Below, piece by piece: positions 1-64,000 of a stretch of DNA of 64,000 nt. The stretch is from an uncultured Candidatus Saccharibacteria bacterium (GTDB lineage: Bacteria > Patescibacteriota > Minisyncoccia > Phycocordibacterales > UBA1006). The stretch spans positions 174,545-238,544 of the forward strand of contig CAYGJA010000001.1 of the NCBI GenBank assembly GCA_964350165.1, read 5' to 3'. A program made the translations under genes and the position numbers. How positions within the stretch are numbered: the first letter of the stretch is position 1; every line of letters starts with the position of its first letter. The notes below the pieces were generated by a model. That model had not been told where the DNA came from, searched no databases, and saw nothing but the letters and a program-made list of their open reading frames with translations.

Positions 1-151
1 TGTCAGGAGACACAAAAAACGAGGGTGTTTTTTCTTGAGTAAAAGGTGATTTGCCCCGCAAATGATTACCAGCCGGAGTTAGAGCCACGTACCAACTAAC
101 CACTTCTTCAATGGCTAAGCGGTCTTTTATTTGTTGTACGGCTCCACTCAT
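1..151 (-). CDS. dnaG: DNA primase DnaG, N-terminal fragment (gene continues beyond window start)
   Basis: Reverse-strand translation from the ATG at 151..149 gives MSGAVQQIKDRLAIEEVVSWYVALTPAGNHLRGKSPFTQEKTPSFFVSPD. This matches the DnaG N-terminal zinc-binding region (EKTPSF motif). It runs off the window at position 1. Confidence 0.55.
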   Translation of the reverse strand, partial: MSGAVQQIKDRLAIEEVVSWYVALTPAGNHLRGKSPFTQEKTPSFFVSPD

Positions 152-229
152 GATGACAAGCAACTCACATGATTAAGTTGGTAAATTGTTCGTGGCACGG
201 ATAGCCATGAACACGCCGACAAAGACAAG

Positions 230-3200
230 CTATTCTATTTCTTCTGACTCTTCAGCCATCATCCTTAGACCTCCAAAATCAACAAAATCATCGTTGAGCC
301 CAGTACCAGCCGGGATAAGCGAACCAATGATTACGTTTTCTTTTAGTCCTCGAAGCTCGTCTTCCTCTCCTTTGATTGCATTGTTAATCAAGGTTCGAGT
401 AGTGTGCTGGAATGAAGCCGATGACAACCAGCTCTTGGTTGACAGAGACACTTCAGAGATTCCCATAGAGACAACTTCTGATTTTGCTTCTTCTTGACCA
501 GCTTCTCGAGCCTTGTCGTTTTGTTCTAGGAATTCAATCAATTCTACAACCTCACCAGTGGTGAACGAAGTATCTCCTGGTTCAGTTATCTTTCGTCTAG
601 AGAACATCTGGCGAATAATTACCTCAAGATGCTTGCCCGCAATTGGCGAACCATGCAAGTCGTAAACCTTGTTGGTCTCGTGGATGACATATTGTTGAGC
701 TTTTTCGAGCCCTCCGTACTTGAAGACGTCCTGGATAACAGCCGAACCATCAGTCAGCAAGCTTCCAGCCTCTACGCGGTCACCCTTGGCAACCACCGGA
801 ACACGTCGCAGTCCAACTGAATATTCTTTGGATTGAGCTTTTTTGGTTCCATCAGCTTCACTCAAGACTTCGATGATGCGCTTTTCTCCGTCCTTGCGAA
901 CCGCGATAACTTCTCCATCGCGCTCGGCAACAGTGGCAGGACTCTTTGGTGTTCGTCGCTCAAAGAGCTCTTCGACACGAGGAAGACCGGTCGTAATATC
1001 AAGCCCAGTAACACCTCCGGCATGGAAAGTTCGAAGAGTAAGCTGTGTACCTGGTTCTCCAATGGCCTGAGCTGCCACGATACCGACCGCTTCGCCAATT
1101 TTTACCAATCCCAAACGTCCAAGATCAAGACCATAACACTGTTGGCACAAGCCGTGACGAGATTCACAAATAAGCGGTGACCGCACGGCCCCCTCTTTTA
1201 TAGAAAGTCCGGCAATCGTTTCGGCATCATGCTTGGTAACCATGTGTCCAGCTTTGAATACGACATTACCATCAGTATCCTTGAGATCCTTGGCAAGAAC
1301 TCGCCCCTTGAGTCCGTCAGAGATAGGCTTCACAATTCCTTCTATGTTTTCTTCGGTGACAACCAAGAATTCTTTGGTTCCACAATCTTCTTCTCGGATC
1401 ACGATATCCTGAGAAACATCAACCAGTCGACGAGTTAGATACCCAGCTTTGGCGGTGTTGAGCGCGGTGTCAGTCAATCCTTTTCGAGAACCGTGAGTAG
1501 TAATAAAGTACTCAATTGGAGAGAGTCCTTCTTTATAAGAAGGGATAATTGGGAATTCAATAGCACGCCCCTGGGTGTTCACAATCACACCCTTCATTCC
1601 GGCCATCATGGTGGCGTTTCCAAGATTACCTCGAGCTTTTGAAGTGATCATGTCTGACAATGAAATTGACTGAGAAAGTGTTTCGGCAATCAAGCCTTCA
1701 ATTGTCACTTTGACCCCTTCCCAAAGCTCAATAATTCTCTGATATCGTTCGTCTTCAGAAATAAGACCTTCTTCGAACTGTTCCTTGATTTCTTTTGCCT
1801 TCTTTCTTCCTTCGGCAACTACTTTTTCTTTTCCAGCAGGAACGATCACGTCGTCAATACCCCAGGTGGTTCCTGACAAGGTTACATAACGGAATCCAAA
1901 ATTCTTGATTTTGTCCAAAATCGGAGCAGTAGCATCAATGCCATAGCGATCGATGACTTGATCAATAAGACCTGATAGATCTGTTTTCTTTACCGCAGTG
2001 TTAATAAATCCAAAGTCTGATGGGAAAATAGAGTTAAACAAAAGTCGCCCAACAGTAGTTTCGAACGGTCGCCCTTCAAATTCTTGATAACGCAAGCTAT
2101 CCGTTCCCAATACTTTGATTTTGGCTCGGAAATCTACATGACCATATTCATAAGCCAGAATAGCTTCGTTAGGGCTTGAGTAGATAGATCCTTCACCATT
2201 AGCATTTTCAACATTTTTTGTCATCCAATAAACACCCAGAACAATATCCTGCGAAGGTGCCACCACTGGACTTCCGTCTTGTGGTTTGAGTAGGTTTTTG
2301 TTTGAAGCAATCAGCTGTTCTGCTTCTTTCTGTGCTTTTTCTGATAGCGGCAAGTGAACCGCCATCTGGTCACCATCGAAGTCGGCGTTAAAAGCGGTAC
2401 AAACCAACGGGTGAACCTGAATAGCTTTTCCTTCGATCAATCGTGGCTTGAAAGCCTGAATAGAAAGTCGGTGCAATGTAGGCGCACGGTTAAGCAACAC
2501 GTGTCGTCCTTCGATGACCTCTTCGAGTATTTCCCAAACTTCTGGCACTCCTTCTTCAATAAGCCTACCAGCTCCACGAATATTAAAGGCCAGTTCTCGT
2601 TCGATAATCTTGGCAATAACAAATGGGCGGAACAATTCGAGGGCCATGTATTTTGGTAGACCACATTCATTAAGACGCAAGGTTGGCCCCACCACAATAA
2701 CGGAACGAGCCGAGTAGTCTACACGCTTACCGAGCAAGTTTTGACGGAAGAGACCTTGTTTTCCTTTTAGATTATCGGATAGCGATTTCAGCTGACGTCG
2801 CTGTGACTGACTCATGGCTGCATTACCAGATCCTTTTTTGATTGAGTTATCAATCAGAGCATCTACGGCCTCCTGAAGAATACGTTTTTCGTTTCTCAAA
2901 ATAACGTCAGGAGCATGAATATCCATCAGTTTTTTCAAACGATTGTTTCGGTTGATAACGCGACGGTACAGGTCATTAATATCAGAAGTAGCATAGCGAC
3001 CACCTTCGAGACCAACCATTGGACGAATAGCTGGAGGAATGACGGGGATAACTTTTAGGAACATCCACTCTGGACGAGTTCCTGATTTTATCAACGATCG
3101 AACCAGAGATAGTCTTTTTTCGAGCTTCACCTGATTGGCCTTGTCGCTCTCTTCCATTTCTTTTGCCAAAGCGGCTTCTAATTCTTCAAGGTTCATGCTC

Positions 3201-3898
3201 TTGAAAATGTCATAGATAGCCTCTGCACCAATGTGTGCCTCAAAAATGGTTCCAAATTTCATGGAATAATTATGATACTCAAGTTCAGACAGAACCGCGT
3301 GTGGCCTGATGTCTTGAATGCTTTTTTTCATTTCTGAGAATTTTTCACGCAAACGGTCTTTGTCTTCTTCGGTTTCCAAAAGTTTAACTTTTGTCTTGTA
3401 TTCTTGTTCAAGCTCTCGCAAAACTTCACGTTTTTCGTCTTCATGAACTTTGGTGACAATGTAGCCGGCAAAATAAACCACTTTTTCCAGGTAATTTACA
3501 GGAATATCCAAAAGCAAGCTCATGCGTGATGGAATACCTCGCAACATCCAGATGTGAGAAACAGGACTAGCTAGCTCGATGTGCCCCATTCGTTCACGGC
3601 GTACTACCGCTCGAGTTATCTCGACTCCACATTTTTCACAGATAATTCCTCGATATTTTACTCCTCGATATTTTTTACAATAACATTCGTAGTCTTTTTC
3701 TGGTCCAAAAATTCGTTCGTCAAAAAGACCACTTCGCTCACTGCGTCCGGTTCGATAGTTGATTGTTTCTGGTTTGGTGATTTCACCACGTGACCACTCC
3801 TGAATACGTTCAGGACTAGCAAGTTTTAGCGAAATGCGATGTGGGATATATGACGCTGGCCCTCTTTGATTTGATGATTGTTGATTTTCCATAAACAC
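230..3898 (-). CDS. rpoC: DNA-directed RNA polymerase subunit beta'
   Basis: 1222-aa ORF. It has the NADFDGDQMAVHLP catalytic motif and a beta' N-terminal zinc-finger region (CEKCGVEIT). Conserved beta' blocks run throughout. Confidence 0.97.
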   Translation of the reverse strand: MFMENQQSSNQRGPASYIPHRISLKLASPERIQEWSRGEITKPETINYRTGRSERSGLFDERIFGPEKDYECYCKKYRGVKYRGIICEKCGVEITRAVVRRERMGHIELASPVSHIWMLRGIPSRMSLLLDIPVNYLEKVVYFAGYIVTKVHEDEKREVLRELEQEYKTKVKLLETEEDKDRLREKFSEMKKSIQDIRPHAVLSELEYHNYSMKFGTIFEAHIGAEAIYDIFKSMNLEELEAALAKEMEESDKANQVKLEKRLSLVRSLIKSGTRPEWMFLKVIPVIPPAIRPMVGLEGGRYATSDINDLYRRVINRNNRLKKLMDIHAPDVILRNEKRILQEAVDALIDNSIKKGSGNAAMSQSQRRQLKSLSDNLKGKQGLFRQNLLGKRVDYSARSVIVVGPTLRLNECGLPKYMALELFRPFVIAKIIERELAFNIRGAGRLIEEGVPEVWEILEEVIEGRHVLLNRAPTLHRLSIQAFKPRLIEGKAIQVHPLVCTAFNADFDGDQMAVHLPLSEKAQKEAEQLIASNKNLLKPQDGSPVVAPSQDIVLGVYWMTKNVENANGEGSIYSSPNEAILAYEYGHVDFRAKIKVLGTDSLRYQEFEGRPFETTVGRLLFNSIFPSDFGFINTAVKKTDLSGLIDQVIDRYGIDATAPILDKIKNFGFRYVTLSGTTWGIDDVIVPAGKEKVVAEGRKKAKEIKEQFEEGLISEDERYQRIIELWEGVKVTIEGLIAETLSQSISLSDMITSKARGNLGNATMMAGMKGVIVNTQGRAIEFPIIPSYKEGLSPIEYFITTHGSRKGLTDTALNTAKAGYLTRRLVDVSQDIVIREEDCGTKEFLVVTEENIEGIVKPISDGLKGRVLAKDLKDTDGNVVFKAGHMVTKHDAETIAGLSIKEGAVRSPLICESRHGLCQQCYGLDLGRLGLVKIGEAVGIVAAQAIGEPGTQLTLRTFHAGGVTGLDITTGLPRVEELFERRTPKSPATVAERDGEVIAVRKDGEKRIIEVLSEADGTKKAQSKEYSVGLRRVPVVAKGDRVEAGSLLTDGSAVIQDVFKYGGLEKAQQYVIHETNKVYDLHGSPIAGKHLEVIIRQMFSRRKITEPGDTSFTTGEVVELIEFLEQNDKAREAGQEEAKSEVVSMGISEVSLSTKSWLSSASFQHTTRTLINNAIKGEEDELRGLKENVIIGSLIPAGTGLNDDFVDFGGLRMMAEESEEIE

Positions 3899-3916
3899 TT
3901 TAAATTAGATGACTTA

Positions 3917-6900
3917 TTACGCGTCCATATCGTCACGTTTTGATAATTGAACATCCAACGACAGACCCTTGAGGTATTTCAATAATACGTTGAACGAAGC
4001 CGGCAAGCCCGGATCCTTGATTTTTTCTCCCTTGATGATGGCGTCAAAAGCAGCCGAACGTCCCAGAATATCGTCTGACTTGATGGTCAGCATTTCACGC
4101 AGCGTATGTGCGGCGCCGTATCCCTCCAAGGCCCAGACTTCCATTTCTCCAAATCTCTGTCCTCCGTTCTGACTTTTTCCTCCTAGTGGCTGTTGTGTAA
4201 TCAATGAGTATGGTCCAACCGAACGAGCGTGCATCTTGTCTTGGATCATGTGAGCCAATTTCAGCATGTACATATAACCAACCGCAACTGGCTGATCAAA
4301 AGCCTCTCCTGTTCGACCGTCATACAAGGTAACTTTTCCTGTTTCGGAAATACCAGCTTTTACTAATTCTTCTTTAATTTCTTCGGCGGTTGCACCTCCG
4401 AATGGTGGAACGACTGCCTGATAGCCATTCTTATAAGCAGCCATACCCAAGTGAAGCTCGAGGATCTGACCCAGGTTCATACGCGAAGGAACTCCCAGCG
4501 GTGTCAAAATCAAATCAATCGGCGTTCCGTCTTCCATGTACGGCATATCTTCTTCGGGCAAGACAACCGAGACAACACCCTTGTTTCCGTGACGTCCAGC
4601 CAACTTGTCTCCCACTTGGAGGTTTCGCATTTGTGCGATTTCTATATAGACCTTTTTGAGAACTCCAGACTCAAGTTGATGTCCTTGTTCCCGAGAGAAT
4701 ACCTTTACTCCTACGACACGACCGTACTTGCCGTTATCCATACGCAAAGAAGTGTCTTTTACGTCTCGGGATTTTTCTCCAAAAATAGAACGAAGCAAGC
4801 GCTCTTCGGGAGTCAATTCGGTCTCTCCTTTTGGAGTAATTTTTCCAATCAAAATATCTCCTTCGTGAATTTCGGCACCAATTCTAATGATTCCGTTCTC
4901 ATCTAGATTGCGTAGCTTGTTTTCGCTTACATTAGGAATATCGTAGGTGGTAATTTCCGGCCCAAGCTTGGTGTCGCGAACCACACATTCGTATTCCTCG
5001 AGTCGAATGCTAGAAAAAATGCTGTTTTTCACCAATCGCTCTGAAACAATGATGGCATCTTCGTAGTTCTGACCACGCCAACACATGAAAGCAATAAAAA
5101 TGTTTTGACCAATCGCCAGTTGTCCTTCCTGAGAAGTAGACATGTCAGCTAATACGTCACCTTTTTTGATTTTTTGTCCAGGCGAAACTACCGGTCGCTG
5201 ATGCAACGTAGAGTAAGCATTGGTACGCAAATAGTTAAGTAAGGTGTATTCGATTTTTTTATCATCTTTGGTTTTGATGACGATTTTGCGAGCGTCGACA
5301 TAGTCAACTTCTCCGTCAGCGGTAGCAATTACCACGCGTCCAGTATTACGGGCAGCGGTTTCTTCCATACCAGTAGCCACCAGCGGAGCTTCGGCGTGCA
5401 CACAAGGCATCGCCTGCTTCTGCATGTTTGATCCCATGAGTGCTCGGTTGGCGTCATTGTGGTCGAGAAACGGAACCAAAGAAGTTGCCACTGAGAATGC
5501 TTGGTTGGTCGCAACATCGATAAAATCAATAGCGTCACGATGTACTTCTCCTGGTCGCTTGGAGACTCGAGCGGTTACGTATTCGTCAATAATCTTTCCG
5601 TCTTTTTCATCATAATTAGTAGCAGCATGAGCGATACTAAACTTGTCTTCTTCGCGAGCGTTCAAATACACGATTTCTCCCGTAATTTTGCCCTTCTTTA
5701 CTCGAACATAAGGAGTTTCGATTACACCGAACTCATTGATGCGAGCGTAAATAGAAAGACGCAAAATAAGACCAATGTTTGGACCTTCTGGGGTGTGGAT
5801 TGGACAAACACGACCATAATGAGATGGATGAACGTCACGAACCTCAAAACCAGCTCGCTCTCGAGTCAGACCTCCTTTTCCAAGGGCTGACACTGTACGC
5901 AAGTCTTCAATTTCGGCCAAGGCGTTTTCCTGACTCATGAACTTGGACAGCTGGTTCGTGGCAAAGAATTCCTTGACGCGTGCCTGCAATGGTCGCTGGT
6001 TGATGATTTTTATAGGAAGAGTGGTCTCCGAATCAATGGTAGACATTTTGTCTTGGATGTTTCGTTTCATCTGAGACATTCCTTTTCGTACTTTTTGTTG
6101 TACTTGTTCACCGACAAATTTCACACGACGAACTTCGAGATCATCAATATCATCTGGAACAGATCCGGGAGTAACGTTCATCATGAACACGTGCTTGACG
6201 GTTTTGGTCAGGTCTTCCAGAGTGTAGCTGGTAACCTTGAGAGATTCTTCGTCACGACCCAAATCAAAACGTCGGTTGAAACGATAGCGCCCTACACGAG
6301 ACAAGTCAAAACGCTCTTCACTAAACAACGAGTCGACATATTCCTTGGCATTTTCCAGGGTAGCCATTTCTCCATCACGCAATTTTCGGTAAATCTCAAT
6401 GTAGCTTTCGTCTTGATTTTTGGCTGGATCCTTGGCAAGAGCGCGATCAATAGCCTCTTTTTCATAATCTTCGGGAAAAGCCTTGAGCATGTCTTTCTTT
6501 TCGGTCATTCCCATCACGCGCAAAAGCGAGGTGATTACAAATTTTCGTTTTTTGTCGATACGAACATATAGCACACCGTCGCTACCGGTTTCGAATTCCA
6601 CCCACGAGCCACGGGCTGGAATAACTTTTCCGCCAAACAATATTCCCTTTCGTGTTTCGCGACTAGTAAAGAAAACACCAGTACTACGCGCCAATTGTGG
6701 CACCACTACACGCTCGACTCCGTTCACAATAAAAGTACCGTGCGGTGTCATCAATGGAACCTCGGTTAGAAATATTTCTTGTTCTTTTTTCTCGTTGTGG
6801 GTTTTGTTGTGGAGAGTTACTCGTGCTTTGAGGCCGGTTTCGTAGGTTTTTTTGTTTTCGCGAGCATGCTGTTCGTCAAACTCTGGTTTTTCGATGTGCA

Positions 6901-7096
6901 AAGCATCGATGGTTAGTTCAAACTTTTTGTTTGAATAGTCAGTGATAGGAGTAAACTCCATAATGGCTTCCTTGAGTCCTTCTTCGAGGAACCAGGTATA
7001 GCTATTGATTTGGTTTTCAACCAAGTTTGGCATTTCTGCCAGAGGTTTTTTAAATTTGGAAAAGGTCTTTTGATTGGCGATGTTTGGTTTTGGCAT
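3917..7096 (-). CDS. rpoB: DNA-directed RNA polymerase subunit beta
   Basis: About 1060 aa. Conserved beta-subunit blocks are present (GPNIGLI..., NMQRQAVP-like, C-terminal LGGKSQNGGQRFGEMEVWALEGYGAA). It lies immediately upstream of rpoC on the same strand. The likely start is MPKPN at 7096. Confidence 0.97.
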   Translation of the reverse strand: MPKPNIANQKTFSKFKKPLAEMPNLVENQINSYTWFLEEGLKEAIMEFTPITDYSNKKFELTIDALHIEKPEFDEQHARENKKTYETGLKARVTLHNKTHNEKKEQEIFLTEVPLMTPHGTFIVNGVERVVVPQLARSTGVFFTSRETRKGILFGGKVIPARGSWVEFETGSDGVLYVRIDKKRKFVITSLLRVMGMTEKKDMLKAFPEDYEKEAIDRALAKDPAKNQDESYIEIYRKLRDGEMATLENAKEYVDSLFSEERFDLSRVGRYRFNRRFDLGRDEESLKVTSYTLEDLTKTVKHVFMMNVTPGSVPDDIDDLEVRRVKFVGEQVQQKVRKGMSQMKRNIQDKMSTIDSETTLPIKIINQRPLQARVKEFFATNQLSKFMSQENALAEIEDLRTVSALGKGGLTRERAGFEVRDVHPSHYGRVCPIHTPEGPNIGLILRLSIYARINEFGVIETPYVRVKKGKITGEIVYLNAREEDKFSIAHAATNYDEKDGKIIDEYVTARVSKRPGEVHRDAIDFIDVATNQAFSVATSLVPFLDHNDANRALMGSNMQKQAMPCVHAEAPLVATGMEETAARNTGRVVIATADGEVDYVDARKIVIKTKDDKKIEYTLLNYLRTNAYSTLHQRPVVSPGQKIKKGDVLADMSTSQEGQLAIGQNIFIAFMCWRGQNYEDAIIVSERLVKNSIFSSIRLEEYECVVRDTKLGPEITTYDIPNVSENKLRNLDENGIIRIGAEIHEGDILIGKITPKGETELTPEERLLRSIFGEKSRDVKDTSLRMDNGKYGRVVGVKVFSREQGHQLESGVLKKVYIEIAQMRNLQVGDKLAGRHGNKGVVSVVLPEEDMPYMEDGTPIDLILTPLGVPSRMNLGQILELHLGMAAYKNGYQAVVPPFGGATAEEIKEELVKAGISETGKVTLYDGRTGEAFDQPVAVGYMYMLKLAHMIQDKMHARSVGPYSLITQQPLGGKSQNGGQRFGEMEVWALEGYGAAHTLREMLTIKSDDILGRSAAFDAIIKGEKIKDPGLPASFNVLLKYLKGLSLDVQLSKRDDMDA

Positions 7097-7305
7097 AAAA
7101 ATAAAAAACAAAAAGCACCAGATATTTCTGAAAGCTTTGCGACGTTAATAATTATTGTACGGGGACCCCAGAGGTTGGCATAACAACCAAGCGCTTTTAG
7201 CACTGATAATAAAAACACAAGCGCACTTACAGCCACAACACATTCGTGCACACTTCGTGCTGTCTGTATAACATAAAAATAGTTTTGGGTCAAAGAAGAG
7301 GCTGT

Positions 7306-7947
7306 TTATTCCCCGCCAGATATTCGCCAGGCGTCTATCTTTTTGTGGTCTCCAGAAACAAGTACTTCGGGTACATCATAGTGTTGTTTTCCCCAAGCTA
7401 AAGACGGCGGCCTGGTGTAGGTTCGATGGCCAGCTGCTCGCGATTCTTCTATGGAATCAAATGACCCCAGCGTTCCAGGAATACGCCTAGCCATAGCATC
7501 TATAACCGCCATGGCTGGTACTTCCCCGCCAGTCAACACAAAGTCCCCGATAGATACCTCTTCGGCATTGGTGATTTGCCGCACACGGTCATCTACCCCC
7601 TCATATCTACCAGAGATAAGTACCAAATGACGGTATTCTTCTAGCCAGCCCTGCCCCAGAGTATTGGTAAAATCTGTTCCACCAGGAGAAAAAATGATTG
7701 TTTTTACTTTTGTTTTTCTACCCACGGCTTTTTTCCAGGCTTTGAGAATAGGCTCGGCCAGCATCACCATGCCAGGTCCGCCACCATACGGACGGTCATC
7801 TACGTTACGGTGCTTGTCTTTGGTGAATTCTCTTGGGTCATAATAAGAAACAGCAAAATTCCCCTGCGCCTGGGAACGGCCCAACACTGATTCGGACAAG
7901 TAAGCCTTTATTGGTTCGGGAAACAATGTAATCACATGAAAATGCAT
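7306..7947 (-). CDS. trmD: tRNA (guanine37-N1)-methyltransferase
   Basis: MHFHVITLFPE... and RPYGGGPGMVM are TrmD SPOUT signatures. I chose the internal Met (7947) as the start. Confidence 0.9.
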   Translation of the reverse strand: MHFHVITLFPEPIKAYLSESVLGRSQAQGNFAVSYYDPREFTKDKHRNVDDRPYGGGPGMVMLAEPILKAWKKAVGRKTKVKTIIFSPGGTDFTNTLGQGWLEEYRHLVLISGRYEGVDDRVRQITNAEEVSIGDFVLTGGEVPAMAVIDAMARRIPGTLGSFDSIEESRAAGHRTYTRPPSLAWGKQHYDVPEVLVSGDHKKIDAWRISGGE

Positions 7948-8031
7948 AAGCGTAGTGTACTTTTGAATAAGCCCAAACACAAATCCCGCTCCAAGAGCGG
8001 GATTTGTAGTTTGAAAGGTTGCTTGTTGGCT

Positions 8032-8409
8032 CTACAAGTCAGACTTTAGGTCTTCGAGAGCCGCGTCCATCTCGGCAGTGATATCTGATCCAGATGGGAT
8101 CTCTGCTTCTCCAGACATGTCCGCAGCATTGTCTACGTAACTATCTCGAGGTGCACGTCCTTCTGGTTCATTGATTTTTAGGTTTACGCGAGCCTGGTTT
8201 TTCATGCCAACCACTCGAAGCAAGGTTCTGATTGCTTTTGCGGTGGCGCCTTTTCTACCAATCACCTTTCCCATGTCTTCTGGATTTAGGTCGAGTGTTA
8301 GCAAGACACCCATTTCGTCTACAGTTCGGACAATTTTTACATCGTCTGGGAAATCCACTAATGACTTAACAAGATTTTCTAGAAAAACCTCTGGTGATGA
8401 AATATCCAT
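8032..8409 (-). CDS. KH-domain RNA-binding protein (YlqC/UPF0109 family)
   Basis: The GKVIGRKGATAKAIRTL motif is a KH signature. It sits between rpsP and trmD as in many bacteria. Confidence 0.8.
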   Translation of the reverse strand: MDISSPEVFLENLVKSLVDFPDDVKIVRTVDEMGVLLTLDLNPEDMGKVIGRKGATAKAIRTLLRVVGMKNQARVNLKINEPEGRAPRDSYVDNAADMSGEAEIPSGSDITAEMDAALEDLKSDL

Positions 8410-8507
8410 ATCAGTATAAAACTAGGATTGTAAAGAGCGTCTATGAGAACAAGACGACTCAAAAAATTTTAAGCCAGTGAGAATGCAAGTCAAGCGAGGA
8501 GCTGGCT

Positions 8508-8966
8508 TTAGGCAGCTGGTTCTTCTTCGGCTGGAGCCTCTTTCGGTGCTTCTTCTTCGGCAACGGGAGCTTCTTCTGCGACTAGAGCTTCGGCTTCTGG
8601 AGCGACTTCTTCTGCTGGAGTTTCTTCAGAGGCTGTCTCTTTAGTGGCTGGAGCTTCTTCTTTTGGTTCTTCGGCCACTACTTCTTTTACTGGAGCAGTT
8701 TTCTTGGGAAGAGCGTTTTTCTTGGGAGCATCAATCACGCCTTCTCGCACAAGCATGTTGTGCACCGTGACAGATGGCTGAGCACCTACGCTAATCCAAT
8801 GAGTAGCCTTATCTTTATCCAAGATAATGGTTCCCATTTTCATATTGTAAGAACCCAAAATATCTACGTACTTGCCGCTTTTTGGTCCTTGGTGAGCGTT
8901 CATAACAACGATCCGACAGTGTGGATCATTCTTGCGCCCGTTTTGTTGCAATCGCATCTTTAACAT
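8508..8966 (-). CDS. rpsP: 30S ribosomal protein S16 with long acidic/Ala/Pro-rich C-terminal extension
   Basis: The N-terminus MLKMRLQQNGRKNDPHCRIVV...DILGSYN is an S16 signature. The C-terminal ~70 aa are low complexity (E/A/P/K). Confidence 0.9.
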   Translation of the reverse strand: MLKMRLQQNGRKNDPHCRIVVMNAHQGPKSGKYVDILGSYNMKMGTIILDKDKATHWISVGAQPSVTVHNMLVREGVIDAPKKNALPKKTAPVKEVVAEEPKEEAPATKETASEETPAEEVAPEAEALVAEEAPVAEEEAPKEAPAEEEPAA

Positions 8967-9027
8967 GGCCGTCATACTACCAGAGCATTTTTAAAAATGC
9001 AATCCTTCATTTGCCGAATGAAGCTTT

Positions 9028-10986
9028 TTGCACCATACTGACCCCATAATGAATGAAACAAATGAACTTCCTCATAAAATAATTGGTATTTATAATCTAG
9101 GCCGCAATGGCCTTGGCTATGTTCGTAATCGCGACCTGGACATCAGTATCGAGGTCCCCGCTCACGAACGACGCACCGCCATGAACAAAGACGAGGTGGA
9201 GGTGGAAATCACCGAAACCCCAACCGACAGCCTCCCCAACGGGCGCGTTATTCGAATCCTCAAAAGATCCAAGCACGGCTATGCCGGCATTATCATCAAA
9301 CACAAAGACGGTTTTGCCGTCGAACCCAGCCACGCCAAAGACGACATTACTATTATTGTAGACTCCATTCCTGCCGACGCAGTAATCGGCAGCAAGGTAT
9401 ATGCCGAAGTAACTGATTGGAACGACGATGGCACCACCGAAGTAGAAGGGATTATCAAAAAAGTCCTCGGCCAACCAGGAGACAACGATGCCGAAATGAT
9501 GTCATTTGCCTTGGAAAAAGGCTTCGACGACGACTTCCCTCCTGCAGTACTAAAAGAAGCCGAAGAGATTCGCGCTAATCATTCCATTGCCGCTGGCGAA
9601 GCCACTCGTCGCGATTTGCGCGACCGGGTGCTCTTTACCATCGATCCCGAAGACGCCAAGGACTTTGACGATGCCCTATCGGTCAAAGACCTAGGAGATG
9701 GAAAATACGAAATCGGAATTCACATTGCCGATGTGGCCCATTTTGTCCGCCCCAATTCCGAACTCGATCGCGAAGCCCGGGAACGCGCCACTTCGGTCTA
9801 CCTCGTCGACCGGACCGTACCGATGCTGCCAGAAGTTCTATCCAATGACCTGTGTTCGCTGAATGCCAACGAAGACAAGTTTGCCTTCTCGGCCGTGTTC
9901 ACCATGACCCCCGACGGAGCCGTCCATGACGAATGGTATGGCCGGTCTATCATCCATTCCAAAAAACGCTTTACTTACGAAGAAGCCCAAGACGTCATGG
10001 ATGCTGGTTCGGGAATTTTCTATGACGAACTGACACTGATGAACAGCATGGCCAAAAAACTAGCCGCGGCTCGTTTTGCTGCCGGTGCTATCGACATGGA
10101 TCAGGACGAGGTCAAGTTTCTCCTCGATGACAAGGGGCACCCCGTAGACCTTTTCATCAAAAAACGTCAGGACACGAACAAGATGATTGAGGAATTCATG
10201 CTCCTCGCCAATCGCAAGGTTGCCAAGTATATGTCCGAACGGACCAAGCAGACTGTTTTCGTCTATCGTATCCACGACAAGCCGGACCTGGACCGAGTCG
10301 CCAACCTCCGTCAATTCCTAGGACAATTGGGCTACAAAGTGGGAATCAAGAACGGCGTTATTCCGGCCGAAGAACTGCAACATGTCTTGTCCCAAGCTGG
10401 CAGCAAGGATGAAAAAGACACTATCCAGACCGCCATTATCCGGAGCATGGCCAAAGCCATCTATTCTACCGAGAACCATGGTCACTACGGACTGGCCTTT
10501 CATTACTATACCCACTTCACCTCGCCTATTCGTCGCTATCCGGACATTATGGTGCACCGCTTGCTCGCAACGGTCCTAGCCGAAAAGCCAATCGATCCAA
10601 AACTCGTCGGCGAATACAAAAGCCTGGCCCAGCATTCTTCGGATCGCGAACGAGACGCACAATATGCCGAATGGGATTCAATCAAATACAAACAAGTCGA
10701 ATATATGGCTGATCGTATCGGTCAGGAATTCGAAGGCATCATTACCGGTATGAACAAAAACGGATTGTTTGTGTCCGAGAAAAAATCAAAAGCCGACGGC
10801 ATGGTACACGTCACCAACCTCCCTGGAGACTTCTGGAAATTCGACCAAGACAAATTCGTCATGCGTGGCCAGCGTACCGGACATGTCTACAAAATCAGCG
10901 ACATCATTCCAATCCGGGTCAAAGGTGCCAACATCGAAAAACTCCAAATCGATTACGAAGTACCGATGAAGAAAAAAACACAATAA
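9028..10986 (+). CDS. rnr: Ribonuclease R / RNase II family exoribonuclease (RNB domain + C-terminal S1)
   Basis: Central RNB catalytic block (DFDDALS..., IHIADVAHFV). A C-terminal S1-like domain is present (GIITGMNKNGLFVS). 652 aa. Confidence 0.9.
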   Translation: MHHTDPIMNETNELPHKIIGIYNLGRNGLGYVRNRDLDISIEVPAHERRTAMNKDEVEVEITETPTDSLPNGRVIRILKRSKHGYAGIIIKHKDGFAVEPSHAKDDITIIVDSIPADAVIGSKVYAEVTDWNDDGTTEVEGIIKKVLGQPGDNDAEMMSFALEKGFDDDFPPAVLKEAEEIRANHSIAAGEATRRDLRDRVLFTIDPEDAKDFDDALSVKDLGDGKYEIGIHIADVAHFVRPNSELDREARERATSVYLVDRTVPMLPEVLSNDLCSLNANEDKFAFSAVFTMTPDGAVHDEWYGRSIIHSKKRFTYEEAQDVMDAGSGIFYDELTLMNSMAKKLAAARFAAGAIDMDQDEVKFLLDDKGHPVDLFIKKRQDTNKMIEEFMLLANRKVAKYMSERTKQTVFVYRIHDKPDLDRVANLRQFLGQLGYKVGIKNGVIPAEELQHVLSQAGSKDEKDTIQTAIIRSMAKAIYSTENHGHYGLAFHYYTHFTSPIRRYPDIMVHRLLATVLAEKPIDPKLVGEYKSLAQHSSDRERDAQYAEWDSIKYKQVEYMADRIGQEFEGIITGMNKNGLFVSEKKSKADGMVHVTNLPGDFWKFDQDKFVMRGQRTGHVYKISDIIPIRVKGANIEKLQIDYEVPMKKKTQ

Positions 10987-10991
10987 AAAAG

Positions 10992-11034
10992 AAACACCCT
11001 GGAATTTGCTCCGCAAATTCCAGGGTGTTTTTAT
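10992..11034. terminator. Rho-independent terminator (bidirectional) after rnr
   Basis: Perfect 16-bp stem aacaccctggaatttg/caaattccagggtgtt with loop ctccg. A T-run follows and an A-run precedes it. Confidence 0.8.
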
Positions 11035-11498
11035 GCCACCCACGCCATCACCACCATATCCAAAAAACGCGGCGGCCCCTTCAATTGGTGATCTTGTTTC
11101 CATTCCAAAATGGAATGATTACCACAGGTCATCAGCATGGTACAGATGGTCAGATAGTTCAGTCCGATGACAAAACCCACAAATATCGGCCGCAACCAGA
11201 GGTATACCAGGACAAAGCCCCCGGCCACCATCAGACTGCTGACAATATTCAACACCAGGTCACCAACGCCAGGCTTTGATTTTGGCGGCACGGCCAACAC
11301 CCGCGACCAGACAAAGGCAATGACCCCAAACAAAAGCACGAGCGCGAGTGGCAACAATCCACCCCAGAACAGCTGCGCAGGCTCTTCATGCTGGTGGAAT
11401 CGCACAAACACAAACCAGGTGCTCTCTATCCAGACAAGAACGGCCAAGAACGTGGCCCGAAGAATGATCCGGGCAATCTTTGTTTTTTCCATAATCAA
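11031..11498 (-). CDS. hypothetical integral membrane protein (about 4 TM)
   Basis: Hydrophobic segments throughout. No recognizable motif. Confidence 0.5.
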   Translation of the reverse strand: MIMEKTKIARIILRATFLAVLVWIESTWFVFVRFHQHEEPAQLFWGGLLPLALVLLFGVIAFVWSRVLAVPPKSKPGVGDLVLNIVSSLMVAGGFVLVYLWLRPIFVGFVIGLNYLTICTMLMTCGNHSILEWKQDHQLKGPPRFLDMVVMAWVA

Positions 11499-11621
11499 AT
11501 TAGTATGTATGTTTTCTTGGTTGTACGCGCTAGAAAAAATTTGTCAAAAAAATATGACCTCAGAAACTATTCCTGAGGCCATGCCCTTTTCTGGGTCTTT
11601 TGTTTGTTTTATGGTTTCTTT

Positions 11622-13208
11622 TTATTTTTTCTTTTCTTGGAGGCGCTTTTTTGATACCACCTTTTTCTTAGGTGGAGGAAGTCTCAGTTCACTCAAGTTG
11701 ACCCGGAAGTCAACGGCAACAAGCCGATCAGGCGCGTGTCGCCAGCCTCCATCTGGGTTCTCAAGAACGTACTTGAAGGCGTCGTTGCCTTCAGTAGCAG
11801 ATCCACTTATTCCTATTGACCCCCACTTAGCCTGGACACCCACCTCCGCACCAAGCATGCCAACCCTTCTTTCAGGTCCTTGATATGTGTCGGTGGGAGA
11901 TTTTAGCTCTATATTTGAATTCTCCTGGTTAGCCAGGGTGAACTCAAATCCGCCTTTGACTCCAAAGTATCCACGAATCTGGCCTTTGCCAAAATAGTAG
12001 CGGATCCCCAATTGAGTGGTTGCGATAGTACGCTCTTCTCCTCTCCAGTAGGTTAGAGGAAGACCTGTCACAGGATCGCGCAGTCTCCGCAAGCGTGACC
12101 AATCAAAAGGATAATCATTGGTAGCATTTTGCTCGATCATGGCAATATCAACAGCCCCGGTGACCGCGAAGTTTCTATGCACAAAATAGGAGATATTCAC
12201 GCCAGCCCCAAAGCCTTGATTAGTTGTTTGACCATTCCGAAAGTAGTACCCACCCCCTGCTTGAAGAAGGAATCTTTGGATTGGTTCTGGAAACGACATG
12301 ACCGAGTCAATGTCAGCCTTATTGACATCATCTTCTCCACAGCAAGTGATCACGAAGTGATCGTGCACCCTCAGGGAATCTCCCGCAACACCCCAGCCTT
12401 GAAACTGAGCAGTGTCCCCCTGGGACGATGTCACGAAGAGATCCACATAGGTGCCGTATCCACCACCAAGGCGAGCCGTGGAACCAGCAGGAATCTCCTT
12501 TACTATCTCCCGAACTGATCCAGTGTCGCGATATACAGTATCATGCACAACCGTAACCCCTCCACCATTAAATGGCTCTGGGCAGGGTTCAGTGCCAGCA
12601 TCTGAATTGCCACCTTTTGTGCTTTGATCACAGGATAGATGAATCTTACCTGCCTCAGCTGGTGACAGCCAGTCTTTGGAATCAGGCTTGCTGTTAAACG
12701 GCTCCCAGCCGCGCAATGTTAGCTTTTCGCCATCTACCAATGGGGCAAGCCAGGTTCTGCCGGGATGTAGGTACACAACGGTCTTGCTGGTGTCACCTGA
12801 AGGCAACTTAACCAGCTTGAGATAGCCGTAGACGCCGTCAACAGTTCGGAAGCCTTGGTAGCCCACGTTGGGTGAACACACCAAAACATCCAAAACAGTA
12901 TCACCGCAGATGGCGAAGAGTCCGGCTGCCAATGCGATGCGCTCAGCGCGGTTGCTGCCGAGGTTATACGCCTGGAGCATCTGGTGAAGCTCGTTGTCGT
13001 ACTTCCAAGAGCGGTACAGACGGGCTGCAGCATGTGCTGTCGCGTCCCACGCGATTGCGGGGTCGCCCAGGTCATTAGTGGCGACGGTCACAGTGCAGCC
13101 GGCATCAGCCTGGATGGTGGTAGTGAAATCTTGCGCCGCGAGCTGCGACACAAAGGCGAAAATCAAGATGACCATCCCGGCCAGAGCTTGAAAGAAAGAT
13201 TGTTTCAT
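11622..13208 (-). CDS. hypothetical secreted protein (N-terminal signal peptide), 528 aa
   Basis: Signal-peptide-like N-terminus MKQSFFQALAGMVILIFAFVSQLAAQ. A Gly/Thr-rich body suggests a beta-rich exported protein. Lys-rich C-terminus. Confidence 0.55.
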   Translation of the reverse strand: MKQSFFQALAGMVILIFAFVSQLAAQDFTTTIQADAGCTVTVATNDLGDPAIAWDATAHAAARLYRSWKYDNELHQMLQAYNLGSNRAERIALAAGLFAICGDTVLDVLVCSPNVGYQGFRTVDGVYGYLKLVKLPSGDTSKTVVYLHPGRTWLAPLVDGEKLTLRGWEPFNSKPDSKDWLSPAEAGKIHLSCDQSTKGGNSDAGTEPCPEPFNGGGVTVVHDTVYRDTGSVREIVKEIPAGSTARLGGGYGTYVDLFVTSSQGDTAQFQGWGVAGDSLRVHDHFVITCCGEDDVNKADIDSVMSFPEPIQRFLLQAGGGYYFRNGQTTNQGFGAGVNISYFVHRNFAVTGAVDIAMIEQNATNDYPFDWSRLRRLRDPVTGLPLTYWRGEERTIATTQLGIRYYFGKGQIRGYFGVKGGFEFTLANQENSNIELKSPTDTYQGPERRVGMLGAEVGVQAKWGSIGISGSATEGNDAFKYVLENPDGGWRHAPDRLVAVDFRVNLSELRLPPPKKKVVSKKRLQEKKK

Positions 13209-13374
13209 TTTGCTTCTTTGTTAAAGATTTTGCCACATATCAACATTATTTTGACAAATTGTCAAACATGTCGGCTATCGAAAAAACAGCCCGATCAATG
13301 CTGTAAGATGCAAAAAAATAGTATAGCCACCAATAGATTGGTGGCTTAGAAATATTTTTGCTTCTGTTTGTAAG

Positions 13375-13417
13375 AAAGGGCGTCGGACACTCTGTCCGGC
13401 GACCCTTTTTATTTTTT
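13375..13417. terminator. hairpin terminator downstream of smc (bidirectional)
   Basis: gggcgtcggacactctgtccggcgaccc stem-loop flanked by T-runs on both strands. Confidence 0.6.
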
Positions 13418-15703
13418 GGCAGTGGCAATGGCTTCTTCTAATTTGAGCGACAATACCTGGGATACTCCACTGGCATGCATGGTCACCCCATACAGATTCT
13501 GTGCGCGGGACATCGTCTCGCGATTGTGGGTCACCACAATCAATTGCGCGACTTTTGATAATTCTTCTAGCATGTCTCCATACCGGCGCGAATTGGCCTC
13601 ATCCAGAGCAGCGTCGGTTTCGTCTAATACTAAAAATGGCGGCGGGTTCACCTGAGACAAAGCAAACAAGAGCGCAATCGACGTCAGCGATCGCTCCCCG
13701 CCGGATAGCATGTCTATCTCGGCGACTTTTTTGTTGGGCAATTTTACCCTGATAGCAATTCCAATGTCTTGCTTTTGTTCTTCTTCCAATTCCTCGTCGT
13801 CTGCCTTTTTTCTTTTTTTGATAATTACGGTCTCCAGGTTTGCTCGGCCACCCCCAAACATGGCGGTAAAGAATTGATGAAAATATTTGCTGATCTCATC
13901 GATACCCTGGATGAACGAAGTCCGGATGTGTTCCTCCAGTTCGGTGTGCAAGTCGGTGAGCTTGGCAATGGTTTCTGACAAATCCGTAAGTTCTCGGGCG
14001 AGGAACTGATCACGCTCTTCGGCCTCCTGATATGCCTCGACCACTTCACGTCCACCACCGGCTCCCATGTCTTCTAGTTTTAGTTTTTTGCGTTCTAATT
14101 CGCGGCGACGGTCAGACAGGTCCTTCTCCAGTTCTGGCCCCGTCTGCACATCAGCATTGGGAGAAAATTGCTTGACCCCCTGGCCAATCAGCACCACCCC
14201 TTCTTCGATTTCTGTCTGGAAACGCTCCTCGCGCAGGCGAAGGTCTTGTTGTTTGGCGTCATGATATTCTAGCGCTGTGCTGATCTGATCGATCTCGGAC
14301 CGGACGTTGATCAGTTCTCGTTCGGATTGATTGCGTTCTTGTTCGCGGACACGAAGGTCCTCCTGGAGCAGACTTAGTTTGTGCTGGGCATCAGCCAACA
14401 GCTGTTCATGATCCCGTTTGGTTTTGGTTGCCGTAGTCAGACTGCTTTCTAATTCCCCCAGCTGTGCCTCCAGTCGCACCAACATGCCAAATTCTTGCGG
14501 CCGAGCGGTCTTTTTGGCAGGGGTAACCTTGGTCCAAAAATCCTCAATCATCGTAACCAAATCCCCCATCCCCACGTGGAGAGCCGCCAGAGAAGATTCG
14601 CTTTCTAGGGTTTTTGCCTTGTTCATAATGGCTTCGGTCAGATGCCGGACATCGCTACTGGCCAACTGCAAATCTGACTCTTCTATTTCTTTGGCTAGGG
14701 CCTCGCTCTCGGTTCGGAATGATCGCAAGGATTCCTGGAGTCCCGCCAAGCGTCCCTCGATCAAACCAGCCTCGCGCTCACTGGCCCGCAGGTCTTGTTC
14801 GACTTTTTGGACCACCCTTTTTTGTTCGGTAACCTGGTCACGCAAATCATGCGCCGTTTGGCTATCTACAATCTGCTGTAGTCTCGTTTTTTCGCCTCTG
14901 GCGTAATCGCCGCGCTCTATGAGCTGATTCCTCTCTTTGGCCAACAAAACCTTTCTATCGCGCAAATAAGCGTATTCCAGGGACAGATACTCCCGATACT
15001 CTTCGGCTAGTTGCTGGCGGAGAGCTTTGGCTTTTTCGATGCGCTCCATTTCTCGCTTGAGGTATCGCAGATGGGGCGACAATTCTTTGCGCTGCAAATC
15101 AACCTCGCGCATATTCTGCGTAGATTTTTCCAATTTGCGTTCAGCGTCTTTCATGCGGAACTGATAGACCTTGAGCCCCAAAGCATCCTCTATCATTTCG
15201 CGTCGCTCACGCGAGCTAGCCGTCAGCACCCGGTCGGCCTCCCCTTGAGAAATAATATGATGACCCGAAGTGCCGATATTTACCGAAGCAATTAGTTCGT
15301 GTACGTCCCGCAGGCGCACAGGAGAATTATTTATTCTGTATTCAGCGGCGCCGTCCTGATGTACCGTACGGCTAACAGAGATAGTATCAAAGCCTAATTC
15401 CACCGCCGAATTGTCGTCGTTGTGTATTTGGAACGCACGATCAGTATTATCAAATTCAATCGTAACCTCGGCCCGATTGCCGCGCTTTACATCATCAGAA
15501 CCTTTGAAAATAAGATCCGAAGACTGCTTGCTGCGCAAAGACTTATTGGATTGTTCACCCAAAACAAAACGCATGGCTTCGACCACGTTTGATTTTCCAG
15601 AACCATTGGGGCCAACCACCGCAGAAATAGGCTCATCAAAAATAAGCTCGGTTTTGTTGGCAAAAGATTTAAAACCCAACAGGGTTACTTTTCGCAATCT
15701 CAC
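13409..15703 (-). CDS. smc: chromosome segregation SMC-family ATPase (short form, 764 aa)
   Basis: N-terminal Walker A GPNGSGKSN and FKSF motif. C-terminal signature LSGGERSLTSIALLFAL plus Walker B/D-loop LVLDETDAALD. Coiled-coil middle. Confidence 0.85.
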   Translation of the reverse strand: MRLRKVTLLGFKSFANKTELIFDEPISAVVGPNGSGKSNVVEAMRFVLGEQSNKSLRSKQSSDLIFKGSDDVKRGNRAEVTIEFDNTDRAFQIHNDDNSAVELGFDTISVSRTVHQDGAAEYRINNSPVRLRDVHELIASVNIGTSGHHIISQGEADRVLTASSRERREMIEDALGLKVYQFRMKDAERKLEKSTQNMREVDLQRKELSPHLRYLKREMERIEKAKALRQQLAEEYREYLSLEYAYLRDRKVLLAKERNQLIERGDYARGEKTRLQQIVDSQTAHDLRDQVTEQKRVVQKVEQDLRASEREAGLIEGRLAGLQESLRSFRTESEALAKEIEESDLQLASSDVRHLTEAIMNKAKTLESESSLAALHVGMGDLVTMIEDFWTKVTPAKKTARPQEFGMLVRLEAQLGELESSLTTATKTKRDHEQLLADAQHKLSLLQEDLRVREQERNQSERELINVRSEIDQISTALEYHDAKQQDLRLREERFQTEIEEGVVLIGQGVKQFSPNADVQTGPELEKDLSDRRRELERKKLKLEDMGAGGGREVVEAYQEAEERDQFLARELTDLSETIAKLTDLHTELEEHIRTSFIQGIDEISKYFHQFFTAMFGGGRANLETVIIKKRKKADDEELEEEQKQDIGIAIRVKLPNKKVAEIDMLSGGERSLTSIALLFALSQVNPPPFLVLDETDAALDEANSRRYGDMLEELSKVAQLIVVTHNRETMSRAQNLYGVTMHASGVSQVLSLKLEEAIATAKK

Positions 15704-15724
15704 TGTCCTAGTATAGCAGGAGTC

Positions 15725-16432
15725 CTACTTGGTTGTTTGTGCAATTGCGGCTTCGGCGGCTGCTTGTTGAGCATCCTGCTTGCTGCGACCAGTACCCTCG
15801 GCTATTTTTTCGGACTCAAAGAATATCCCCACCACAAACACCTTGTCGTGGTCAGGGCCGTCATCACTGAGGACTTCGTAGGTTGGCGTAACACCGCGAT
15901 GTTCCTGGGCCCACTCCTGAATTCGGCTCTTGGGGTCTTTGTGGGAACCATCCTCGACAATAGCGTCAATTCTCGGATACAGAATCTTGGAAACAAAGAC
16001 TTCGGCCGCTTCGTAACCAACGTCCATATACAGCGCCCCCAATACTGCCTCGAAGGTATTTGCCAGAATATGTTCACGGGCACGGCTGTTCTCGTCCTTG
16101 GATTCACCTTTGGAGAGCAGCAGATAGTCGTTCATGTGCGTGTCCACCGCCGCCTCAGCTAGGCTCTTGGTGTTGACCAGAGCGGCTCGATACGCCGTCA
16201 ATTCCCCTTCTGGTTGGTTGGGGTATTTTTCGAACAAGTATCGCGTAATAATCAATTCCAGAACGGCATCACCGAGGAATTCTAGACGCTCGTTGTGGCT
16301 CCAGGGTGCGCCCGGGTTTTCGTTTACATACGATCGGTGAGTGAATGCCTGAGCCAACAGCTCCCAATTTGTAAACTGGAAGTCATGCCGATTGGCAAAG
16401 TCCTGCACCGTAAATATTGGATTTTCTGTCAT
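15725..16432 (-). CDS. rnc: ribonuclease III
   Basis: RNase III signature ERLEFLGDAVLEL. C-terminal dsRBD-like region (AKSKQDAQQAAA). Confidence 0.93.
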   Translation of the reverse strand: MTENPIFTVQDFANRHDFQFTNWELLAQAFTHRSYVNENPGAPWSHNERLEFLGDAVLELIITRYLFEKYPNQPEGELTAYRAALVNTKSLAEAAVDTHMNDYLLLSKGESKDENSRAREHILANTFEAVLGALYMDVGYEAAEVFVSKILYPRIDAIVEDGSHKDPKSRIQEWAQEHRGVTPTYEVLSDDGPDHDKVFVVGIFFESEKIAEGTGRSKQDAQQAAAEAAIAQTTK

Positions 16433-16505
16433 AGATTTATAGTTGGGGCCGTACTACACTGGTGCCAAAAAAGTTAGCACAAGTGGAGTAACGCCACGTT
16501 ATTAG

Positions 16506-17414
16506 TTATTGGTCAGAACTAACAATGATTTCGATAGCCTTGGTTATCATCTCGGTAATATCGTTGTACATTGTTAATTCTGGTACTTCTTCTAACTTAA
16601 ACCAGCGGGTATCGTCAAGTCCGCCGGAATCTTTTATCAGTTTGAGTGGCTGATAGTTTGATTTGCCTAAGAAATATTTGACCTGTTTTCGAACTGGTCC
16701 TCGCTTGGGATGGTTGGCGAGGTATTCGTTCTCGCCAAGCTTGGAGGCAATAACGGTCTCGATAGAAATCTCTTCGCGAATAGCTCGGGCAGCTGCTTCT
16801 TCGGGGGTTTCGTCTTCGTGGACAGTGCTTTTTGACAGCGTCCAATAACCAAACACATCATGAACCATCGCCAAGCGCACATCGCCGTTGTCATCAATGG
16901 CGTATACCACCGTGCCGGCTTTTTGATCGATGGGCAAATCCTCCATTTCTTCGGGAGTGAGTTCCCCGCGGCGACCTTTTTGGTCTTTGCCTGGTTCGCC
17001 GATTTCTCGATAGACCGCCCCCAGAACGCCGTTCACAAATCGGCCACTGTTTTCTCCACCAAAAGACTTGGCCAGTTCGATGGCTTCGTTGATGGCTACT
17101 TTTGGTGGAACTTGATCACGATCACCAAAAAGGAGCTCGTACAGACCGAGCCGCAAAACGTTGCGATCAACAATAGCGATTTTATCAAGCGGCCAATCAG
17201 GGGCGGCCTTCTCGATGATCTCGTCAATTATTTTTTGTTTTTTTGTGATTCCTACAACTAGAGCTTCGAGGAATTCGGTTTCTTCCATGCCGGGGCCAAA
17301 CTCGTCGATGTTGCGATGCAAAATAGCCACCACCTCTTCATTGGGGTGATCTTTGAAATCCCATTCGAATAGGGACTGCATTACAATTGAACGTGCAAGG
17401 TGCCGATTAGACAT
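16506..17414 (-). CDS. nusB: NusB antitermination factor fused to C-terminal NUDIX hydrolase domain
   Basis: N-terminal ~140 aa match NusB (RHLARSIVMQSLFEWDF...AINEAIELAKSFGGENSGRFVNGVL). The C-terminal ~150 aa carry a divergent Nudix box (E-x7-RAIREEISIE). Confidence 0.8.
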   Translation of the reverse strand: MSNRHLARSIVMQSLFEWDFKDHPNEEVVAILHRNIDEFGPGMEETEFLEALVVGITKKQKIIDEIIEKAAPDWPLDKIAIVDRNVLRLGLYELLFGDRDQVPPKVAINEAIELAKSFGGENSGRFVNGVLGAVYREIGEPGKDQKGRRGELTPEEMEDLPIDQKAGTVVYAIDDNGDVRLAMVHDVFGYWTLSKSTVHEDETPEEAAARAIREEISIETVIASKLGENEYLANHPKRGPVRKQVKYFLGKSNYQPLKLIKDSGGLDDTRWFKLEEVPELTMYNDITEMITKAIEIIVSSDQ

Positions 17415-17475
17415 AGAAATAACTACCCATTAACTTTGGTTAGTGTAGCACAACAAAAAAAGAGGGTGTGGACAA

Positions 17476-17730
17476 TTACTTGTCGTCCTTTTTCTTGGAA
17501 TCTTTGACGGCCTTGGTGTCTACTTCTTTAGAAGCCTTGATAGCTTTATCGTGCTTCTTTTCGACTTTCTTGGCAACGTCAATGATTTGTTTGCCGCGAT
17601 ACATACCAGTCTCGGTACATACTCGGTGACGCATGTGCACCGTTCCGGTATTTGTGTCCTTCGACAAAGTCACCGGGTCCACTCCATGATGAGAGCGTCG
17701 GTTGCGCGTATGAGATTTTGTGTGTCGCAT
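17476..17730 (-). CDS. rpmF: 50S ribosomal protein L32 with Lys-rich C-terminal tail
   Basis: MRHTKSHTRNRRSHHGV...HMRHRVC.ETGMYRGKQI follows the L32 consensus (RRSH...H.VC..G.YRG). The Cys pairs of zinc-ribbon L32 are replaced here. A K-rich tail follows. Confidence 0.7.
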   Translation of the reverse strand: MRHTKSHTRNRRSHHGVDPVTLSKDTNTGTVHMRHRVCTETGMYRGKQIIDVAKKVEKKHDKAIKASKEVDTKAVKDSKKKDDK

Positions 17731-17796
17731 GCGAATTACCATACAAAGGCGGATTATACGCACCGCACGGAAAAATGCAACGCCCAAGCTGTCTCT

Positions 17797-18402
17797 CTAA
17801 AGATTCCGCAAGAAACTCGTTCGATGCAGAACAGATGTTCCGTGTTCTCGCAAGGCTTGGTAGTGCGCTTTTGTTCCATAACCTTTGTGCTTTTCAAATC
17901 CATACAAGGGGAAATCTTTTGCATAGGCAATCATCTTATTATCTCGGTGAACCTTGGCCACAATAGACGCTGCCCCGATCAACCACTCCGATTGATCACC
18001 TTTGATTATTGTTTCTTGGTGTAGGTATTTCTTTGGAGCTTTCAGTCCCCCATCTAGCAAGACCAGGGTCTCGGACGGATCAAGTTCTAGTTGACTCAAT
18101 GCCTCATCTAGCGCCCGAAGCAATGCTGGCACAATCCCAACAATGTCTATATCGACAGCAGTACTGCTGGCAATCGAACTGCGCAGGCGCTTATCTTTAT
18201 TCAGCTCCTCGGCGATTATGGATCTTTTTTTAGGAGTGATTTTTTTGGAATCAGTAACATTAAGCTGGTCACTACATAGCTGTGCATATTCATCGACAGA
18301 ACAAACACACGCGCCAACAGTTACCGGTCCAGCAATGGGTCCGCGACCAACCTCATCAACACCTACCATCCATTTTATATTTGGTGACAACACGCCAATC
18401 AT
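17797..18402 (-). CDS. rnhB: ribonuclease HII
   Basis: VGVDEVGRGPIAGPVTVGACV is the RNase HII active-site motif. Start chosen at the internal Met. Confidence 0.88.
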   Translation of the reverse strand: MIGVLSPNIKWMVGVDEVGRGPIAGPVTVGACVCSVDEYAQLCSDQLNVTDSKKITPKKRSIIAEELNKDKRLRSSIASSTAVDIDIVGIVPALLRALDEALSQLELDPSETLVLLDGGLKAPKKYLHQETIIKGDQSEWLIGAASIVAKVHRDNKMIAYAKDFPLYGFEKHKGYGTKAHYQALREHGTSVLHRTSFLRNL

Positions 18403-18448
18403 GCGCCGAGTATAGCACCGCGCGCTCCTGAATTGATATTGGTATACT

Positions 18449-19066
18449 TTGATCATGAAAAAAATTGGAACCGGCTACTTTTATAATGTTTTTCAAAAAA
18501 CAAGCACTCGCGTCCTAAAAAAACAAAAAAATTTTCTAGACATTACCCGCGATGAAAAGATAAAAAACATTCCCGCCGTGCTGAGGCAAAATAAAATAGT
18601 CAAAAAAAATACAGAGATAATCAAAAATAAACTTAAAAACAAGATACTCGCAAAACAATTAGGTAACCCAAATTTTGTTTCCCGTTTTAATTATGAGCAA
18701 GACCGCGCTCTTTTGCTGATGGATTATTTTGACACACACTCCCTAGATCAAAACAAGCAAGCCATTGATGCCTATCTCGACCTCACTCTAGAATTATTAG
18801 ACTTTGGTATTCATGATTACGTGTACAAATTCAAGAACAGTTATGGTTTTAACAGCAAAGGAGACCTTCTTTTTATCGATTTTAACGAAGTTGTTTTTTC
18901 AAAAAAAGAAATTCTTGATTATGTTTCTAGAAAACATTGGCTACAAGAAGCTCAGTATCGAAAATTTTCAGAAGGACCACTCAAGAAATATATTTTTGAA
19001 CAATTTGAAGCACGTCTAAACACTGCTGTTGTGGAGGAGCGATTTGAATCACAACTGGAAAACTAG
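18449..19066 (+). CDS. hypothetical protein, possible atypical small kinase-like fold, in an AT-rich segment
   Basis: GIHDYVYKFKNSYGFNSKGDLLFIDFNE resembles the H-x-D...N...DF(G/E) catalytic core of APH/Kdo-kinase-like atypical kinases. Local GC is clearly lower than the flanks. Confidence 0.4.
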   Translation: MIMKKIGTGYFYNVFQKTSTRVLKKQKNFLDITRDEKIKNIPAVLRQNKIVKKNTEIIKNKLKNKILAKQLGNPNFVSRFNYEQDRALLLMDYFDTHSLDQNKQAIDAYLDLTLELLDFGIHDYVYKFKNSYGFNSKGDLLFIDFNEVVFSKKEILDYVSRKHWLQEAQYRKFSEGPLKKYIFEQFEARLNTAVVEERFESQLEN

Positions 19067-19108
19067 ACAACCCAAGACCGACTTCTGCTACACTACCCAG
19101 ACAAAATC

Positions 19109-22100
19109 ATGCCCAAACCATTCGTACACCTGCATACTCACTCTCACTATTCCCTCCTAGACGGACTTTCTAAAATCCCCGAACTAGTAAAGCGCACCAA
19201 AGAACTGGGTATGACCGCCCTGGCCCTCACCGATCATGGAGCCATGTATGGCGCTATCGAATTCTACAAAACCTGCAAAAAAAACGATATTAAACCCATC
19301 ATTGGTGTCGAAGCCTATGTTGCCCCTCGTACTCGCCACGACAAAGAGCACGGTATCGACAACAAAATGTTCCACCTGACCCTCCTGGCCAAGAACAATA
19401 CTGGTTACAAGAACCTCATGAAGGCCGTGTCCCAGGCCAACATGGAGGGTTATTATTACAAACCCCGCATGGACAAAGAAACCCTGAAGAATTTTAGCGA
19501 AGGCGTGATTTGTCTCTCGGGCTGTCCAGGCAGTGAATTTGTTCAATTACTAAAAAAAGGTAAAAACCAAGAAGCCCGCGATCTCATCCAATTCTATATT
19601 GACACCTACGGACGCGAGCACGTTTTTATCGAACTCATGAAGCACGACGAAGTCGAATGGTACACCCCGCTTGCCCCCGAAATCCTAGCCATCGCCAAAG
19701 AATTTGATCGACCCGTAGTGGGTACCTGGGATTCGCACTATCTCCACGCTGATGATAGCGAGGCTCATGACACTCTGCTGGCCATCAACACCAATAACAG
19801 CAACTTTAAATTGGATGGTGATTACCACCTCCTGTCTCCAGACGAAGCGCATCAAGTTTTTTCTGAATTTCCTAATATCGCCGCCAACACGCAGCTGGTG
19901 GCCGACATGGTCGATATTGAACTAGAGCTCGGTAGCTGGAACTTTCCCAGGTTCGAAGTCGAAGAGGGCAAAACCCACGCCCAGGTTTTGCGCGAAGAAG
20001 TCTATGCCGGCGTAGAGTGGCGCTATGGAGAACTGAACGACACCATCAAAGAGCGCATCGATTTTGAACTCGACGTAATCGAATTCAAAGGCTTTCCGGT
20101 GTACATGCTTATTGTGGCCGACCTTTTGAAATTTGCCCGTGCCAATCAAATCCTCACCAATATTCGTGGATCGGTGGCGGGGTCTATCGTTACGTATCTC
20201 CTCGGGGTAACCAACGTCGATCCGCTGGCGCTCAAGCTCCCTTTTTCTCGGTTCCTGAACAAAGAACGACCAACGGCTCCAGATATCGACATGGACTTTG
20301 CCGATGACCGACGTGATGAGGTAATTGATTATGCTCGGCAAAAATACGGCCATGCTGCTGTGGCGCAGATTGGAACTTTTGGAAAAATGCTTGCTCGTGG
20401 AGCCGTGCGCGATGTAGCCCGAGCCCTAGGTTATCCTTATGATGTTGGCGACAAAATATCCAAACTCATTCCGCCTGGTGCTCAAGGCTTTCCCATGACG
20501 CTCGAGCGTGCTCTCAACGAATCACCCGAACTCAAAGAGCTTTATGACGCCGATCGTCCTAGCCGAGAAATCGTCGAAATGGCCAAAAAACTAGAAGGCT
20601 GTGCTCGGCATATTTCTGTTCATGCTGCTGGAGTAGTTATCTCGCCCACCACCGCCGACGATTACACCCCTATCCAATTCGATCCCAAGGGAGGAAAGAT
20701 TATTACCCAGTACGACATGCACGCCGTCGAAGATGCGGGACTTATCAAGTTCGACTTTCTGGGAATTAGAAACCTCGCCATCCTGGCTGATGCCATTCGT
20801 CGCGTGAAAAAAATCCGTGGCATCGAAGTAGACGTCGAAGCCATTCCTCAAGACGACCGCCGCACGTTCGAAATGCTTGCTCGTGGCGAGACCATGGGAG
20901 TGTTTCAGCTATCTGGAGGAGGCATGACCAAATACCTCATGGATTTGCGGCCGACCCAAATCACCGATATCAACGCCATGGTGGCGCTGTATCGACCGGG
21001 GCCACTGGAAATGATTCCGGAATATATTCGACGCAAGCAAAACCCGCACCTAATCAAATACCTTGACCCACGAATGGAAAATATTCTAGATCAATCCTAT
21101 GGGGTTATTACCTACCAGGATGACGTGATGCTTATTGCCATCGAACTCGGTGGCTATTCTTGGCTCGAAGCCGACAAGCTCCGCAAAGCCATGGGTAAAA
21201 AAATCCCCGAACTCATGGAGGAGCAAAAGAAAAAACTTGCCGCCGGACTGCTCGAGCGAGGCATGAGTGAAAAAAAGATTGCCGAACTGTGGTCGTTGAT
21301 CGAACCTTTTGCCGCCTATGGATTCAACAAAGCCCATGCGGCTAGCTATGGCTTGCTAGCGTATCGTACCGCCTACATGAAAGCCAACTTCCCTCAGGAA
21401 TACATGAGTGCCATCATGACCGCCGAATCAGGAGACCTGGAAAAAGTATCTGAAGTCATTACCGAATGTCGCCGCATGGGAATGGATATCATGCCACCGG
21501 ATATCAACGAATCATTTTCAGACTTTACCGTTGTTCTGGCAGAACCAGAAAAGGTCGACATGGATCAAGTAGCCGAACGATCAAAAGGCGTCTATCGAAA
21601 AACTGAAAGCGGTTTGGTGATTACCCATCGCATTCGCTTTGGATTAAAAAATATAAAAAACTTCGGTGAAGAAATTGGAAAAATAATCATTGAAGAACGA
21701 AAGAAAAACGGAAAGTTCAAATCCATCGAAGACATGCTCGAGCGTGTCCAACACCGGAACCTCAATCGCAAATCTCTCGAAGCACTTATTCTCTGCGGAG
21801 CTTTTGATTCTCTTCATCCCAATCGCGGCGAACTATTGGCCAATGTCGAAGCCATGCTGGCTTTTAATCGGTCATTCCGACAACAAAACGAAGATCAGAT
21901 TTCTCTTTTTGGCGGACTCGACAGCGCACCCCAAGCCAAGCTCTCTCTGGTACCAGCCGAACCAATCAACCCAGACCAAAAATTAAAACACGAAAAAGAA
22001 CTTCTCGGCCTGTATGTATCTGGCCACCCGTTAGACAAGTTCAAAGAAAAATTAGCTAAAAGCGGCGTCACCGTAAAAAAAGTCCGCGAACAAGGGCGCA

Positions 22101-22351
22101 CCGACCAGACGCTTATTTTTGGAGCCATCATTTCAGAATCCAAAACCATCCTGACCAAAAAACAAGAACGCATGGCCTTTCTCACCCTCAGTGACCATAC
22201 CGGTTCTATCGAAGCCGTCGTATTCCCTCGCACCTACAAGGAATTCCACGAAATTCTCGAACCCGACACCTGTATTGTGGTCAAAGCCAAAGTCTCTGAC
22301 CGTAACGGCGAGAAAGGCTTTATTTGTGAAAAAATAAAATTGTTGGAATAG
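19109..22351 (+). CDS. dnaE: DNA polymerase III alpha subunit
   Basis: N-terminal PHP domain HLHTHSHYSLLDG. Polymerase core motifs are present (GVFQLSGGGM, ALYRPGP). C-terminal OB fold. 1080 aa. Confidence 0.95.
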   Translation: MPKPFVHLHTHSHYSLLDGLSKIPELVKRTKELGMTALALTDHGAMYGAIEFYKTCKKNDIKPIIGVEAYVAPRTRHDKEHGIDNKMFHLTLLAKNNTGYKNLMKAVSQANMEGYYYKPRMDKETLKNFSEGVICLSGCPGSEFVQLLKKGKNQEARDLIQFYIDTYGREHVFIELMKHDEVEWYTPLAPEILAIAKEFDRPVVGTWDSHYLHADDSEAHDTLLAINTNNSNFKLDGDYHLLSPDEAHQVFSEFPNIAANTQLVADMVDIELELGSWNFPRFEVEEGKTHAQVLREEVYAGVEWRYGELNDTIKERIDFELDVIEFKGFPVYMLIVADLLKFARANQILTNIRGSVAGSIVTYLLGVTNVDPLALKLPFSRFLNKERPTAPDIDMDFADDRRDEVIDYARQKYGHAAVAQIGTFGKMLARGAVRDVARALGYPYDVGDKISKLIPPGAQGFPMTLERALNESPELKELYDADRPSREIVEMAKKLEGCARHISVHAAGVVISPTTADDYTPIQFDPKGGKIITQYDMHAVEDAGLIKFDFLGIRNLAILADAIRRVKKIRGIEVDVEAIPQDDRRTFEMLARGETMGVFQLSGGGMTKYLMDLRPTQITDINAMVALYRPGPLEMIPEYIRRKQNPHLIKYLDPRMENILDQSYGVITYQDDVMLIAIELGGYSWLEADKLRKAMGKKIPELMEEQKKKLAAGLLERGMSEKKIAELWSLIEPFAAYGFNKAHAASYGLLAYRTAYMKANFPQEYMSAIMTAESGDLEKVSEVITECRRMGMDIMPPDINESFSDFTVVLAEPEKVDMDQVAERSKGVYRKTESGLVITHRIRFGLKNIKNFGEEIGKIIIEERKKNGKFKSIEDMLERVQHRNLNRKSLEALILCGAFDSLHPNRGELLANVEAMLAFNRSFRQQNEDQISLFGGLDSAPQAKLSLVPAEPINPDQKLKHEKELLGLYVSGHPLDKFKEKLAKSGVTVKKVREQGRTDQTLIFGAIISESKTILTKKQERMAFLTLSDHTGSIEAVVFPRTYKEFHEILEPDTCIVVKAKVSDRNGEKGFICEKIKLLE

Positions 22352-22369
22352 TTTATATGCACCAAAACT

Positions 22370-22425
22370 ATTACTAGAAGAAGTAGGTCCTCTTCTAGTA
22401 ATAAGAAGGCTTTTTTGCTACATTT
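22370..22425 (+). terminator. hairpin terminator after dnaE
   Basis: 11-bp stem ttactagaaga/tcttctagtaa followed by a T-run (ggcttttttg). Confidence 0.6.
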
Positions 22426-22449
22426 GATAAGTTAATTAACTTTTTGCGT

Positions 22450-24189
22450 ATGGAAGAACAAGACAAAATCTATGCTATCAGGCACTCACTCGCGCACTTA
22501 CTGGCTTCGGCCGTGCTTGACCTCTACCCCAACGCAAAACCCACCTTGGGACCCCCCGTCGAAAATGGCTTTTATTATGACTTTGACTTTGGCGATGACA
22601 AAATCACCGACGAGGATCTAAAAAAAATACAAAAAAGAATGCGCAAGAAATTGTCTTCTTGGCATGATTTTGTTCCAGCAGAAAAAACCGTAGCCGAGGC
22701 TCGTGATTTTTTCCAAGACAACCCATACAAACTAGAAATCATTGACGATATCGAGGCCGCTGGTGAAGTTATCACTTTTTATACTTCGGGCGACTTTATC
22801 GACCTGTGTCGTGGCGGGCACGTGAACGACATGGCTGCTGAAATTAGTGCCGACATGTTCCAACTCGACAAAATCGCTGGCGCCTATTGGCGTGGTGACG
22901 AAAACAACAAAATGCTGACTCGTATTTATGGGCTCGCTTTTGCCAGCAAGGACGAGCTTGACGCTTATCTCACCCAACGCGAAGAAGCCAAAAAACGAGA
23001 TCATCGCAAACTGGGAAAGGAGCTCGACCTGTTTACTTTTTCTGATCTAGTCGGACCCGGATTACCATTGTTCACCCCCAAAGGAACCCTGTTTCGAGAA
23101 CTGGTGGTGGATAAAATTCAAAACATCCAAAAAAATCTTGGTTACCAAAAAGTAGCAATTCCACACATCACAAAATCTGATTTGTATAAAACCTCTGGAC
23201 ACTACGACAAATATGGCGATGACTTGTTCAAAGTAAAAGGTCGAGGAGAGACAGAATTCTGTCTCAAGCCCATGAACTGCCCTCATCATACACAAATATA
23301 CGCCTCTCAACCGCGCAGCTACAAAGACCTGCCCTTGCGATACATGGAAGCAACAACCGTCTACCGAGACGAGCAAGCAGGAGAACTTCTAGGTCTTTCT
23401 CGTGTGCGCAGTATCACCCAAGATGACGGGCACGTATTCTGTCGACCAGACCAAATAGAGCAAGAAGTAAAGAACGTGATTTTTGTTATCAAAGAATTCT
23501 ATTCATCATTGGACATGCTACACGATGATAAGTATTGGGTATCGCTTTCTGTCCGAGATCCGAAAACACCAGAAAAATACCTCGGCGACGCAGCGGTCTG
23601 GGATGCAGCCGAGAAAACTCTAGAAAAAATATGCCAAGAAGAAAAACTAAACTATAAAAAAATCGAAGGCGAGGCCGCGTTCTACGGACCAAAAATTGAT
23701 TTCCAATTCAAAGACGCAATTGGTCGCGAATGGCAACTCGGTACCGCCCAGCTAGATTTCCAAATGCCCGCGCGTTTTAGTCTCGAATACACTGATTCGG
23801 ACGGAAGCAAAAAAACGCCCGTCATGATTCACCGTGCCGTCGCCGGTAGTCTCGAGCGATTTATGGCAGTGGCTATCGAGCACTTTGCTGGAGCGTTCCC
23901 TACCTGGCTGTCCCCCATCCAATTAGCCATTGTGCCTGTCAGTGATACGCACCACGAATACGCCGAATCCGTAGCCGAGGAACTCAAAGCAGCCGGTATA
24001 CGCGTCGAATTCCTAGCCGCGAGCGATAGCCTGGGTAAAAGAATCCGATCCATCAAACAAGCCAAAACCCCTTATTGGATTGTAATTGGCGACAAAGAAA
24101 AAGACTCTCAAGTGTTCACACTCGAAAGCTACACTGATCAAAAAAATGAAAACATTACAATAAAGAATATTGCCGAACAGTTACAGTAA
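22450..24189 (+). CDS. thrS: threonyl-tRNA synthetase (lacks N-terminal TGS/N1 domain)
   Basis: Editing-domain HxxxH (RHSLAHLL). Class II core motifs (FRDEQAGELLGLSRVRSITQDDGHVFC, GREWQLGTAQLDF). C-terminal anticodon-binding domain. Confidence 0.93.
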   Translation: MEEQDKIYAIRHSLAHLLASAVLDLYPNAKPTLGPPVENGFYYDFDFGDDKITDEDLKKIQKRMRKKLSSWHDFVPAEKTVAEARDFFQDNPYKLEIIDDIEAAGEVITFYTSGDFIDLCRGGHVNDMAAEISADMFQLDKIAGAYWRGDENNKMLTRIYGLAFASKDELDAYLTQREEAKKRDHRKLGKELDLFTFSDLVGPGLPLFTPKGTLFRELVVDKIQNIQKNLGYQKVAIPHITKSDLYKTSGHYDKYGDDLFKVKGRGETEFCLKPMNCPHHTQIYASQPRSYKDLPLRYMEATTVYRDEQAGELLGLSRVRSITQDDGHVFCRPDQIEQEVKNVIFVIKEFYSSLDMLHDDKYWVSLSVRDPKTPEKYLGDAAVWDAAEKTLEKICQEEKLNYKKIEGEAAFYGPKIDFQFKDAIGREWQLGTAQLDFQMPARFSLEYTDSDGSKKTPVMIHRAVAGSLERFMAVAIEHFAGAFPTWLSPIQLAIVPVSDTHHEYAESVAEELKAAGIRVEFLAASDSLGKRIRSIKQAKTPYWIVIGDKEKDSQVFTLESYTDQKNENITIKNIAEQLQ

Positions 24190-24288
24190 TACTTATCTTC
24201 ACCAAAAAAAAACGCCGAACCAATCCTCAAAAGAGGTTAATCCGGCATCATCCCCATTTTCACTTAACGTTTTTCCCATGCCCCTTGG

Positions 24289-24585
24289 CTAGAGTGTCAG
24301 CGAGAGTATGCACCAGAGCACATACTCAACCGCCACGATGGTGCAAAAAAAGATAAACACCTTGTCTTTGTTAGATATGCCGTAACATATCCCAGACAGG
24401 TTTAGTACAGCTATCCCCAGGGGATACCATACTATGTTACCTTCTCCAGCAATCATGACGCTTACGATTTCTTGCAATACCAATACAAACTGTACCGTGC
24501 CTGCAAGATACCGATAGACAAACACTCCAATTCGGACGACCAAAGACAACTTGCCCTGTTCGTCCTTAGCTTTGGAGCTGGTCAT
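24289..24585 (-). CDS. hypothetical small membrane protein
   Basis: 98-aa ORF with hydrophobic segments. No motif. Confidence 0.35.
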   Translation of the reverse strand: MTSSKAKDEQGKLSLVVRIGVFVYRYLAGTVQFVLVLQEIVSVMIAGEGNIVWYPLGIAVLNLSGICYGISNKDKVFIFFCTIVAVEYVLWCILSLTL

Positions 24586-24672
24586 AACGTTAAGTTGTTG
24601 TGACCCAAATCCTGGCGCAAGATCTAGGTCTTGTTTACATAAAGAACTATGCGCCGATCTCTTTTTGTCTTG

Positions 24673-24972
24673 CTATTCCGGTACATCAATATACTCACTC
24701 GAACCGTCAGGAAAATTTACCATGACGTACAAAGATGGGCTGCCAGGAACAGTAGCCACGCCCGAAACATAACCAAAACTTGATGAAGTAGATATTACCC
24801 TCCAGATAATGGTTGCTTTCCCCTCTTTTTCTTTCTCGATTTTCACGATGCTTTTCTCTCCACCGTAAAAGAACGCTAGCTCGTCACCATCAACGAGATT
24901 GACGGTAATGGTTCCCTCCAGCTTCTCGCTTGAAAGAATATTCTGGCTATTCTTTGTTACTTTAATATCCAT
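24673..24972 (-). CDS. hypothetical protein
   Basis: 99-aa ORF. No motif. Confidence 0.35.
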   Translation of the reverse strand: MDIKVTKNSQNILSSEKLEGTITVNLVDGDELAFFYGGEKSIVKIEKEKEGKATIIWRVISTSSSFGYVSGVATVPGSPSLYVMVNFPDGSSEYIDVPE

Positions 24973-25180
24973 TCTTTTCTTTTAAATGAAACCCAAAGCC
25001 CAACTACGTGAAGAGCCTCTTTAACCTCAATTAAGACACTCAATGACTGGTTTTTCCAGAAAAGTAACAAAAATATAAAAACCTAACCAAAAAGCTTACT
25101 CCGAAAGTATTTTTTGGAGCTAATTGTTGTCACAAATGTTGACAACTTTTTGATTATCTGTAATTTTTGGGGAGCACGAT

Positions 25181-25945
25181 ATGAATATCAAGGAAATCAA
25201 AAAAGTCTTGGGTGGATATGGCCTCAATGAAAAAGAGGCGGCTTTTTACCTTGCCTCACTAACGCTCGGCGAATCCGGCATGACTGAAATCGCCGAATTA
25301 GCCAAACTCAAAAGACCTACAGCTTACAAAATTTACAAAACCCTTCACGAAAAAGGTCTAATGGGTAATTTTGAAATGCGCTCCGGAGCCAGATTCGTAG
25401 CAACGCAACCACAAGTGCTGGTAAAAAATCTAGAAGACCGCTTGTCAGCCATGCGTGACATCCTACCCGACCTTAGTGCTCTGGACCACAAGACAAAATC
25501 AAAGCCACGGGTGCGTTATTTCCATGGAACTGAAGGATACAAAAATGCCATTGAAGATTCATTACAGAAACCAAACATAACCCTACGGCATATTGGTTCA
25601 CTAAACGAGATCCACAAAATAAAAACCAAAAAATATGATCTCGAATATTACATGCCCAAACGTATCTCTCTGAACATCTTTCTTCGTTCTCTGTATTTCG
25701 GAGACACCGCTTCTGAAGTAAAAGACGTGGAGCAACATAAATTTTTGCGCGATATTCGCTATGTCCCAGATGTATACAAATTCAATAGCGCAACCCTTAT
25801 TTACGAAGACAAAGTAATCATCACCAGTAGTCGCGAAAATCTTATGACACTGATGATCACGAGCGCAGATATTGCCGAAGCAGAAAGAAAAAAATTTGAT
25901 ATTATTTGGAATTTACTTGGACCAAATAGACCACGGAAAATATAG
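25181..25945 (+). CDS. TrmB-family HTH transcriptional regulator
   Basis: The N-terminal wHTH (GLNEKEAAFYLASLTLGESGMTEIAELAKLKRPTAYKIYKTLHEKGL) is typical of the TrmB family. Confidence 0.6.
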   Translation: MNIKEIKKVLGGYGLNEKEAAFYLASLTLGESGMTEIAELAKLKRPTAYKIYKTLHEKGLMGNFEMRSGARFVATQPQVLVKNLEDRLSAMRDILPDLSALDHKTKSKPRVRYFHGTEGYKNAIEDSLQKPNITLRHIGSLNEIHKIKTKKYDLEYYMPKRISLNIFLRSLYFGDTASEVKDVEQHKFLRDIRYVPDVYKFNSATLIYEDKVIITSSRENLMTLMITSADIAEAERKKFDIIWNLLGPNRPRKI

Positions 25946-26153
25946 TGCTATAATTTCTCCATGTTCGAAGACAGTCTCTACAATTTAATGAATCAACTGG
26001 TTCAGGAACAAAAAAGCTTGTGGCGCATAGAGAATTTCTACCTACCACAGGCTGAAGACGAAGAAGAAATTGCCACCTGGGAACGAATCGCTGGTGACAA
26101 GCTAGAACACGTCGAGACTCTTTCCAGAATGATTCAAGAACGAATCTAGTTCT

Positions 26154-28229
<2,076 letters not shown>

Positions 28230-28298
28230 CTAAACTATGGGTTTAGTATAGCACATAAACCACAAATTTCGCGCTATCTTAGCTCTGGCAATTCCCTT

Positions 28299-29957
28299 CT
28301 ATTCTTCTATTGGAGCCAAATATTTCTCAATATCCGCCCTGGTGCCTCCTATTTTTTTGCCTGGATTAAAAATATTTTGTGGATCAAAAATATCTTTAAC
28401 TTCTTTGAATAATTCGTATATTTTTTCTCCATACATATCCCTCAGGTATGGAGTTCTCATGATGCCATCATTGTGTTCGGCGGTGATTGTTCCACCATGC
28501 TCAATAATTAATTGATATATTTTGTCCGCAGCTGGCAGAATCTTGGCTCTCTCTTTTTCATCGTTCAAATCCATAAGAGGAATAATGTGATAATTTCCAT
28601 TACCGGCATGGCCAGCAATATTAGCCTTAATTCCGTATTCTTTTAGGATTGCCAGCATTTTGGGTAAAAATTCCGGCATGCGCTCTGGCAACACAGCAAA
28701 ATCCTCTACAAAAGGAGCTGTTTTTTTACCTTTGACATGCTCACGCAACAAAGCAAAACTTTCGTGACGCATGGTGAGATACTTGGCCATTTCTGGTTCT
28801 TTTTTGAGAATTCGATACCAAACTCGAAATGGCTTGAGAACCTTTTCGATTTGAGTAGTTTTTTTGTCTAGCTCAGCTTCGAAGTCTTCGGCCAATTCAA
28901 TTAACACAATCAGTTTCGGCATCCCAAGCATGCGCACCCCCAAAAAAACTTCGGGCAAAAAACGCAACGCAAACGAAACAAAAGACTCTCCTGCTCGCTT
29001 GGCAACCTGAGGCATAAAGCGAAGACCTAATTTAAGAGTGGCCCTATCGAAAGTTTCGAGAGATTCTGGTCCATACGGAAGCACTGCGTTTACTACGGCC
29101 GGCAAGTCATCCCAGCTTTTGTAAAAAGTAGCAAACATTCTGCGATGTGGTTTTTCGTTCATCAAGCGAATCTTGGCTTTGGTCAACACGCCTAATGTGC
29201 CCTGCGAACCAACAAACAATTGCGACAGGTCAAAAATGCCTTTTTCTTTGTCCCAAACTCGCCACAAAGCATAGCCGGCTGAATTCTTGGATACTTTTGG
29301 TTCCGCGGCCTTAATCAGGTCATAATTATCATCAAGCAAGGCGAACATCTTTCGATAAATATCTCCCTCATGATCTTTTTGGGCTTTCTTTTTCTCAAGA
29401 TCGCTAATCGTCAAAGGACCAAAATGATATAGATTTCCATCAGCCAGCACCATCGAAACCTCATCAACAAAGTCCCTGGTCTGGCCGTAGCGAAGGGTTT
29501 TTTCACCACCAGAATTATTCATGATGATTCCCCCCATCGCCGCCAATCGCTTAGAGGCTGGATACGAAGGAAACGTGATATTTTCTGGTAACGTTTCTTT
29601 TTCAAAGTCTCGATAATAAACACCAGGCTCAACTACCGCCGTCAAATTATCTTCATCGACATTTTCGTGATTGAGATAGCGAGTTGTTCCCAAAATAATA
29701 GAATCATTCAAGGGTCCTCCAGTCATGTCGCTTCCAGCGCTTCGAGCCGTAATAGATAGACCGGGCTGGTTCTTTTTTTCTGCATTCACCCAGGTGACTA
29801 ATTTTTTGATATCGTCCGCATTCTTGGGAAAAATAACCATCTCTGGTACACGCCTAAATAGACTGGTGTCCCGACTATACTCGGCAATAATCTCTCCCGA
29901 ATCCTCTACATCACCCAGTAGTAAATCTTGCAGTTCTTTTTTGTTTATTTTTTCCAT
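28299..29957 (-). CDS. FAD-linked oxidase (GlcD/D-lactate dehydrogenase-like, FAD_binding_4 + C-terminal domain)
   Basis: N-terminal FAD-binding PCMH-type motifs (ARSAGSDMTGGPL). About 550 aa, typical of this family. Confidence 0.7.
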   Translation of the reverse strand: MEKINKKELQDLLLGDVEDSGEIIAEYSRDTSLFRRVPEMVIFPKNADDIKKLVTWVNAEKKNQPGLSITARSAGSDMTGGPLNDSIILGTTRYLNHENVDEDNLTAVVEPGVYYRDFEKETLPENITFPSYPASKRLAAMGGIIMNNSGGEKTLRYGQTRDFVDEVSMVLADGNLYHFGPLTISDLEKKKAQKDHEGDIYRKMFALLDDNYDLIKAAEPKVSKNSAGYALWRVWDKEKGIFDLSQLFVGSQGTLGVLTKAKIRLMNEKPHRRMFATFYKSWDDLPAVVNAVLPYGPESLETFDRATLKLGLRFMPQVAKRAGESFVSFALRFLPEVFLGVRMLGMPKLIVLIELAEDFEAELDKKTTQIEKVLKPFRVWYRILKKEPEMAKYLTMRHESFALLREHVKGKKTAPFVEDFAVLPERMPEFLPKMLAILKEYGIKANIAGHAGNGNYHIIPLMDLNDEKERAKILPAADKIYQLIIEHGGTITAEHNDGIMRTPYLRDMYGEKIYELFKEVKDIFDPQNIFNPGKKIGGTRADIEKYLAPIEE

Positions 29958-30397
29958 AATCCAGCCACAAATTTGTCGAGCCCAAAATACTTACCCGTTT
30001 GGGTAGCCATGATCACAAACAAAGCCGCTATGTATACAATGTGGTCATCAACCAAATAACCGTGCTCTACTAACGGGAAATTTGAAACAGGAAGATAATA
30101 CAGAATCATAAGGACTATCCCACCAAAAGCGGCCACTCGAGAAAACAATCCCAAAATCAGTCCAACTCCGACCAAGAGCAAACCCCATTCGTTAAGAATA
30201 TTTACAATGTCGATAATGCCAGGTTGGGCCAACTTGGCAAAGAAATCAGGAAATGTGTTGGCATTCGTCAAATACCCAGCCGCAGACCAATCTGGATTAA
30301 TTATCTTTGAAAAACCCGCATAAAAAAAGAGCCATCCCAAAGTAATGCGAAGAAAAAACAAGGCGATATTTTGTTTTTGTTGTTTAAAATAATTCAT
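29945..30397 (-). CDS. DoxX-family membrane protein
   Basis: FFLRITLGWLFFYAGFSKI is the DoxX signature. 4 TM. Confidence 0.7.
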   Translation of the reverse strand: MNYFKQQKQNIALFFLRITLGWLFFYAGFSKIINPDWSAAGYLTNANTFPDFFAKLAQPGIIDIVNILNEWGLLLVGVGLILGLFSRVAAFGGIVLMILYYLPVSNFPLVEHGYLVDDHIVYIAALFVIMATQTGKYFGLDKFVAGLWKK

Positions 30398-30469
30398 ATT
30401 AAAATTGTATCACGACTCTGCTGTCGTGATTTGGTATACTGTATCTGATTTACAGATAATACATCACAC

Positions 30470-31531
30470 ATGGATAACAACGAACAAGAAATAGATTTTT
30501 TGGCAATTGGCGACATCGTCAATGACGACTTTGTAGATCTTCAGGAAGCTCGCGTTTTTGAAGACCGGGACGGTGTCTCCATGTTAGCAATGCGTTTTGG
30601 CGACAAGCTCCCCTACAAAGACAGGGAGCTCATCAAGGGTGTCGGGAATAGCCCCAATGCTGCCACCTCAGCCACACGACTTGGTCTTCGTGCCGGCATT
30701 ATGACTCACGTCGGAGATGATGAGCTGGGACAAGAAACCATTGCAGCCCTAGAAGAGCGCAACGTCAACACAGAATTTGTTACTACAGAAGTTAACAAAA
30801 CCACTAACTATCACTTTGTACTTCGCTGGAAAGCCGAACGAACCATTCTCATCAAACACGAGGCTTACACCTATAATCTGGCCGCCCAAACCGAAGGAAA
30901 ACCTATTCCAAAATGGATTTACTTTAGTTCGGTTGGCGAAGACTCTATTCAATACCATCACGATATTGCTGCGTGGGCAAAAGAAAAAAATATCAAGCTT
31001 GCCTTTCAGCCAGGAACTTTTCAAATCAAGCTTGGCTTCAAGCCACTTCAGGACCTTTATGAAACAACCGAGCTCTTTTTCTGTAACGTAGAAGAGGCAG
31101 AGCGTATCCTGGGACCAGTACTTGGAGATTCAGCAATCGATAGCAACCGAGACAAGAACACCAATAATCGTCAGCAACAGGTTATTTTTCTTCTGCAAGA
31201 AATGCGAAAACTTGGGCCAAAAATAGTCTGTATTACTGACGGACCAGGCGGGGCTTATGCCTATGATGGCGCCGATGCTTGGCACATACCCATGTACCCA
31301 GACCCAGCTCCCCCCGTTGACCGTACCGGAGCTGGAGATTCGTTCAGTAGCACCTTTACTTCGGCTCTCATTCTCGGCAAAGGCCTAGATGAGGCCTTGC
31401 GCTGGGGACCAATCAACTCCATGAGTGTGGTGCAAAAAGTAGGTGCCCAAGCCGGACTACTAGAAAGACAAAAACTAGAAGAGCTCCTAAATACCGCCCC
31501 CGAAGAATACAAAGCAACCAAAATTTTATAA
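30470..31531 (+). CDS. PfkB-family carbohydrate kinase (ribokinase-like)
   Basis: C-terminal PfkB signature DGPGGAYAY...DRTGAGDSFSSTFTSALILG. An N-terminal GD dipeptide is present. Confidence 0.8.
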   Translation: MDNNEQEIDFLAIGDIVNDDFVDLQEARVFEDRDGVSMLAMRFGDKLPYKDRELIKGVGNSPNAATSATRLGLRAGIMTHVGDDELGQETIAALEERNVNTEFVTTEVNKTTNYHFVLRWKAERTILIKHEAYTYNLAAQTEGKPIPKWIYFSSVGEDSIQYHHDIAAWAKEKNIKLAFQPGTFQIKLGFKPLQDLYETTELFFCNVEEAERILGPVLGDSAIDSNRDKNTNNRQQQVIFLLQEMRKLGPKIVCITDGPGGAYAYDGADAWHIPMYPDPAPPVDRTGAGDSFSSTFTSALILGKGLDEALRWGPINSMSVVQKVGAQAGLLERQKLEELLNTAPEEYKATKIL

Positions 31532-31545
31532 TCTAAAAACCCCGG

Positions 31546-31575
31546 GATACCCCGGGGTTTTTAGTGGCCCAAAAT
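31546..31575. terminator. bidirectional rho-independent terminator between pfkB-like gene and transketolase
   Basis: aaaaaccccggg-atac-cccggggttttt, a perfect GC stem flanked by A- and T-runs. Confidence 0.85.
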
Positions 31576-31576
31576 A

Positions 31577-32572
31577 TTAACGTTTTCTATTCTTGGCGAC
31601 AATTACCGCTTTCTTAATGGATTCTACGTCCATACCATACTCTACCATCAACTCAGCAGGCTCTCCCGACTGACCAAAACGATCGTGAACACCAACAAAC
31701 TCAATTGGCACTGGTTCGTGCATCGACAAAAATTCCGCAATTGCCGATCCCATACCACCAGCTACCTGATGTTCTTCTACGGTCACAATCGCACCAGCAT
31801 CATGAGCTAGCTGATAGATTGCTTTGGCATCAAGTGGTTTTATCGTTGCCAAATTCATCACGCTCACCGCCAGCCCCGAATCTGTTAATTCTTTGGCTGC
31901 GATAATAGCGTTGTGAACCAGTGCCCCTGTCGCAATAATTCCCACAACAGGATTTGGGCTTTCAAAATACATTTCGGCTTTACCAATCTCAAAAGGAGTT
32001 TTGTGTGTTGTAAAAATTGGAGACTTGTCTCTCGCCAAACGTATATAGACAGGGCCCGGATGATTAGCTGCAGCCAGGGTTGCCTTTTCTGCCTCGTGGG
32101 CATCACAAGGACTAAGAACAGTCATGTGAGGCTGCATTCTCATGAGACCAATATCCTCGAGTGCTTGATGAGTGGCTCCGTCAGGACCAACGGAAACTCC
32201 AGCGTGACTACCTGCAATCTTGACTGGTACATTATTGAGAGAAATCGTAGTTCTAATCTGTTCATTGTTTCGCCCAGGAGAAAAAGCAGCGTAGCTGGTG
32301 ATAAAAGGAATTTTGCCGTAATTAGCAAGCCCTGATCCAACACAAGCCAAATTCTGTTCGGCTACACCAACCTCGACATAACGATCGGGGTATTTTTCTT
32401 TGAACCAATGCATACGGGTTGATTCTGCTAAATCAGCACAAACCGCCATTACCCTACTGTCTGCATCAGCGGCTTTTACTAGACCATGACCAAAGCCATC
32501 TCGCGTTGGTTTTTGATCCAAACGAGAGGTCTCGAGTGTATAAGCATGCAAATGTCGTGCTAGATGTTTCAT
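31577..32572 (-). CDS. transketolase, C-terminal section (pyrimidine-binding + C-terminal domains)
   Basis: Split-transketolase architecture. Motifs: FITSYAAF, GPDGATHQALEDIGLMR. Confidence 0.9.
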   Translation of the reverse strand: MKHLARHLHAYTLETSRLDQKPTRDGFGHGLVKAADADSRVMAVCADLAESTRMHWFKEKYPDRYVEVGVAEQNLACVGSGLANYGKIPFITSYAAFSPGRNNEQIRTTISLNNVPVKIAGSHAGVSVGPDGATHQALEDIGLMRMQPHMTVLSPCDAHEAEKATLAAANHPGPVYIRLARDKSPIFTTHKTPFEIGKAEMYFESPNPVVGIIATGALVHNAIIAAKELTDSGLAVSVMNLATIKPLDAKAIYQLAHDAGAIVTVEEHQVAGGMGSAIAEFLSMHEPVPIEFVGVHDRFGQSGEPAELMVEYGMDVESIKKAVIVAKNRKR

Positions 32573-32574
32573 AA

Positions 32575-33441
32575 TTATTCGCTGTGCCCAGCCTCTATTA
32601 TCCCATGCAGAGTACGTAGTTCTTTTAAGAATCGCTGCTCCTCTTCTGTGGTTGGCGGTTTACCATGCCAATGATAATCAAACTCTATTTCTTTTATTCC
32701 CTTGCCTGGAATAGTATGAGCAATAATACAAACTGGTTTTTCGTAGACAGCATGACCCTGTTCTATGGCATCAACAAAAGCTCGAATATTGTGTCCATCA
32801 ACCTCAATAACATGCCAACCAAAAGCTCGCCATTTGTCTGCCAAAGGTTCTAACGGCATAACGTTCTCTGTCATCCCATTAATCTGAATATTATTTCTGT
32901 CAATAACCACCGTCAGGTTGGCTAGTTTTTGAGCAGCGGCAAACATGGCTGACTCCCAAATATTTCCAGCATCTAATTCTCCGTCTCCCGTGAGGCAGTA
33001 TGTTTTGAAAGTTTTTCCATCCATGCGCCCAGCCAAGGCAATACCGGCTGCTTGGCCAAGCCCTGAACCAAGTGGTCCAGAAGTGTTCTCTAGACCTGGA
33101 AGTTTTTCTCGTTCTGGGTGGCCTTGAAGTCGACTTCCAAATTTTCGCAAAGTTTTTAATTCGTGCAACGGAAAATAACCAGCATGAGCCATCACCGCAT
33201 AACGAACCGGAACAATGTGCCCATTTGAAAGAATCAGACGGTCTCGGTCTGGCCAATTCGGCTGATCGGGATTGTGATTTAATATCTGAAAATAAAAAGC
33301 TGTAAAAATATCAGCCATACCCAATGGTCCGGCGGTATGACCCGAGCCGGCATCTTCAAGCATGTCTACAATTGACTGCCTGATGGCGTTCGCCCTCAAA
33401 TCCAAAGCCTGTAATCTTTCATCAGATAAATGCATATACAT
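32575..33441 (-). CDS. transketolase, N-terminal section (TPP-binding)
   Basis: HTAGPLGMADIF..., GHPE..., GPLGSGLGQAAGIAL, GDGELDAGNIWE are TPP-binding motifs. Confidence 0.9.
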   Translation of the reverse strand: MYMHLSDERLQALDLRANAIRQSIVDMLEDAGSGHTAGPLGMADIFTAFYFQILNHNPDQPNWPDRDRLILSNGHIVPVRYAVMAHAGYFPLHELKTLRKFGSRLQGHPEREKLPGLENTSGPLGSGLGQAAGIALAGRMDGKTFKTYCLTGDGELDAGNIWESAMFAAAQKLANLTVVIDRNNIQINGMTENVMPLEPLADKWRAFGWHVIEVDGHNIRAFVDAIEQGHAVYEKPVCIIAHTIPGKGIKEIEFDYHWHGKPPTTEEEQRFLKELRTLHGIIEAGHSE

Positions 33442-34118
33442 CAGTATACCAAACGAGCCAGCTCTTCTACTTGTGTTGCGGGATTATCATGATGAAAAAC
33501 AGCTGAACCAACCACAAACCTATCTACGCCGGCATTATCAAGCTCGGTAATCGTATCAAAATTAACCGACCCATCAACAGTAACCAAAAGATCAGGGTAT
33601 TTGTCTTTAAAATATTTTACATTTTCCAAAACTTTCCCCGAAAAAGGCTGAGCCTGAGCGCCGATGACGTCAATCCCCATACATTGCAAATAAGAAAAAT
33701 GTATGAGCTTTTCTTCTATCTTTTCCCTGTCCAGATCATCATCAAAAGAAAGCCCAAAAGAGATATATTCTTTGGCGTTTTCTATTTGTGTCAAAAGATC
33801 GTCCCAATCCTGAACAGATTCATAATGAATAACAATCGCCGCAGGGGCCAAAGCTTGCCACAAAGCCAGCGTCCGCTCGGGAGTCTTGATCATGAGATCT
33901 AGCTCATAATCAACGTGCTCCCAATCAGGCAAACCTTCGGAAAGAATTTCTTGCCCTGGCTCGATTCGGTCTAGCGGATAAGGCCAAGTCTTTCCCACGA
34001 CAAAAATACCATCCATGATATCAATCTGGATCAAATCAACCACGGCTGAAACCGATTGCGCTTTGGCAAAGAGATCTTTTTTGTTTTTTGGCATAACAGC
34101 CGGCACAATGGGAAACAT
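33441..34118 (-). CDS. rpe: ribulose-phosphate 3-epimerase
   Basis: TIM-barrel RPE motifs (IDIMDG, CMGIDVIGAQAQPF, VTVDGSVN, DRFVVGSAVF). Confidence 0.85.
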   Translation of the reverse strand: MFPIVPAVMPKNKKDLFAKAQSVSAVVDLIQIDIMDGIFVVGKTWPYPLDRIEPGQEILSEGLPDWEHVDYELDLMIKTPERTLALWQALAPAAIVIHYESVQDWDDLLTQIENAKEYISFGLSFDDDLDREKIEEKLIHFSYLQCMGIDVIGAQAQPFSGKVLENVKYFKDKYPDLLVTVDGSVNFDTITELDNAGVDRFVVGSAVFHHDNPATQVEELARLVY

Positions 34119-34121
34119 GTT

Positions 34122-34814
34122 TTAGAGAAGATAACGAACAATTCCGGCAACAGCAAAAATAATCCAAACCGCGTTGATAACCACCGCCTGCATATTTTCG
34201 TCTTGCCTTGCATCAACAAGAACAAAAATCGATCCAGCAAAGTTGGCCAACAAATATCCAGAGTCTGATACCTGCAGAACATTTAAAATATTTGCCACAT
34301 ACGCACCCAGAATAAGCACAACACCCAGCCAACCAAAACGTTCTATTTTTTTATTTTTTATACCCCTTCGAGCCTCAAACTCTATTTTTTTCAGACGACG
34401 AACATGTCGTTCTTCTTTTCCAAATCGTGTTTTTAACCAAACATCAACCACTGTAATCATTTCTTCAATGGTTACAAAGCGAGCTCCAATAGAGAGCATA
34501 TTGGCGTTGTTGTGTTGTCGAGACAAGCTAACAATTTCTTGGTTGCCGCCAGCATATACAGCACAGCGAACCCCCCGAAATCGATTGGCAACCATGGCCT
34601 CCCCCTGCCCCGAACCACCAAAGATAATACCAACGCTCTTGGGGTCAAGCGCCACCGATCGAGCCGCCTTGGCCACAAAATCGGGGTAGTCATCATCGCT
34701 ATTTTCTTCAAAGGCGCCATAATCTACCAGCTCATAATCATGTTCGGCCAAATGAGCGAACAGTTTGTCTTTGTGCTCGAGGCCCGCATGATCAGTCGCA
34801 AAGTAAATCTTCAT
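34122..34814 (-). CDS. rpiB: ribose-5-phosphate isomerase B with about 75-aa C-terminal two-TM hydrophobic extension
   Basis: MKIYFATDHAGLEHK...GIIFGGSGQGEAMVANRFRGVRCAV is the RpiB/LacAB core (about 155 aa). It continues in-frame into the hydrophobic segments FGWLGVVLILGAYVANIL and AVVINAVWIIFAVAGIV. Confidence 0.8.
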   Translation of the reverse strand: MKIYFATDHAGLEHKDKLFAHLAEHDYELVDYGAFEENSDDDYPDFVAKAARSVALDPKSVGIIFGGSGQGEAMVANRFRGVRCAVYAGGNQEIVSLSRQHNNANMLSIGARFVTIEEMITVVDVWLKTRFGKEERHVRRLKKIEFEARRGIKNKKIERFGWLGVVLILGAYVANILNVLQVSDSGYLLANFAGSIFVLVDARQDENMQAVVINAVWIIFAVAGIVRYLL

Positions 34815-34819
34815 ACCAA

Positions 34820-35845
34820 TTAAACCCCCTTGGCGGTTGCGATAACGTGTTCCACTAATGTATTGGTGTACCCAGCCTCGTTGTCGTACCAAGACAATAT
34901 CTTTACCAAGTTACCATCAACCACTCGAGTAAACTCAAGATCAACAATGGCTCCAAATTTTTTCCCAATAATATCAGAGGAGACGATAGGGTCATTGGTT
35001 ACTCCCAAAATCCCATTCCAGCGTTTGTCATTTACTGCTTTAGTGAAAGCTTCGTTAATCTCTTCAACAGAAGTATTCCTCTTTGCAATAAAAGTAATAT
35101 CAGCAATTGATCCAGTGATAACCGGAACTCGCATAGCAATACCGTCAAATTTTCCAACCAAATCGGTAATGACTTCGGTTACTGCAATAGCTGCCCCTGT
35201 CGAGGTGGGAATGATATTTTGAGCGGCTGCTCTGCCCTTGCGATAATCTTTGCTTGGAGAGTCCTGCAGGCGCTGTGTGGCAGTATACCCATGCACTGTA
35301 GTCAAAATAGCTTTTTCTACCCCCACCAGTTCATGCATTATCTGCATGATAGGACTAGAAGCGTTGGTCGTACATGACCCATTCGAGCTGATTTGACAGG
35401 TTCCCAGCCGGTCATGATTGATACCCATCAAAACAGTGGCTGATTCAACGCCAGGAATTGGCTCACCTTTGGCCGGAGCAGAGATGACTACTTTTTTAGC
35501 ACCTGCATCTAGATGTAGCTTTGCCCCCTGATAATCAGTAAAGAAGCCCGTCGACTCGAGAACCACATCAATATTCATGTCGCCCCATGGCAATTGAGCT
35601 GGGTCTTTTTCTTGCAGAAAAGCTATTTCTTTACCGCCAACAATTAGTTTGTTTTCACCAGTAGCCACAGAAAAATCAGGCTTTCCATAAGCAGTATCAT
35701 ACTCCAACAAGTAAGCTAGATTCTTTTCATCACCAAGGTCATTAATAGCGACAATTTCAATATTGCCGTCATTTCGCTCGTATACATTTCGCAAAAAAGC
35801 TCTCCCAATTCTTCCAAATCCATTAATTGCTACCCGAATTCCCAT
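34820..35845 (-). CDS. gap: glyceraldehyde-3-phosphate dehydrogenase (type I)
   Basis: INGFGRIGR Rossmann motif. Catalytic ASCTTN region (SNGSCTTNASSP). 342 aa from the internal Met. Confidence 0.93.
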   Translation of the reverse strand: MGIRVAINGFGRIGRAFLRNVYERNDGNIEIVAINDLGDEKNLAYLLEYDTAYGKPDFSVATGENKLIVGGKEIAFLQEKDPAQLPWGDMNIDVVLESTGFFTDYQGAKLHLDAGAKKVVISAPAKGEPIPGVESATVLMGINHDRLGTCQISSNGSCTTNASSPIMQIMHELVGVEKAILTTVHGYTATQRLQDSPSKDYRKGRAAAQNIIPTSTGAAIAVTEVITDLVGKFDGIAMRVPVITGSIADITFIAKRNTSVEEINEAFTKAVNDKRWNGILGVTNDPIVSSDIIGKKFGAIVDLEFTRVVDGNLVKILSWYDNEAGYTNTLVEHVIATAKGV

Positions 35846-35908
35846 ACGTTTTTGAGCTAAATAGTAAAGTGTCATTAGTATAACAAACACTTTCCGTATT
35901 TGTTATTT

Positions 35909-36904
35909 TTACAGGTCGATAGTGCCAGCTCGCAGGATACGCGCCAAAGATTCGGCCTGCCCCAAAGAGGTAAAAGTAGGAATACCCAGATAGCATTGAT
36001 TTTCTACATGAATAGCTGCTCCTCCAGAGTTTCCGCTATCTACCTTGGCGGAAGTAACGTAGTGATTTTCTTCAATGGCGGCGATAATTCCTTCGGTGGC
36101 GGTTACGTCACGATTGGAACCAATAGTAGGAAAACCGAGGATAATCACTTCGTCACCAATTTGAGGCTCAGTGGTACAGAATTTTTGCTTGGCTGTTTTC
36201 ATTAGCCCCTGGACATGAGTGTTAGGAGAAGTCAGCTGGATGGTTGCATAGTCAGGATTTTCTAAATCTTTTTCTGAGCCATAAGAAATTACATTTTTAG
36301 GAAACGTAATGTTCTCATCATCCTGAGGAAAACGATAATAACAACTGAGATACTGCCCCGAAAAAGGCTCAACCACATGTCGGTTGGTTACCAAAATGGG
36401 ATTTCCGTTTTGTACAAAAAAAGTAGCCGCTCCGCGTTGCGTTAGTCTTGCTCCCAAAAAATTAAACTCACATTCCAAAAAAGCTATTCTTCCTCGCCAA
36501 GCATTTACAACCTCAGTCAACGTAACTTCTTGTTGTTCGGCAATAGCTGTCTCTAGTTCTTTTTTTGTAGCGGCAACGGTTTGTCTGGCGGCAGCCAGCT
36601 GGTCGCTGGTTTCAGTACGCAACCCCTCAAGCTCGATAGACAACCCTTCAGCCAGCCCCTGTATCAATTCTCGCTGCTTTTGTTGCTCTCCGGTAGTTGA
36701 CGCCACCTGTTCTCGTAACAATTCATTCTCAGCCAACAACACCCTGGTCGTATCCCGCACAGCTACCACCAGCACCCCCAAAATAAAAAGCACCAAAACA
36801 ACAATGATTCTGGCTGCCTGAGTAGGAAAAGAATCTTTTGAGCTATTCACGAATTTGCTGCTTGGTTCCCGAAATATAAGCATAAAAAGCTCGCTCAACA
36901 TCAT
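35909..36904 (-). CDS. membrane-anchored trypsin-like serine protease (S1C/DegP-like, no PDZ) with N-terminal TM and coiled-coil
   Basis: C-terminal catalytic block GDEVIILGFP...TSAKVDSGNSGGAAI with His/Asp/Ser-triad motifs. N-terminal TM plus a Q/E/L-rich coil. Confidence 0.7.
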   Translation of the reverse strand: MMLSELFMLIFREPSSKFVNSSKDSFPTQAARIIVVLVLFILGVLVVAVRDTTRVLLAENELLREQVASTTGEQQKQRELIQGLAEGLSIELEGLRTETSDQLAAARQTVAATKKELETAIAEQQEVTLTEVVNAWRGRIAFLECEFNFLGARLTQRGAATFFVQNGNPILVTNRHVVEPFSGQYLSCYYRFPQDDENITFPKNVISYGSEKDLENPDYATIQLTSPNTHVQGLMKTAKQKFCTTEPQIGDEVIILGFPTIGSNRDVTATEGIIAAIEENHYVTSAKVDSGNSGGAAIHVENQCYLGIPTFTSLGQAESLARILRAGTIDL

Positions 36905-37277
36905 CAGTAATAGCCTGTTGCCTTACGGCACTTCTGAGAAGTAATTCAATTCTACGAAACTGCACACTTATTTTATGTTGTGCCCAAGCAGCCCGAAACG
37001 TACTCAACCAAGAACTGCTATCACGAAAATCCTCTAGTTCAATTATGTTTTTATCAAGATCAAGAATTTCAAGTGCTAGACGAAAACTGACAACCTCTCC
37101 CGAGACTTCATCTTGAATCTCAAAATCAATATCGCTATTTTCTTTGGCCCAATCGAGAATAGATATTTCTTGATTCTGAATAGCGATTTCGCCAACAACT
37201 TCGCTTGCCGGAGAAGCAAAAACTCCAACGGGAAACAAAAGGGCGATACTGAGCACAATAAGGATATTTTTTAACAT
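36843..37277 (-). CDS. hypothetical secreted protein
   Basis: Signal peptide MLKNILIVLSIALLFPVGVFASPAS. No motif. Confidence 0.45.
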   Translation of the reverse strand: MLKNILIVLSIALLFPVGVFASPASEVVGEIAIQNQEISILDWAKENSDIDFEIQDEVSGEVVSFRLALEILDLDKNIIELEDFRDSSSWLSTFRAAWAQHKISVQFRRIELLLRSAVRQQAITDDVERAFYAYISGTKQQIRE

Positions 37278-37327
37278 ACTATGAAATGGTAGCCTATTTG
37301 GTTTATTTTTCAAGGCTTTTTGTGTAT

Positions 37328-40300
37328 TCAGGCCCCCTTTTTGATTGCCTCTACCAAATCACAATAATCACAGTTGGCTGGGTCGCATGGCTGATTCCAA
37401 AAAGAAAGCTCCATAATTTCCTCCGAAACCCTAAGAATCTCTTGCTCAAGAGCATCCACCTCATCATCGCTAATCTCAAATTTCTCGCTACGGAACTTGC
37501 CACTACTGTCTGGTTCAATAAAGACAATCTCTCCTGATCTCATCGTGTATCTCCCATCTTGCCAATGTCGAAGGAGTAATTTGTAGAACACCAGTTGCCG
37601 GTAATAGTCTCCAGTACTCGAAGCCGTGTTGCCCATAATGTCATTCCTGGTTTTCGGCTTACCGGTTTTGTAGTCAACCACATGCACCTCGTGATCATTG
37701 ATTAATTCCAGCTTGTCCAAGACACCCGTGAGTCGTACTGACTCATTCAGGTACACCGCTGGCACCCGGAACTCGTTCAAGGTTTCCATCACCCAACCAG
37801 CGTGATGTTCTTCGTACCAGTAAGCCAAATTAACTTCTCCTCTGGCCCTGGATTCTTCGTATTCTTCTCCCTGCAAATACACCTGGCCGTCGAGTGCTTG
37901 CACAAAGCGGTCAACCAAATACTGTGCACCAGGTAACACCTGTTCCCTACGGAGCTTTTCGAACAAATCCTGCAAAGCCGCATGCACTGCAATACCATAA
38001 GCCTGATGCTTGTTGGGTGGCTCGGGAATTCGTAATAGATTGCGATAGAAATATTGCCAAGGAGAACGCAGATAATTGTTGAGTGCAGACACCGACAGTC
38101 CTGTTTTTTTGAAAAGATTAGCCACAAAAGACTGATCCTCGAGACGTAGCAGTGATGCTTCGGTTGGAGCCTCGAGCAACAAGCCGTGCATGTCTGCGTA
38201 CTTTTCTTCGATGGCAGTGGTATCCATATGCTCCAAGTGCTCGGTGGAGACCTCTTGAAGAAAAGGCGTAGGCAGTACTTCTTTTTGATTTTCGTCACGC
38301 AAGGGATAGCTTACAATTACGTGCTGACGAGCACGAGTAAGCGCCACATAGAACAAGCGCCGTTCGTCGTCTTGAGTGGCTTTTTCTGGCGCCTCTCCGC
38401 CCGCAAAAAGCTGATACACCTCAGGAATTAACGGCAATAATTCGCGCTGTTTTTGTAATCCAAATCTCCCTGCATGAGCCCTGGTGATGTAGACATAATC
38501 AAACTCCAATCCCTTGGCTCGATGGGCAGTCATCATCTGAACCCTACCCGGCCGATCACCTGGCTGAATTCGTACTGACAATTTGTGTTCTTCGATGGTG
38601 GACAAATACCCCAAGAAATCTCGCAAAGTAAAATTGGCAACATCAGTAGACAATTCGTCTATCAGGGCCAGCATTTTTTTGAGCACCGCCAGGCCTTCTT
38701 CCGAATTATCATCGGACAATACATATTGCAGTAATCCCGACTCACGGACAATGCTGTGCACAGCTGTCCTGGCGTGCTCATTCCCAGCCTGAGTTATCCA
38801 ATGCTCTAGATTGGCGAACAATTCTTCGAGTTTGGCTTCTCCAACCAAATGCAAATCTTTGCGTAATTTTGGATCACGCAACAAATCAAATAATTGGTAT
38901 TTTCTTTTCTGACTAGCTGAGCGTACTAATTTGAAAACGTCCAGATGATCCAGCTCAAACAAATCCAGATGGAGTAACCGTACCAAAGTATTGTCGTCGC
39001 CATATTGCACAGCACCCTTGATCAGGGTCATGAGACGCACTGCCACTGGATGCCCCAGTACGTCCTGATCAGACCGAATCACATATGGCACCCCGATCCG
39101 ATCACACATGTCTGCCAAAGCCAGAGCGTCGCGATTGTTGCGATACAACACGGCAATCTCCTCGGCGGGAGTACCCGCGGCCAGGCGCTCTTTGATATCC
39201 ATCGCCACAAAAAACGTTTCCTGTTCGCTTTCAGGTAATTCATACACCTGGATCAAGCGTTCATCGGCGGTAGTGTTTGCAGACAAAGGCTCTTCCCCGG
39301 ACAGCAAACTATCAGCCACCGACAAAATCGTCTGCGTAGATCGATAATTCTGTCGCAAAGTAATCATCTGCGCCGATGCGTAGCGATGTTTGAAATAATA
39401 AAAATTCTCGAGCGATGCCCCCTGGAAACGGAAAATCGCCTGTTTTTCATCCCCCACCACAAACAAATTTGGAGCCTCATGAAAATCCATCAACAATTCT
39501 AGGATCTTGTTCTGAGCATTGTTACTGTCCTGGTGTTCGTCCACCAACACATATTGGAATTGTTCCTGGAGGATTAATTTGAGGTCTTCGTCTTTACGCA
39601 ACACGCGCAGCACCTCGACCAGCATGTCAGCAAAGTCGTACCGCCTGGACGCGCGCAAGCTTTTTTGATATTCGACATAAATAAAAGCTAGTTCTTCGTT
39701 CTTGTTTAGGCGCTTTTGCTGATCCTGGTATTTTCCTTTCATCTTGCCTTCGTGGGCACCCGAGTCATAAATCAAATCAGGAATAGCCTCGAAATTTGCC
39801 TTGGCTTTCTTGAGCAAGTCCCGGAATTCATCTTCGTCTACACCCTCTCTTTTCAGCTCATCAATGGCCGAACGAATGGATCGAATGTAGTAGAAGTTGT
39901 CACCAAACGGTTTGAGCAAGCTAAAATCATTCTGCACGAGAATCTTTTCGAGGATTTGGATTTGTTCCACCTCGGTAACTGGCTGAGATCCAATAATATG
40001 CGGAAAGGCTTCGCTATGTTGTTGGATAATATCGTTGGCGAACCCATGGAACGTAGTAATCCGCACCCGATGCGCCGCCGCACCCACAAAGCGCGCTAGT
40101 CGCGCGCGCATGTTGGTGGCGGCCGCCTCGGTAAAAGTCAGTGCCAGGACATTCTCTGGTTCGGTATCGGTGGCGCGCAGGATATTGGCAATGCGAAGCG
40201 TCAGGATTTGCGTCTTGCCCGTACCGGGCCCAGCCACCACCATTACTGGCCCCTCGATAGTGTCGACGGCTTGTTTTTGTTCGGAGTTGAGCATGTCATA

Positions 40301-40342
40301 GCCGTCTTTCCAGGCTTGTTCAAAATTGGTTTTGGTTTCCAT
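37328..40342 (-). CDS. UvrD/PcrA-family helicase fused to C-terminal PD-(D/E)XK (RecB/Cas4-like) nuclease domain with 4-Cys cluster
   Basis: Walker A AGPGTGKTQILTLRIANIL and UvrD motifs (DEHQDSN, VGDEKQAIFRFQGA). C-terminal VVDYKTGK...QLVFYKLL...CDPANCDYCD is a Cas4/AddB-type nuclease with an Fe-S Cys cluster. Confidence 0.85.
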   Translation of the reverse strand: METKTNFEQAWKDGYDMLNSEQKQAVDTIEGPVMVVAGPGTGKTQILTLRIANILRATDTEPENVLALTFTEAAATNMRARLARFVGAAAHRVRITTFHGFANDIIQQHSEAFPHIIGSQPVTEVEQIQILEKILVQNDFSLLKPFGDNFYYIRSIRSAIDELKREGVDEDEFRDLLKKAKANFEAIPDLIYDSGAHEGKMKGKYQDQQKRLNKNEELAFIYVEYQKSLRASRRYDFADMLVEVLRVLRKDEDLKLILQEQFQYVLVDEHQDSNNAQNKILELLMDFHEAPNLFVVGDEKQAIFRFQGASLENFYYFKHRYASAQMITLRQNYRSTQTILSVADSLLSGEEPLSANTTADERLIQVYELPESEQETFFVAMDIKERLAAGTPAEEIAVLYRNNRDALALADMCDRIGVPYVIRSDQDVLGHPVAVRLMTLIKGAVQYGDDNTLVRLLHLDLFELDHLDVFKLVRSASQKRKYQLFDLLRDPKLRKDLHLVGEAKLEELFANLEHWITQAGNEHARTAVHSIVRESGLLQYVLSDDNSEEGLAVLKKMLALIDELSTDVANFTLRDFLGYLSTIEEHKLSVRIQPGDRPGRVQMMTAHRAKGLEFDYVYITRAHAGRFGLQKQRELLPLIPEVYQLFAGGEAPEKATQDDERRLFYVALTRARQHVIVSYPLRDENQKEVLPTPFLQEVSTEHLEHMDTTAIEEKYADMHGLLLEAPTEASLLRLEDQSFVANLFKKTGLSVSALNNYLRSPWQYFYRNLLRIPEPPNKHQAYGIAVHAALQDLFEKLRREQVLPGAQYLVDRFVQALDGQVYLQGEEYEESRARGEVNLAYWYEEHHAGWVMETLNEFRVPAVYLNESVRLTGVLDKLELINDHEVHVVDYKTGKPKTRNDIMGNTASSTGDYYRQLVFYKLLLRHWQDGRYTMRSGEIVFIEPDSSGKFRSEKFEISDDEVDALEQEILRVSEEIMELSFWNQPCDPANCDYCDLVEAIKKGA

Positions 40343-40385
40343 GATTTGTATTATAGCTGATTCACACCTTGCGGATAGTTGTTTT

Positions 40386-41216
40386 TTAATTGCAAATTAA
40401 ATAAACATCTCGAGTTTTCGTCACCAATCCCTCGGCCATCATGGTACCGAGGATTTTTTGTAATCGTTCTATTTCTGGGGACTGGTCTATATCATTGGCC
40501 ACGAGGCGGGCAACTTCTTCTAGACTGGCTGGCCCCGCTAGCAATGCCCGCACAATAGCGCCGCGTATCTGTCGGTCTGATCCAACAAATGTACTTTGTT
40601 TGACATAATGCCGGCTGCGCCGGTTGGGGTTCGCTGCGCGCAGCACGTCGCCCAGATGCGATCCATAATCCATCAATGCCCAATACCACTGTCGATACTT
40701 TTTGCTCGGCAACATGGCGGTGACTTTTTCCAGCACTTCACCATCAGTTACGTCTTCTCGACCAGGAAAAAAGTGATGCAAAAACACTCGTCGAATATTC
40801 GTATCAACAAAACTCACTGGCCGATCGTACGCAAAAGCCATAATCGCCCCCGAGGTATACGGACCGATACCGGGCAATTGTTCCAGGACTGTTCGCTCCC
40901 TAGGTAGTTCGCCCTTGTGTTCTTTTACCACTAGCGCCGCCAGCTCCCCCAGCCGCAAAGCCCGATTGTTGTATCCCAACCCTTGCCACTGCTCTAATAC
41001 AGCCGCTCGATTAGCTCCAGCCAGAGCAACAAAGTCTGGCCACAATTCTATCCAGGTATTGAATTTGTCGATCACGCGAGGCACCTGCGTCTGCTGCAGC
41101 ATTATTTCGGAGACCAACACTCGGTACGGAGTAATATTCTGCCGCCAAGGCAAATCATCGCGACCATGCTGGCGATAATACGCCTCTATCCTGCTCTGAA
41201 AATCTGGCTTTTTCAC
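40386..41216 (-). CDS. mutY: MutY-like HhH-GPD adenine DNA glycosylase lacking the [4Fe-4S] cysteine cluster
   Basis: VLVSEIMLQQTQV and WQGLGYNNRA match the MutY catalytic core. HhH LPGIGPYTSGAIM. Catalytic Asp in VDTNIRRV. No Cys-x6-Cys-x2-Cys-x5-Cys cluster is present. Confidence 0.75.
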   Translation of the reverse strand: MKKPDFQSRIEAYYRQHGRDDLPWRQNITPYRVLVSEIMLQQTQVPRVIDKFNTWIELWPDFVALAGANRAAVLEQWQGLGYNNRALRLGELAALVVKEHKGELPRERTVLEQLPGIGPYTSGAIMAFAYDRPVSFVDTNIRRVFLHHFFPGREDVTDGEVLEKVTAMLPSKKYRQWYWALMDYGSHLGDVLRAANPNRRSRHYVKQSTFVGSDRQIRGAIVRALLAGPASLEEVARLVANDIDQSPEIERLQKILGTMMAEGLVTKTRDVYLICN

Positions 41217-41270
41217 GGGTCGGATTATAGCACTTCAACCCCCGAGAAAAAGGAGTATACTCTGAACCAT

Positions 41271-42368
41271 ATGTCTTTTTATGCACACATCATCAAACCC
41301 TTTCTGTTTCGCCAGGACCCCGAACAAGTACATAATCGGGCAACAATCATTGGAAAACAAATTGGTCGCCATAGTTGGTCCAAAAATCTTTTACGGTACT
41401 TTTTTGCTTACCAAAACCCACGCTTAACCCAAGAAATCGACGGCACAAAATTCGAGAATCCTATCGGTCTTTCGGCTGGTTTTGATAAAAATGGTGAGCT
41501 CATGGAAGTAATCGAAGCGGTTGGCTTTGGTTTTATGCAGGTAGGAACTATCACCGACAAACCATACGCCGGAAACCCAAAACCGCGCCTCACTAGGCTA
41601 CCCAATTCGCAAGCCATCTTGGTTAATTATGGACTCAAAAACGAAGGCGCCAATATAATCACAAAACGTATTCAACAACGACACAACAAAAATTTCCCCA
41701 TCAGTGTATCTATCGGAAAAACAAACAACAAAGAAAACGCTGATACCGATGCTGGCATAGTAGACCAAATCCTTTGCTTGCGAAAAGTCATCGAAAGCCA
41801 GGTTGGTGATTGGTATACCTTGAATATTTCTTGCCCTAACACTTTTGGCGGAGAGCCTTTTACCACCCCTGATCGCTTAGACAAACTACTCACCGCCTGG
41901 TTCGCAGAAAACCCCAAGAAACCTACCTATCTAAAAATGCCCATTAATCTGCCTTGGATTGATTTTCTAGAGCTCGCTCGCGTAGCCGACAAACACAATG
42001 TACGTGGCCTTATTATCGGAAATCTAAATAAAGACAAAAAATCTCTACATCCCAAAGACACACTTCCGGCCAATGCCCCTGGCGGCATCAGCGGAAAACC
42101 AACCACAGAACTAGTAAACACTCTGATCCAAAAAACATATCTTGAGTTTAAAAATCGCTTTGTTTTGGTCGGAGTGGGCGGCGTTTTTAATGCAAACGAT
42201 GCTTACAAGAAAATCCGCCTTGGAGCAACCCTTGTCCAGCTCATTACTGGAATGATTTATCAGGGACCGGCTCTGATAGGCACGATCAATCGAGATCTCG
42301 TCAGACTTCTAGACAAAGATGGCTTTGAGCACATCTCGGAAGCAATTGGGGCTGATAGTAAAAAATAA
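41271..42368 (+). CDS. pyrD: dihydroorotate dehydrogenase (class 2, quinone-type)
   Basis: An N-terminal extension is followed by ENPIGLSAGFDKNGE, GFGFMQVGTIT and NISCPNT. C-terminal GVGGVFNANDAYKKIRLGATLVQ. RBS aaaggag 16 nt upstream of the ATG at 41271. Confidence 0.85.
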   Translation: MSFYAHIIKPFLFRQDPEQVHNRATIIGKQIGRHSWSKNLLRYFFAYQNPRLTQEIDGTKFENPIGLSAGFDKNGELMEVIEAVGFGFMQVGTITDKPYAGNPKPRLTRLPNSQAILVNYGLKNEGANIITKRIQQRHNKNFPISVSIGKTNNKENADTDAGIVDQILCLRKVIESQVGDWYTLNISCPNTFGGEPFTTPDRLDKLLTAWFAENPKKPTYLKMPINLPWIDFLELARVADKHNVRGLIIGNLNKDKKSLHPKDTLPANAPGGISGKPTTELVNTLIQKTYLEFKNRFVLVGVGGVFNANDAYKKIRLGATLVQLITGMIYQGPALIGTINRDLVRLLDKDGFEHISEAIGADSKK

Positions 42369-42419
42369 TAATCCAACAAAAAAACCACTTTTTTTGAAGC
42401 GAAGTGGTTTTTTTGAAAA

Positions 42420-42866
42420 CTATTTCTTTTTCTTGGCTGTTGTTTTTTTCTTTGGTTTGTCTGTTGTCGCCTTGATTGCGGTTTTCTTAACCTTTATTGG
42501 CTTTTCTGTTTTTGTTTTACTCGCATGTTTTACAGTACAGCTATCGCAAGCAGATACCCCGCAAGAATGACAGGCGCTACAATCTCCACAACGCTCACCT
42601 CCGCAACATTTGGTTCGGCCACCACAAGCACCAAAAATATTATAAAACCAAGCAATTACATATCCGCCAAAAAATCCATCAATAAATCCCCAGAGAAAAC
42701 CCAGAGCGGCTCCGGTAATGGTGAGTTCATAACCAGGATAAATTCTAATAAGGTCAAAGACCATGCCATCTTGACCCTGAGCAATAGCAATCAGGGTAAT
42801 CAAAAAGATGCCAAGTCCCCAAGTTGATCCAATGGCAAAACCCAATCGAGTCGGTGATAATCGCAT
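42420..42866 (-). CDS. hypothetical membrane protein with Cys-rich segment and poly-Lys tail
   Basis: Three TM segments, then CGGRTKCCGGERCGDCSACHSCGVSACDSC, then KTKTEKPIKVKK...KKKTTAKKKK. Confidence 0.5.
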   Translation of the reverse strand: MRLSPTRLGFAIGSTWGLGIFLITLIAIAQGQDGMVFDLIRIYPGYELTITGAALGFLWGFIDGFFGGYVIAWFYNIFGACGGRTKCCGGERCGDCSACHSCGVSACDSCTVKHASKTKTEKPIKVKKTAIKATTDKPKKKTTAKKKK

Positions 42867-42910
42867 AATAATTCGTGCTAATTTAGGTGACTAATAAAAT
42901 TAGTATACCT

Positions 42911-44002
42911 CTAGTCAGCATCAAAAGAGATTCCTTGTAGCTTTTGCAGTGGATTAGGGCTCGGAACCGACGGATCACCATAGTCTATTTCTAGTTGACC
43001 AATCTTGGTCGCAACCTTGAGCGCTCTGGCGTGCAGGCGTTGGTTTCTTTTGCCGACACCCATCACTGCATATAGCATCGCTTCCTGTACCCAGTTTTCT
43101 TCTTTGTGAATTGTCTTTTGGATTACATCCAAATGACGCTCGAATTCTTTATCGGGGATATCCTGGGCTACTTTTGCCAAACGTTCTACTAGAATCCATC
43201 CCGTTCGACGAAAGAGAGGGTTATTTTCTCGTACCCAAGTGCGGATTTTTTCGGCACCATATACCGTATAAGGCAAAATCTCAGTGGCAATTTTGTCTGT
43301 AATATCCCAATAGTCAGCTTGACGAAGCCAAGTCTCTACTTGATGCTCTGTTACCTCGAGCGGATTTTCTATCATCGCCGCCAATACTTTGGCGTCATGT
43401 ATTCCTGTTTTCCACAAAGCTTTGGCCAGCACTCTATCACCATGATAAGGCTCGGCTATTTTTTGTAATTTATCTGGCGTGACGCCGTAGAATTTTTTGG
43501 CCGGATGACCCATGCGCGCCCAAATCTCCACCATCTGTGGATCATGAAGGCGTCGCAAATCAAACATTACCCGATCAATGGCCGCCATCGTTTTCTTTTC
43601 TTGCCCCAATTCATTAAGCAACACCTTGATCCTGCGTTCGATGTCTTTCATGCAATGCTCGATTGATACCGAGTCTCGTCTGTCTGGTGTTGCTATTTTC
43701 CACAACACAAAAGCATTTATGTAAGGATTATCTTTACGAAAAATAGAAGTAGGCACATCATCAGCCACCAAAACCACCAGGTCGTGTTTTTCAAGAACAT
43801 AGGTGCTCATGGCGGCCTGACTTGTTTTTAGACTTAGGCGATGCCCCCGAGCAACCTCCATAATCTCGGCTGGAGTCGGATGCCCACGAAAAAGACCAGC
43901 GCTCTGCGCATGCAACTGCTTGAGTTTGTTGTGTTTATTAAAATAGGCTTCAGCTAGTTTGCTGCGGATATTGTTGTATTTGGAGACAAACAGGATGTTC
44001 AT
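42911..44002 (-). CDS. fusion: low-molecular-weight phosphotyrosine phosphatase/ArsC-like domain (active-site Cys to Ser) + DNA alkylation repair (AlkD/AlkC-like HEAT) domain
   Basis: The N-terminus ILFVSKYNNIRSKLAEA aligns to the LMW-PTP P-loop VLFVCxGNICRSPxAEA with C12->S and C17->I. The DNPY general-acid region is retained. The C-terminal 220 aa match the DNA_alkylation family (ALWKTGIHDAKVLAAMI...YWDITDKIATEIL...RTGWILVERL). Confidence 0.7.
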   Translation of the reverse strand: MNILFVSKYNNIRSKLAEAYFNKHNKLKQLHAQSAGLFRGHPTPAEIMEVARGHRLSLKTSQAAMSTYVLEKHDLVVLVADDVPTSIFRKDNPYINAFVLWKIATPDRRDSVSIEHCMKDIERRIKVLLNELGQEKKTMAAIDRVMFDLRRLHDPQMVEIWARMGHPAKKFYGVTPDKLQKIAEPYHGDRVLAKALWKTGIHDAKVLAAMIENPLEVTEHQVETWLRQADYWDITDKIATEILPYTVYGAEKIRTWVRENNPLFRRTGWILVERLAKVAQDIPDKEFERHLDVIQKTIHKEENWVQEAMLYAVMGVGKRNQRLHARALKVATKIGQLEIDYGDPSVPSPNPLQKLQGISFDAD

Positions 44003-44095
44003 GAATTCGGCATTACAGAGACCGCTAGTATACAAAACACACACCCCTTGACGTCAAGACAAGAAGGGTGCTCGCACTCAGTATATACCAGTCGA

Positions 44096-44476
44096 CTACT
44101 TTTCGTCTTCGGGAGAAAAACCAAGACACACCGAATTGATACAGTATCGTTTCCCCGTTTCGGTTGGCCCATCAAGGAACACATGTCCCAAGTGCCCTCC
44201 ACAAGTAGCACAGACAACTTCGGTGCGGTGCATACCGTGGCCATCGTCTTCGACATATTTGACGGCCCCTGGCAGCGCCTCGTCAAAACTAGGCCAACCC
44301 GTACCTGACTCAAATTTTGTATCTGATGCAAAAAGTGCCGCGCCGCAATTCGCACAAGAAAATTTTCCGCTTCTTTTTTCCTTCAGATGTTCCCCAGTAA
44401 AAGGCACCTCTGTCCCCTTTTCGAACAAAACCTTCTTTTGTTCTTTAGTTAGTTTTTGGTTTTTGATGTCCATCAA
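44096..44476 (-). CDS. msrB: peptide methionine sulfoxide reductase MsrB
   Basis: CANCGAALF...GWPSF...CATCGGHLGHVF...RYCINS. These are the two CxxC pairs and catalytic motifs of MsrB (SelR). Confidence 0.92.
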   Translation of the reverse strand: MMDIKNQKLTKEQKKVLFEKGTEVPFTGEHLKEKRSGKFSCANCGAALFASDTKFESGTGWPSFDEALPGAVKYVEDDGHGMHRTEVVCATCGGHLGHVFLDGPTETGKRYCINSVCLGFSPEDEK

Positions 44477-44563
44477 TTAATTATACCAAGGCAAACCAAA
44501 AACTCGACGTACCATCAAGCAAATTCTTTCCGTCCTCAATCAAAATAAGCTACACTGTCAAAA

Positions 44564-45919
44564 GTGAATATAGAAAGACCACAACAGCCAGAGAATCAAA
44601 ACGGCAAAACACTAGGTCGGCGTGTTTTTTTGAAAAAAATAACCGAAGCAGTCGTTAGCCTGGGTGTATCCAGCATGAGCCTGGGTGTATCCAGTCCGAG
44701 CCCTGGTGCCATCACAGAAACTATCGAAAAACAGACTTCACCAACACCCCTCGAACGCTTTGAAGAGTGTGGTCCGTTGGAGGTTTGGTCCAAAAACCCT
44801 CTTATGCCGAGTAATCAAAATGACAATCTTTCGGAATTAACTGCCGGGAAAATAACAGAAACTTCAATGGATCAATATCTGAAACTCGTTACAAAAGCAG
44901 ATAAGGAACCTCTGAATGACTCCGAACAATACATCGTAGAACGCATTGCTCGCTGGCTACACACCAAAGGCAACACAGCCCGAGCAGAAGCCGAAAGAAA
45001 TCTTCTTTCTAATTTTCCCGAATACCAAAGTGACCCCGAGCTTGCGTGGAGATTACTCGAAGTGTGCTTCACTAGAAAAATACGTCGAGAATTACTAAAA
45101 ACAGCAGACAAGTTTTTGGCTGAAGGAAAATTATCTTATCTTGGCCTAGAACCACTCTCCCCCCAAGAAACAAACTGGTGCACCCAAGAACAGGTTCATC
45201 ACGTCACACTTGCCAGTGCAAAAGTTGCAAACAAAATAGCCAAAAACTGCTTGGAAACAGCTCCCGATATCTGGCTAGATGGACTGGAAAAAGAAGAACG
45301 TAACAACTATCTCTACTCTGAAGACAAATCTCCTGTTTCTTGGCCGCAGCCCGAAATACTCGCAAAACTAGAACAACAAGAAACCTCTTCTGGTGCCTAT
45401 CTAGGCGATGTCCCTTATTTTGTTTCCACCAACACAAAAAAGGGATTTTTTCCCACGTCAAAGCCAGATATTATCAAAATCGCAAAACTTTTAGAAAAAA
45501 GCACCAACCTACCCTACACAACAGAACTCTCCAACGGTCGGCTAGCTATTGAATATATTCCCTCTTCCATACGTGGAAATACCAAATTCAATACCAGTGG
45601 CGGTGCCATAATGGGTCAATTTATGCCTATTCATCTTCTACATCTTTTGGAAAAATATGAAGCCACCAGATTAGGTCATGAAGAAGAACTTCCCATTCTT
45701 CACCCCAATACCCCGCTTGGATCCATGGCGCTAAAGGCCTTGTATTTGTATGGATGCTGGAATTGGCGCCAAGGCAAAGAAGATGGAGGCTATTGGATAG
45801 AAAGCCGCTACCCAAAAGGTGGCGGCCTGCAAAACCCAGGAAAAGCCCTACGAACCTGGAATCCTAGCACAACAGAAATCAAGACAATCCTTGGCAGCCT
45901 ACCAGATCACAACGAATAG
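44564..45919 (+). CDS. hypothetical exported protein (Tat-like RR signal), 451 aa
   Basis: N-terminus GRRVFLKKITEAVVSLGVSS is a twin-arginine-like signal. The rest has no recognizable motif. Confidence 0.5.
   Translation: MNIERPQQPENQNGKTLGRRVFLKKITEAVVSLGVSSMSLGVSSPSPGAITETIEKQTSPTPLERFEECGPLEVWSKNPLMPSNQNDNLSELTAGKITETSMDQYLKLVTKADKEPLNDSEQYIVERIARWLHTKGNTARAEAERNLLSNFPEYQSDPELAWRLLEVCFTRKIRRELLKTADKFLAEGKLSYLGLEPLSPQETNWCTQEQVHHVTLASAKVANKIAKNCLETAPDIWLDGLEKEERNNYLYSEDKSPVSWPQPEILAKLEQQETSSGAYLGDVPYFVSTNTKKGFFPTSKPDIIKIAKLLEKSTNLPYTTELSNGRLAIEYIPSSIRGNTKFNTSGGAIMGQFMPIHLLHLLEKYEATRLGHEEELPILHPNTPLGSMALKALYLYGCWNWRQGKEDGGYWIESRYPKGGGLQNPGKALRTWNPSTTEIKTILGSLPDHNE
44657..44698 (+). repeat. 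tandem 21-bp repeat (2 copies + partial third) inside the Tat-signal region
   Basis: agcctgggtgtatccag(catg)/agcctgggtgtatccag(tccg)agccctgg. Encodes SLGVSSM-SLGVSSP-SPG. Confidence 0.7.
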
Positions 45920-45955
45920 GCTAGAGAGCCACAAAATATCTCCAGTGACCAAAAA

Positions 45956-46186
45956 TTATTTTTTCTTAAGAAAACTCCAAAACTTTGGATGATCCACAAT
46001 CAGCTCGCTAATAATCGCAAAAGGTATTGATACGAGAAACACAATTCCAACCACTTCCCAAGTAATTTTGGCATCAGTGGCAAAAGCAATAGCCAGCAAA
46101 TCTTCGGCAAGGCCAAAGACTACTCCAACCAACAAAAATTCTAAAAAGGTAATCCAGCGCTTGTGCTTTTTTTCTTGTTTAGACAC
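45956..46186 (-). CDS. hypothetical small membrane protein
   Basis: 76 aa, two TM segments, K-rich ends. Confidence 0.4.
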   Translation of the reverse strand: MSKQEKKHKRWITFLEFLLVGVVFGLAEDLLAIAFATDAKITWEVVGIVFLVSIPFAIISELIVDHPKFWSFLKKK

Positions 46187-46347
46187 TTCTTTTATTATAA
46201 CTTTTTTAATTACAAATCAAAAAACCAAGTCACCGCTGGTAATCGACATTACCTGATCGGCCTCGATTCCCCACACCCCGGACGATAAGTTCCAAAAGGA
46301 GTTTTGCCAATCAATCCCCCGTATTAGGGTCCCGACAATCAGCAATA

Positions 46348-46390
46348 ATTAAAATACCCCCGACCAATCTTGCTGATTGGCCGGGGTTTT
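46348..46390 (+). terminator. strong rho-independent terminator (also readable on minus strand)
   Basis: CCCCGACCAATC-ttgct-GATTGGCCGGGG followed by TTTTTT. No annotated plus-strand gene ends upstream of it. Confidence 0.7.
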
Positions 46391-46735
46391 TTATTTGTGG
46401 AAAGAGGAAAAGTAGACCACCACGGTCTCCTTTGTCGACGGGTCTGTCCCCTCCCCGTACAAGAGAAAGGGCGCAAATATTATCGCACTTCCTCCAGGTT
46501 CCACCCGGAGGAACCTTTCTCTGTTGCTATCCCCCTCGTCAAACCAGATGGGGGAGGTGCTCTTTTTGTTTTGTACAAGGTACGTATCCGTACCTTGTAT
46601 CCGTGTGACCGAGCAAGTCACGTATATCTCGTAGTGCGGATACGAGAAAACAAGCTTTTTTTCCTCCGCAGGAGTCTGCGCCATCACACCGGCACTTGCC
46701 GTCAACCATAGCGCAAAAAATACAAAAATTTTCAT
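46391..46735 (-). CDS. hypothetical small secreted protein
   Basis: Signal peptide MKIFVFFALWLTASAGVMAQTP. The coding sequence is unusually palindrome-rich. Confidence 0.45.
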   Translation of the reverse strand: MKIFVFFALWLTASAGVMAQTPAEEKKLVFSYPHYEIYVTCSVTRIQGTDTYLVQNKKSTSPIWFDEGDSNRERFLRVEPGGSAIIFAPFLLYGEGTDPSTKETVVVYFSSFHK

Positions 46736-47255
46736 AAAAACAACCGGGTTAGTATCCGGCCTCCTTCTTATATTATGCTATTTATTAAAACTTTTGTCAA
46801 ACAGATAGATTCAAGAACTGGCCTTAGATATCCTCGCTGGTTATTGCCGTTTCGGACACTTGTTCGTCGACAAAGAGAGCGACGGTGATAGGATTCGGCG
46901 GAGAGTAAGGGATTCGGTCAGGAGTCGTTATTTTCAAAAATCACTACGTGATTAAGAAAATATACGCTCACGACCCTAGCTTGCTCCCCAATGGTCGGCC
47001 TGCTGTCCTCGCATTGGGGCCCCGCTCCGCTTTTCGAATCCCTTATCTACTACAAACGAAAAGCTCCAACGCTACGCATTGGGACCTAACGTTTGTGGCG
47101 GGCTACCTCGGGCTGGAACCGTGGACAGTCAAGCCCAGTAAGGTTATTTTTTACTATTTCAGAATAACAAATCGAGGCGTCTCGAGCACACTATTTCGTG
47201 ACAAAAGTGACAGATTTAGGAATTAAAAGTTACACTATCCCGTAACATTATCGTT
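46736..47255. other. 520-bp structured intergenic region; candidate ncRNA and/or integration (att) site at the core/island junction; identity unresolved
   Basis: No plausible ORF. Several strong hairpins (ccccaatg...cattgggg at 46986-47019; GGGGCCCC). Plus strand has a GGATTCGGCGG motif repeated twice. Minus strand has GACUGUCCACGG resembling the RNase P RNA P2/P4 3' region. Neither a full tmRNA nor an RNase P fold could be built by eye. Confidence 0.3.
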
Positions 47256-47891
47256 TTAAAAACGACCTTCTAAACCCTTATCCGAGACCCGAGTAACTTC
47301 TATTGAACCGTGACGACCTCTGTCACGTGGATTACTATAGTAGTTACCCTTAAGAGTATTTCCCCCATCAAAAATACCAAGTACACATGTGCCATTATGA
47401 TCTCTCATGTCTTGATCATGATTCACAGTCGCTGTCCTATTTTGATATAAGTAGAAAATACTCCAATTTTTGTGTTCATTTACACCGACATCAGCAACAA
47501 TACTGTAGGATGAAGAATTTTTCGTATAAAGTGCCACGAATACATTTGTGAGAGTTTGCTTTATTTCAACCACAATCTCATATGTTTGAGATTCATTGTA
47601 ACTACTTACCAATAATCCCTCATACCGACCGTTAATATTTGGTATTTGAAATAGCCTAGAAAATAGAGGGTATTTCCATAGCCATCTATCGGTGAGCACA
47701 AAGAATGCAAACATAACAACCACTGTCGCTGGGGGTTCAATCAAGCCCATTCGTAACATGTCATCAACGGGAGGCATCAAAGTAATATTGTCTAAAATTC
47801 CTGATATAACCCTTGCTATCCAAAAAGAAGGTATCAAAGATCCTAGAAAGAACGTTATATAGAATTTGTATGTGAGTCGAAACGCTTTCAT
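47256..47891 (-). CDS. CBASS-type effector candidate: two N-terminal TM helices + about 130-aa soluble C-terminal domain (Cap15/2TM-beta or SLATT-like)
   Basis: TM1 FYITFFLGSLIPSFWIARVISGIL and TM2 PATVVVMFAFFVLTDRWLW, then a beta-rich C-terminal domain. It starts 5 bp after the nucleotidyltransferase gene on the same strand. Confidence 0.55.
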   Translation of the reverse strand: MKAFRLTYKFYITFFLGSLIPSFWIARVISGILDNITLMPPVDDMLRMGLIEPPATVVVMFAFFVLTDRWLWKYPLFSRLFQIPNINGRYEGLLVSSYNESQTYEIVVEIKQTLTNVFVALYTKNSSSYSIVADVGVNEHKNWSIFYLYQNRTATVNHDQDMRDHNGTCVLGIFDGGNTLKGNYYSNPRDRGRHGSIEVTRVSDKGLEGRF

Positions 47892-47895
47892 GCCA

Positions 47896-48777
47896 TTACA
47901 TGCCTAGAGCCAGACGCCATTTTTGCTCAGCCCCTGAAACAGTAGATGCATCATAAGCATCTAACGCATGATTCGAAGACTCGCGTAGCTGGTTGAAAAA
48001 GTTCTGCTGATTTATTATGCTCCATCCTTCAGTTATGTTTTCTACCCCGCAAACACTCGGAATGTCTCTGAATTGGCCTAGTTGTCGGTCCCATTTATCT
48101 AGTATGGCATTGCTCACCAAACAGAAAGTTCCAGCGTAATCATTGTAAAACTTGTCTGATGGCATTGCATAAACGAAGGCTTCCATTTTGAAAGACGAAA
48201 TGGTGTCAGAATCATGAAAGTGGTTTTTTACCCAATTTTTAAACATTCGGACTGTTGGCTTATAAGTGTCTTGTGTTGCTTGTTGTTTTACAACTCCGTT
48301 ATTGTAGTGAGTGCGAGGCATGTTCATTTTCTCAGTTCCTGTCCGCATTGAATAAACAGCAACAGGATCCGTCTTCGGATCATCTGAAATCTGCACCGCT
48401 GGTACTACATCTGCATTGAATGCTCCAGTAATTTTTATACATTTATCGCCACGTTCAATTGACCATTGGTAACGACGCTGGTTCCTAAGTTTCTGTTCGA
48501 TCTCTGAAAAAATACTGTCCCAAGAAATTGAGCCCGAGAAGCGACGTGGCGAATGTACTGAACTGTAAGTCGCTTTGCGGACTGCCACGACATCCACGTC
48601 GTTGATGTCAGAGATCGCCGTACTATTTTTATATGATCCTTGTAGGAAGGTATGATGAGTATCACCAAGCAATTCTTGAATATAGTTTTGAAGTGTGGCC
48701 ACTTGCGTTATTTTCGATGGCGACGGACTAGATGTCAGTGTGTCGATGAGGTGAGTTGGTATGTTGTGGCGTGCCAT
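47896..48777 (-). CDS. cGAS/DncV-like nucleotidyltransferase (CD-NTase, SMODS domain)
   Basis: Pol-beta NTase signature GSYKNSTAISDINDVDVVAV (GS...D.D) plus the downstream third acidic motif FNADVVPAV. 293 aa, typical of minimal SMODS CD-NTases. Confidence 0.7.
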   Translation of the reverse strand: MARHNIPTHLIDTLTSSPSPSKITQVATLQNYIQELLGDTHHTFLQGSYKNSTAISDINDVDVVAVRKATYSSVHSPRRFSGSISWDSIFSEIEQKLRNQRRYQWSIERGDKCIKITGAFNADVVPAVQISDDPKTDPVAVYSMRTGTEKMNMPRTHYNNGVVKQQATQDTYKPTVRMFKNWVKNHFHDSDTISSFKMEAFVYAMPSDKFYNDYAGTFCLVSNAILDKWDRQLGQFRDIPSVCGVENITEGWSIINQQNFFNQLRESSNHALDAYDASTVSGAEQKWRLALGM

Positions 48778-48788
48778 AATTTTTTGAA

Positions 48789-49445
48789 TTACTTCTTAAT
48801 CACATCAATTACTTTCCCGCTCACCTCAAAGTCATCTCCATATGCGATGAAAATTGGATGGTACTTTTCAGTTGAGTCTGCTTCTAAAACAAAGCGGTTA
48901 TGTACCACATCATTTCTAAAACGCTTGATCGTAGCAAGCCCATCAATTACAGCCACTACGATGTCTCTGTTCTTCGGTGTTTTATCTGCACTATCAACCA
49001 CAAGATAATCTCCATCCTCAATAGTAACTCCAGGCTTATTTGTAGGATCAACTTCGGCCTTATTCATAGACGGTCCATCTGCAACCAATACAAACAAATC
49101 TTTTTTACGATGAGGCAAGAGGCTGGTCGATACTTTGAGAAAACCCTCAACTCGCTCATCTGCAAATACAGTAGCGGGACCGCAATTAGCAGTACCGACA
49201 ATCGGTAGAGAAAACAATAGACGCGCTTTAGAGCTTACCGAATTGAAGCCTCGTTTGATTGGTTTGATAACATTATCCTCTAAATTCACTTGGAGAAGCC
49301 CTTTTTTATCTAGCTGAAGAAGATGATGCTTCACAATTTGAGGTTTGTTTTGTACCCCTACAAGTTTGGCCAAACTACGCAAACTCATTTGTCCCAGGTC
49401 ATGTTGACTTGCTAAATTTAATAGTTTTTCTTGTATTTGATGCAT
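48789..49445 (-). CDS. lexA: LexA/CI-like S24 autopeptidase repressor
   Basis: N-terminal LexA-type winged HTH (IQEKLLNLASQHDLGQMSLRSLAKLVGVQNKPQIVKHHLLQLDKKGLL). Ala-Gly-type cleavage region. C-terminal S24 domain with the Ser in ADGPSMN and the Lys in ATIKRF. Confidence 0.8.
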   Translation of the reverse strand: MHQIQEKLLNLASQHDLGQMSLRSLAKLVGVQNKPQIVKHHLLQLDKKGLLQVNLEDNVIKPIKRGFNSVSSKARLLFSLPIVGTANCGPATVFADERVEGFLKVSTSLLPHRKKDLFVLVADGPSMNKAEVDPTNKPGVTIEDGDYLVVDSADKTPKNRDIVVAVIDGLATIKRFRNDVVHNRFVLEADSTEKYHPIFIAYGDDFEVSGKVIDVIKK

Positions 49446-49570
49446 GGTTATATACTACCGTATATTTCTATATATGTCCACAATACTGTCAATTACCTTT
49501 ACACTCTTGACACCTGAAAACAAAGAGCATAAAATGGGAGTGGCTTAGTTCTTTCATTATCAGATTAACT
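49446..49570 (-). promoter_or_regulatory. putative promoter/operator of the lexA-like/CD-NTase/effector operon (divergent region)
   Basis: Minus-strand TTGACA-N17-TAGAAAT. The inverted repeat ATATAC-N4-GTATAT (49447-49462) lies between the -10 element and the start codon. Confidence 0.4.
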
Positions 49571-49729
49571 CTACTGACTATGGCTAAAAGCAATAAAAGT
49601 AAAGTCACCAGCCCCCGAGCAGCGCGTGCCGCCAGCAAAGTTCTACGAGATGGTCGGACTTCCCGATCATCCAAAACTGCTGCGGGAAGTGCTTTGTCTC
49701 AAAAGCCCGGACGACCCAAAAAGCGTAAA
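49571..49729 (+). CDS. small basic protein (52 aa), hypothetical
   Basis: ATG...TAA ORF MAKSNKSKVTSPRAARAASKVLRDGRTSRSSKTAAGSALSQKPGRPKKRK. It is absent from the ORF track (<60 aa) and divergent from the lexA-like gene. Confidence 0.3.
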
Positions 49730-49738
49730 TAAGATATT

Positions 49739-50071
49739 ATGGGAAACCTAAAGTACTACGATATTGTTTTGACTGACTTGAAGTTACATGTGCTTAAAGC
49801 TCGCAAACCAAAATCTTTCGGGTATCAGATGCACAGGTCACTGCGAACCGGAAAGCCTGGTCGAGCACGCAATCACGTTAACCAAATATCTGATGAACAA
49901 GACTCTGATTCTTTTGAGATATCTTTCCCTCTTGGAGAAGAAATCCTATCAGCACAACAAGAAGCTGCTAGACAAGGCAAAAAGTTACGAATTCTTTTTC
50001 CGAAAGACGGAATTCCTATCTTTGCTGGAGAAGATACTCAAGAGTATATCCTCAGCAAAAAGAAAAAATGA
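49739..50071 (+). CDS. hypothetical protein (mobile-element gene)
   Basis: 110-aa ORF. No motif. A 10-bp-stem hairpin plus T-run follows at 50170-50240. Confidence 0.4.
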   Translation: MGNLKYYDIVLTDLKLHVLKARKPKSFGYQMHRSLRTGKPGRARNHVNQISDEQDSDSFEISFPLGEEILSAQQEAARQGKKLRILFPKDGIPIFAGEDTQEYILSKKKK

Positions 50072-50258
50072 ATACACCTGTTAGCAAAACGTGTGGTATC
50101 ACGTATTTCGCAATCTAATTTGCGATAGAAGGTAGTCAATACTACCAGAGAGATCTCCATTGGTCTCGGTCATGCCCACTTTGCAAAGCAAACACCAGAA
50201 ATATTTCTGTTGTCTGTTTTGTGAAGTGGGCATTTTTATTTGTCTAAAAAGATAATTT

Positions 50259-51545
50259 ATGAACAAAAACAAAATCAAAATTGAATATATTCCTATTACT
50301 AAACTAAAAGCCTCTTCATACAATCCAAGAAAGATTGACCAAAAAAGTTTTGATCAACTTGTAGAAAGCATCAAGCACTTTGATTTGATCGATCCAATTA
50401 TTGTCAACGGATCACCCAATCGCAAAAATATAGTCATTGGTGGGCATATGCGTCTTCGTGCTGCAAAACACCTCGGTCGGGAAACAATGCCGGTTGTTTA
50501 TGTAAACATCTCTGACATAGAAGAGGAAAAAGAACTTAACATCAGACTCAATAAAAACACTGGAGATTGGGATTATGAATTACTCAAATCATTTGATCTC
50601 GACCTCCTTACTGATGTTGGTTTCGACAAAATAGACCTAGCCAGGTTTTGGGACGATGATACGAACGAGTCAAAAGATGATGAATTTAATGTCGAAAAAG
50701 AACAGAAAGAAATCAAAAAAACTGATATTGGGTTGGGTGATTTACTCATCATGGGCCAGCATAAACTTCTCTGCGCAGATGCCACTGATCCAAACGCTCT
50801 CAAAGCAGTATTCGGCAAAGACAAAGCGTCAATGATATACAGTGACCCAATCTATAACATCGGCCTGGATTACGACAAAGGCGTTGGTAACAAAGCAAGC
50901 TACGGTGGTACGGTTGACGATAACAAATCTGCCACGGAGTACAAATCATTTATCAAACAAACACTCGAAGCGGCATTATCTGTGTCAAACAAGAACACCC
51001 ATATCTTCTATTGGTGCGACGAAGCTTGGGTCTGGGTATTCCAGACCTTGTACAACGACCTTGGTATCAAAAATCGTAGACTTAACGTCTGGATAAAAAA
51101 CAACGCTTCGCCAACACCAACCGTAGCATTTAACAAGGTCACGGAGTTCTGTGTATATGGGACAAAAGGAAGTCCTTACCTGTCGCCACACATACGAAAT
51201 TGCACTGAAGTTGTGAATCCAGAATTAGGCACTGGTAATGATTTGCTCGAAGATATTCGCAATGTTTGGACAGAAAAACGTCTCAGAGCATCTGAATATG
51301 AACATGCAACTAGTAAGCCACCTCAATTACACGAAAAAGCAATCAAACGGTGTACAAAGCCTGGAGATATCATACTGGACTCCTTCTCTGGCTCAGCCAG
51401 CACTATGGTCGCTGCTGAAAAACTCAAACGACGAGTATATTCAACGGAGCTAGAACCCATCTTCTGTGAACTCGCGCGTCGCCGCTTCGAAAGTTTCACT
51501 GGTAAAAAAACAAAACTCATCAAAAAATTCTATGAAAAAGCATAA
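50259..51545 (+). CDS. ParB-like nuclease domain fused to beta-class N6-adenine/N4-cytosine DNA methyltransferase
   Basis: N-terminal ParB/Srx motif (IIVNGSPNRKNIVIGGHMRLRAAKHLG). MTase motif IV SDPIYNIG is followed later by motif I LDSFSGSAST (beta-class order IV then I). Confidence 0.8.
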   Translation: MNKNKIKIEYIPITKLKASSYNPRKIDQKSFDQLVESIKHFDLIDPIIVNGSPNRKNIVIGGHMRLRAAKHLGRETMPVVYVNISDIEEEKELNIRLNKNTGDWDYELLKSFDLDLLTDVGFDKIDLARFWDDDTNESKDDEFNVEKEQKEIKKTDIGLGDLLIMGQHKLLCADATDPNALKAVFGKDKASMIYSDPIYNIGLDYDKGVGNKASYGGTVDDNKSATEYKSFIKQTLEAALSVSNKNTHIFYWCDEAWVWVFQTLYNDLGIKNRRLNVWIKNNASPTPTVAFNKVTEFCVYGTKGSPYLSPHIRNCTEVVNPELGTGNDLLEDIRNVWTEKRLRASEYEHATSKPPQLHEKAIKRCTKPGDIILDSFSGSASTMVAAEKLKRRVYSTELEPIFCELARRRFESFTGKKTKLIKKFYEKA

Positions 51546-51939
51546 ATTCTCCCAAAAGTTCCTCGATGAGCTAAAGAAAGTACCAATAGTTCAGGTTGCC
51601 TGCGAAAAAACAGGATTGTCTCGCAACACTATCTACCGTTGGAAACGTGAAGATAAAAAGTTTGCTCAGGCATTTGACGAGGCACTATCTGATGGGATTT
51701 CATTCGTAAATGATATGAGTGAAAGTCAGTTACTACAACTAATCAAAGAGAAAAATTTTTCAGCTGTGCGCTTCTGGCTTAATAAGCGTCACCCTGCTTA
51801 CAAAGACAAACTAGAGGTGACACGATCTGGAAATATTGAAGAACTTACTCCAGAACAACAAGCTACTGTTCGCAAAGCACTGGAACTTGCCAAAATTATT
51901 CAACCTAAACAAGATATTCATGAAGAAAAATCACAATAA
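51532..51939 (+). CDS. putative terminase small subunit / HTH DNA-binding protein
   Basis: HTH VACEKTGLSRNTIYRWKRED. Size and position immediately upstream of the large terminase. Confidence 0.5.
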   Translation: MKKHKFSQKFLDELKKVPIVQVACEKTGLSRNTIYRWKREDKKFAQAFDEALSDGISFVNDMSESQLLQLIKEKNFSAVRFWLNKRHPAYKDKLEVTRSGNIEELTPEQQATVRKALELAKIIQPKQDIHEEKSQ

Positions 51940-53458
51940 CATTATTCCGGAAGATCTCTTCCAGACTCTCACCAAAGATAAAACTGTTCGTCGTGAAGTA
52001 ATGAAGAATAGTTTCAACTACTTTTTCCATTTTTACTTTCACCACTATGTAGAATTTGAAACCGCACCTTTCCAACACAATCTCATTTACAAATTGGAAA
52101 ATGAGCCAGATGAGAACATTTATGTCGTAGCATTCCGTGGTTCAGGAAAATCTACCATTGCTACAACGGCTTATCCAATTTGGTCAATCCTTGGGAAGCC
52201 TCAAAAGAAATTCATTATTATCTTCTGTCAAACACGCGCGCAAGCGAAGCAACATATGATGAACATCCGCAACGAACTAGAAAACAATCCTCTCCTCAAG
52301 AATGATCTCGGACCATTTAATGAAGAATCCGATGAATGGGGTTCTCATTCGCTTGTATTTTCAAATACACAGGCCCGTATCACTGTCGCTTCTTCTGAGC
52401 AGAGTATCCGAGGTTTGCGTCATCATCAGCACCGACCTGATTTATTTATCTGTGACGACGTCGAGGACGTACAATCAACTAAAACTCGAGAGGGGCGCAA
52501 CAAGACGTATCAATGGCTCACTGGCGACGTAATACCAGCTGGAGGAAAAAATACTCGATTAGTTGTAGTTGGTAACTTGCTCCATGAAGACTCGCTTCTC
52601 ATGCGTATTCGAGACCGTATCAATCAAAAAGAACTTGCTGGCACTTTCATGTCATGTGCAATTATGGACGACGATGGTAACTCTAATTAGACTGGCAAGT
52701 TTCCTAACCCTGAATCACTAGAAAAGGAACGTAAGAGGATTGGTGACGAAATTGCCTGGCAACGTGAGTATTTGCTGAATATCATTCCTGATGAGGATCA
52801 GGTAATTCATCTAGAATGGCTGCATTTCTACGACAATACCAAGTTGCCGCCAACAGAACATATCACCTTTAATGGCACCTATTCTGGGGTAGATTTGGCA
52901 ATTTCACTGAAAGATACAGCAGACAATACTGCTATTGTATCAGCTAATATTCATGGTCGGAATGAAAAGCTTCGCATATTTATACTGCCAAGCCTGATAA
53001 ATCAGAAAATAGACTTCCCTCAACAAGTTGAACTACTAAAGATGCATCGTGGAGCTGTTCTGAATAAACCCAATGATCGTCTTTTTGTTGAAAGTGTCGC
53101 ATACCAAGATGCATTACCTCAAATGCTTAATTCTCAAGGAGTTGATGCCGAAGCCGTCCGACCATTGAATGATAAGCGGACGCGACTAGCGCTAACCTCA
53201 ACCTCGATAAAGAACGGGAATATCCTTTTCCCGAAAACAGGATGTGAACAGCTTATTGAACAAATTGTGGGTTTTGGAGTAGAGAAACATGACGACTTAG
53301 CTGATGCTTTCTCTCTGCTTATCCACAAGATTGTTGAATTACACACTCAACAAGGAACCATTGCTTTTGCGATTATGGTTACTGGTAGTGACGATGATGC
53401 AGGTATTGTTTATCACAGTGACTATTATGATGTTCTAGACGATTATGATGTCAGCTGA
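51920..53458 (+). pseudogene. terminase large subunit interrupted by a single in-frame TAG at 52688-52690 (nonsense mutation or programmed readthrough)
   Basis: N-terminal ATPase with Walker A AFRGSGKST and Walker B LFICDDVED (51920..52687). After the TAG the same frame continues (TGKFPNPESLEKERKRIGDEIAWQREY...) into the RNase-H-like nuclease domain: GVDLA, ESVAYQD, HDDLADAF. Confidence 0.75.
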
Positions 53459-54028
53459 TTATCGATGTTTAATTGAGCCACCCAGTAAATTCTTGAATGA
53501 AACTTTACAGTTAGTAGCCGCTGGGTTGTCTGTGGTAAGTGTGGAAAATGGCGACGTTTGGTCAGGAAGAATGGGGTTGTATTCCAGAAGTGCTTCACTA
53601 GACTTCACAAACGTACCGTCTTCAGTGTAAATACTTCCAAGAACGGCAACATTTTCAAGAGGTTTTCCGCTAATATTCTTAACTTCACCATCAATATGGA
53701 AATAACCATATTCTTTGTAACAGTTAAAAGATAAAAGTTCGAGTTGATCTATATTTGATTCTTGTTGACGACTAGAGCTACTTGATTCACTTCTTGTGCT
53801 TGATGGTGATGGACTGGAGTCGTTGTCTCCTCCAAATATTGCTGTAAACATAACAATCATTCCAATTACAATGATTATCGTTGCTACAACATTTTGTGTT
53901 TTCTGCTTAGTTCCACAATAAGAGCACTTTCTTGCTTGTATAGGAATCTCTTTTAAACATTCGTGACACTTCTTGGTCGTGTTTGGATCGACTGGCTCAT
54001 TTGCTTTCGAGAGCTTAAATGACTTCAT
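53459..54028 (-). CDS. hypothetical membrane protein with N-terminal zinc-ribbon (CxxC...CxxC), one TM, Ser-rich linker and extracytoplasmic domain
   Basis: KKCHECLKEIPIQARKCSYCGTKQ, then TM IIIVIGMIVMFTAIFG, then SSPSPSSTRSESSSSS. Confidence 0.5.
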   Translation of the reverse strand: MKSFKLSKANEPVDPNTTKKCHECLKEIPIQARKCSYCGTKQKTQNVVATIIIVIGMIVMFTAIFGGDNDSSPSPSSTRSESSSSSRQQESNIDQLELLSFNCYKEYGYFHIDGEVKNISGKPLENVAVLGSIYTEDGTFVKSSEALLEYNPILPDQTSPFSTLTTDNPAATNCKVSFKNLLGGSIKHR

Positions 54029-54300
54029 AATAAAAACGTACCTAATTAATAATCAGGCAGTGGGCATATAAAAATCCCACCACCAAGTACAGCCGGAGCT
54101 GATATCGCAGATTTCTCTGAAATAGCACGAAGAGTGACCCTTGATGATGGGGTTTCAATACTCTTCGTGTCTAACGATATTTGGACCATACCGCCGTCGA
54201 AACGACGTCGGGTTAGGCCACTAAGTTGTTTTTCTATAGTACTCAACTACTACCTGAATAGCAATCAAATACTATAATTTCATTGTATCGCTGTTTGAGT

Positions 54301-54342
54301 CTTTTGCTAAACGTTTTGCCAACGTTTTTAGCTTAGCAAAGC
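54301..54342. repeat. nested inverted repeats upstream of the serine recombinase gene (candidate att/operator)
   Basis: cttttgctAAACGTTTtgccAACGTTTttagcttagcaaag. Two AACGTT-containing palindromes are bracketed by ttgctaa/ttagcaa. Confidence 0.4.
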
Positions 54343-54367
54343 AAGTGAACTCTGGCATTAATAGAAT

Positions 54368-55651
54368 ATGGAAAAAGAAGCAAAACTACGCTATTGCCTA
54401 TACGCCAGAAAAAGCACCGAGAGCGATGAACGCCAAGCTTTGTCAATTGAGTCTCAAGTGAAAGAGATGCTTCAAATTGCTGAAAAAGATGGACTAGATA
54501 TTGTCGATATTCGACGTGAAGCCAAGTCTGCTAAAGATTCTGGCAACAGGCCAGTGTTCAAAGAATTACTCAGTGATGTAAAACAAGAACGATTCAATGC
54601 GATTCTGACTTGGGCACCAGATCGGCTGTCTAGAAATGCTGGAGATCTTGGTTCAGTTGTTGATTTGATGGATGATAAGAAACTCTTGTCGATCCGGACA
54701 TATGGTCAAACATTTTCCAACTCACCCAACGAAAAGTTCTTGCTGATGATCCTGTGTTCGCAAGCGAAACTAGAAAACGATAACCGAGGTATTAACGTAA
54801 AACGAGGGCTCCGTACTAGATGTGAAATGGGACTGTGGCCCACTAATGCCCCTACGGGTTACGTCAAAGAAAAGCGCACTGACCGAAAGTGTCAATGCCT
54901 TCTGGATCCAGAGCGAGCGCCAGTAATTAAACAAATGTTTGAGAAGGTCGCATACGAAAAATGGTCAGGACGGAAGCTCTACCACTGGCTCAAGTTTGAT
55001 TTGAACTTCAGGACTGGCAAAGGCAAGAAACATCTCAGCCTCGGTAACATTTACCGCATCCTCGAAAACACCTTTTACTACGGCGAATTTGAATATCCAC
55101 GAAAGTCTGGTAATTGGTACCAAGGAAAACACGAACCAATCATTACCAAAGAACTATTTGACCTGGTTCAAGAACAAGTTAAAAACTCCCAACTGGTTCG
55201 CAAAGAAAACATCGAGTTTGCTTTTACCAAAATCATGAAATGTGGACTTTGCGGATCTGGTATATCCGCCACCGAGAAGTTCAAAAGGCTCAAAGCTGGC
55301 GGGTACAATCGCCATGTCTACTACGGTTGCACCAAGGCAAGAGATAAGCATTGCAAATGCGGCTATATCAATGAGACTGACCTGATAAAACAACTTCAAC
55401 AGCTCACTGGCCAACTCGATCTCAAGAAGACTCCAATGCAGAGCAAGATCAGGTCAGAAATCCGAAGATTCAAGAAGTTCCAAAGGATGGTCACTGGAAA
55501 AAGTGACAATATTGAAGTTACTGATATTGATGTACAGAATTATGCGAAGTTTATTTTGAAAGAAGGTTCAAATGAAGAAAAGCGAGACATTATAAAACAC
55601 CTCAAGGGATTTCTACTTCTCAAAGAAAAAGAATTATCCATTGAAACATAA
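54368..55651 (+). CDS. large serine recombinase (resolvase-family catalytic domain + recombinase domain + zinc ribbon)
   Basis: YCLYARKSTESDERQALSIESQ (catalytic Ser) and DRLSRN match the resolvase N-terminal domain. 427 aa. The C-terminal Cys cluster CGLCGS...CTKARDKHC is a zinc-ribbon typical of large serine integrases. Confidence 0.85.
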   Translation: MEKEAKLRYCLYARKSTESDERQALSIESQVKEMLQIAEKDGLDIVDIRREAKSAKDSGNRPVFKELLSDVKQERFNAILTWAPDRLSRNAGDLGSVVDLMDDKKLLSIRTYGQTFSNSPNEKFLLMILCSQAKLENDNRGINVKRGLRTRCEMGLWPTNAPTGYVKEKRTDRKCQCLLDPERAPVIKQMFEKVAYEKWSGRKLYHWLKFDLNFRTGKGKKHLSLGNIYRILENTFYYGEFEYPRKSGNWYQGKHEPIITKELFDLVQEQVKNSQLVRKENIEFAFTKIMKCGLCGSGISATEKFKRLKAGGYNRHVYYGCTKARDKHCKCGYINETDLIKQLQQLTGQLDLKKTPMQSKIRSEIRRFKKFQRMVTGKSDNIEVTDIDVQNYAKFILKEGSNEEKRDIIKHLKGFLLLKEKELSIET

Positions 55652-55692
55652 GTAATTTACTTGTACCCCCAAGGGGTATATAATACTTTCGT

Positions 55693-55962
55693 ATGAAAAG
55701 TGACAAATCAGCGAAGCTGGTGATACGCCTAAAGAAGATCGAAGGGCAAGTTCGCGGACTACAGAGAATGGTTGCCGATGATACTTATTGTATTGATGTA
55801 ATTACACAATCCTCTGCTATTCGCCATGCATTATCTTCGTTTGAAGACAAGCTCCTTGAACAACATCTTTCATCCTGCGTTGTACACCAAATCAAGGAAG
55901 GAAAAGAAAGCCAGGCGATTGATGAAGTTTTGGCGGTCCTCAAAAAAGCCAAGAAAAGATAA
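55693..55962 (+). CDS. csoR: CsoR/RcnR-family metal-sensing transcriptional repressor (Cu-sensing C-H-C type)
   Basis: LKKIEGQVRGLQRMV..DTYCIDVITQ...HLSSC carries the CsoR ligand set: Cys in YCIDV and H-x3-C. Confidence 0.85.
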   Translation: MKSDKSAKLVIRLKKIEGQVRGLQRMVADDTYCIDVITQSSAIRHALSSFEDKLLEQHLSSCVVHQIKEGKESQAIDEVLAVLKKAKKR

Positions 55963-55965
55963 TTT

Positions 55966-56379
55966 ATGAATACAAGAGCAACAAAGACAAGGTTATTTTC
56001 ACGAATTGGAATTGGTATTTTTGCTACCGTTGTTTTGATTGCATCCTTACTTTGCCTTAATTCTTTCCAGATGTCGAAAGAAGCTCCCTGTGGTGAGACA
56101 GCACAACATAGCAGCTCGTCACTTTGTGATAGTCCGATCAATCACGTTTCGTTAGCAAATCGAGCAATCCCACAAAATGCACTTGGCCTAGCTGCTTTTT
56201 TCTTACTGCTTGCGACTTTTGCGTTGCACTATGAGTCAGTAGCAAGGTTCTTTAACTCATTAAAAAAGTTTTTCAGCCCTCCGCCCAGACCAATAAGATT
56301 AAGGGCTGTTTCGTACCGAAGTATTTTTGTTTATCTCTTTGCAAAAGGCATTCTTCATACCCAAGTGTATTCATACTAG
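55966..56379 (+). CDS. hypothetical membrane protein
   Basis: Two hydrophobic segments and several Cys. No family motif. Confidence 0.35.
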   Translation: MNTRATKTRLFSRIGIGIFATVVLIASLLCLNSFQMSKEAPCGETAQHSSSSLCDSPINHVSLANRAIPQNALGLAAFFLLLATFALHYESVARFFNSLKKFFSPPPRPIRLRAVSYRSIFVYLFAKGILHTQVYSY

Positions 56380-56429
56380 AGTAATTTCTCAGATAAGAAC
56401 TTTTACTCATTTTTTTAAAAACTCAATTC

Positions 56430-57305
56430 ATGAAAAATACAACTATTATTGGCCTTCTCGCGCTTGTAGTGATCTTGGGTGCAGTCTTCCTAATACGGAA
56501 AGGACCTTCTCAGCAGACAATAACACAGGAACAAAATACAGATGAGGATGGTCATCATGATGATGACAAGGTTGCATCATATGAGATCTATCCAGGGGAT
56601 GTTGCCAAGAAAATAGAAAACCAAGAAGACTTTATTTTGTTGGATGTTCGTACTCCACAAGAGTACGAAGAAGTCCACCTGGAAAACGTCCTACTACTTC
56701 CGGTGGAAGAATTGTCACAGCAAACACTAAATGTTATCGGACTTGGACAGGATAAGAAAGACCAAGAAATTATTATTTATTGTCGCAGCGGTGCTCGGAG
56801 CAAAATTGCATATGACGTAATGAAGTCATTGGGCTACACCAATATCACAAGTGTGGCGGGTGGCATGGTTCACTGGCAAGAAGACAATTATCCATTTACT
56901 GAATCTGGTTCATATCAAGGACCAAGTTGGTCAAATAAAACATCGATGACCGAGAAAGTTGAGTCCACTGTCGGGCCTACAATAACCATTGAAAATGATT
57001 TCCATGACTTTGGCGTTATCTCACAGTATGGAGGTGTCGTGACCAAAGATTTCACAATAGTGAACTCTGGTTTAGGAACGCTTGAGATTGGGACACTGAC
57101 GACGAGTTGTAGCTGTACCTCAGCAGAAATGTCTCGCTCATCAATCCCAGAGGGCGGATCAGCTACCCTTACGGTCACCTTTGACCCTGATTTCCACGCT
57201 GAACCAGGTAGCGTATTCAAACGCACCGTCTTTATCCCAACGAATGACCCAAATACTCCCGAAGCTGAAGTGGTCATTCAAGTAGATATTGATGAAGGTA
57301 ATTAA
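56430..57305 (+). CDS. membrane-anchored rhodanese (sulfurtransferase) domain fused to DUF1573 Ig-like domain
   Basis: N-terminal TM. Rhodanese active-site loop IIIYCRSGARS with flanking LLDVRTPQEYEEVH. C-terminal DUF1573-like FHDFGVISQYGGVV...TSCSCTS. Confidence 0.7.
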   Translation: MKNTTIIGLLALVVILGAVFLIRKGPSQQTITQEQNTDEDGHHDDDKVASYEIYPGDVAKKIENQEDFILLDVRTPQEYEEVHLENVLLLPVEELSQQTLNVIGLGQDKKDQEIIIYCRSGARSKIAYDVMKSLGYTNITSVAGGMVHWQEDNYPFTESGSYQGPSWSNKTSMTEKVESTVGPTITIENDFHDFGVISQYGGVVTKDFTIVNSGLGTLEIGTLTTSCSCTSAEMSRSSIPEGGSATLTVTFDPDFHAEPGSVFKRTVFIPTNDPNTPEAEVVIQVDIDEGN

Positions 57306-57328
57306 TTAACGTAACTAATTTTAAATTT

Positions 57329-57820
57329 ATGAACAAAGTAACAATAATTTCAATTATAGGTGCAGTGGTTGTTATTGGAGGAGCGATTGCTTTTTCTGCG
57401 TCAACCAATCCTAGTTCTACAAGCCTATCCAAATCTGCTGAGGTCACTGTAGCCTCAGAGATTACTGTTGATCGGGAGATACATGACTTTGGCGAGATCG
57501 ACATCTTTGGAGGCAAAGTTCAATCAGACTTTACCCTCACCAATACAGGCACGGAAGATGTAACCATTACTGCTGCAACAACCAGTTGCGGTTGTACCGA
57601 AGGAGTGGTTGGAGGGGAAAATTTTGGTATGCACTCGAAGCTCACTGCTGAAGTCACTATACCAGTTGGAGAAACCGAAACGCTTACAGCAATCTATGAC
57701 CCACTTGCTCATGGTCCGAATGGTACAGGTCAGATTACTCGACAGCTCTTCCTGAAAACCAATTCAAGAACAACACCAGAAATAGAAGTACGCATCTCTG
57801 CTGATGTATACAAAGATTAA
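57329..57820 (+). CDS. DUF1573-family protein (paralog of the C-terminal domain of the preceding gene), N-terminal TM
   Basis: IHDFGEIDIFGGKVQSDFTLTNTG...TSCGCTEG parallels FHDFGVISQYGGVVTKDFTIVNSG...TSCSCTSA in the preceding gene. Confidence 0.65.
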   Translation: MNKVTIISIIGAVVVIGGAIAFSASTNPSSTSLSKSAEVTVASEITVDREIHDFGEIDIFGGKVQSDFTLTNTGTEDVTITAATTSCGCTEGVVGGENFGMHSKLTAEVTIPVGETETLTAIYDPLAHGPNGTGQITRQLFLKTNSRTTPEIEVRISADVYKD

Positions 57821-57822
57821 CC

Positions 57823-58353
57823 ATGAACAAGAAAGCTATCATTACCGTCTTTGTATTCATAAGTGTGTTGATCCCTAGGGCTACGATGGCTCACTGTCCT
57901 CTGTGTACAGCAGGGGCAGGAGCTTTGGCGCTCATCGCAGCATCGCTTGGGGTACCAGGTCTGATTGTGGCGACCTTTGTAGGAGGATTTGCCTTGGCAA
58001 TGGGGATGTGGATCGCAAGAATGATCAAAAAGAAGTACTTTCCAGGGCAAGATCAGGCTGTTACTCTGGCGACGTATCTGCTCACTATTATTCCACTCTG
58101 GCCAGTACTGGTAGATTACAAGGCACTCTATATTCCAGCACTTGGAATTGACAAATATGCTGAAACGATTCCCGTAAACATCTACCTCGTTGGTTCTCTC
58201 CTTGGTGGACTGATCTTGTTCGGATCACCATATCTGAGCAAGTGGGTTTCAAAAACAGCTGGGAAACAATTATTTCCATTCCAAGGCATTGTGATCACGC
58301 TGATATTGCTAGGGTTGTTGCCATTACTCGTTGATAAGTTCTTCCTGACATGA
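57823..58353 (+). CDS. hypothetical polytopic membrane protein with N-terminal H-C-P-L-C motif
   Basis: MAHCPLCTAGAG... followed by 4-5 TM segments. The CxxC sits near the periplasmic face. Confidence 0.45.
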   Translation: MNKKAIITVFVFISVLIPRATMAHCPLCTAGAGALALIAASLGVPGLIVATFVGGFALAMGMWIARMIKKKYFPGQDQAVTLATYLLTIIPLWPVLVDYKALYIPALGIDKYAETIPVNIYLVGSLLGGLILFGSPYLSKWVSKTAGKQLFPFQGIVITLILLGLLPLLVDKFFLT

Positions 58354-58781
58354 TGTATGCAGTAGTGACAATTGTCGGTTCCTTTGTGGTTGGCATACTA
58401 TTGCGCCAGCGATTCACATCACTGTGTGCCATCTGCTTTGCGGTCAGCATTACGTGGATTGTTGGGCTGGTGCTGTTTTTGATCCCAGAGATGGACGGTT
58501 ATGTTGATCCGCTTGCTTTAGGAATTCTCATGGGAGGAAGTGCGATTGGAGGACTGTACTACCTAGGACCACGCACAAAAGAGGAGCTTCATGTATTCAA
58601 GTTGCCTTATGCCATCACTGCCTTCTTTGTTGCCCACTCTGTTATTACAAAAGACTTAGACGTGCGGTTACTCGCTATAATCACTGGGATATGGATTGTA
58701 TTTCTCATTCTGTATGGGACAAGAAATACATCTGCAAAGTCTTGGTTTAACAAAATAGTTGCTTGTTGCAGAGATTGGTAG
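58350..58781 (+). CDS. hypothetical membrane protein
   Basis: 143 aa, 4 TM. Overlaps the previous gene by 4 nt (ATGA). Confidence 0.4.
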   Translation: MMYAVVTIVGSFVVGILLRQRFTSLCAICFAVSITWIVGLVLFLIPEMDGYVDPLALGILMGGSAIGGLYYLGPRTKEELHVFKLPYAITAFFVAHSVITKDLDVRLLAIITGIWIVFLILYGTRNTSAKSWFNKIVACCRDW

Positions 58782-58784
58782 CTA

Positions 58785-60902
58785 TTGGGTCTTTATTCGC
58801 TAGTTAAAAACTGTATGGATCATAGTAAACACGCAGAACATAAAAAAGATACATCTGGGCATGATTGTTGCCATGATGAATCTCCTCAACAAAAAACTCA
58901 TCGTACTCATGAAATGCCTCATGATGGTGCGAGTTGCCATAGTGATAGTGGTAGCCATGGTGCACCTGGCATGAGTCATGGTAGTGCCAAAGATTTCCTG
59001 AAACGATTTTGGACTGTTACGGGACTTCTTGTTCCAATGGTTCTGCTTCATCCTGGAATCTTAGAGTTTCTTGGATTTGAAGTATTTCCAGCTACCAAAT
59101 GGATTCAATTTGGTTTGGCTGTTGTAATCTTCAGATTTGCTCTTGTCTTCTTTGAACATGCTTGGCATGAAATAAAAATGCGTCGCTATGGAATGATGAC
59201 GCTCGTCTCCATGGCTGTTGGTGCAGGATTTCTGTTTTCGGTGGCATCAACTTTCATTCCAGCTTTGGAAGCAGAATTCTACATTGAAATTTCATCGCTG
59301 GTTTGGGTTTTGTTGTTCGGTCATTATCTAGAGGCGCGATCCAGTAGTGCGGCTGGTAATGCCCTTCAAGAAGTGGCGAAATTACTCCCCAAGAAAGCGC
59401 ACAAGATAGTAGATGGTAAAGAGGTTGATGTAGATATTACTGAATTAAACCAAGGAGATACGGTCGTAGTAAAACCTGGCGAAAAAGTCCCTGCTGATGG
59501 AACAGTGATATCTGGGGGTGCAAATGTGAATGAATCATTGGTGTCGGGTGAATCAAAACCAATTAACAAATCATCAAAGAGTGAAGTTGTAGCGGGATCA
59601 ATTTGTTTGGATGGCTCACTTACAGTCGAGCTGAGCCGTGTCGGTGAAAACTCAACTGTAGGTCAGATCAAGAAGCTGATCGAACAAGCTGGTAAAACTA
59701 AGCCACGTTCACAGCGTATTGCAGACAAAGCTTCGGCAGTACTGACATTTGTTGCTGGAACGGTTGCGTTGCTTACGCTCCTGATCTGGACACTGGTTAT
59801 TGGGCAAACGTTTGTCTTCGCGATTACCTTGGCCATTACCGTGCTGGTTATTGCCTGTCCACATGCCCTCGGCCTGGCTATCCCAACTGTTACAACCATT
59901 ACCACATCGCTGGCGGTGAAAAACGGCTTCTTTATCAAAGACCTTAGTAAAATAGAAGTCATCCGCAAAGCTGATTATGTCGTTTTCGACAAAACTGGAA
60001 CTTTGACCAAAGGAGAATTTGGAGTAACCGAAATCGTAGCTTCTGGCAATGCGGATGAAGAGAAAGCACTCTCGGTTGCAGCTTCATTGGAACAGCATTC
60101 ATCCCACATCATTGGGCGCTCAATTCTCGAGTATACCAAGAAGAAAAACTCGGAATTGTCAGATATATCTGATTTCAAAAACATCGCTGGCCAAGGAGTG
60201 TCAGCAAAGATTGCTGATACAGAATACTTTGTAGGTAATGAAAGGTTAATTAAAACTCTGGGTTTCGATTTCAAATCACCTCAGGATCTATCAGGAACGG
60301 TTGTTTTCGTCGCAAGCACAAGTGAATTGCTAGGTTATATTGTGCTCGCTGATGCAGTCAAAGATCAATCATACAAAGCGGTCAAAGACTTGCATAAGAT
60401 GGGTGTAAAAGTAGCGATGCTGACGGGTGATAACGAAAAAGTTGCCAAGTCTGTATCTGATGAATTGGGTATTGATACGTATTTTGCTAATGTTATGCCC
60501 GAGGATAAATATACCCATATCAGAGGCCTTCAAGACGGCGGTAATGTGGTGCTGATGGTTGGCGATGGTGTCAACGATGCGCCAGCACTAACTCAGGCGG
60601 ATGCAGGAATTGCGATTGGTGCGGGTACTGATGTAGCAGTCGAGTCGGGGGATGTAGTATTGATGGATAATGACCCATCTGATATTGCACGACTGATTAC
60701 ACTGTCGAAAAAGGTCTATACCAAAATGATTCAGAACCTCATTTGGGCACTGGGATATAACATCATCGCTATTCCCGCGGCGGCAGGAGTATTTGCTGGA
60801 CTTGGATTCTTCCTGCGTCCTGAAATTGGGGCGCTATTGATGAGCCTCTCGACGGTGATTGTAGTAGCAAATGCAATGAGATTAAAAAGAATCAAATTAT
60901 GA
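58785..60902 (+). CDS. copB: copper-transporting P1B-type ATPase, CopB-like (CPH motif, His-rich N-terminus, no HMA domain)
   Basis: DKTGTLT phosphorylation site. TM6 motif IACPHALGLA (CPH). GDGVNDAPAL hinge. The N-terminal 70 aa are rich in His/Cys (HSKHAEHKKDTSGHDCCHDE...SHGAPGMSHGS). An alternative start is Met at 58815. Confidence 0.9.
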   Translation: MGLYSLVKNCMDHSKHAEHKKDTSGHDCCHDESPQQKTHRTHEMPHDGASCHSDSGSHGAPGMSHGSAKDFLKRFWTVTGLLVPMVLLHPGILEFLGFEVFPATKWIQFGLAVVIFRFALVFFEHAWHEIKMRRYGMMTLVSMAVGAGFLFSVASTFIPALEAEFYIEISSLVWVLLFGHYLEARSSSAAGNALQEVAKLLPKKAHKIVDGKEVDVDITELNQGDTVVVKPGEKVPADGTVISGGANVNESLVSGESKPINKSSKSEVVAGSICLDGSLTVELSRVGENSTVGQIKKLIEQAGKTKPRSQRIADKASAVLTFVAGTVALLTLLIWTLVIGQTFVFAITLAITVLVIACPHALGLAIPTVTTITTSLAVKNGFFIKDLSKIEVIRKADYVVFDKTGTLTKGEFGVTEIVASGNADEEKALSVAASLEQHSSHIIGRSILEYTKKKNSELSDISDFKNIAGQGVSAKIADTEYFVGNERLIKTLGFDFKSPQDLSGTVVFVASTSELLGYIVLADAVKDQSYKAVKDLHKMGVKVAMLTGDNEKVAKSVSDELGIDTYFANVMPEDKYTHIRGLQDGGNVVLMVGDGVNDAPALTQADAGIAIGAGTDVAVESGDVVLMDNDPSDIARLITLSKKVYTKMIQNLIWALGYNIIAIPAAAGVFAGLGFFLRPEIGALLMSLSTVIVVANAMRLKRIKL

Positions 60903-62320
60903 AAAATCAGAACATGAACATTCGCATAGGTCTGGTTTTTGTTGCTGTAGTTGTTCTGGGTATTCTTGTGATATCAAATAACGATAAGACTGTTTCGAAA
61001 TTCTCTCTGCCAGACAAACAAGCTCTTGCAGAAGAGTTTAATGATGCTTTCAGAGAGAACAAAGAGCCAAATGGAACTATCATCGAGTACGCGATAACAG
61101 CAGAGCCGGCATCAATTGAACTTCCAAGTGGAACAATTACCAATGCTTGGGCATATAACGGCCGCACTCCTAGTCCTGAAATCCGTCTGACGCTTGGTGA
61201 TACTCTTCGCATTCCATTTACCAATAATCTTCCAGACGAAACCACCATTCACTTTCACGGTATACGAGTTCCTAATGCGATGGATGGCGTGCCAGGCGTC
61301 ACTCAAAATCCTATTCAACCGGGCGAATCCTTCGTCTATGAGTTCACTCCAAAAGATGCTGGAACATTTTGGTTTCATCCACATGTCCGAGGTTCAGAAC
61401 AGCTTGAACGAGGACTCTACGGAACTATTATCGTTGAAGACAAGTACACCCAATCTCTCGATCAGGATTACGTTATCATTCTGGATGATTGGCGACTTTC
61501 ATCTGCTACTACAATCAATGAGACTTTCAACCACCCTCATGATATCGCTCACGATGGACGGTGGGGTGATATTACGGTCAATAATAAAGTCTCAGAGATT
61601 ATTACAGCGAGACCAGGCGAACATATCAGATTGCGATTCGTGAATACTGCTAATGGCAGAGTCTTTCAGCCTGTCTTTTCTCAGCCTGTACAGCTAGTGG
61701 CCGTAGACGGGATGTCTTTGGCAGAACCAATCCCATACGAGACGATGGAAGTTGCTCCGGGAAATCGTATCGACGTCGAGTTTATTGCTGAGAGCGATTT
61801 CAGTGTTGTCGACACCTTTTTTGGCAGACTCAACATGCTTCTTAATGTAGAAGTTTCTGGCGAAAAAGTGACTTCAACTATAATCGACTACCCCAAAAGC
61901 ATTCACATTCCAGCTTGGAATTCAGCCGAGGCTATCTCTGCTAAACCAGATATCGAATATGTACTCGACGCCGATGGTGGAGGCATGATGGGGATGATGG
62001 CCTTCAACTGGAGTATCAACGATGATTTGTACAGAGAAGACACGCCACTATCCCTTACTCGCGAAGAAGTATCTAAGATTCGATTTCGCAATGACTCACT
62101 TCGCTTCCACCCTATGCATCTTCATGGTCAATTCTTCAAGGTTATTGCTCGGGACGGAAACCCTGTTGATGAGCCATATTGGCGAGATACCATCCTGGTA
62201 CATGGAGTTGAAACCATCGACGTAATGCTTATGCCACGAGATGTCGGTGAATGGGCCATGCATTGCCATATTCAAGAACATGCTGAAGCTGGCATGATGA
62301 CTACTTTAATTGTTAACTAA
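60899..62320 (+). CDS. multicopper oxidase (CueO/laccase-like)
   Basis: Four copper-ligand motifs: HFHGIRVPNAMDG, WFHPHV, HPMHLHG, HCHIQEHAEAGMM. The start overlaps the copB stop (ATGA). Confidence 0.88.
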   Translation: MKNQNMNIRIGLVFVAVVVLGILVISNNDKTVSKFSLPDKQALAEEFNDAFRENKEPNGTIIEYAITAEPASIELPSGTITNAWAYNGRTPSPEIRLTLGDTLRIPFTNNLPDETTIHFHGIRVPNAMDGVPGVTQNPIQPGESFVYEFTPKDAGTFWFHPHVRGSEQLERGLYGTIIVEDKYTQSLDQDYVIILDDWRLSSATTINETFNHPHDIAHDGRWGDITVNNKVSEIITARPGEHIRLRFVNTANGRVFQPVFSQPVQLVAVDGMSLAEPIPYETMEVAPGNRIDVEFIAESDFSVVDTFFGRLNMLLNVEVSGEKVTSTIIDYPKSIHIPAWNSAEAISAKPDIEYVLDADGGGMMGMMAFNWSINDDLYREDTPLSLTREEVSKIRFRNDSLRFHPMHLHGQFFKVIARDGNPVDEPYWRDTILVHGVETIDVMLMPRDVGEWAMHCHIQEHAEAGMMTTLIVN

Positions 62321-62331
62321 TCAGATCTTAT

Positions 62332-63066
62332 ATGAATGAAAAAACAAGTTTTACTTTGACCACACCAATTGCTGTCATTATCGCAGGCCTCATTATTGCT
62401 GGTGCGATTGTATTTACAAACACAACTACCACCGATTCGACAAATCAGATTGCAGCCGTAGATTCAGTGGAAACAGGACAAATTGCTCCCCAAGGTGATC
62501 CACTAGAAGCAATGCTCCCTATAGACAAAAACGATCATGTCCGCGGTGCAAAGAACCCCAAAGTAACCATTGTTGAGTATTCTGACTATGAATGTCCATT
62601 CTGTAAGCGTTTTCACAATACGATGCTGAATCTTGTCGACAAATATCCTAACAATCTCGCCTGGGTATATCGCCATTGGCCTATTGAAGGGCTTCACCCA
62701 GTAAAAGCAAGGCGTGAAGCATTGGCTGCTGAATGTGCTGCCGACCAAAAAGGAAGTGATGGATTCTGGGAATTCAGTGATCGTTTTATGGAGCTCACTC
62801 CGTCAAACAACCGAACTAACCTTGAAAAAGTTCTTCCTCAGATAGCAGACGAAATGGGACTTAATCAGAAAAAATTCTTTGATTGTATTGATTCAGAGAA
62901 GTTTGCCGATAAAGTTGACCATGATACAGAGAATGCTCTTGCAACAGGTGGGTCAGGAACACCATGGAGCATTATCATTCTCCCTGATGGAACGAAAGTT
63001 CCTCTCAATGGTGCACAACCTGAAGAAGCTATTAGCAAACTCATTGACTCAGTTCTTGGGGAATAG
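62332..63066 (+). CDS. DsbA-like thiol:disulfide oxidoreductase (thioredoxin fold), membrane-anchored
   Basis: N-terminal TM. Active site YSDYECPFCKRFH (CPFC). DsbA/BdbD-like length. Confidence 0.8.
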   Translation: MNEKTSFTLTTPIAVIIAGLIIAGAIVFTNTTTTDSTNQIAAVDSVETGQIAPQGDPLEAMLPIDKNDHVRGAKNPKVTIVEYSDYECPFCKRFHNTMLNLVDKYPNNLAWVYRHWPIEGLHPVKARREALAAECAADQKGSDGFWEFSDRFMELTPSNNRTNLEKVLPQIADEMGLNQKKFFDCIDSEKFADKVDHDTENALATGGSGTPWSIIILPDGTKVPLNGAQPEEAISKLIDSVLGE

Positions 63067-63068
63067 TC

Positions 63069-63608
63069 GTGCTGAGCGTACTTCGTACAGCTTTCTCAAG
63101 GCCAATAACGGTCATGGCCACACTATCAATCAGTGTCGTCTTGTTTACCTTTATTATCTTCTTTCCGCATAGAGAAACGTTCCTGGCTCTCAGCAACGCT
63201 GGAGCAAGTGGGTCAGTCATTTTTTCGTTCCTTGGGGTAGTATTCAGTAATAACACAATTGTTTCGTTGTCTGGAGCAGTCCTCGTTTCTCTTCTCACGG
63301 GGATATATGTCCCACTATTCATCGCGTATATTAAAAAGTTTGGTTGGCACAAGACTAGACTTAGCGGGCTAGGAGGGTCAATTCTTGGTATGCTTGGAAT
63401 AGGCTGTGTTGCTTGCGGTTCTACAATCCTTGTACCACTACTCAGTGTGTTGGGATTAGGGGGATTTTTGGCGGGATTACCATTTAGAGGTGAAGAATTT
63501 CTCTTCATGGGAATACTGATCCTTCTTATGTCCCTTTATTATTTACTTAAAAATATGAACAAACCTATGGTTTGTTTGACTAAACCCGATAAAAACTATG
63601 AGAAATAA
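63069..63608 (+). CDS. hypothetical membrane protein with CxxC (GCVACG) in a TM segment
   Basis: 4-5 TM. CVAC motif. Adjacent to the DsbA-like gene, so it may be a redox partner. Inference only. Confidence 0.4.
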   Translation: MLSVLRTAFSRPITVMATLSISVVLFTFIIFFPHRETFLALSNAGASGSVIFSFLGVVFSNNTIVSLSGAVLVSLLTGIYVPLFIAYIKKFGWHKTRLSGLGGSILGMLGIGCVACGSTILVPLLSVLGLGGFLAGLPFRGEEFLFMGILILLMSLYYLLKNMNKPMVCLTKPDKNYEK

Positions 63609-64000
63609 CAAACACCAATGGTTCGCATGGCTTTCCATAATCGGAGGCTTGCTCCACCTATTATTCGTATCATTCCTCCATCGAGAAAACTTTATCGAAT
63701 TGTGGTTCTTTACGACCGCTGGATCGGTGCAGGCCTTCTTGGGTGCATATGCATTACTTCATCAGGATAAGTGGCGCAAACTCATACCAACATTAATTGT
63801 CATCCATGGATCACTAATTGTAATGTGGGCTGCCACCCGCATCTTCCCAGCCCCATTCCTGACATTCCCAGAAGCAGTAGGGGGTGCAGATATCATTGTT
63901 GTAATTGCTGAACTCTTGGCCGTTATCGTTGGATTGCAAATTCTTTTCCGACTACGAAAATCATTCATTGCTACCACTCTCATTCTTTCTTTACTGATTG
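63598..64000 (+). CDS. hypothetical membrane protein, 5' fragment (continues past window end)
   Basis: ATG at 63598. The open frame runs to the end of the window with multiple hydrophobic segments (MRNNKHQWFAWLSIIGGLLHLLFVSF...). Confidence 0.4.
   Translation, partial: MRNNKHQWFAWLSIIGGLLHLLFVSFLHRENFIELWFFTTAGSVQAFLGAYALLHQDKWRKLIPTLIVIHGSLIVMWAATRIFPAPFLTFPEAVGGADIIVVIAELLAVIVGLQILFRLRKSFIATTLILSLLI

Follow-up and report, generated by a model that had tools for sequence, protein, structure and literature searches.

The folds of the LMW phosphotyrosine phosphatases (LMW-PTPs) and of the HEAT-repeat proteins are both familiar, as is the concept of a pseudo-phosphatase. The Trx-coupled ArsC proteins of the pI258 type are defined by a redox relay between three cysteines (Cys10-Cys82-Cys89). 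HEAT-like-repeat repair proteins rely on contacts to the DNA backbone to recognize damage.

In the LMW-PTPs, the nucleophilic cysteine has been replaced by serine in several mutants. The C9S mutation abolishes the activity of Primo-1, and a phosphate ion is still bound in the P-loop of the C7S mutant of DARP (PMC7772506). The title of PDB entry 4kk4 is [quoted passage not shown] Among the DNA_alkylation proteins, AlkD from Bacillus cereus is a HEAT-like-repeat glycosylase that does not flip bases, and its catalytic residues are Trp109, Asp113, and Trp187 (PMC8626424). AlkF and AlkG have no detectable glycosylase activity (PMC4433238, PMC8282808). Instead, they bind branched DNA via a basic beta-hairpin that includes R203, K206, and K207 (PMC8282808).

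A two-domain protein from uncultivated Patescibacteria

The window (the whole stretch of 64,000 nucleotides that we analyzed) encodes a fusion protein of 363 amino acids whose N-terminal residues are MNILFVSKYNNIRS. The longest open reading frame over this locus spans 42911..44044 on the minus strand. The likely extent of the gene is 42911-44002, because the homologs begin at the same methionine. The upstream GTG at 44044 is probably not used as the start codon. The same probably holds for the TTG start in NCBI record P0273, which describes the identical fusion protein with a longer predicted start (374 amino acids). The gene and its domains are laid out as follows:

42911..44002, minus strand: complete fusion gene, 363 amino acids, with its ATG at 44002; the homologs share the MNILF start
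42911..42913, minus strand: stop codon of the fusion gene
43610..44002, minus strand: N-terminal LMW-PTP/ArsC-fold domain (amino acids 1-131)
42914..43588, minus strand: C-terminal HEAT-like-repeat (DNA_alkylation) domain (amino acids 139-363)

Both domains score well above the cut-offs of their Pfam models. LMWPc (PF01451) matches amino acids 3-129 over the full length of the model (1-144 of 144), with 44.5 bits versus a cut-off of 23.2 and E = 2e-11. DNA_alkylation (PF08713) matches amino acids 148-330, with 79 bits versus a cut-off of 21 and E = 5e-22. A preliminary description of this DNA had proposed an LMW-PTP/ArsC-like domain, with serine in place of the nucleophilic cysteine, fused to a DNA_alkylation domain. 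Because Pfam places both domains, the layout is as it described. The P-loop motif ILFVSKYNNIRS is present in the window protein, so the N-terminus does correspond to an LMW-PTP/ArsC P-loop with serine for cysteine.

The combination of the two domains is rare. Among 5.8 billion proteins searched, both domains were found in one protein in only eight clusters, which show 51-100% identity and all come from metagenome assemblies. We found no fusion in 185,579 species genomes from GTDB (one genome per species), and a scan of JGI metagenomes gave one further locus. When we searched 1.84 billion cluster representatives exhaustively with HMMER and an N-domain profile, we obtained 352 matches at E <= 1e-3, of which one represents a fusion. 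A literature search for PF01451 together with PF08713 gave no paper that mentions both. The pairing thus appears to be undescribed, as had been suspected from the sequence.

Could the protein be an artifact? The serine might be due to a sequencing error, or the fusion might be due to a frameshift or to the misassembly of two genes. We consider the chance of this to be negligible. The eight clusters are from different samples and assemblers (Logan, ENA, JGI, and NCBI), and each fusion is a single uninterrupted ORF. Every full-length fusion sequence contains ILFVSKYNxxRS. One of the clusters, P0007, is a fragment; the complete protein is encoded on a 22-kb JGI contig and has Ser7 as well. The codon for Ser7 is TCC in the window gene and TCA in four homologous loci. 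Also, few segments of the fusions are conserved as well as the domain junction (ELGQEKK). Ser7 is not a sequencing error, because the change from cysteine is conserved in all eight fusion clusters and the canonical cysteine is found in none of them. The eight clusters on independent contigs, along with the serine codons in five DNA loci, rule out misassembly as well. We conclude that the two-domain protein is genuine and belongs to a small clade of uncultivated Patescibacteria (Paceibacteria/Parcubacteria).

The gene neighborhood of the fusion is partly conserved. In four homologous loci, the order is MsrB, the fusion, a small holin-like membrane protein, an HhH-GPD glycosylase, and a UvrD-PDDEXK helicase-nuclease, and these genes are co-directional and closely spaced. 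A fifth contig (L001) has kept just three of these genes, namely those for the fusion, the membrane protein, and the helicase-nuclease. The neighborhood in the window is interrupted by a DHODH gene on the opposite strand. The small membrane protein matches the holin_4 model. The HhH-GPD protein is similar to MutY's catalytic N-terminal part, but is truncated and scores below the cut-off. The helicase-nuclease is at most 50% identical to MAG proteins from Paceibacteria, Parcubacteria, and other Patescibacteria. This points to a source bacterium within the Patescibacteria (CPR) for which there is no close species representative. Across 80 related loci from Patescibacteria, which we located via the neighboring helicase, neither domain of the fusion was found within 10 kb of the helicase, and there was no “ancestral” split arrangement. 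This neighborhood fits a role in damage repair, although the synteny may only reflect how closely related the genomes are.

We also made a few observations about the window as a whole. It reads with the standard genetic code, and three of its ORFs can be labeled, based solely on N-terminal sequence and size, as rpoB, rpoC, and gyrB-like. In a promoter scan, the count was equal to the expectation from shuffled sequence. Terminator-like sites were in excess, but they lie mostly inside coding sequence and are not interpretable.

The N-terminal domain and its parent family

The best 150 of the 352 N-domain matches are mostly stand-alone proteins of ~135 amino acids with the motif ILFVCKYNRFRS. These proteins (P0014-P0162) include the closest relatives of the N-domain, with E values down to 1e-28 and 30-44% identity. 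They are uncharacterized proteins from metagenomes, and JGI labels them “protein-tyrosine-phosphatase.” They have the length and the order of secondary structure elements of the fusion's N-domain, and they have K8, Y/H9, N10, R13, S14, the SAG motif, and the ADDVP strand in common with it. The family is found in varied contexts that are not related to DNA. Its rare fusion partners are GNAT or histidine phosphatase (His_Phos_1) domains, and none of the stand-alone family is fused to a DNA_alkylation domain. We infer that the N-domain descends from this family of ~135-amino-acid LMW-PTP/ArsC-fold proteins, with its CKYNRFRS motif and its DP general acid.

To compare the N-domains, we used an alignment of 133 sequences: 123 stand-alone relatives, 7 fusions, the “arsenate reductase” 1y1l from A. 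fulgidus, the pI258 ArsC from S. aureus (whose sequence we checked against PDB 1ljl), and YwlE from B. subtilis. The relevant parts of the N-domain are:

43961..43984, minus strand: P-loop, S7-K-Y-N-N-I-R13-S14; the nucleophilic Cys is replaced by Ser, and N10, R13, and S14 are kept
43817..43843, minus strand: H54-RLSLKTSQ-62, fusion-specific and almost invariant; not found in the Cys-containing parent family
43721..43732, minus strand: D91-N-P-Y94 insertion, fusion-specific, with N92 and P93 invariant; these columns are gapped in most stand-alone relatives
43679..43696, minus strand: degenerate general-acid loop (amino acids 103-108, I-A-T105-P-D-R); the Asp of the DP motif is lost

Position 7 is cysteine in 120 of the 123 stand-alone relatives and serine in all 7 fusions. 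Position 105 corresponds to D105 of S. aureus ArsC and to D118 of B. subtilis YwlE. It is aspartate in 117/123 stand-alone relatives, but it varies between T, A, and S in the fusions (T105 in the window protein). The other functional positions of the loop show the opposite pattern: N10, R13, S14, S34, and G36 do not vary among the fusions and hardly vary in the stand-alone parent family. In other words, the P-loop arginine and its supporting network of Asn and Ser residues are present, while the CX5R(S/T) signature has become S7-X5-R13-S14, with no nucleophilic cysteine, and the general-acid Asp of the DP loop is missing. Among the fusions in the 133-sequence alignment, we did not see a conserved acid, His, or Cys in the N-domain that might compensate. 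(C117, which is the sole cysteine of the window protein, is not conserved.) These comparisons show that the fusion lineage lost both catalytic residues (Cys7 to Ser and Asp105 to T, A, or S) and kept the phosphate-binding loop.

Two details of the preliminary description need to be revised. It proposed that a DPY-like general acid was retained. However, the alignment with ArsC and YwlE places T105 in the acid column, so DNPY is not the acid loop; this stretch is an insertion that is specific to the fusions. It also pointed to the replacement of the second cysteine of the P-loop by isoleucine. The isoleucine is there, but it is hardly informative, given that the parent family never has Cys at that position and mostly has Phe (110/123).

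Just two stretches of the N-domain are conserved solely in the fusions, namely H54-RLSLKTSQ-62 and the DNPY insertion. In the first of these, H54, L56, S57, L58, K59, T60, and S61 are found in 7/7 fusions, versus F/G/I/K/I/K/G/K in the stand-alone proteins. The stand-alone relatives lack both motifs.

Unlike 1y1l, YwlE, Wzb, or the pI258 ArsC, the fusion has neither the nucleophilic cysteine nor the DP acid. The relay of the Trx-coupled ArsC proteins is absent too: the positions that align with Cys10, Cys82, and Cys89 are S7, A80, and the region of T85. The lack of the resolving cysteines rules out that the fusion is a Trx-coupled ArsC. Consistent with this, the NCBIfam models for ArsC give 13-22 bits for the fusion versus cut-offs of 157-174, and the models for Wzb are also far below their cut-offs. 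The substrate-trapping mutants (DARP C7S, YwlE C7S, and Primo-1 C9S) have the same substitution in the same loop as the fusion's Ser7. But these mutants were made in the laboratory and keep the acid, whereas the substitution in the fusion is natural, is fixed in the lineage, is accompanied by loss of the acid, and lies within a two-domain protein.

The Cys-less domain does not appear to be decaying. Among the 7 full-length fusions, pairwise identity averages 67% in the N-domain versus 54% in the C-domain, and the N-domain is the more conserved one in all 21 pairs. Codon alignments of four loci gave a pN of 0.13-0.30 for the N-domain versus 0.23-0.40 for the C-domain, with synonymous sites that are saturated (pS of 0.72-0.95). 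Residues 1-10 and 13-23, which form the P-loop and its helix, are essentially invariant and are the best-conserved part of the fusions, while the former acid loop is variable. This shows that the fusion is maintained by selection, and the N-domain appears to be functional. The pattern is what would be expected if ligand binding was retained and catalysis was abandoned.

Alternatively, the strong conservation of the P-loop might reflect a serine-based chemistry. Ser7, which adjoins the basic K8, would be a phosphoryl acceptor or nucleophile, and the N-domain would be a slow or specialized enzyme or a phospho-switch. Its substrates could be high-energy P-N compounds or DNA 3'-phosphates. The title of PDB entry 4kk4 does imply that a serine at the nucleophile position can be phosphorylated. 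However, with the acid Asp lost and its loop variable, the fusions have no machinery to protonate a leaving group or to hydrolyze an intermediate, and no other conserved acid, His, or Cys makes up for this. Also, changing the cysteine to serine kills the activity of the LMW-PTPs that were tested (PMC7772506). We think that serine-based chemistry is improbable. We prefer to view the N-domain as a pseudo-phosphatase. This reading is strengthened because the general acid was lost as well, and it fits the data better than could be known when it was first suggested.

Predicted structure and the C-terminal domain

We predicted the structure of the fusion protein with AF2, using a checked alignment of 75 sequences; the geometry between the domains rests on only 8 paired sequences. 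The model has a pLDDT of 95.1 and a pTM of 0.78. (With an alignment of 8 sequences, the pLDDT was 61 overall and under 50 for amino acids 1-103.) The modeled N-domain has the canonical beta-alpha order, with a Rossmann-like four-stranded parallel sheet and the P-loop between beta1 and alpha1. The C-domain is modeled as an alpha-solenoid of the DNA_alkylation type. Foldseek matched the model to 1t06 (TM of 0.84), 1y1l (0.83), and YwlE (0.80). The prediction therefore agrees with the proposed LMW-PTP fold at the N-terminus and HEAT-like solenoid at the C-terminus. Structure searches found no PDB chain that spans both domains.

In the model, the last helix of the N-domain is joined to the first helix of the solenoid:

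43550..43672, minus strand: predicted continuous helix (amino acids 111-151, from DSSP on the AF2 model), with invariant L132-G133-Q134

A profile search with the C-domain found at least 7,800 relatives at E <= 1e-5. Among the 120 matches listed, the non-fusion proteins are all single-domain proteins of about 190-290 amino acids, and many of them are labeled as AlkD by JGI. Among solved proteins, the only relatives by sequence are two entries for AlkF, 3zbo and 1t06 (E = 3e-10 with the single sequence and 1e-28 with a profile). In this search of solved proteins, AlkD, AlkC, and AlkD2 did not appear at E of 0.01 or better. The C-domain is close to AlkF in structure as well as in sequence. AlkD belongs to the same Pfam family as the C-domain, and we mapped its residues with hhalign, using an AlkD sequence that was verified against 3bvs. 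The probability of this alignment is only 28%, but its register agrees with the shared Pfam family. The corresponding parts of the C-domain are:

43295..43309, minus strand: W232-D-I-T-D236, aligned to W109...D113 of AlkD (hhalign, 28% probability)
43205..43210, minus strand: R265-R266, with R266 aligned to R148 of AlkD (hhalign, 28% probability)
43070..43072, minus strand: Y311, aligned to the catalytic W187 of AlkD (hhalign, 28% probability)
42953..43000, minus strand: loop of amino acids 335-350, LEIDYGDPSVPSPNP, at the position of AlkF's beta-hairpin and without its basic residues

Given this alignment, W109, D113, and R148 of AlkD would be matched by identical residues in the fusion, and W187 by Y or H. 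Both W232 and D236 are found in 8/8 fusions; among 57 stand-alone relatives of the C-domain, 42 have the Trp and 53 have the Asp. R266 is present in all 8 fusions and all 57 stand-alone relatives. Position 311 is Y in five of the fusions and H in the other three, but never W.

AlkF is different at most of these positions. Where the fusion has W232, D236, R266, and Y311, AlkF has Y, D, S, and N, and it has M-S opposite R265-R266. B. cereus AlkF (3zbo and 1t06) is also a single-domain protein with a basic hairpin. The R203, K206, and K207 of that hairpin align opposite Y341, P344, and S345 of the fusion, and no beta-strand is predicted at amino acids 335-350 in the AF2 model, which rules out an AlkF-type basic hairpin. 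Within this loop, Y341 and G342 are invariant across the fusions.

Overall, the C-domain appears to combine a scaffold like that of AlkF with a set of catalytic residues like that of AlkD. Its earlier classification as AlkD-type is only partly correct: the nearest solved relative is AlkF, but the Trp and Asp of AlkD are kept, as is an Arg that AlkF lacks.

Whether the C-domain is a glycosylase is independent of what the N-domain does. The C-domain might be an AlkF/AlkG-like binder of DNA structures, so that the protein would be a scaffold made of two “dead” enzyme folds. This would be consistent with the lack of detected glycosylase activity in AlkF, its nearest solved relative (PMC8282808, PMC4433238), and with the Y or H, instead of W, at the third catalytic position. 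On the other hand, W232, D236, and R266 are invariant in the fusions, with an aromatic residue or His at position 311, where AlkF has Y, D, S, and N. Furthermore, the basic hairpin residues of AlkF (R203, K206, and K207) correspond to Y, P, and S in the fusion, for which the model shows no hairpin. We doubt that the C-domain is such a structure binder, but we give the idea some weight. We favor an active non-flipping glycosylase, as suggested by the conserved residues.

Proposed function and implications

The best reading overall is that the fusion joins a phosphate-binding module that does not catalyze to what is probably a non-flipping glycosylase. We propose this tentatively, and we would put its chances at a little short of even. 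The N-domain would bind phosphate or another oxyanion without turning over a substrate, much as a natural substrate trap. The long predicted helix would couple it to the N-terminal end of the C-domain. The concave face of the C-domain's solenoid is probably where duplex DNA binds, and the C-domain probably excises cationic or bulky alkylpurines without flipping the base. The ligand of the N-domain would be a DNA phosphate, which the P-loop would hold either in the backbone or as a terminal phosphate where the DNA is nicked or branched. The repair domain would thereby gain affinity or be better positioned.

The ligand could instead be a phosphorylated residue of a protein or a small anion. If so, then the N-domain might be a regulatory or protein-interaction module that binds phosphate, arsenate, sulfate, or a phosphorylated partner, and the C-domain alone would handle DNA. 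The P-loop that was kept would suit any phosphorylated ligand or oxyanion, and the invariant surface motifs that are specific to the fusions (HRLSLKTSQ and DNPY) could be a protein interface. The parent family, with its varied non-DNA contexts and its GNAT and histidine phosphatase partners, is also compatible with this idea. In contrast, the predicted rigid helix that leads to a DNA-binding solenoid favors a role at DNA, as does the neighborhood of repair genes, though neither is decisive. We consider such an N-domain to be unlikely, but not strongly so.

A more specific form of the phosphate-binding proposal is that an LMW-PTP-fold pseudo-phosphatase was recruited as a reader of DNA phosphates and steers an AlkD/AlkF-type repair domain. 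This reader might recognize the 5'- or 3'-phosphate of a strand end (at a nick or branch), or it might recognize a backbone or alkyl-phosphotriester site. The proposal is speculative and, in our view, rather unlikely. A more radical version would have Ser7 act on DNA ends via a phospho-serine intermediate.

What is new here is the pairing of the domains, the natural loss of both catalytic residues in a bacterial LMW-PTP-fold domain whose active parent family can be identified, and a repair domain that is a hybrid of AlkF and AlkD. If the N-domain does read DNA phosphates, then to our knowledge, it would be the first bacterial pseudo-phosphatase that acts in DNA repair. It would also be a clean natural case of pseudo-enzyme evolution, in which the Cys and the Asp were discarded and the ligand-binding loop remained under strong selection. 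The active parent family is still available for comparison.

The practical scope of the finding is narrow, as the fusion is known from 8 clusters, all from metagenomes, and is confined to a handful of uncultivated genomes. It is a good target for biochemistry rather than a major surprise. If our reading is correct, adding a domain that binds phosphate would give HEAT-like-repeat proteins a new means of tuning how they recognize damage, and it could hint at the function of the AlkF-like branch. For the Patescibacteria, with their reduced genomes, the fusion would be one more component of the DNA-repair repertoire.

Genes near the fusion

42420-42866 (-): small holin-like membrane protein, directly downstream of the fusion
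40386-41216 (-): HhH-GPD protein, partial match to MutY
44564-45919 (+): 451-aa ORF, divergent from MsrB

The small membrane protein occupies the same place, next to the fusion, in 5/5 homologous loci. Its N-terminal 75 amino acids resemble NCBIfam's holin_4 ("bacteriophage holin"; 76 bits versus a cut-off of 70). Beyond them, the protein has a Cys-rich stretch, CGGRTKCCGGERCGDCSACHSCGVSACDSC, and then a Lys-rich tail. The repair-gene cluster includes this holin-like protein.

The HhH-GPD protein aligns to positions 2-188 of the 277 in TIGR01084, with a score (168 bits) that is below the cut-off of 286, and its similarity to MutY is limited to the N-terminal catalytic part. We saw neither an Fe-S Cys cluster nor a C-terminal domain in this protein. 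A truncated, MutY-like glycosylase of the kind typical of reduced genomes is one possible identity for it.

The divergent 451-aa ORF has no match in Pfam or NCBIfam. Its N-terminus contains a short duplicated peptide (SLGVSSMSLGVSS) and looks like a signal or transmembrane segment.

A lower-GC stretch and a copper-resistance-like pair

47896-48777 (-): SMODS nucleotidyltransferase
50259-51545 (+): ParB_N and N6_N4 DNA methylase
54368-55651 (+): large serine recombinase
58785-62320 (+): P-type ATPase (E1-E2_ATPase), then a multicopper oxidase

The first three lie within a lower-GC stretch of the window (about 47000-56000; GC content 0.40-0.41), which probably represents a mobile element that has integrated here, or a defence island. 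The P-type ATPase and the multicopper oxidase look like a copper-resistance pair; several small ORFs, encoding membrane or secreted proteins, precede them.

The neighbourhood and the LMWPc domain in relatives

In several related Patescibacteria that lack the fusion (loci L009, L014, and L036), MsrB is found 2-5 kb upstream of the helicase-nuclease. Because these relatives share the arrangement, the MsrB-to-helicase neighbourhood is older than the fusion gene, or independent of it.

The Cys-containing parent family includes rare fusions of its own: P0026 joins LMWPc to a GNAT acetyltransferase (288 aa), and P0087 joins it to His_Phos_1 (263 aa). Given these fusions, the family's small LMWPc domain appears to be fusion-prone.

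What the first reader, a model, noticed from the sequence alone, without database searches (positions are those of the whole stretch)
47256..49570. Three-gene operon: LexA-like S24 repressor, SMODS cyclic-oligonucleotide synthase and 2-TM effector (minimal CBASS under an SOS-type switch)
Three genes are tightly packed on the minus strand with gaps of 11 bp and 4 bp. The first is a LexA/CI-type autocleaving repressor (winged HTH, with S24 Ser in GPSM and Lys in IKRF). The second is a nucleotidyltransferase with the cGAS/DncV-like GS...SDxDVD + hDVVP active site. The third is a 211-aa protein with two N-terminal TM helices and a small soluble domain, which is the architecture of Cap15/2TM-beta or SLATT effectors. 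Only CapH/CapP or unrelated regulators have been reported for CBASS. A bona fide LexA-fold repressor as first gene of the operon would couple abortive-infection signalling directly to RecA*-mediated autocleavage. The promoter shows TTGACA-N17-TAGAAAT. A perfect ATATAC-N4-GTATAT palindrome overlaps the transcription start region and is a candidate operator. The location is a reduced Patescibacteria-like genome inside a satellite/prophage remnant.
Basis: partly seen in the sequence, partly recalled or inferred. Interest (0 to 1): 0.8.

Follow-up and report, generated by a model that had tools for sequence, protein, structure and literature searches.

The report
Mobile-element repressor operon carrying CBASS
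The three genes are real: a self-cleaving LexA-like repressor followed by an ordinary two-gene CBASS anti-phage system. The repressor is the master switch of a small terminase-carrying mobile element of Patescibacteria, and the position behind it is a swap-in slot for many different defence systems.

Summary
Three tightly packed minus-strand genes encode a LexA-fold S24 protein, a clade-E-like CD-NTase and a Cap15 effector. The last two form a canonical type I CBASS.

The S24 protein is not a CBASS-specific regulator. It is the hallmark repressor of a widespread family of about 9-15 kb integrative, capsid-less elements. Their core is S24, then divergently small ORFs, ParB-methylase, TerS, TerL and a serine integrase.

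In 34 of 46 S24 loci with enough flank, that core lies divergently upstream. Downstream of S24 the genes vary:
- several CBASS types (about 43% of loci)
- Thoeris-like TIR
- TIR plus caspase
- STAND-like ATPase, PIN-TPR, E1/E2 and a methylase

The slot always ends at a conserved non-coding block. The closest CBASS relative (87% identity) is paired with an S24 only about 30% identical. Other relatives carry an HTH plus M78 (CapH/CapP-like) pair in the same position.

A different repeat, TGTMAA (17-bp TGT-N11-ACA), is conserved and overlaps the -35 of the divergent promoter. The S24 mRNA appears leaderless.

The best model is a lambda cI-rexAB-like repressor-plus-defence operon on a satellite-like island. 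Whether DNA damage raises or lowers CBASS expression is unresolved.

The parts
47095..47262 (-). Conserved non-coding terminal block that closes the cargo slot. It contains an imperfect inverted repeat (47249-47241 / 47234-47226), the tandem TGTCAC-TTT-TGTCAC (47212..47198), the hairpin TCGAG-ACGC-CTCGA plus a T-run (47185..47172, terminator-like), and a GC-rich end. The element boundary is probably near 47090.
   Evidence: blastn and alignment against 16 or more related loci. TGTCACTTTTGTCAC-type tandem: 49 hits in 5.5 Mb of loci, 48 on the S24 strand. In S24-anchored loci it lies 0.9-6.8 kb after the S24 stop. Terminator-like hairpin. No RNA covariation. Logan contigs end at window positions 47054 and 47072.
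47256..47891 (-). Cap15-type CBASS effector, 211 aa: two N-terminal TM helices plus a cyclic-dinucleotide-binding beta-barrel domain.
   Evidence: Pfam Cap15_CD_rec 1e-24; PADLOC 2TM effector 2.6e-43 over residues 1-204, which supports the 211-aa start over the 193-aa gene call. PDB 7N34 at 1.4e-6. Hydrophobic segments. dN/dS 0.13 against L246.
47896..48777 (-). CD-NTase (CBASS cyclase), 293 aa, closest to CdnE-clade enzymes.
   Evidence: PADLOC Cyclase 6.8e-30; Pfam SMODS 27.4 bits; precomputed CD_NTase_C. Profile against PDB: 6E0K 3.7e-31, 6E0M, 7X4F. Invariant G47 S48 D60 D62 D123. dN/dS 0.08 against L246.
48789..49445 (-). LexA-fold repressor, 218 aa. It has an N-terminal winged HTH, a putative Cys88-Gly89 cleavage loop, and an S24 domain with Ser126/Lys174.
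   Evidence: Pfam Peptidase_S24 3.2e-16. PDB LexA and UmuD hits, with full-length alignment to 1JHH. PHROG transcriptional repressor 5.6e-19. More than 1500 homologues at 60-76% identity.
49452..49480 (-). Predicted S24-operon promoter, TGGACA-N17-TAGTAT. The -10 hexamer ends 6 nt before the ATG, so the mRNA would be leaderless or nearly so.
   Evidence: Promoter scan. In 56 of 72 homologous upstream regions a -10 hexamer ends 5-9 nt before the ATG (shuffles give 5.8), and 49 of these have TGn.
49450..49465 (.). It overlaps the -10/start region. It is window-specific and not conserved.
49487..49513 (-). Conserved operator-like repeats GTGTCAA-GA-GTGTAAA-GGTAA-TTGACA. They comprise three TGTMAA half-sites, including a 17-bp TGT-N11-ACA inverted repeat at 49503..49487.
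   Evidence: Upstream alignment of 72 loci. Strict tandem pattern in 38 of 72 regions at fixed distances, against 0.005 expected per region. Relaxed pattern in 61 of 72 against 0.85 in shuffles. Only one exact copy in the window.
49507..49535 (+). Strong divergent promoter TTGACA-N17-TAAAAT for the mobilisation/packaging operon. Its -35 hexamer is the outermost operator half-site.
   Evidence: Promoter scan, 11 of 12 matches, the best in the region. The equivalent TTGACA...TATACT arrangement is visible in relatives.
49580..50071 (+). Two small ORFs leading the divergent operon: a 50-aa basic protein (phrog_5079) and a 110-aa protein conserved in relatives.
50259..51545 (+). ParB_N-DNA methyltransferase fusion, an element core gene.
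   Evidence: Pfam N6_N4_Mtase 6.6e-29 and ParB_N 9.9e-13; phrog_498 1.2e-85.
51532..51939 (+). Small terminase subunit, an element core gene.
   Evidence: PHROG terminase small subunit 3.2e-12; conserved in relatives.
51920..53458 (+). Large terminase gene, interrupted by an in-frame TAG at 52688-52690 where relatives have an invariant Trp.
   Evidence: tblastn against the intact L010 TerL: 71% identity in one frame with a single stop. The codon was read directly. The intact homologue matches phrog_38 at 3e-75. The same split appears in an independent Logan contig.
53459..54028 (-). Zn-ribbon protein in a second accessory slot between TerL and the integrase, with a weak superinfection-exclusion-like match.
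   Evidence: The same slot holds Ltp in L083 and R-M systems in IMG/VR relatives.
54368..55651 (+). Large serine recombinase (integrase). It is the last core gene and probably marks the other end of the element.
   Evidence: Pfam Resolvase, Recombinase and Zn_ribbon_recom; phrog_95 integrase 4.7e-62.

Best explanation
The three genes are the 'repressor plus cargo' operon of an integrated, phage-derived mobile element of about 8.6 kb (window ~47090-55700). The element carries no capsid genes and so resembles a phage satellite.

Shown:
- The element core is a LexA-fold S24 repressor, transcribed divergently from small ORFs, ParB-methylase, TerS, TerL and a serine integrase.
- The stretch between the S24 stop codon and a conserved terminal DNA block is a variable slot. 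In different copies it holds different defence systems. Here it holds a type I CBASS (CdnE-like CD-NTase plus Cap15).

Inferred:
- S24 dimers bind the conserved TGTMAA repeats in the 134-bp control region. This covers the -35 of the strong divergent promoter and keeps the packaging and integrase genes silent.
- The S24 promoter lies just downstream of the repeats. It produces a leaderless S24-cdnE-cap15 transcript that ends at the hairpin at 47185-47172.
- CBASS is therefore made together with the repressor whenever the element is quiescent, as lambda makes rexAB with cI.
- On infection by another phage the CD-NTase makes a cyclic dinucleotide. Cap15 binds it through its beta-barrel and permeabilises the membrane (abortive infection). 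This follows from what is established for the Cap15 family.
- DNA damage would trigger RecA*-stimulated self-cleavage of S24 at Cys88-Gly89 by Ser126/Lys174. The primary effect would be to switch on the mobilisation genes.
- Whether CBASS expression then rises or falls is not determined.

This particular copy has a nonsense mutation in TerL, so it is probably a packaging-dead, domesticated defence island.
For: - Domain identities.
- Element core divergent from S24 in 34 of 46 S24 loci with at least 2 kb upstream. The same synteny surrounds CD-NTase relatives.
- Variable cargo directly behind S24: SAVED effector plus CD-NTase, patatin plus CD-NTase-AGS_C, SMODS plus REase-like, ThsB-TIR pair, TIR plus caspase, MBL, PIN-TPR, E2/E1, STAND-like ATPase and a methylase.
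- The S24-to-first-cargo gap is 50 bp or less in 45 of 68 loci.
- The slot is closed by the conserved TGTCAC-TTT-TGTCAC block, 0.9-6.8 kb after S24 in the S24-anchored loci.
- Repressor and cargo are uncoupled. In L246 the CD-NTase is 87% and Cap15 80.5% identical (dN/dS 0.08 and 0.13), while S24 is about 30% identical.
- L012 and L247 carry HTH_3 plus Peptidase_M78 in place of S24 before the same CBASS family.
- Control region: conserved repeats in 61 of 72 loci, and a -10 hexamer ending 5-9 nt before the ATG in 56 of 72. Strong divergent promoter sharing its -35 with the repeats.
- No promoter-like or terminator-like site at the two junctions. A terminator-like hairpin follows cap15.
- No capsid or portal genes between TerL and the integrase in close TerL relatives. 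That space holds R-M and other defence genes instead.
- No structural PHROG hits to the right of the integrase in the window. A copper-resistance cluster lies there.
- TerL nonsense codon.
Against: - No transcript, binding or cleavage data exist. Co-transcription is inferred only from spacing and motif scans.
- 12 of 46 S24 loci lack the terminase module, yet several still carry defence-like genes downstream. An S24-plus-defence unit can therefore exist without the element core.
- About 43% of the cargo slots contain a CD-NTase. This could reflect a functional preference rather than chance.
- The protein that binds the TGTMAA repeats is not identified. The repeats are partly direct, which is unusual for LexA-type dimers.
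- The satellite status rests on the absence of structural genes in sampled loci. No helper phage is known.
- The right-hand boundary of the element was not mapped.
Confidence: 0.65

Rival explanations
1. The S24 protein is a dedicated SOS-type switch for the defence cassette. It represses its own operon as LexA does, so RecA*-induced self-cleavage raises CBASS expression after DNA damage. It would be a one-protein functional analogue of CapH/CapP.
For: - The genes are co-operonic, with an 11-bp gap.
- In relatives of the same element an HTH_3 plus M78 pair occupies the same position before the same CBASS family. That pair has the architecture of CapH/CapP, which induce CBASS on DNA damage.
- S24 heads defence-like genes even in some loci without the terminase module.
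- The right arm of the conserved inverted repeat is a TTGACA hexamer (49487-49492). If that hexamer serves as a -35 it would be occluded by the bound repressor.
- The S24 phage repressor FddR autoregulates through a palindrome of the same 17-bp geometry, GTG-N11-CAC.
Against: - The family-wide conserved promoter is the leaderless one downstream of the repeats, not the one using TTGACA at 49487-49492. No conserved -10 follows that hexamer in relatives.
- The cargo is interchangeable and the nearest CBASS is paired with a 30%-identical S24, so there is no S24-CBASS co-evolution.
Confidence: 0.25
2. The S24 gene is the host's own chromosomal lexA. A CBASS cassette and a prophage remnant merely landed on either side of it.
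For: Several sources label homologues 'LexA'. The family is unusually conserved, at 60-76% identity over more than 1500 proteins. Some members sit in long contigs without terminase genes nearby.
Against: - S24 is bracketed by element-specific features on both sides in most loci: the divergent core genes and the conserved terminal block.
- Independent Logan contigs contain S24 plus CBASS. L001 also contains the element core. Both end within about 40 bp outside the block.
- The conserved repeat occurs essentially once per locus, at the S24 control region. There is only one exact copy in the 64-kb window. This does not look like a dispersed SOS regulon.
Confidence: 0.05
3. The locus is a decaying relic. 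The element is dead and the three genes are no longer expressed or functional.
For: TerL carries a nonsense codon at an invariant Trp, seen in independent assemblies.
Against: - All three ORFs are intact, with all catalytic residues present.
- The CBASS genes show strong purifying selection against the nearest relative, with dN/dS of 0.08 and 0.13.
- The promoter and operator-like motifs are intact.
Confidence: 0.05

Closest known systems
Type I CBASS with a CdnE-clade CD-NTase and the Cap15 effector (Cap15 structure PDB 7N34/7N35)
   Same: Two-gene core with the cyclase followed by the effector. The CD-NTase active-site residues are present. Cap15 has two TM helices plus a beta-barrel nucleotide-receptor domain.
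   Different: The host is Patescibacteria. The system is carried in the cargo slot of a mobile element, directly behind a repressor gene. The nucleotide product and the phage trigger are unknown.
Lambda cI-rexA-rexB operon, where defence genes are co-transcribed with the lysogeny repressor from a leaderless PRM transcript (from general knowledge, not tested here)
   Same: An S24 self-cleaving repressor is the first gene and an abortive-infection system lies directly downstream. The control region is back-to-back, with the operator over the lytic-side promoter. The repressor mRNA is predicted to be leaderless.
   Different: The DNA-binding domain is the LexA-type winged helix, not HTH_3. The element has no structural genes. 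The cargo is CBASS and is exchangeable.
Anti-phage hotspots of P2-like phages, P4-like satellites and K139-like Vibrio prophages, the last lying between cI and the integrase (Rousset et al. 2022, PMC9122126)
   Same: A small locus of 1-7 kb with high turnover of defence systems sits between conserved anchors of a phage or satellite. One reported hotspot is adjacent to the cI repressor.
   Different: The host phylum and element family differ. The anchors here are an S24 gene and a conserved non-coding block. There is a second hotspot between TerL and the integrase.
CapH/CapP (HTH repressor plus M78 metallopeptidase) and CapW (WYL), the published CBASS regulators
   Same: A DNA-damage-linked, protease-inactivated repressor sits next to CBASS. 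An HTH_3 plus M78 pair replaces S24 at the same position in related elements.
   Different: S24 is a single self-cleaving protein with a Ser-Lys dyad that presumably depends on RecA*. It lies on the same strand as CBASS and is the first gene of the operon. It is not specific to CBASS.
FddR, an S24-family phage repressor co-opted in Francisella (PMC13148647)
   Same: An S24 repressor of phage origin in a reduced genome. It autoregulates through a 17-bp palindrome, GTG-N11-CAC, and controls divergently transcribed units. The candidate site here is TGT-N11-ACA.
   Different: FddR is proposed as a chromosomal substitute for the DNA-damage regulator. Here the repressor remains on a mobile element and heads defence cargo.
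Phage satellites of the PICI type that carry defence genes (general knowledge; de Sousa et al. 2023, PMC10085698, was listed but not read)
   Same: An integrative element of about 9-15 kb with an integrase, a divergent repressor, terminase subunit genes, no capsid genes and defence cargo.
   Different: It has a serine integrase, both TerS and TerL, and a ParB-methylase. No replication module or helper phage was identified. It occurs in Patescibacteria.

Membership tests
CBASS type I | A CD-NTase with the GS...DxD...D active site | tested here: met
   PADLOC Cyclase 6.8e-30; SMODS above the gathering score; invariant G47 S48 D60 D62 D123.
CBASS type I | An adjacent effector with a cyclic-nucleotide-sensing domain | tested here: met
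   Cap15_CD_rec 1e-24; PDB 7N34 at 1.4e-6; 4-bp gap.
CBASS type I | No Cap2/Cap3 (E1/E2/JAB) or HORMA/TRIP13 accessory genes | tested here: met
   Only S24 lies upstream and only the non-coding block lies downstream.
CBASS type I | Cyclic-oligonucleotide synthesis and anti-phage abortive infection | not testable with these tools
   Needs expression, LC-MS and phage challenge.
CD-NTase clade E | Groups with CdnE enzymes in a phylogeny | tested here: inconclusive
   The best solved relatives are CdnE (6E0K, 6E0M, 7X4F, 7X4C). No tree was built.
Cap15 effector family | C-terminal beta-barrel cyclic-dinucleotide receptor domain | tested here: met
   The Pfam hit covers the full model, positions 2-122 of 122. 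The PDB Cap15 alignment covers residues 72-203. No structure was predicted.
Cap15 effector family | Two N-terminal transmembrane helices | tested here: met
   Two hydrophobic windows. The PADLOC 2TM model is matched from residue 1. Pfam Cap15_TM alone is below its cut-off, at 16.5 bits against 28.2.
LexA/S24 self-cleaving repressors | S24 domain with a Ser-Lys dyad | tested here: met
   Peptidase_S24 3.2e-16. S126 in GPSM and K174 in IKR are invariant in 34 sequences.
LexA/S24 self-cleaving repressors | N-terminal LexA-type winged-helix DNA-binding domain | tested here: met
   Residues 24-217 align with E. coli LexA residues 30-197. A relative carries a precomputed LexA_DNA_bind (faint) hit, and others carry HTH_20.
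LexA/S24 self-cleaving repressors | Ala-Gly or Cys-Gly scissile bond in the linker | tested here: inconclusive
   The A86-N-C88-G89-P loop is invariant. The position is plausible, by analogy with UmuD Cys24-Gly25 (general knowledge). Cleavage was not shown.
LexA/S24 self-cleaving repressors | RecA*-stimulated autocleavage and control of an SOS regulon | not testable with these tools
   No recA gene lies in the window. The repeat motif occurs only at the protein's own control region.
Lambda-CI-type prophage repressor | HTH_3/Cro-C1 DNA-binding domain | tested here: not met
   No HTH_3 hit. The N-terminal domain is LexA-like.
Lambda-CI-type prophage repressor | Divergent control region shared with the lytic or mobilisation genes of the same element | tested here: met
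CapH/CapP or CapW CBASS regulators | HTH plus M78 metallopeptidase pair, or a WYL-domain factor | tested here: not met
   There are no such domains in the window operon. The HTH_3 plus M78 pair is present instead of S24 in relatives L012 and L247.
Phage satellite (PICI-like) | Integrase, repressor and packaging-redirection genes, without capsid, portal or tail genes | tested here: met
Phage satellite (PICI-like) | Helper-phage-dependent induction and packaging | not testable with these tools
   No helper phage was identified.

The most novel reading that the evidence does not exclude
A LexA-fold, self-cleaving S24 repressor may be a third kind of DNA-damage-responsive regulator of CBASS and other abortive-infection systems, after CapH/CapP and CapW. 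It would act as a single protein at the head of the defence operon and could be swapped positionally with an ImmR/ImmA-type pair. It would be embedded in a previously undescribed, phylum-wide family of terminase-bearing, capsid-less defence islands of Patescibacteria. These islands have two cargo hotspots and repeat sites at both ends of the cargo, which might allow looping.
Probability: 0.35. Interest if true: 0.7.

Novelty: new variant of a known kind. Interest (0 to 1): 0.55.

Why it matters
- **Ordinary parts.** The CBASS itself is ordinary. Defence genes riding next to a prophage or satellite repressor is a known theme.
- **A search handle.** What is new is a precise, searchable anchor pair for harvesting defence systems from Patescibacteria: the S24 gene and the TGTCAC-TTT-TGTCAC terminal block. 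This phylum is usually described as poor in defence systems. Many slot genes have no annotation.
- **Testable SOS link.** The locus makes it possible to test whether abortive-infection systems are tied to the SOS-type switch of their carrier element, and in which direction. The natural S24 versus HTH-plus-M78 module swaps offer a comparison.
- **A possible new element class.** The terminase-plus-serine-integrase islands without capsid genes may be a new satellite-like class in ultra-small bacteria.

Tried and rejected
- **CD-NTase in viral contigs.** A search with the single protein gave no confirmed relative. The S24 alignment gave only one, L086. The element family is therefore poorly represented as 'virus' when searched with these two genes. 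The TerL family, by contrast, is abundant in IMG/VR.
- **RNA genes.** Rfam at gathering thresholds over the window found nothing. A permissive search over 45900-47300 gave one chance-level hit. ARAGORN found no tRNA or tmRNA. The GC-rich sequence after cap15 is not a known RNA.
- **RNA structure in the terminal block.** RNAalifold on the GC-rich part of the block gave -1.3 kcal/mol and no covariation. It is treated as a DNA site.
Rejected, because it is present in 1 of 72 upstream regions.
It was not picked up by the scan, and no conserved -10 follows the hexamer in relatives.
- **'Just -35 boxes'.** I considered that the TGTMAA repeats are merely -35 hexamers. This holds only for the outer TGTCAA. 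The middle half-site has no -10 partner, and a similar tandem recurs at the promoter-less far end of the cargo.
- **PADLOC for S24.** No defence-regulator model matched.
- **Structure prediction.** Not run, because sequence hits to solved Cap15, CdnE and LexA were already significant.

Full report
**1. The observation**

The window has three minus-strand ORFs at 48789-49445 (218 aa), 47896-48777 (293 aa) and 47256-47891 (211 aa). They are separated by 11 and 4 bp.

The first ORF is an S24 peptidase (Pfam 3.2e-16). It aligns over nearly its full length with E. coli LexA (1JHH residues 30-197). In an alignment of 34 homologues, S126 (GPSM), K174 (IKR) and an A86-N-C88-G89-P loop are invariant.

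The second ORF is a CBASS cyclase (PADLOC 6.8e-30; SMODS just above the Pfam threshold). G47, S48, D60, D62 and D123 are invariant. A family profile matches solved CdnE enzymes best (6E0K at 3.7e-31).

The third ORF is Cap15 (Cap15_CD_rec 1e-24; PADLOC 2TM effector 2.6e-43 from residue 1; PDB 7N34 at 1.4e-6; two hydrophobic segments).

The palindrome ATATAC-N4-GTATAT exists, but at 49450-49465.

**2. The surroundings**

Immediately across a 134-bp control region, the plus strand encodes the following genes:
- a 50-aa basic protein and a 110-aa protein
- a ParB_N-methyltransferase
- a small terminase
- a large terminase, interrupted by a single TAG at an invariant Trp
- a Zn-ribbon protein on the opposite strand
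- a large serine recombinase

Beyond the recombinase lie a P-type ATPase, a multicopper oxidase and a DsbA-like protein. No gene there has a phage structural match.

Two independent Logan assemblies contain the identical locus. Their contigs end at window positions 47054 and 47072, just past cap15.

**3. Is the S24-CBASS linkage conserved, and is it specific?**

I approached this from both genes.

Starting from the CD-NTase (241 homologues, mostly Patescibacteria), 79 genomic loci were fetched.
- In the Patescibacteria relatives the cyclase-Cap15 pair repeatedly sits in the same element: integrase, TerL, TerS, ParB-methylase, then a divergent junction, then a regulator and the CBASS.
- An S24 gene lies directly upstream in many of them, but not in all.
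- In L012 and L247 the same position is occupied by an HTH_3 protein plus a Peptidase_M78 protein, together with DUF2188. This is the ImmR/ImmA architecture, also known as CapH/CapP.
- The nearest CBASS relative, L246, has an 87% identical cyclase and an 80.5% identical Cap15 (dN/dS 0.08 and 0.13). It lies in the same element with an intact TerL. Its S24 protein is only about 30% identical to the window's.

Starting from S24 (more than 1500 homologues at 60-76% identity), 80 metagenomic loci were fetched.
- Of 46 loci with at least 2 kb upstream, 34 have the ParB-methylase/terminase core divergent from S24.
- Downstream on the same strand the genes differ from locus to locus. The gap to the first cargo gene is usually under 50 bp.
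- The cargo includes Cap15-type CBASS, a SAVED effector plus CD-NTase, patatin plus CD-NTase-AGS_C, SMODS plus a REase-like protein, a ThsB-type TIR pair, TIR plus caspase, an MBL-fold protein, a PIN-TPR giant, an E2/E1 protein, a STAND-like ATPase and a methylase.
- A CD-NTase is present in about 21 of 49 loci with enough downstream sequence.
- A small DUF2188 gene is often interposed.

**4. The slot has a defined far end**

A conserved non-coding block of about 170 bp follows the cargo (window 47262 to about 47095). It holds an inverted repeat, the tandem TGTCAC-TTT-TGTCAC, a short hairpin with a T-run, and a GC-rich end.
- The tandem occurs 49 times in 5.5 Mb of fetched loci, 48 of them on the S24 strand. 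In the S24-anchored loci it lies 0.9-6.8 kb after the S24 stop.
- It shows no RNA covariation.
- It matches no Rfam family.
- I therefore read it as a DNA site: the operon terminator plus the element end or att arm.

The close TerL relatives in IMG/VR have the same core and no portal or capsid genes. They carry a second variable region between TerL and the integrase, which holds type I R-M, helicase-methylase and AAA_15 genes.

The element is therefore a small, capsid-less, terminase-bearing integrative island with two defence hotspots. In other words, it is satellite-like.

**5. The control region**

The conserved feature is GTGTCAA-N2-3-GTGTAAA-N5-TTKACR, at window 49513..49487.
- The strict pattern is found in 38 of 72 regions at fixed distances, against 0.005 expected.
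- The relaxed pattern is found in 61 of 72, against 0.85 in shuffles.
- It contains a 17-bp TGT-N11-ACA inverted repeat. This is the same geometry as the GTG-N11-CAC operator of the S24 phage repressor FddR.

The outer half-site is, on the other strand, the -35 of the best promoter in the region: TTGACA-N17-TAAAAT at 49507-49535, which points into the mobilisation genes.

The S24 promoter conserved in the family lies downstream of the repeats. Its -10 hexamer ends 5-9 nt before the ATG in 56 of 72 loci, and 49 of these have TGn. In the window this promoter is TGGACA-N17-TAGTAT at 49480..49452. The mRNA is therefore leaderless or nearly so.

No promoter-like or terminator-like site lies at the S24/cdnE or cdnE/cap15 junction.

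**6. Mechanism**

Shown:
- the gene identities
- the element family
- the variable slot and its borders
- the conserved repeats and promoters

Inferred:
- S24 binds the repeats and silences the divergent mobilisation operon.
- S24, cdnE and cap15 are co-transcribed from the repressor promoter. The CBASS is therefore expressed while the element is quiescent, and it protects the cell and the element by Cap15-mediated abortive infection.
- RecA*-stimulated cleavage at C88-G89 relieves repression of the packaging and integrase genes.

The sign of S24's effect on its own promoter is open. The geometry looks like lambda OR/PRM: the operator lies upstream of the core promoter and over the opposing -35. 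It does not look like LexA autorepression. This argues against 'CBASS is kept off until SOS', but it does not exclude it.

**7. Comparison with what is known**

- The CBASS is a standard type I CdnE-Cap15 system.
- Defence hotspots next to conserved phage or satellite genes, including one between cI and the integrase, have been published.
- Co-transcription of an abortive-infection system with an S24 repressor is the lambda cI-rexAB arrangement (general knowledge).
- The CapH/CapP and CapW papers mention no S24/LexA regulator. My searches found no report of one, and none of this element family.

I therefore rate the locus a new variant of a known kind. The broader finding may be more useful: an S24-anchored defence slot on a phylum-wide island family.

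**8. Limits**

- Everything regulatory is inferred from sequence.
- The right-hand boundary of the element, its helper phage (if any) and the protein that recognises the TGTMAA and TGTCAC repeats are unknown.
- 12 of 46 S24 loci lack the terminase core and were only partly examined.

Noticed in passing
window 52688-52690 (within 51920-53458): The large terminase gene is one reading frame, 71% identical to an intact relative. It is broken by a single TAG where 14 of 14 relatives have an invariant Trp (TGG to TAG). The same split is present in an independent Logan assembly. This copy of the element is probably packaging-dead.
   Followed up: yes
window 47095-47262; e.g. L143:7165-7395, L155:9195-9425: A conserved non-coding block marks the end of the variable cargo in dozens of loci. 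Its tandem TGTCAC-TTT-TGTCAC has the same half-site and 9-bp period as the repeats in the S24 control region. The same protein may therefore bind both ends of the cargo, allowing looping, or the block may be an att or pac site. It shows no RNA covariation.
   Followed up: partly
window 53459-54028; L171:6944-13755, L179:5605-14203, L167:13107-17144: A second variable region lies between TerL and the serine integrase. It holds a Zn-ribbon, Sie-like gene in the window and an Ltp lipoprotein in L083. In IMG/VR relatives it holds type I R-M systems, helicase plus methylase, and AAA_15 ATPases.
   Followed up: partly
L012:6588-7992; L247:6621-7934: In related elements an HTH_3 plus Peptidase_M78 (ImmR/ImmA, CapH/CapP-like) pair and a DUF2188 gene sit where S24 sits in the window, ahead of the same CD-NTase family. 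This is a natural swap of the regulator module.
   Followed up: partly
L098:8654-8893, L143:5444-5671, L155:7890-8117 and others: A small DUF2188-type protein of 75-95 aa is often inserted between S24 and the first cargo gene. It is absent from the window, and its role is unknown.
   Followed up: no
window 55700-63100; L083:418-2799: A copper-resistance cluster abuts the integrase end of the element. It comprises a CsoR-like repressor, DUF1573/rhodanese proteins, a P-type ATPase, a multicopper oxidase and a DsbA-like protein. In L083, which carries a 70%-identical S24, DUF411 and a multicopper oxidase occupy the same side. This may reflect a preferred integration site or a larger composite island.
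   Followed up: partly
L082, L107, L115, L116, L118, L121, L130, L137, L140, L147, L152: Twelve S24 loci lack the terminase core. Several of them, such as L082 and L152, still show the TGTMAA repeats, and in others (L121, L108) the repeats are in the flipped orientation. Their neighbours include a tyrosine recombinase, DUF2726 plus a Schlafen-type helicase, a ResIII-TnsA-like protein and a methylase. They may be other mobile contexts, or chromosomal copies of the repressor.
   Followed up: partly
window 49580-49732: The first gene of the divergent operon encodes a 50-aa, very basic protein rich in Lys, Arg and Ser. It matches phrog_5079 (1.9e-15, function unknown). It is a candidate small DNA-binding or anti-repressor protein.
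   Followed up: no
window 47256-47891: Public gene calls start Cap15 at an internal Met, giving 193 aa. The PADLOC 2TM model aligns from residue 1 of the 211-aa ORF, which starts 4 bp after the cyclase stop. The longer form, with the complete first TM helix, is more likely correct.
   Followed up: yes

What the first reader, a model, noticed from the sequence alone, without database searches (positions are those of the whole stretch)
47256..55651. AT-rich integrative element with phage-satellite-like gene set carrying the defence operon
Between the GC-richer core genes and the copper island sits an ~8.4-kb block. It has a LexA/CI-like repressor, a divergent small basic ORF, a ParB-DNA methyltransferase fusion, TerS, TerL, a zinc-ribbon membrane protein and a large serine integrase. 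It has no portal, capsid, tail or lysis genes. That combination resembles PICI/satellite elements or a decayed prophage, which are known hotspots for defence cargo: integrase + repressor + packaging genes + methylase + CBASS. Large serine recombinases are uncommon as integrases in such small elements.
Basis: partly seen in the sequence, partly recalled or inferred. Interest (0 to 1): 0.6.

Follow-up and report, generated by a model that had tools for sequence, protein, structure and literature searches.

The report
Terminase-carrying integrative island of CPR bacteria
The flagged block is the core of a 17.8-kb mobile island, one of a widespread and apparently undescribed family in Patescibacteria that a serine integrase inserts at the 3' end of tRNA genes; the family carries phage DNA-packaging genes but no capsid genes and ferries defence and metal-resistance cargo.

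Summary
All the listed genes are present, but the boundaries are wrong. The element starts at a conserved ~150-nt end block (47096-47248). It runs through the "copper island" to a palindrome abutting a tRNA-Ser about 0.93 kb beyond the window, 17,827 bp in all.

It belongs to a large Patescibacteria family with a fixed core: LexA-like repressor, small ORFs, ParB-methylase, TerS, TerL and a large serine integrase. Relatives turned up in 471 stretches of species-representative genomes.

Reconstructed attP sites of 26 complete relatives show sharp dyad symmetry around one dinucleotide: GG for tRNA-Ser, TG for Gln, AG for Trp. That dinucleotide is identical in the target tRNA in all 26.

Three cargo bays hold restriction-modification, CBASS, Thoeris, Shedu or copper genes. 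No locus has portal or capsid genes. Core genes are under strong purifying selection (dN/dS 0.02-0.06), so the family is not decaying prophage.

The window's copy has a nonsense mutation in TerL (TGG to TAG at an invariant Trp).

Best reading: a helper-dependent, satellite-like island. Integration logic and family membership are well supported. Packaging into helper virions is inferred. No description was found in the searchable literature.

The parts
47066..47082 (-). Host-side terminator-like hairpin just left of the element. Probably the original terminator of the target tRNA-Ser, that is the B arm of the former attB.
   Evidence: Terminator scan. In relatives the flank left of the block is typically a hairpin followed by a T-run.
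47096..47248 (+). Conserved left-end block, attL. The P' arm is TGGC-GG-GCTACCTCGGGCTGGAACC, which mimics in register the reverse complement of a tRNA 3' end. The predicted crossover dinucleotide GG is at 47100-47101. Further conserved motifs follow: GTCTCGAGCAC (a minus-strand terminator-like hairpin at 47185-47172), GTGACAAAAGTGACA, and GTTACA-N7-GTAAC.
   Evidence: blastn and MAFFT. nhmmer finds one copy per element in about 45 loci, always on the + strand and left of int. Symmetry and covariation analysis.
47256..47891 (-). Cap15-type 2TM CBASS effector (cargo bay 1).
   Evidence: PF18153, 1e-24. PADLOC 2TM effector, 2.6e-43.
47896..48777 (-). CD-NTase (SMODS) cyclase of a two-gene type I CBASS (cargo bay 1).
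   Evidence: PF18144. PADLOC cyclase, 6.8e-30.
48789..49445 (-). LexA/CI-like self-cleaving S24 repressor. It is co-directional with the CBASS genes and only 11 nt upstream of them.
   Evidence: PF00717, 3.2e-16. phrog_4 repressor. Cleavage site Cys/Ala-Gly and catalytic Ser and Lys are conserved in 21+2/23, 23/23 and 22/23 relatives.
49446..49579 (.). Divergent promoter region between the repressor and the rightward genes.
   Evidence: Best promoter-like site of the region is TTGACA-17-TAAAAT at 49507-49535 (+). A weaker site lies at 49480-49452 (-). These are consensus matches only.
49580..49732 (+). 50-aa basic protein of unknown function.
   Evidence: phrog_5079, 1.9e-15. Present at the same place in L067, L058, L092 and L038.
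49739..50071 (+). 110-aa protein of unknown function, first sizeable gene of the rightward operon. Candidate regulator or directionality factor (inference).
   Evidence: No Pfam, PHROG or PADLOC hit. Weak homologues at the same position in about 25 loci.
50259..51545 (+). ParB_N-domain / N6-N4 DNA methyltransferase fusion.
   Evidence: PF02195 + PF01555. phrog_498, 1.2e-85. dN/dS 0.03 in relatives.
51532..51939 (+). Small terminase subunit (TerS).
   Evidence: phrog_4044, 3.2e-12, plus other TerS PHROGs. dN/dS 0.05. The ATG at 51532 is inferred: the codon at 51535 is AAA (Lys), so the Met lies one codon upstream.
51920..53458 (+). Large terminase subunit (TerL), inactivated by an in-frame TAG at 52688-52690 that replaces an invariant Trp.
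   Evidence: phrog_38 on both halves. The stop is shown. The aligned column is W in 50/50 relatives and 51/54 relatives are intact. The same split is called on the independent contig L082.
53459..54028 (-). Zinc-ribbon membrane protein in cargo bay 2, possibly for superinfection exclusion.
   Evidence: Weak zinc-ribbon Pfam hits. phrog_14275 and Sie-like phrog_8545. In relatives this bay is empty or holds RM systems.
54368..55651 (+). Large serine recombinase (integrase).
   Evidence: Resolvase + Recombinase + Zn_ribbon_recom. phrog_95. The 120 best clusters are 77-82% identical. dN/dS 0.02.
55693..64000 (+). Cargo bay 3, copper homeostasis genes: CsoR-type repressor, rhodanese/DUF1573 proteins, P-type ATPase, multicopper oxidase, DsbA-like protein and membrane proteins. 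It continues 0.93 kb beyond the window to the right-end palindrome and tRNA-Ser.
   Evidence: Precomputed Pfam on L082, which is identical to the window over 11,669 nt. Right end: CAGCTAGCAC...GTGCTAGCTGTCAA|TGGCGGAGAGTAAG. csoR or copA-like genes lie between int and the tRNA in relatives.

Best explanation
The locus is a 17.8-kb integrative island of a conserved Patescibacteria family.

Shown:
- A large serine integrase family is tied to a fixed pair of ends. The left end mimics a tRNA 3' end. The right end is a palindrome that abuts a real tRNA gene.
- The reconstructed attP is dyad-symmetric around a 2-bp core that matches the target tRNA (Ser, Gln, Trp or Asp). Insertion is therefore at the acceptor-stem end of the tRNA and leaves the tRNA intact.
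- Between the ends lies a constant core: a self-cleaving LexA-like repressor facing a rightward operon of small ORFs, ParB-methylase, TerS, TerL and integrase.
- There are three variable bays filled mostly with anti-phage systems. In the window these are a two-gene CBASS co-directional with the repressor, a zinc-ribbon membrane protein, and a copper-resistance cluster.

Inferred:
- In the resting state the repressor promoter also drives the bay-1 defence genes, as lambda cI does with rexAB.
- DNA damage or phage infection triggers repressor self-cleavage.
- The rightward operon is then expressed, and the integrase with an unidentified directionality factor excises the island.
- Its own TerS/TerL package it into capsids supplied by a helper phage, and the methylase pre-protects the DNA.
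- In a new cell the integrase inserts it at a tRNA.

The window's copy has lost TerL through a nonsense mutation. It can probably still integrate and excise, but cannot package itself unaided.
For: Ends and att logic:
- The left-end block is found once per element in about 45 loci.
- The palindrome abuts a minus-strand tRNA 1.6-9 kb downstream of int.
- 26 complete elements span 3.9-20.7 kb.
- attP symmetry peaks at one offset, 11.8 of 18 complementary positions. Other offsets give 3-6, one secondary value reaches 7.7, and attB gives 4.5.
- The central dinucleotide is identical in attP and the tRNA in 26/26.

The window's own right end is on L082.

Family: a syntenic core in 42 of 57 informative genome loci and in about 38 of 43 IMG/VR loci.

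Functional constraint:
- dN/dS is 0.02-0.06 for int, TerL, TerS and methylase.
- Invariant TerL columns include K91/S92/T93 and D193/D194, which I read as the Walker A and B motifs.

No structural genes:
- Portal, protease and capsid proteins of the nearest true-phage TerL relatives have no homologue in the other 129 fetched loci or in the window.
- Inserts between TerL and int are RM systems.

A TerS-only sub-family, 9 of 57, resembles SaPI logic.

Cargo is dominated by defence systems. The repressor's catalytic and cleavage residues are conserved.
Against: - No excised circle, empty site, helper phage or virion-associated copy was demonstrated.
- No replication module was found in the core. 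Known satellites have one, and headful or cos packaging normally needs concatemers.
- No directionality factor was identified.
- attP-type junctions found in metagenomes sit mostly in chromosomal tandem arrays, not in demonstrable circles.
- The island TerL clade is at most 39% identical to any TerL found next to a portal, so no matching helper lineage is in hand.
- Promoter and terminator calls are consensus matches, not significantly enriched over shuffles.
Confidence: 0.6

Rival explanations
1. A tRNA-targeting integrative defence island that is never encapsidated. TerS, TerL and the ParB-methylase have been co-opted for another job. One option is interference with the packaging of infecting phages, by cutting or mis-packaging their concatemers. 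Another is processing of the island's own DNA. Spread would be by transformation, since Patescibacteria are thought to take up DNA readily.
For: No replication module and no helper were identified. The island TerL forms its own clade, distant from phage TerLs. The islands are otherwise dominated by defence genes. Five of 57 relatives lack the whole packaging module yet keep the integrase and ends.
Against: The full ATPase and nuclease terminase with its TerS partner and the phage-typical upstream ParB-methylase is kept in phage order under strong purifying selection. A TerS-only sub-family is what hijacking of a helper terminase looks like. No precedent was tested here.
Confidence: 0.2
2. A decayed remnant of an ordinary temperate phage that has lost its structural and lysis genes, with no current mobility.
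For: TerL in the window carries a premature stop. There are no structural genes.
Against: The same compact gene set recurs in hundreds of species with intact reading frames and dN/dS of 0.02-0.06. It has precise conserved ends and a target-matched crossover core. Not one of about 125 related loci retains a portal or capsid gene. Independent decay would not converge on one architecture.
Confidence: 0.07
3. A lateral-transduction or GTA-like platform. The terminase starts packaging in situ from a pac site in the integrated island and carries the downstream cargo bay, the tRNA and adjacent host DNA into particles encoded elsewhere in the genome.
For: TerS and TerL point towards int, cargo bay 3 and the chromosome. 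There is no replication module. Tandem arrays occur at tRNA loci.
Against: No structural gene cluster was seen in any fetched flank. The conserved att machinery argues for movement of the whole island. Whole genomes could not be scanned.
Confidence: 0.08

Closest known systems
SaPI/PICI-type phage-inducible chromosomal islands
   Same: Size of about 10-20 kb. Site-specific integration. A master repressor divergent from an operon that ends in packaging genes. Own TerS. No capsid, tail or lysis genes. Accessory cargo that benefits the host.
   Different: The integrase is a large serine recombinase, not a tyrosine recombinase. The repressor is a self-cleaving LexA/S24 type. Most members carry TerL as well as TerS plus a ParB-methylase. 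No primase/replicase module was found. The host phylum is Patescibacteria. Helper dependence is untested.
Capsid-forming PICIs (cf-PICIs)
   Same: Satellites that carry their own large terminase as well as the small one (from my own knowledge of the literature; not tested here).
   Different: cf-PICIs also encode capsid, portal and connector proteins. None is present here.
PLE satellites of Vibrio cholerae
   Same: About 18-kb satellites integrated by a large serine recombinase, with anti-phage activity (PMC9638900, PMC9410903).
   Different: PLEs integrate into Vibrio repeat sequences. They replicate with their own RepA and have no terminase genes. There is no sequence relationship to this element. 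Their directionality factor comes from the helper phage, and none is known here.
Temperate-phage large serine integrase systems (phiC31, Bxb1, TP901-1)
   Same: Domain architecture. An attP with imperfect dyad symmetry around a non-palindromic 2-bp core that must match attB. No long direct repeats at the junctions.
   Different: The target is the extreme 3' end of tRNA genes, classically a tyrosine-integrase habit. The P' arm mimics the tRNA arm in register. The core dinucleotide changes with the tRNA used. The element is not a phage.
Lambda cI-rexAB arrangement
   Same: Defence genes lie directly downstream of and co-directional with the maintenance repressor. In the window these are lexA-like, cdn and cap15, with gaps of 11 and 4 nt. 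Bay-1 genes are almost all on the repressor strand in relatives.
   Different: Co-transcription is inferred from spacing only. The cargo differs from island to island.

Membership tests
Large serine recombinase integration system | N-terminal resolvase catalytic domain, recombinase domain and zinc-ribbon domain | tested here: met
   PF00239 3.7e-21, PF07508 2.6e-15, PF13408 4.5e-07.
Large serine recombinase integration system | attP with dyad symmetry around a 2-bp core that is identical in attB | tested here: met
   In 26 complete relatives the symmetry peak is 11.8/18 at a single offset, and the core (GG, TG or AG) is identical in the tRNA in 26/26. The window's attL (47096-) and the attR on L082 fit the GG class.
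Large serine recombinase integration system | Recombination directionality factor for excision | tested here: inconclusive
   No candidate was recognised. The small ORFs at 49580-50071 have no informative family.
Large serine recombinase integration system | Demonstrated attB (empty site) or attP (circle) | tested here: inconclusive
   No empty site was recovered. Predicted attP junctions exist in 20 metagenome contigs, but mostly inside tandem arrays.
PICI/SaPI-type phage satellite | Integrase plus att sites, about 10-20 kb, no structural or lysis genes | tested here: met
   The integrase class differs, serine rather than tyrosine.
PICI/SaPI-type phage satellite | Own replication module (primase/helicase or Rep plus ori) | tested here: not met
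   None in the window core. None among the families listed for 182 accessory proteins from 22 relatives (only the 25 most frequent families per set were shown). None in 10 early-region ORFs.
PICI/SaPI-type phage satellite | Packaging-redirecting gene(s), such as TerS | tested here: met
   TerS in 51 of 57 informative loci, with TerL in 42. PHROG assignments.
PICI/SaPI-type phage satellite | Induction by, and encapsidation in particles of, a helper phage | not testable with these tools
   Needs virion DNA or culture. Only distant TerL relatives (32-39% identity) were found in true phages.
Intact temperate prophage | Portal, major capsid, tail and lysis genes within the att-bounded element | tested here: not met
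   The whole element from 47096 to about 64928 was inspected. No homologue of related phages' portal, protease or capsid proteins was found.
Type I CBASS | CD-NTase plus effector, without Cap2/Cap3 or HORMA/TRIP13 accessory genes | tested here: met
   Cyclase and Cap15 2TM effector only. The neighbouring genes are the repressor and the element end.

The most novel reading that the evidence does not exclude
A phylum-wide, previously unrecognised class of phage satellites in Patescibacteria. They carry a complete terminase (or TerS alone) and a protective methylase, but no capsid and no replicon. A highly conserved serine integrase inserts them at tRNA 3' ends, and it is retargeted between tRNAs by changing the 2-bp core. 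Because the element's own end mimics a tRNA end, each insertion recreates a landing site, so islands stack into tandem arrays. That would make these elements the main shuttle and assembly platform for defence systems in these tiny genomes.
Probability: 0.35. Interest if true: 0.85.

Novelty: new variant of a known kind. Interest (0 to 1): 0.7.

Why it matters
Patescibacteria (CPR) are a large share of bacterial diversity. They have genomes of about 1 Mb, rarely carry CRISPR, and have almost no characterised mobile elements. How they acquire defence and resistance genes, and what phage-related parasites they host, is largely unknown.

A single conserved island type would give a concrete, testable vehicle for that gene flow. 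It turned up in 471 stretches of species-representative genomes and carries RM, CBASS, Thoeris, Shedu and copper-resistance genes. It would also be a first candidate satellite system in this phylum.

The integrase is of practical interest as well. It is a compact (427 aa) and highly constrained large serine recombinase. Its target is short and universally conserved, and nature has already retargeted its specificity through the core dinucleotide.

Tried and rejected
1. Megablast of 47000-56000 against 50,697 phage records gave no match.

2. tRNA and Rfam scans of the window found nothing. The target tRNA lies just outside the window.

3. The search for the right-end palindrome or a tRNA-Ser end inside the window found none. 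That led me to fetch L082.

4. Empty-site hunt.
   - Exact look-ups of the integrase failed.
   - Contigs carrying the left-flank protein stop at 47053.
   - A strain with a 98%-identical helicase has a contig that stops inside the flank, around 46995.
   - No empty site was obtained.

5. I first read the common start of three Logan contigs at 47072 (= 47102 - 30) as a k = 31 graph branch between occupied and empty alleles. Host contigs end at 47053, however, and the right-end break does not fit. Small variants in the hairpin at 47054-47071 explain it equally well, so I do not use it as evidence.

6. The scan of JGI metagenomes for the predicted attP junction gave 20 hits. Most are tandem arrays or miniature integrase-less units next to tRNA-Ser, not circles.

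7. The homologue search for the 110-aa ORF returned only itself. PHROG scans of early-region ORFs from relatives were empty apart from one repressor. I therefore made no structure prediction.

Host assignment rests on named helicase homologues from Paceibacterota, Nomurabacteria and Patescibacteria.

9. TAG read-through or recoding in TerL is considered unlikely. All other genes read in table 11, and the codon replaces an invariant TGG.


Full report
**Observation.**
- Pfam, PHROGs and PADLOC identify these on the minus strand: a Cap15 2TM effector (47256-47891), a CD-NTase (47896-48777) and an S24 LexA-like repressor (48789-49445).
- On the plus strand are two small ORFs (49580-49732, phrog_5079; 49739-50071, no family), a ParB_N/N6-N4 methylase fusion (50259-51545), TerS (about 51532-51939) and TerL (51920-53458).
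- A zinc-ribbon membrane protein (53459-54028, minus) and a large serine recombinase (54368-55651) complete the set.
- TerL is interrupted by one in-frame TAG at 52688-52690.
- The core is 40.4% GC and the host part of the window 45.5%. That is below the range of host 8.5-kb windows (42.9-49.6%), but only modestly.

**True boundaries.**
- A blastn comparison with relatives showed a short conserved non-coding stretch just left of cap15.
- When aligned it is a block of about 150 nt (47096-47248). It starts sharply at TGGCGGGCTACCTCGGGCTGGAACC and has unrelated sequence to its left.
- An HMM of it finds one copy per element in about 45 loci, always on the integrase strand and 5-10 kb upstream of the integrase.
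- On the other side nothing is conserved immediately after the integrase stop codon.
- However, 1.6-9 kb further on, relatives carry a palindrome (CCTCGTGCTAGCACGATG or a variant) that directly abuts the 3' end of a minus-strand tRNA.
- The window contains no tRNA and no such palindrome.
- A Logan contig identical to the window over 11,669 nt (L082) runs 0.9 kb further. It ends in ...CAGCTAGCACAAGATATATCTCGTGCTAGCTGTCAA|TGGCGGAGAGTAAG. That is the variant palindrome also seen in L026, followed by the reverse complement of a tRNA-Ser 3' end.
- The element therefore spans 47100/47101 to window-equivalent 64927/64928, or 17,827 bp.
- The copper cluster lies inside it: CsoR, rhodanese/DUF1573, P-type ATPase, multicopper oxidase and DsbA.
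- Copper genes also occur between the integrase and the tRNA in several relatives.

**Attachment-site logic.**
- I split the two junctions of 26 complete relatives at the shared GC(N)GG and reassembled attP and attB.
- The block (P' arm) aligns in register with the reverse complement of the tRNA end (B' arm), TGGC-N-GG...GAACC.
- The two to three bases before GC are host-variable at the left junction and element-derived at the right junction.
- An unbiased scan for dyad symmetry of the reconstructed attP gives one sharp peak, 11.8 of 18 complementary positions. Other offsets give 3-6, with one secondary value of 7.7, and attB gives 4.5.
- The central dinucleotide falls at positions 3-4 of GC(N)GGC.
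- That dinucleotide is GG in elements at tRNA-Ser (and one each at tRNA-Asp and tRNA-Trp), TG at tRNA-Gln and AG at the other tRNA-Trp sites.
- It is identical in the tRNA in all 26 cases.
- This is what the large-serine-recombinase mechanism requires, and it shows natural retargeting through the core.
- Insertion is at the end of the acceptor stem, so the mature tRNA is unchanged.
- The host flank left of the block is usually the old terminator of the tRNA. In the window this is the hairpin at 47066-47082.

**The family.**
- The integrase has very many close relatives. The 120 best clusters are 77-82% identical, and all 8000 scored candidates were significant.
- 471 stretches in species-representative genomes encode a relative, nearly all labelled Patescibacteria lineages. 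I did not verify the few other labels.
- By contrast, a housekeeping helicase from the window falls to 56% identity by its fifth hit. Its named relatives are Paceibacterota, Nomurabacteria and Patescibacteria, which places the host.
- Of 57 genome loci with enough upstream sequence, 42 have methylase-TerS-TerL-integrase in order, 9 have methylase-TerS without TerL, 5 have neither, and 1 has only TerL.
- About 38 of 43 IMG/VR loci found with a TerL profile show the same module even at 40-50% TerL identity, some with a second methylase or a second TerL.
- Among 13 tRNA-Ser-clade elements, dN/dS is 0.021 (integrase), 0.056 (TerL), 0.048 (TerS) and 0.032 (methylase), at dS of about 1.2-1.5.
- Invariant TerL columns include K91/S92/T93 and D193/D194, which I read as the Walker A and B motifs.
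- The high integrase identity therefore reflects constraint, not recent spread, and the packaging genes are functional in the family.

**No structural genes.**
- The only TerL relatives followed by a portal, protease and HK97-type capsid are distant ones at 32-39% identity (L126, L128).
- Their structural proteins have no homologue in any other fetched locus or in the window.
- Where relatives have 5-8 kb between TerL and the integrase, the insert is a restriction-modification or BREX-like system.

**Cargo.**
- Between integrase and tRNA, 83 proteins from 22 elements are dominated by type I, II and III restriction-modification. Shedu and P-type ATPase/HMA copper genes also occur.
- Between the end block and the repressor, 99 proteins include Thoeris ThsA/ThsB, Shedu, CBASS (Cap15, SMODS, SAVED), KAP NTPase, caspase-like proteins and helicases.
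- Genes in that second bay lie almost always on the repressor strand. In the window the gaps from repressor to cdn and from cdn to cap15 are 11 and 4 nt.
- This suggests a cI-rexAB-like maintenance operon that ends at a terminator-like hairpin inside the block, 47185-47172.

**Regulation.**
- The repressor keeps the Cys/Ala-Gly cleavage site and the Ser/Lys dyad in essentially all 23 relatives compared, so it should self-cleave on a RecA-type signal.
- The best promoter-like site of the region faces the rightward genes (49507-49535). A separate one precedes csoR (55656-55684).
- These are consensus matches only.

**This copy.**
- The TAG in TerL replaces a Trp that is invariant in 50 of 50 relatives, and 51 of 54 relatives have an uninterrupted TerL.
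- The same split is called on the independently assembled contig.
- It is a real TGG to TAG mutation, so this copy has probably lost self-packaging. The integrase, both ends, the repressor and the cargo remain intact.

**Mechanism and its limits.**
- The integration system, the family and the cargo architecture are shown by comparison.
- Induction, excision, encapsidation in a helper's capsids and methylase-mediated protection are inferred from gene content and order.
- The main weaknesses are four: no replication module, no identified directionality factor, no helper phage, and no direct evidence of circles or empty sites.
- The chief rival is a non-encapsidated defence island whose terminase has another role.

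**Literature.** Nine full-text searches and one paper read found no description of this element type. Recent work on patescibacterial phages describes ordinary tailed phages and prophages (10.1101/2024.03.08.584096). The closest precedent for a serine-integrase satellite is the Vibrio PLE (PMC9638900).

Noticed in passing
window 46897-47053: A structured unit of about 160 nt sits on the host side of the junction. It opens with a 20-nt copy of the tRNA-Ser 3' end (GGCGGAGAGTAAGGGATTCG) and closes with the inverted copy CGAATCCCTT. It folds stably (z = -3.3) and has no Rfam or tRNA call. Similar units lie about 200 nt left of the end block in L012, L020, L002 and L073, but not in L014, L017 or L021. 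It could be a scar of an earlier insertion or a small RNA.
   Followed up: partly
window 44485-46896: A 2.4-kb strain-specific insertion holds a 451-aa protein with no Pfam hit, a 76-aa membrane protein and a 114-aa secreted protein. In a strain whose helicase is 98% identical (L131), msrB is followed directly by the tRNA-fragment unit.
   Followed up: partly
L152, L136, L141, L147 (JGI metagenome contigs): Tandem arrays occur at tRNA-Ser loci. They contain units of 0.8-1.3 kb bounded by an end block and a palindrome but lacking an integrase. L141 has three palindromes spaced 116 nt apart. Junctions of the attP type (palindrome directly followed by block) also occur inside chromosomes (L024, L043, L054/L068, L057/L079, L080, L087). 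This suggests stacking of elements, perhaps because the tRNA-mimicking left end serves as a new landing site.
   Followed up: partly
L004, L035, L038, L049, L052, L061, L063, L074, L080: A sub-family keeps the ParB-methylase and a TerS-like gene but has no TerL before the integrase.
   Followed up: partly
L096, L099, L102, L104, L105, L117 (IMG/VR): Two TerL paralogues sit in tandem, and a second methylase lies between the ParB-methylase and TerS in a more distant branch of the family.
   Followed up: no
L010 versus L011: The same 16.3-kb element with the same left flank abuts tRNA-Asp in one MAG and tRNA-Ser in another. Both tRNAs begin GCGGA in reverse complement. Either the tRNA-Ser was deleted from a Ser-Asp-Arg cluster or the core is used in both.
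   Followed up: no
L043 (contig CAMTYL010000008.1, 15.3 kb): The gene order is int, cargo with csoR, palindrome|block, cargo, then the orf110 homologue. The contig ends fall between TerL and int. It looks like a circular permutation of a whole element, but only 11.4 kb could be fetched, so circularity was not checked.
   Followed up: no
window 54063-54233: About 170 nt of non-coding sequence upstream of the integrase are 74% identical to the same position in L052, but are not conserved across the family. Possibly an integrase promoter or regulatory region.
   Followed up: no
window 50150-50240: A strong hairpin (ATGCCCACTT...AAGTGGGCAT followed by a T-run) lies between the 110-aa ORF and the ParB-methylase. 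It looks like a terminator or anti-termination point inside the rightward operon.
   Followed up: no
window 41166-42368: The dihydroorotate dehydrogenase gene is present in the window's strain (also on L129) but absent from the syntenic position in the related strain L131, whose helicase is 98% identical.
   Followed up: no

Follow-up and report, generated by a model that had tools for sequence, protein, structure and literature searches.

In an integrated mobile element on a Patescibacteria (CPR) chromosome, the gene for the large terminase subunit (TerL) is divided by an in-frame TAG between its ATPase and nuclease domains. This raises the question of whether the codon is a nonsense mutation, an amber codon that is decoded, the seam of an enzyme made as two polypeptides or an error in the sequence. 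The original prediction, made from the same 64-kb stretch of DNA (hereinafter the window), wavered between a very recent inactivating mutation in a domesticated remnant and an amber stop that is read through. We conclude with high confidence that the TAG arose by a real one-base nonsense mutation of Trp257 in the TerL of this element.

The interrupted large terminase gene

A complete TerL is encoded by positions 51920–53458 (+), where translation in one frame covers 512 codons with the TAG at 52688–52690 as the sole internal stop and a TGA at 53456–53458 as the terminal one; around the premature stop it reads ...DDDGNSN*TGKFPNPESLEK.... The split by a single in-frame TAG is thus as originally described. 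The ORF then delineated at 51836–52690 does exist and ends in this TAG, but it reaches upstream to a TTG; homology places the real start at the ATG at 51920. The 5′ part (51920–52690, +), with 256 codons before the premature stop, encodes the ATPase domain and matches phrog_38 positions 256–463 (E = 1.2e-43). The 3′ part (52691–53458, +) encodes the linker helix and an RNase-H-like nuclease domain in the same frame, matching phrog_38 positions 494–714 (E = 2.2e-25) and passing Pfam Terminase_6C (24.5 bits versus a cut-off of 22.6). The two halves are collinear on phrog_38, confirming that the frame continues past the TAG through terminase sequence.

The motifs were also rightly said to be retained on both sides of the stop. 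With GxxxxGK[ST] as the pattern for Walker A and hhhhD[DE] for Walker B, we found AFRGSGKST (residues 71–79) and LFICDDVED (residues 175–183) before the TAG, both invariant among homologues and aligned with their counterparts in T7-type TerL (8dgc/4bij). After it, the nuclease domain keeps the invariant acidic residues D325 in GVDLA, E391 in FVESV and D458, D459 and D462 in HDDLAD. An AlphaFold model of the protein (pLDDT 73.7) returned full-length Foldseek matches to the PhiV-1, D6E, HK97 and Sf6 terminases (E from 5e-15 to 3e-9), as well as matches to the nuclease domains of G20c and HCMV, and it places residue 257 in a loop between the last strand of the ATPase domain and the linker helix (residues 264–286). 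Thus, in its ASCE ATPase with Walker A and B, its C-terminal RNase-H-like nuclease, its sequence and fold matches and the TerS gene that lies directly upstream and overlaps it, the protein resembles phage TerLs of the T7 gp19/PhiV-1, D6E, HK97 and Sf6 type. Unlike these, its two domains are not on one uninterrupted chain, a nonsense codon standing at the domain boundary (codon 257); the element has neither portal nor capsid genes, and its family occurs almost exclusively on Patescibacteria chromosomes. Translation from the TerL start no longer reaches the 3′ part.

Origin and age of the premature stop

Comparison of the orthologous terminases bears out a nonsense mutation. The residue aligned to the stop at 52688–52690 (+) is Trp in all 120 homologous proteins, and the aligned codon is TGG in 92 of the 92 other related loci, from which the TAG differs by one G→A transition. 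P0125, which shares a 90%-identity protein cluster with the truncated N-terminal fragment, reads ...GKSNWPGKF. The related TerL genes are uninterrupted in 84 of 85 loci, a fraction that is biased upward because the 80 related genomic loci are the best-scoring ones, and the sole interrupted relative (L078) is broken elsewhere, at codons 425–430.

The frameshifts and additional stops that would mark plain pseudogenisation were absent downstream, 51920–53458 holding the one internal stop. The downstream half keeps 79 of the 80 residues conserved at ≥97%, deviating at one, and the upstream half deviates at 2 of 122 such columns; both figures fall inside the range seen among intact homologues. As the original prediction had it, the lesion is probably recent, because the downstream half is without decay and nothing else appears damaged in the gene or the element. 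Relative to the nearest relatives, pN/pS is about 0.07 for the N-terminal half and 0.2 for the C-terminal half, with synonymous sites saturated. As this saturation holds against every available relative, dating the mutation by dN/dS was dropped, and it is solely through the absence of further damage that the lesion can be called recent. A search for the ancestral TGG allele or more copies of the TAG allele, using a 39-mer that carried R at the variable base, had no hits in the JGI metagenomes and IMG/VR.

A single-base departure from the family consensus is also what a sequencing or assembly error at a true TGG codon would resemble, and the source here is a metagenome-assembled genome. However, the allele is known from a 377-kb MAG contig and from contigs of 17.9 kb and 5.1 kb assembled from two different runs: the Logan per-run assemblies of ERR3534985 and ERR3535002 are 100% identical to the window, TAG included, over 6771 and 5087 bases, respectively. 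Moreover, the exact 256-aa truncated product is recorded on four contigs and the flanks of the TAG contain no homopolymer. We accordingly give an artefact only a slim chance, although some members of the population may carry TGG as a minority allele.

Decoding of TAG and the fate of the downstream half

If the amber codon were decoded by a suppressor tRNA, for instance one supplied by a TAG-recoded helper phage, full-length TerL would be made only during helper infection. The perfectly kept downstream frame with all its catalytic residues is compatible with this, as is the observation that the nine genes of this copy of the element end in TAA or TGA and never in TAG. Stop-codon-recoded phages reportedly exist, and as in these, where TAG or TGA is reassigned in late genes, the in-frame TAG here falls in a late, structural-module gene. 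Against such decoding, TAG is an ordinary terminator both in the host and in the element family. It ends 20 of the 57 ORFs of the window (about 35%), including rpoC, which reaches position 1144 of 1147 of TIGR02386, and dnaE, which at 1080 aa compares with 1053–1093 aa in relatives; on the strength of this stop-codon usage and these full-length genes, a genome-wide reassignment was rejected. Within the element family, TAG is found at 56 of 322 core-gene ends and terminates TerL itself in 37 of 86 relatives, and an in-frame TAG within TerL was absent from all 85 relatives.

A scan for other in-frame TAGs yielded no second case at a sense position. The candidates at 19064, 58779, 15725 and 8032 are same-frame pairs of long ORFs that proved to be unrelated neighbouring genes (hypothetical/DnaE, membrane protein/CopA, RNase III/SMC and KH protein/TrmD). 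The suggested suppressor tRNA(CUA) did not materialize either, as we found no tRNA genes in the 64-kb window and, in 60 related loci, none with a CUA anticodon. Furthermore, known TAG recoding inserts Gln, and the product would therefore be substituted at a site that is Trp in 120 of 120 homologues. Thus, unlike the recoded phages, which are defined by multiple in-frame TAGs and the avoidance of TAG as a terminator, the element shows only one such codon, at an invariant Trp position, in a setting where TAG terminates genes freely. We consider decoding of the amber codon very unlikely, and the part of the original prediction that invoked it is not supported. A-to-I editing of the mRNA, which would convert UAG to UIG (Trp), was rejected too: the site reads UUAGA and is without the UACG loop motif that is required by TadA, to our knowledge the only bacterial A-to-I mRNA editor.

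The retention of motifs in both domains, together with the prediction by gene callers of a 228-aa ORF from a TTG at 52772, might point instead to a functional split terminase, in which the ATPase and a nuclease produced by re-initiation would cooperate as two polypeptides. However, this TTG, the first in-frame start after the stop, lies 28 codons past it and inside the invariant WQREYLL motif; a start there would therefore forgo residues 258–283, including most of the predicted linker helix. No relative has a comparable split, 84 of 85 being single ORFs and L078 being broken at its different site, and we know of no studied phage in which separated TerL domains reconstitute packaging. A cooperating pair of this kind hence strikes us as having scarcely any likelihood.

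Returning to the nonsense mutation, we propose that translation stops after the ATPase domain, leaving the linker helix and the nuclease domain unmade. With these missing, the copy in the window is unable to cut or package DNA with its own enzyme. The TAG is in this regard an ordinary inactivating point mutation that calls for no new biology, and the split TerL should be annotated as a pseudogene rather than cited as evidence that CPR bacteria or their mobile elements use an alternative genetic code.

A terminase island in Patescibacteria and its likeness to phage satellites

The element that carries the broken gene spans about 8.5 kb, at roughly 47.2–55.7 kb of the window. A weak candidate for its left end is an imperfect 22-nt direct repeat at 47194–47215, whose partner lies at 55687–55708. 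The two are identical at 18 of 22 positions and 8493 bp apart, and they bracket exactly the genes from Cap15 to the serine recombinase, though a chance match is possible given that serine-integrase att sites are short. The borders carry neither a tRNA nor an Rfam RNA, and no empty site was recovered, the contig of a related strain stopping about 3 kb before the element.

The left part holds CBASS cargo, namely a Cap15-like effector with two TM segments (47256–47891, −; Pfam Cap15_CD_rec, 1e-24; PADLOC 2TM effector, 2.6e-43) and a CD-NTase of the SMODS family (47896–48777, −; Pfam SMODS; PADLOC oligonucleotide cyclase, 6.8e-30), a pair also seen upstream of the S24 gene in about 12 related loci. 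The core gene that follows encodes an S24-peptidase repressor of the LexA/CI type (48789–49445, −; Pfam Peptidase_S24, 3.2e-16), syntenic in relatives. It is transcribed divergently from a putative short early operon, ahead of which stands the best sigma-70-like promoter match of the element (49507–49535, +; TTGACA-17-TAAAAT, 11/12), a consensus match only. This operon would comprise orf50, a basic ORF of 50 aa (49580–49732, +), and orf110 (49739–50071, +), a conserved core gene of unknown function without Pfam or PADLOC matches, for which tblastn recovers counterparts of 26–37% identity in the same place of about 40 loci. Next comes a long terminator-like hairpin with 31-nt arms and a U-tract (50172–50233, +), for which we computed an RNA MFE of −48 kcal/mol (z = −8.5); comparable hairpins are found in 57 of 79 relatives, 51 of them with a T-rich tail.

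Directly after this hairpin, a predicted packaging operon with overlapping genes begins with a DNA methyltransferase bearing a ParB_N domain (50259–51545, +; Pfam ParB_N, 9.9e-13; N6_N4_Mtase, 6.6e-29), a core gene found immediately upstream of TerS in all related loci. The small terminase TerS (51532–51939, +; phrog_4044, 3.2e-12) overlaps both neighbours, the TerL start by 20 nt, and its 135 aa are called identically in length in the assemblies of the two runs; kept in all related loci, it is 49–82% identical in relatives and shows a marginal Phage_AlpA match with no significant stretch. TerS and TerL had no PADLOC match as members of known defence systems. Downstream of TerL, a variable cargo slot is occupied by a Zn-ribbon membrane protein (53459–54028, −; phrog_14275, 3.4e-12), possibly a superinfection-exclusion protein in view of its match to the 'Sie-like' phrog_8545 (7.9e-7). 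The last core gene, downstream of TerL in nearly all loci, codes for a large serine recombinase acting as the integrase (54368–55651, +; Pfam Resolvase, Recombinase and Zn_ribbon_recom; phrog_95 integrase, 4.7e-62). Defence genes thus occupy two hot spots of the element, in which Pfam and PHROGs detected no capsid, portal, tail or lysis genes, and in whose ORFs (47.2–55.7 kb) Pfam, PHROGs and PADLOC detected no primase-replicase or other replication domain.

The element belongs to a family seen in 481 species-representative genomes, almost all of them Patescibacteria, whose conserved capsid-less gene order is S24 repressor, orf110, terminator hairpin, ParB-methylase, TerS, TerL, cargo slot and large serine recombinase. 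The six-gene backbone, with its ORFs intact, is found in about 80 best-scoring loci from many CPR lineages and is conserved even at 38–47% TerL identity. The cargo slots of relatives contain Ltp lipoproteins, DGRs, nucleases and R-M systems, and the defence cargo of the family as a whole extends to CBASS, ThsB-TIR, type I R-M, an OLD-family nuclease, GmrSD, Shedu and Ltp; none of the 77 cargo ORFs of relatives belongs to a structural or lysis family. A terminase without capsid, tail or lysis genes beside it might by itself suggest a decaying cryptic prophage undergoing long-term pseudogenisation, the domesticated remnant of the original prediction. However, a decayed prophage is marked by idiosyncratic gene loss and several disrupted genes, whereas this copy has just one lesion, its remaining genes are all full length when set beside those of relatives, and the capsid-less order is a native architecture shared across diverse CPR lineages. 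A remnant is hence hardly credible as an explanation of this copy.

The comment in the original prediction that helper functions are needed by some satellites is apt for the element as a whole, for which gene content suggests a phage-satellite-like nature. We compared it with phage-inducible chromosomal islands by the criteria of de Sousa et al. 2023 (PMC10085698), who found >99.9% of detected PICI in Proteobacteria or Firmicutes and define cfPICI by their own capsid, portal, protease and head-tail adaptor/connector genes together with terL. Like PICI/SaPI and cfPICI, the element is a small integrated island (about 7–15 kb across the family) with an integrase, a repressor and its own TerS, and it has fixed hot spots for accessory and defence cargo but no tail or lysis genes; as in cfPICI, it carries terL. 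In contrast to PICI, its regulator is of the S24 LexA/CI type rather than AlpA, MerR or Stl, it has no recognised primase-replicase module, its hosts are CPR bacteria and its helper dependence is putative. Its integrase is a large serine recombinase, while tyrosine integrases are typical of PICI. It departs from cfPICI in having TerL without the defining capsid, portal, protease and head-tail adaptor genes, there being no capsid, portal or connector family in either the element of the window or the cargo of relatives. A conserved mobile backbone with variable slots for anti-phage systems is also shared with P4-like satellites and P2 prophages, at least as outlined in Rousset et al. 2022 (PMC9122126), but the backbone genes are unrelated and the capsid-size factors Psu, Sid and Delta are lacking.

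We found no helper phage, att site or packaged copy among seven IMG/VR relatives (including contigs of 22–33 kb), in a repeat search and in 16 short related contigs; none of these 16 had the terminal overlaps of circular or excised forms. Two IMG/VR contigs considered as true phages with a close TerL, and thus as potential helpers, were rejected, as they share the capsid-less layout and bear R-M and nuclease cargo. Full-text literature searches found no description of the element family.

Given these features, we tentatively posit, as a reading that is possible rather than probable, that the TAG copy is a natural knock-out within a possibly undescribed, Patescibacteria-specific satellite-like class. 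These would be islands of about 7–15 kb with ParB-methylase, TerS and TerL as their only virion-related genes, an S24 repressor (SOS-type) and a large serine integrase, in which the element's own terminase would load its DNA into the procapsids of a helper phage, ferrying defence systems, DGRs and exclusion proteins in stolen capsids. The TAG copy would then be a 'grounded' island, its own packaging lost, from which the CBASS and membrane-protein cargo may continue to be expressed and which the integrase could still excise; in effect, it would be an immobilised defence island.

The value of the broken TerL thus lies in its pointing to a conserved capsid-less 'terminase island' that is of greater interest than the stop codon itself. 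The TerL-null copy, standing beside intact copies in the same samples, such as those of L001 and L004 in run ERR3534985, offers a ready comparison for the need of TerL in mobilisation. Should the islands prove to be satellites that depend on a helper, the range of phage satellites would extend to the CPR, with a hijacking strategy (own TerS and TerL, no capsid) intermediate between those of PICI and cfPICI, and the movement of defence systems and DGRs among ultra-small bacteria would have an explanation.

The amber codon within the large terminase gene

The large terminase gene (TerL) occupies 51920–53458 on the forward strand as one translated frame of 512 codons, closed by a terminal TGA and broken by a sole internal stop, TAG at 52688–52690 (codon 257). 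The 256 residues upstream and 255 downstream of the TAG are collinear with one large-terminase family: the upstream half matches PHROG phrog_38 positions 256–463 (E 1.2e-43) and the downstream half positions 494–714 (E 2.2e-25), with the latter also passing the Pfam threshold for the terminase RNase-H-like domain. The Walker A (AFRGSGKST) and Walker B (LFICDDVED) motifs lie 5′ of the stop and correspond in alignment to those of T7-type terminases from the PDB, and the nuclease domain has its conserved acidic residues 3′ of it. Modelled with AlphaFold (pLDDT 73.7), the read-through protein matches the PhiV-1, D6E, HK97 and Sf6 terminases over their full length, with codon 257 in a loop just ahead of the inter-domain helix (264–286). 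Truncated at the TAG, TerL ends after its ATPase domain. The alignments bear out the original prediction of a single frame running across one TAG, with the Walker motifs before it and the nuclease residues after it; that description is correct overall, save that the gene starts at ATG 51920 and not at TTG 51836.

The window belongs to an NCBI metagenome-assembled genome, on a contig of 377 kb. The TAG is very unlikely to be a one-off assembly error because it is present in the assemblies of two sequencing runs: the Logan per-run contigs of ERR3534985 and ERR3535002 show 100% identity to the window, TAG included, along 6771 and 5087 bases, respectively. The exact 256-aa truncated product is recorded on four contigs.

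Termination at codon 257 and the age of the lesion

One reading proposed for this codon was amber read-through. Across the window, TAG ends 20 of 57 ORFs, among them rpoC, whose product extends to the last positions of the matching NCBIfam model, and dnaE, whose 1080-aa product has the same length as its relatives. In the family of related elements it ends 56 of 322 core genes and, in 37 of 86 copies, TerL itself. The four other long same-frame ORF pairs across a TAG in the window, examined as further candidate in-frame TAGs, all proved to be unrelated neighbouring genes. The suggested search for a suppressor tRNA was negative, with no tRNA gene of any kind in the 64-kb window and no CUA-anticodon tRNA in 60 related loci; Rfam gave no family matches. 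Read-through is thus not supported, TAG being a common terminator in both host and family and no CUA tRNA having been found in the window or those 60 loci. The element departs from stop-codon recoding systems in carrying a single in-frame TAG and in belonging to a host and family that use TAG freely as a terminator, and the sequence context at the TAG does not fit TadA-type editing. Re-initiation cannot rescue the gene either, because the first in-frame start 3′ of the TAG, TTG 52772, falls inside the invariant WQREYLL motif. We conclude that the TAG terminates translation.

As a separate observation, ARAGORN calls a tRNA-Ser with anticodon ACT (A at position 34), which is unusual for bacteria, in three related loci, all from CPR: L025 (16881–16970), L033 (17255–17342) and L061 (11551–11640), the last adjoining a tRNA-Ser(GCT).

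TerL has more than 3700 database homologues, typically of about 500 aa, the closest being 77% identical. Comparison with orthologous terminases, as originally proposed, finds 84 of 85 related genes free of an internal stop. The residue aligned to the TAG is Trp in 120 of 120 proteins and the codon TGG in 92 of 92 other fetched loci; the string GKSNWPGKF spans the site in a protein of the same 90%-identity cluster as the truncated N-terminal fragment. Since residue and codon are always Trp and TGG, the lesion is, on these alignments, a single G→A transition (TGG→TAG). In an alignment with 120 intact homologues, the window TerL differs at 2 of 122 columns of at least 97% conservation on the 5′ side of the stop and at 1 of 80 on the 3′ side, each within the intact-gene range. 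The N half has a pN/pS of ~0.07 and the C half one of ~0.2 against the nearest relatives, with synonymous sites saturated and the terminal branch not resolvable. The gene has no further stops or frameshifts, and the other core genes of the element equal their relatives in length. The simplest reading is a recent inactivation of TerL; the original prediction of a recent nonsense mutation is supported by the Trp-to-amber change, the lack of any second lesion and the retained conserved residues.

The only other damaged TerL among the 85 relatives (L078, 8001–9499) has three in-frame stops at codons 425–430, probably owing to a frameshift near the 3′ end; therefore TerL is occasionally inactivated elsewhere in the family.

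The window TerL is mosaic when compared with L001, L014 and L016: its ATPase half shares 90% identity with L001 versus only 68–69% with L014/L016 (pN 0.063 versus 0.21), and its nuclease half 65% versus 71–72% (pN 0.23 versus 0.18). This pattern implies that element lineages have recombined around the domain boundary, in the neighbourhood of the TAG.

A capsid-less island and its relatives in CPR bacteria

The host belongs to the Patescibacteria (CPR), its DnaE being 62–65% identical to named Pacebacteria and Nomurabacteria proteins. TerL lies in an element of ~8.5 kb (47194–55708) flanked by housekeeping and copper-resistance genes, which comprises, in order, a CBASS cyclase with a 2TM effector and an S24 LexA/CI-type repressor (all on the reverse strand), a small basic ORF and the unannotated core gene orf110 (forward), a very stable hairpin with a U-tract, a ParB_N-DNA methyltransferase, the small terminase (TerS), TerL, a Zn-ribbon membrane protein (53459–54028, reverse) and a large serine recombinase. 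No capsid, portal, tail, lysis or replication genes were found in the island.

Scanning one genome per species revealed TerL relatives in 481 species-representative genomes; nearly all of these are CPR, and complete chromosomes are among them. The backbone of S24, orf110, ParB-methyltransferase, TerS, TerL, a cargo slot and the serine recombinase is essentially invariant in the best 80 loci. This conserved capsid-less backbone and the 481-genome spread rule out the island being debris, and the domesticated remnant originally envisaged is not supported. Two more distant relatives (L092 and L094; TerL 47% and 38% identical) keep the ParB-methyltransferase–TerS–TerL core, L092 also the recombinase, and the two have restriction or nuclease genes as cargo. 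Several MAGs hold two divergent copies at different sites (e.g., CAZWYM01, L010/L041; CAZIZK01, L033/L057), which argues for mobility of the family.

The TerL–integrase slot, filled by the Zn-ribbon gene in the window, is bimodal: 38 of 70 loci have it empty (<140 bp), and in the other 32 it spans 0.8–7.9 kb. Its contents (in L019, L036, L049 and L088 among others) include DGR reverse transcriptases with bAvd (RVT_1 ×5, bAvd ×3), Ltp exclusion lipoproteins, SNase nucleases, methylases, restriction subunits, Shedu and KAP NTPases, and never, among the relatives, structural proteins. To the left of S24, the other slot is occupied by CBASS, ThsB-TIR, or type I R-M with an OLD-family nuclease. In L004 (2301–4440), a second large serine recombinase and a rolling-circle Rep-like gene (REP_ORF2-G2P) directly left of CBASS-like cargo may represent a separate small mobile element that inserted in tandem.

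Copper/heavy-metal resistance genes, including rhodanese-DUF1573 proteins, multicopper oxidase, P-type ATPase, DsbA-like proteins and cation efflux, lie just past the recombinase end in the window (56430–63066), L001 (16107–21557) and L004 (14691–20762); they could mark a common integration neighbourhood or a larger composite island. On the other side, an 82-kb Logan contig of ERR3534989 (L095) represents a closely related strain, compared here with window 40386–44476, whose AddA-like helicase is in the same 90% cluster. It lacks the dihydroorotate dehydrogenase gene of 41166–42368 and stops at the equivalent of ~44.4 kb, ~3 kb before the element; the comparison suggests a strain-variable region.

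The hairpin (50172–50233, forward) is perfect-centred, with 31-nt arms and UUUUUAUUU directly after them, and the ParB-methylase start comes 26 nt further downstream. Its MFE is as low as −48 kcal/mol (z = −8.5). Of 79 relatives, 57 have a comparable hairpin (≤ −25 kcal/mol), in many cases with a TTTTTCTATATC-like tail behind it, which suggests that early transcription is kept out of the packaging genes and that these require a specific signal. The hairpin could serve as a terminator, as a target of antitermination, or as a palindrome recognised by a protein or as a pac site.

A proposed satellite-like way of life

We infer that the element family is satellite-like. An SOS-type repressor and the serine integrase would control residence, the element's own TerS and TerL would recognise and package its DNA, and capsids and tails would have to come from a helper phage. 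Against this, no helper phage was found among IMG/VR relatives, no att site at the element ends, no excised form among short related contigs and no replication module in the element. The element resembles P4- and PICI-type satellites in its small integrative backbone with defence hot spots. By published core sets (de Sousa et al. 2023, PMC10085698) it is neither a PICI nor a cfPICI: unlike PICIs, it lacks an AlpA/MerR/Stl regulator and a primase-replicase and has a serine rather than a tyrosine integrase, and it lacks the capsid, portal and adaptor genes of cfPICIs, yet has terL. We found no description of a capsid-less terminase element of CPR in the open-access full-text literature, an absence of evidence within that scope.

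The TerL-null copy would no longer be able to drive its own packaging and would keep its defence cargo. The TerL knock-out itself is real but ordinary, and it is the terminase island, capsid-less and conserved in CPR bacteria, that is noteworthy as a by-product.
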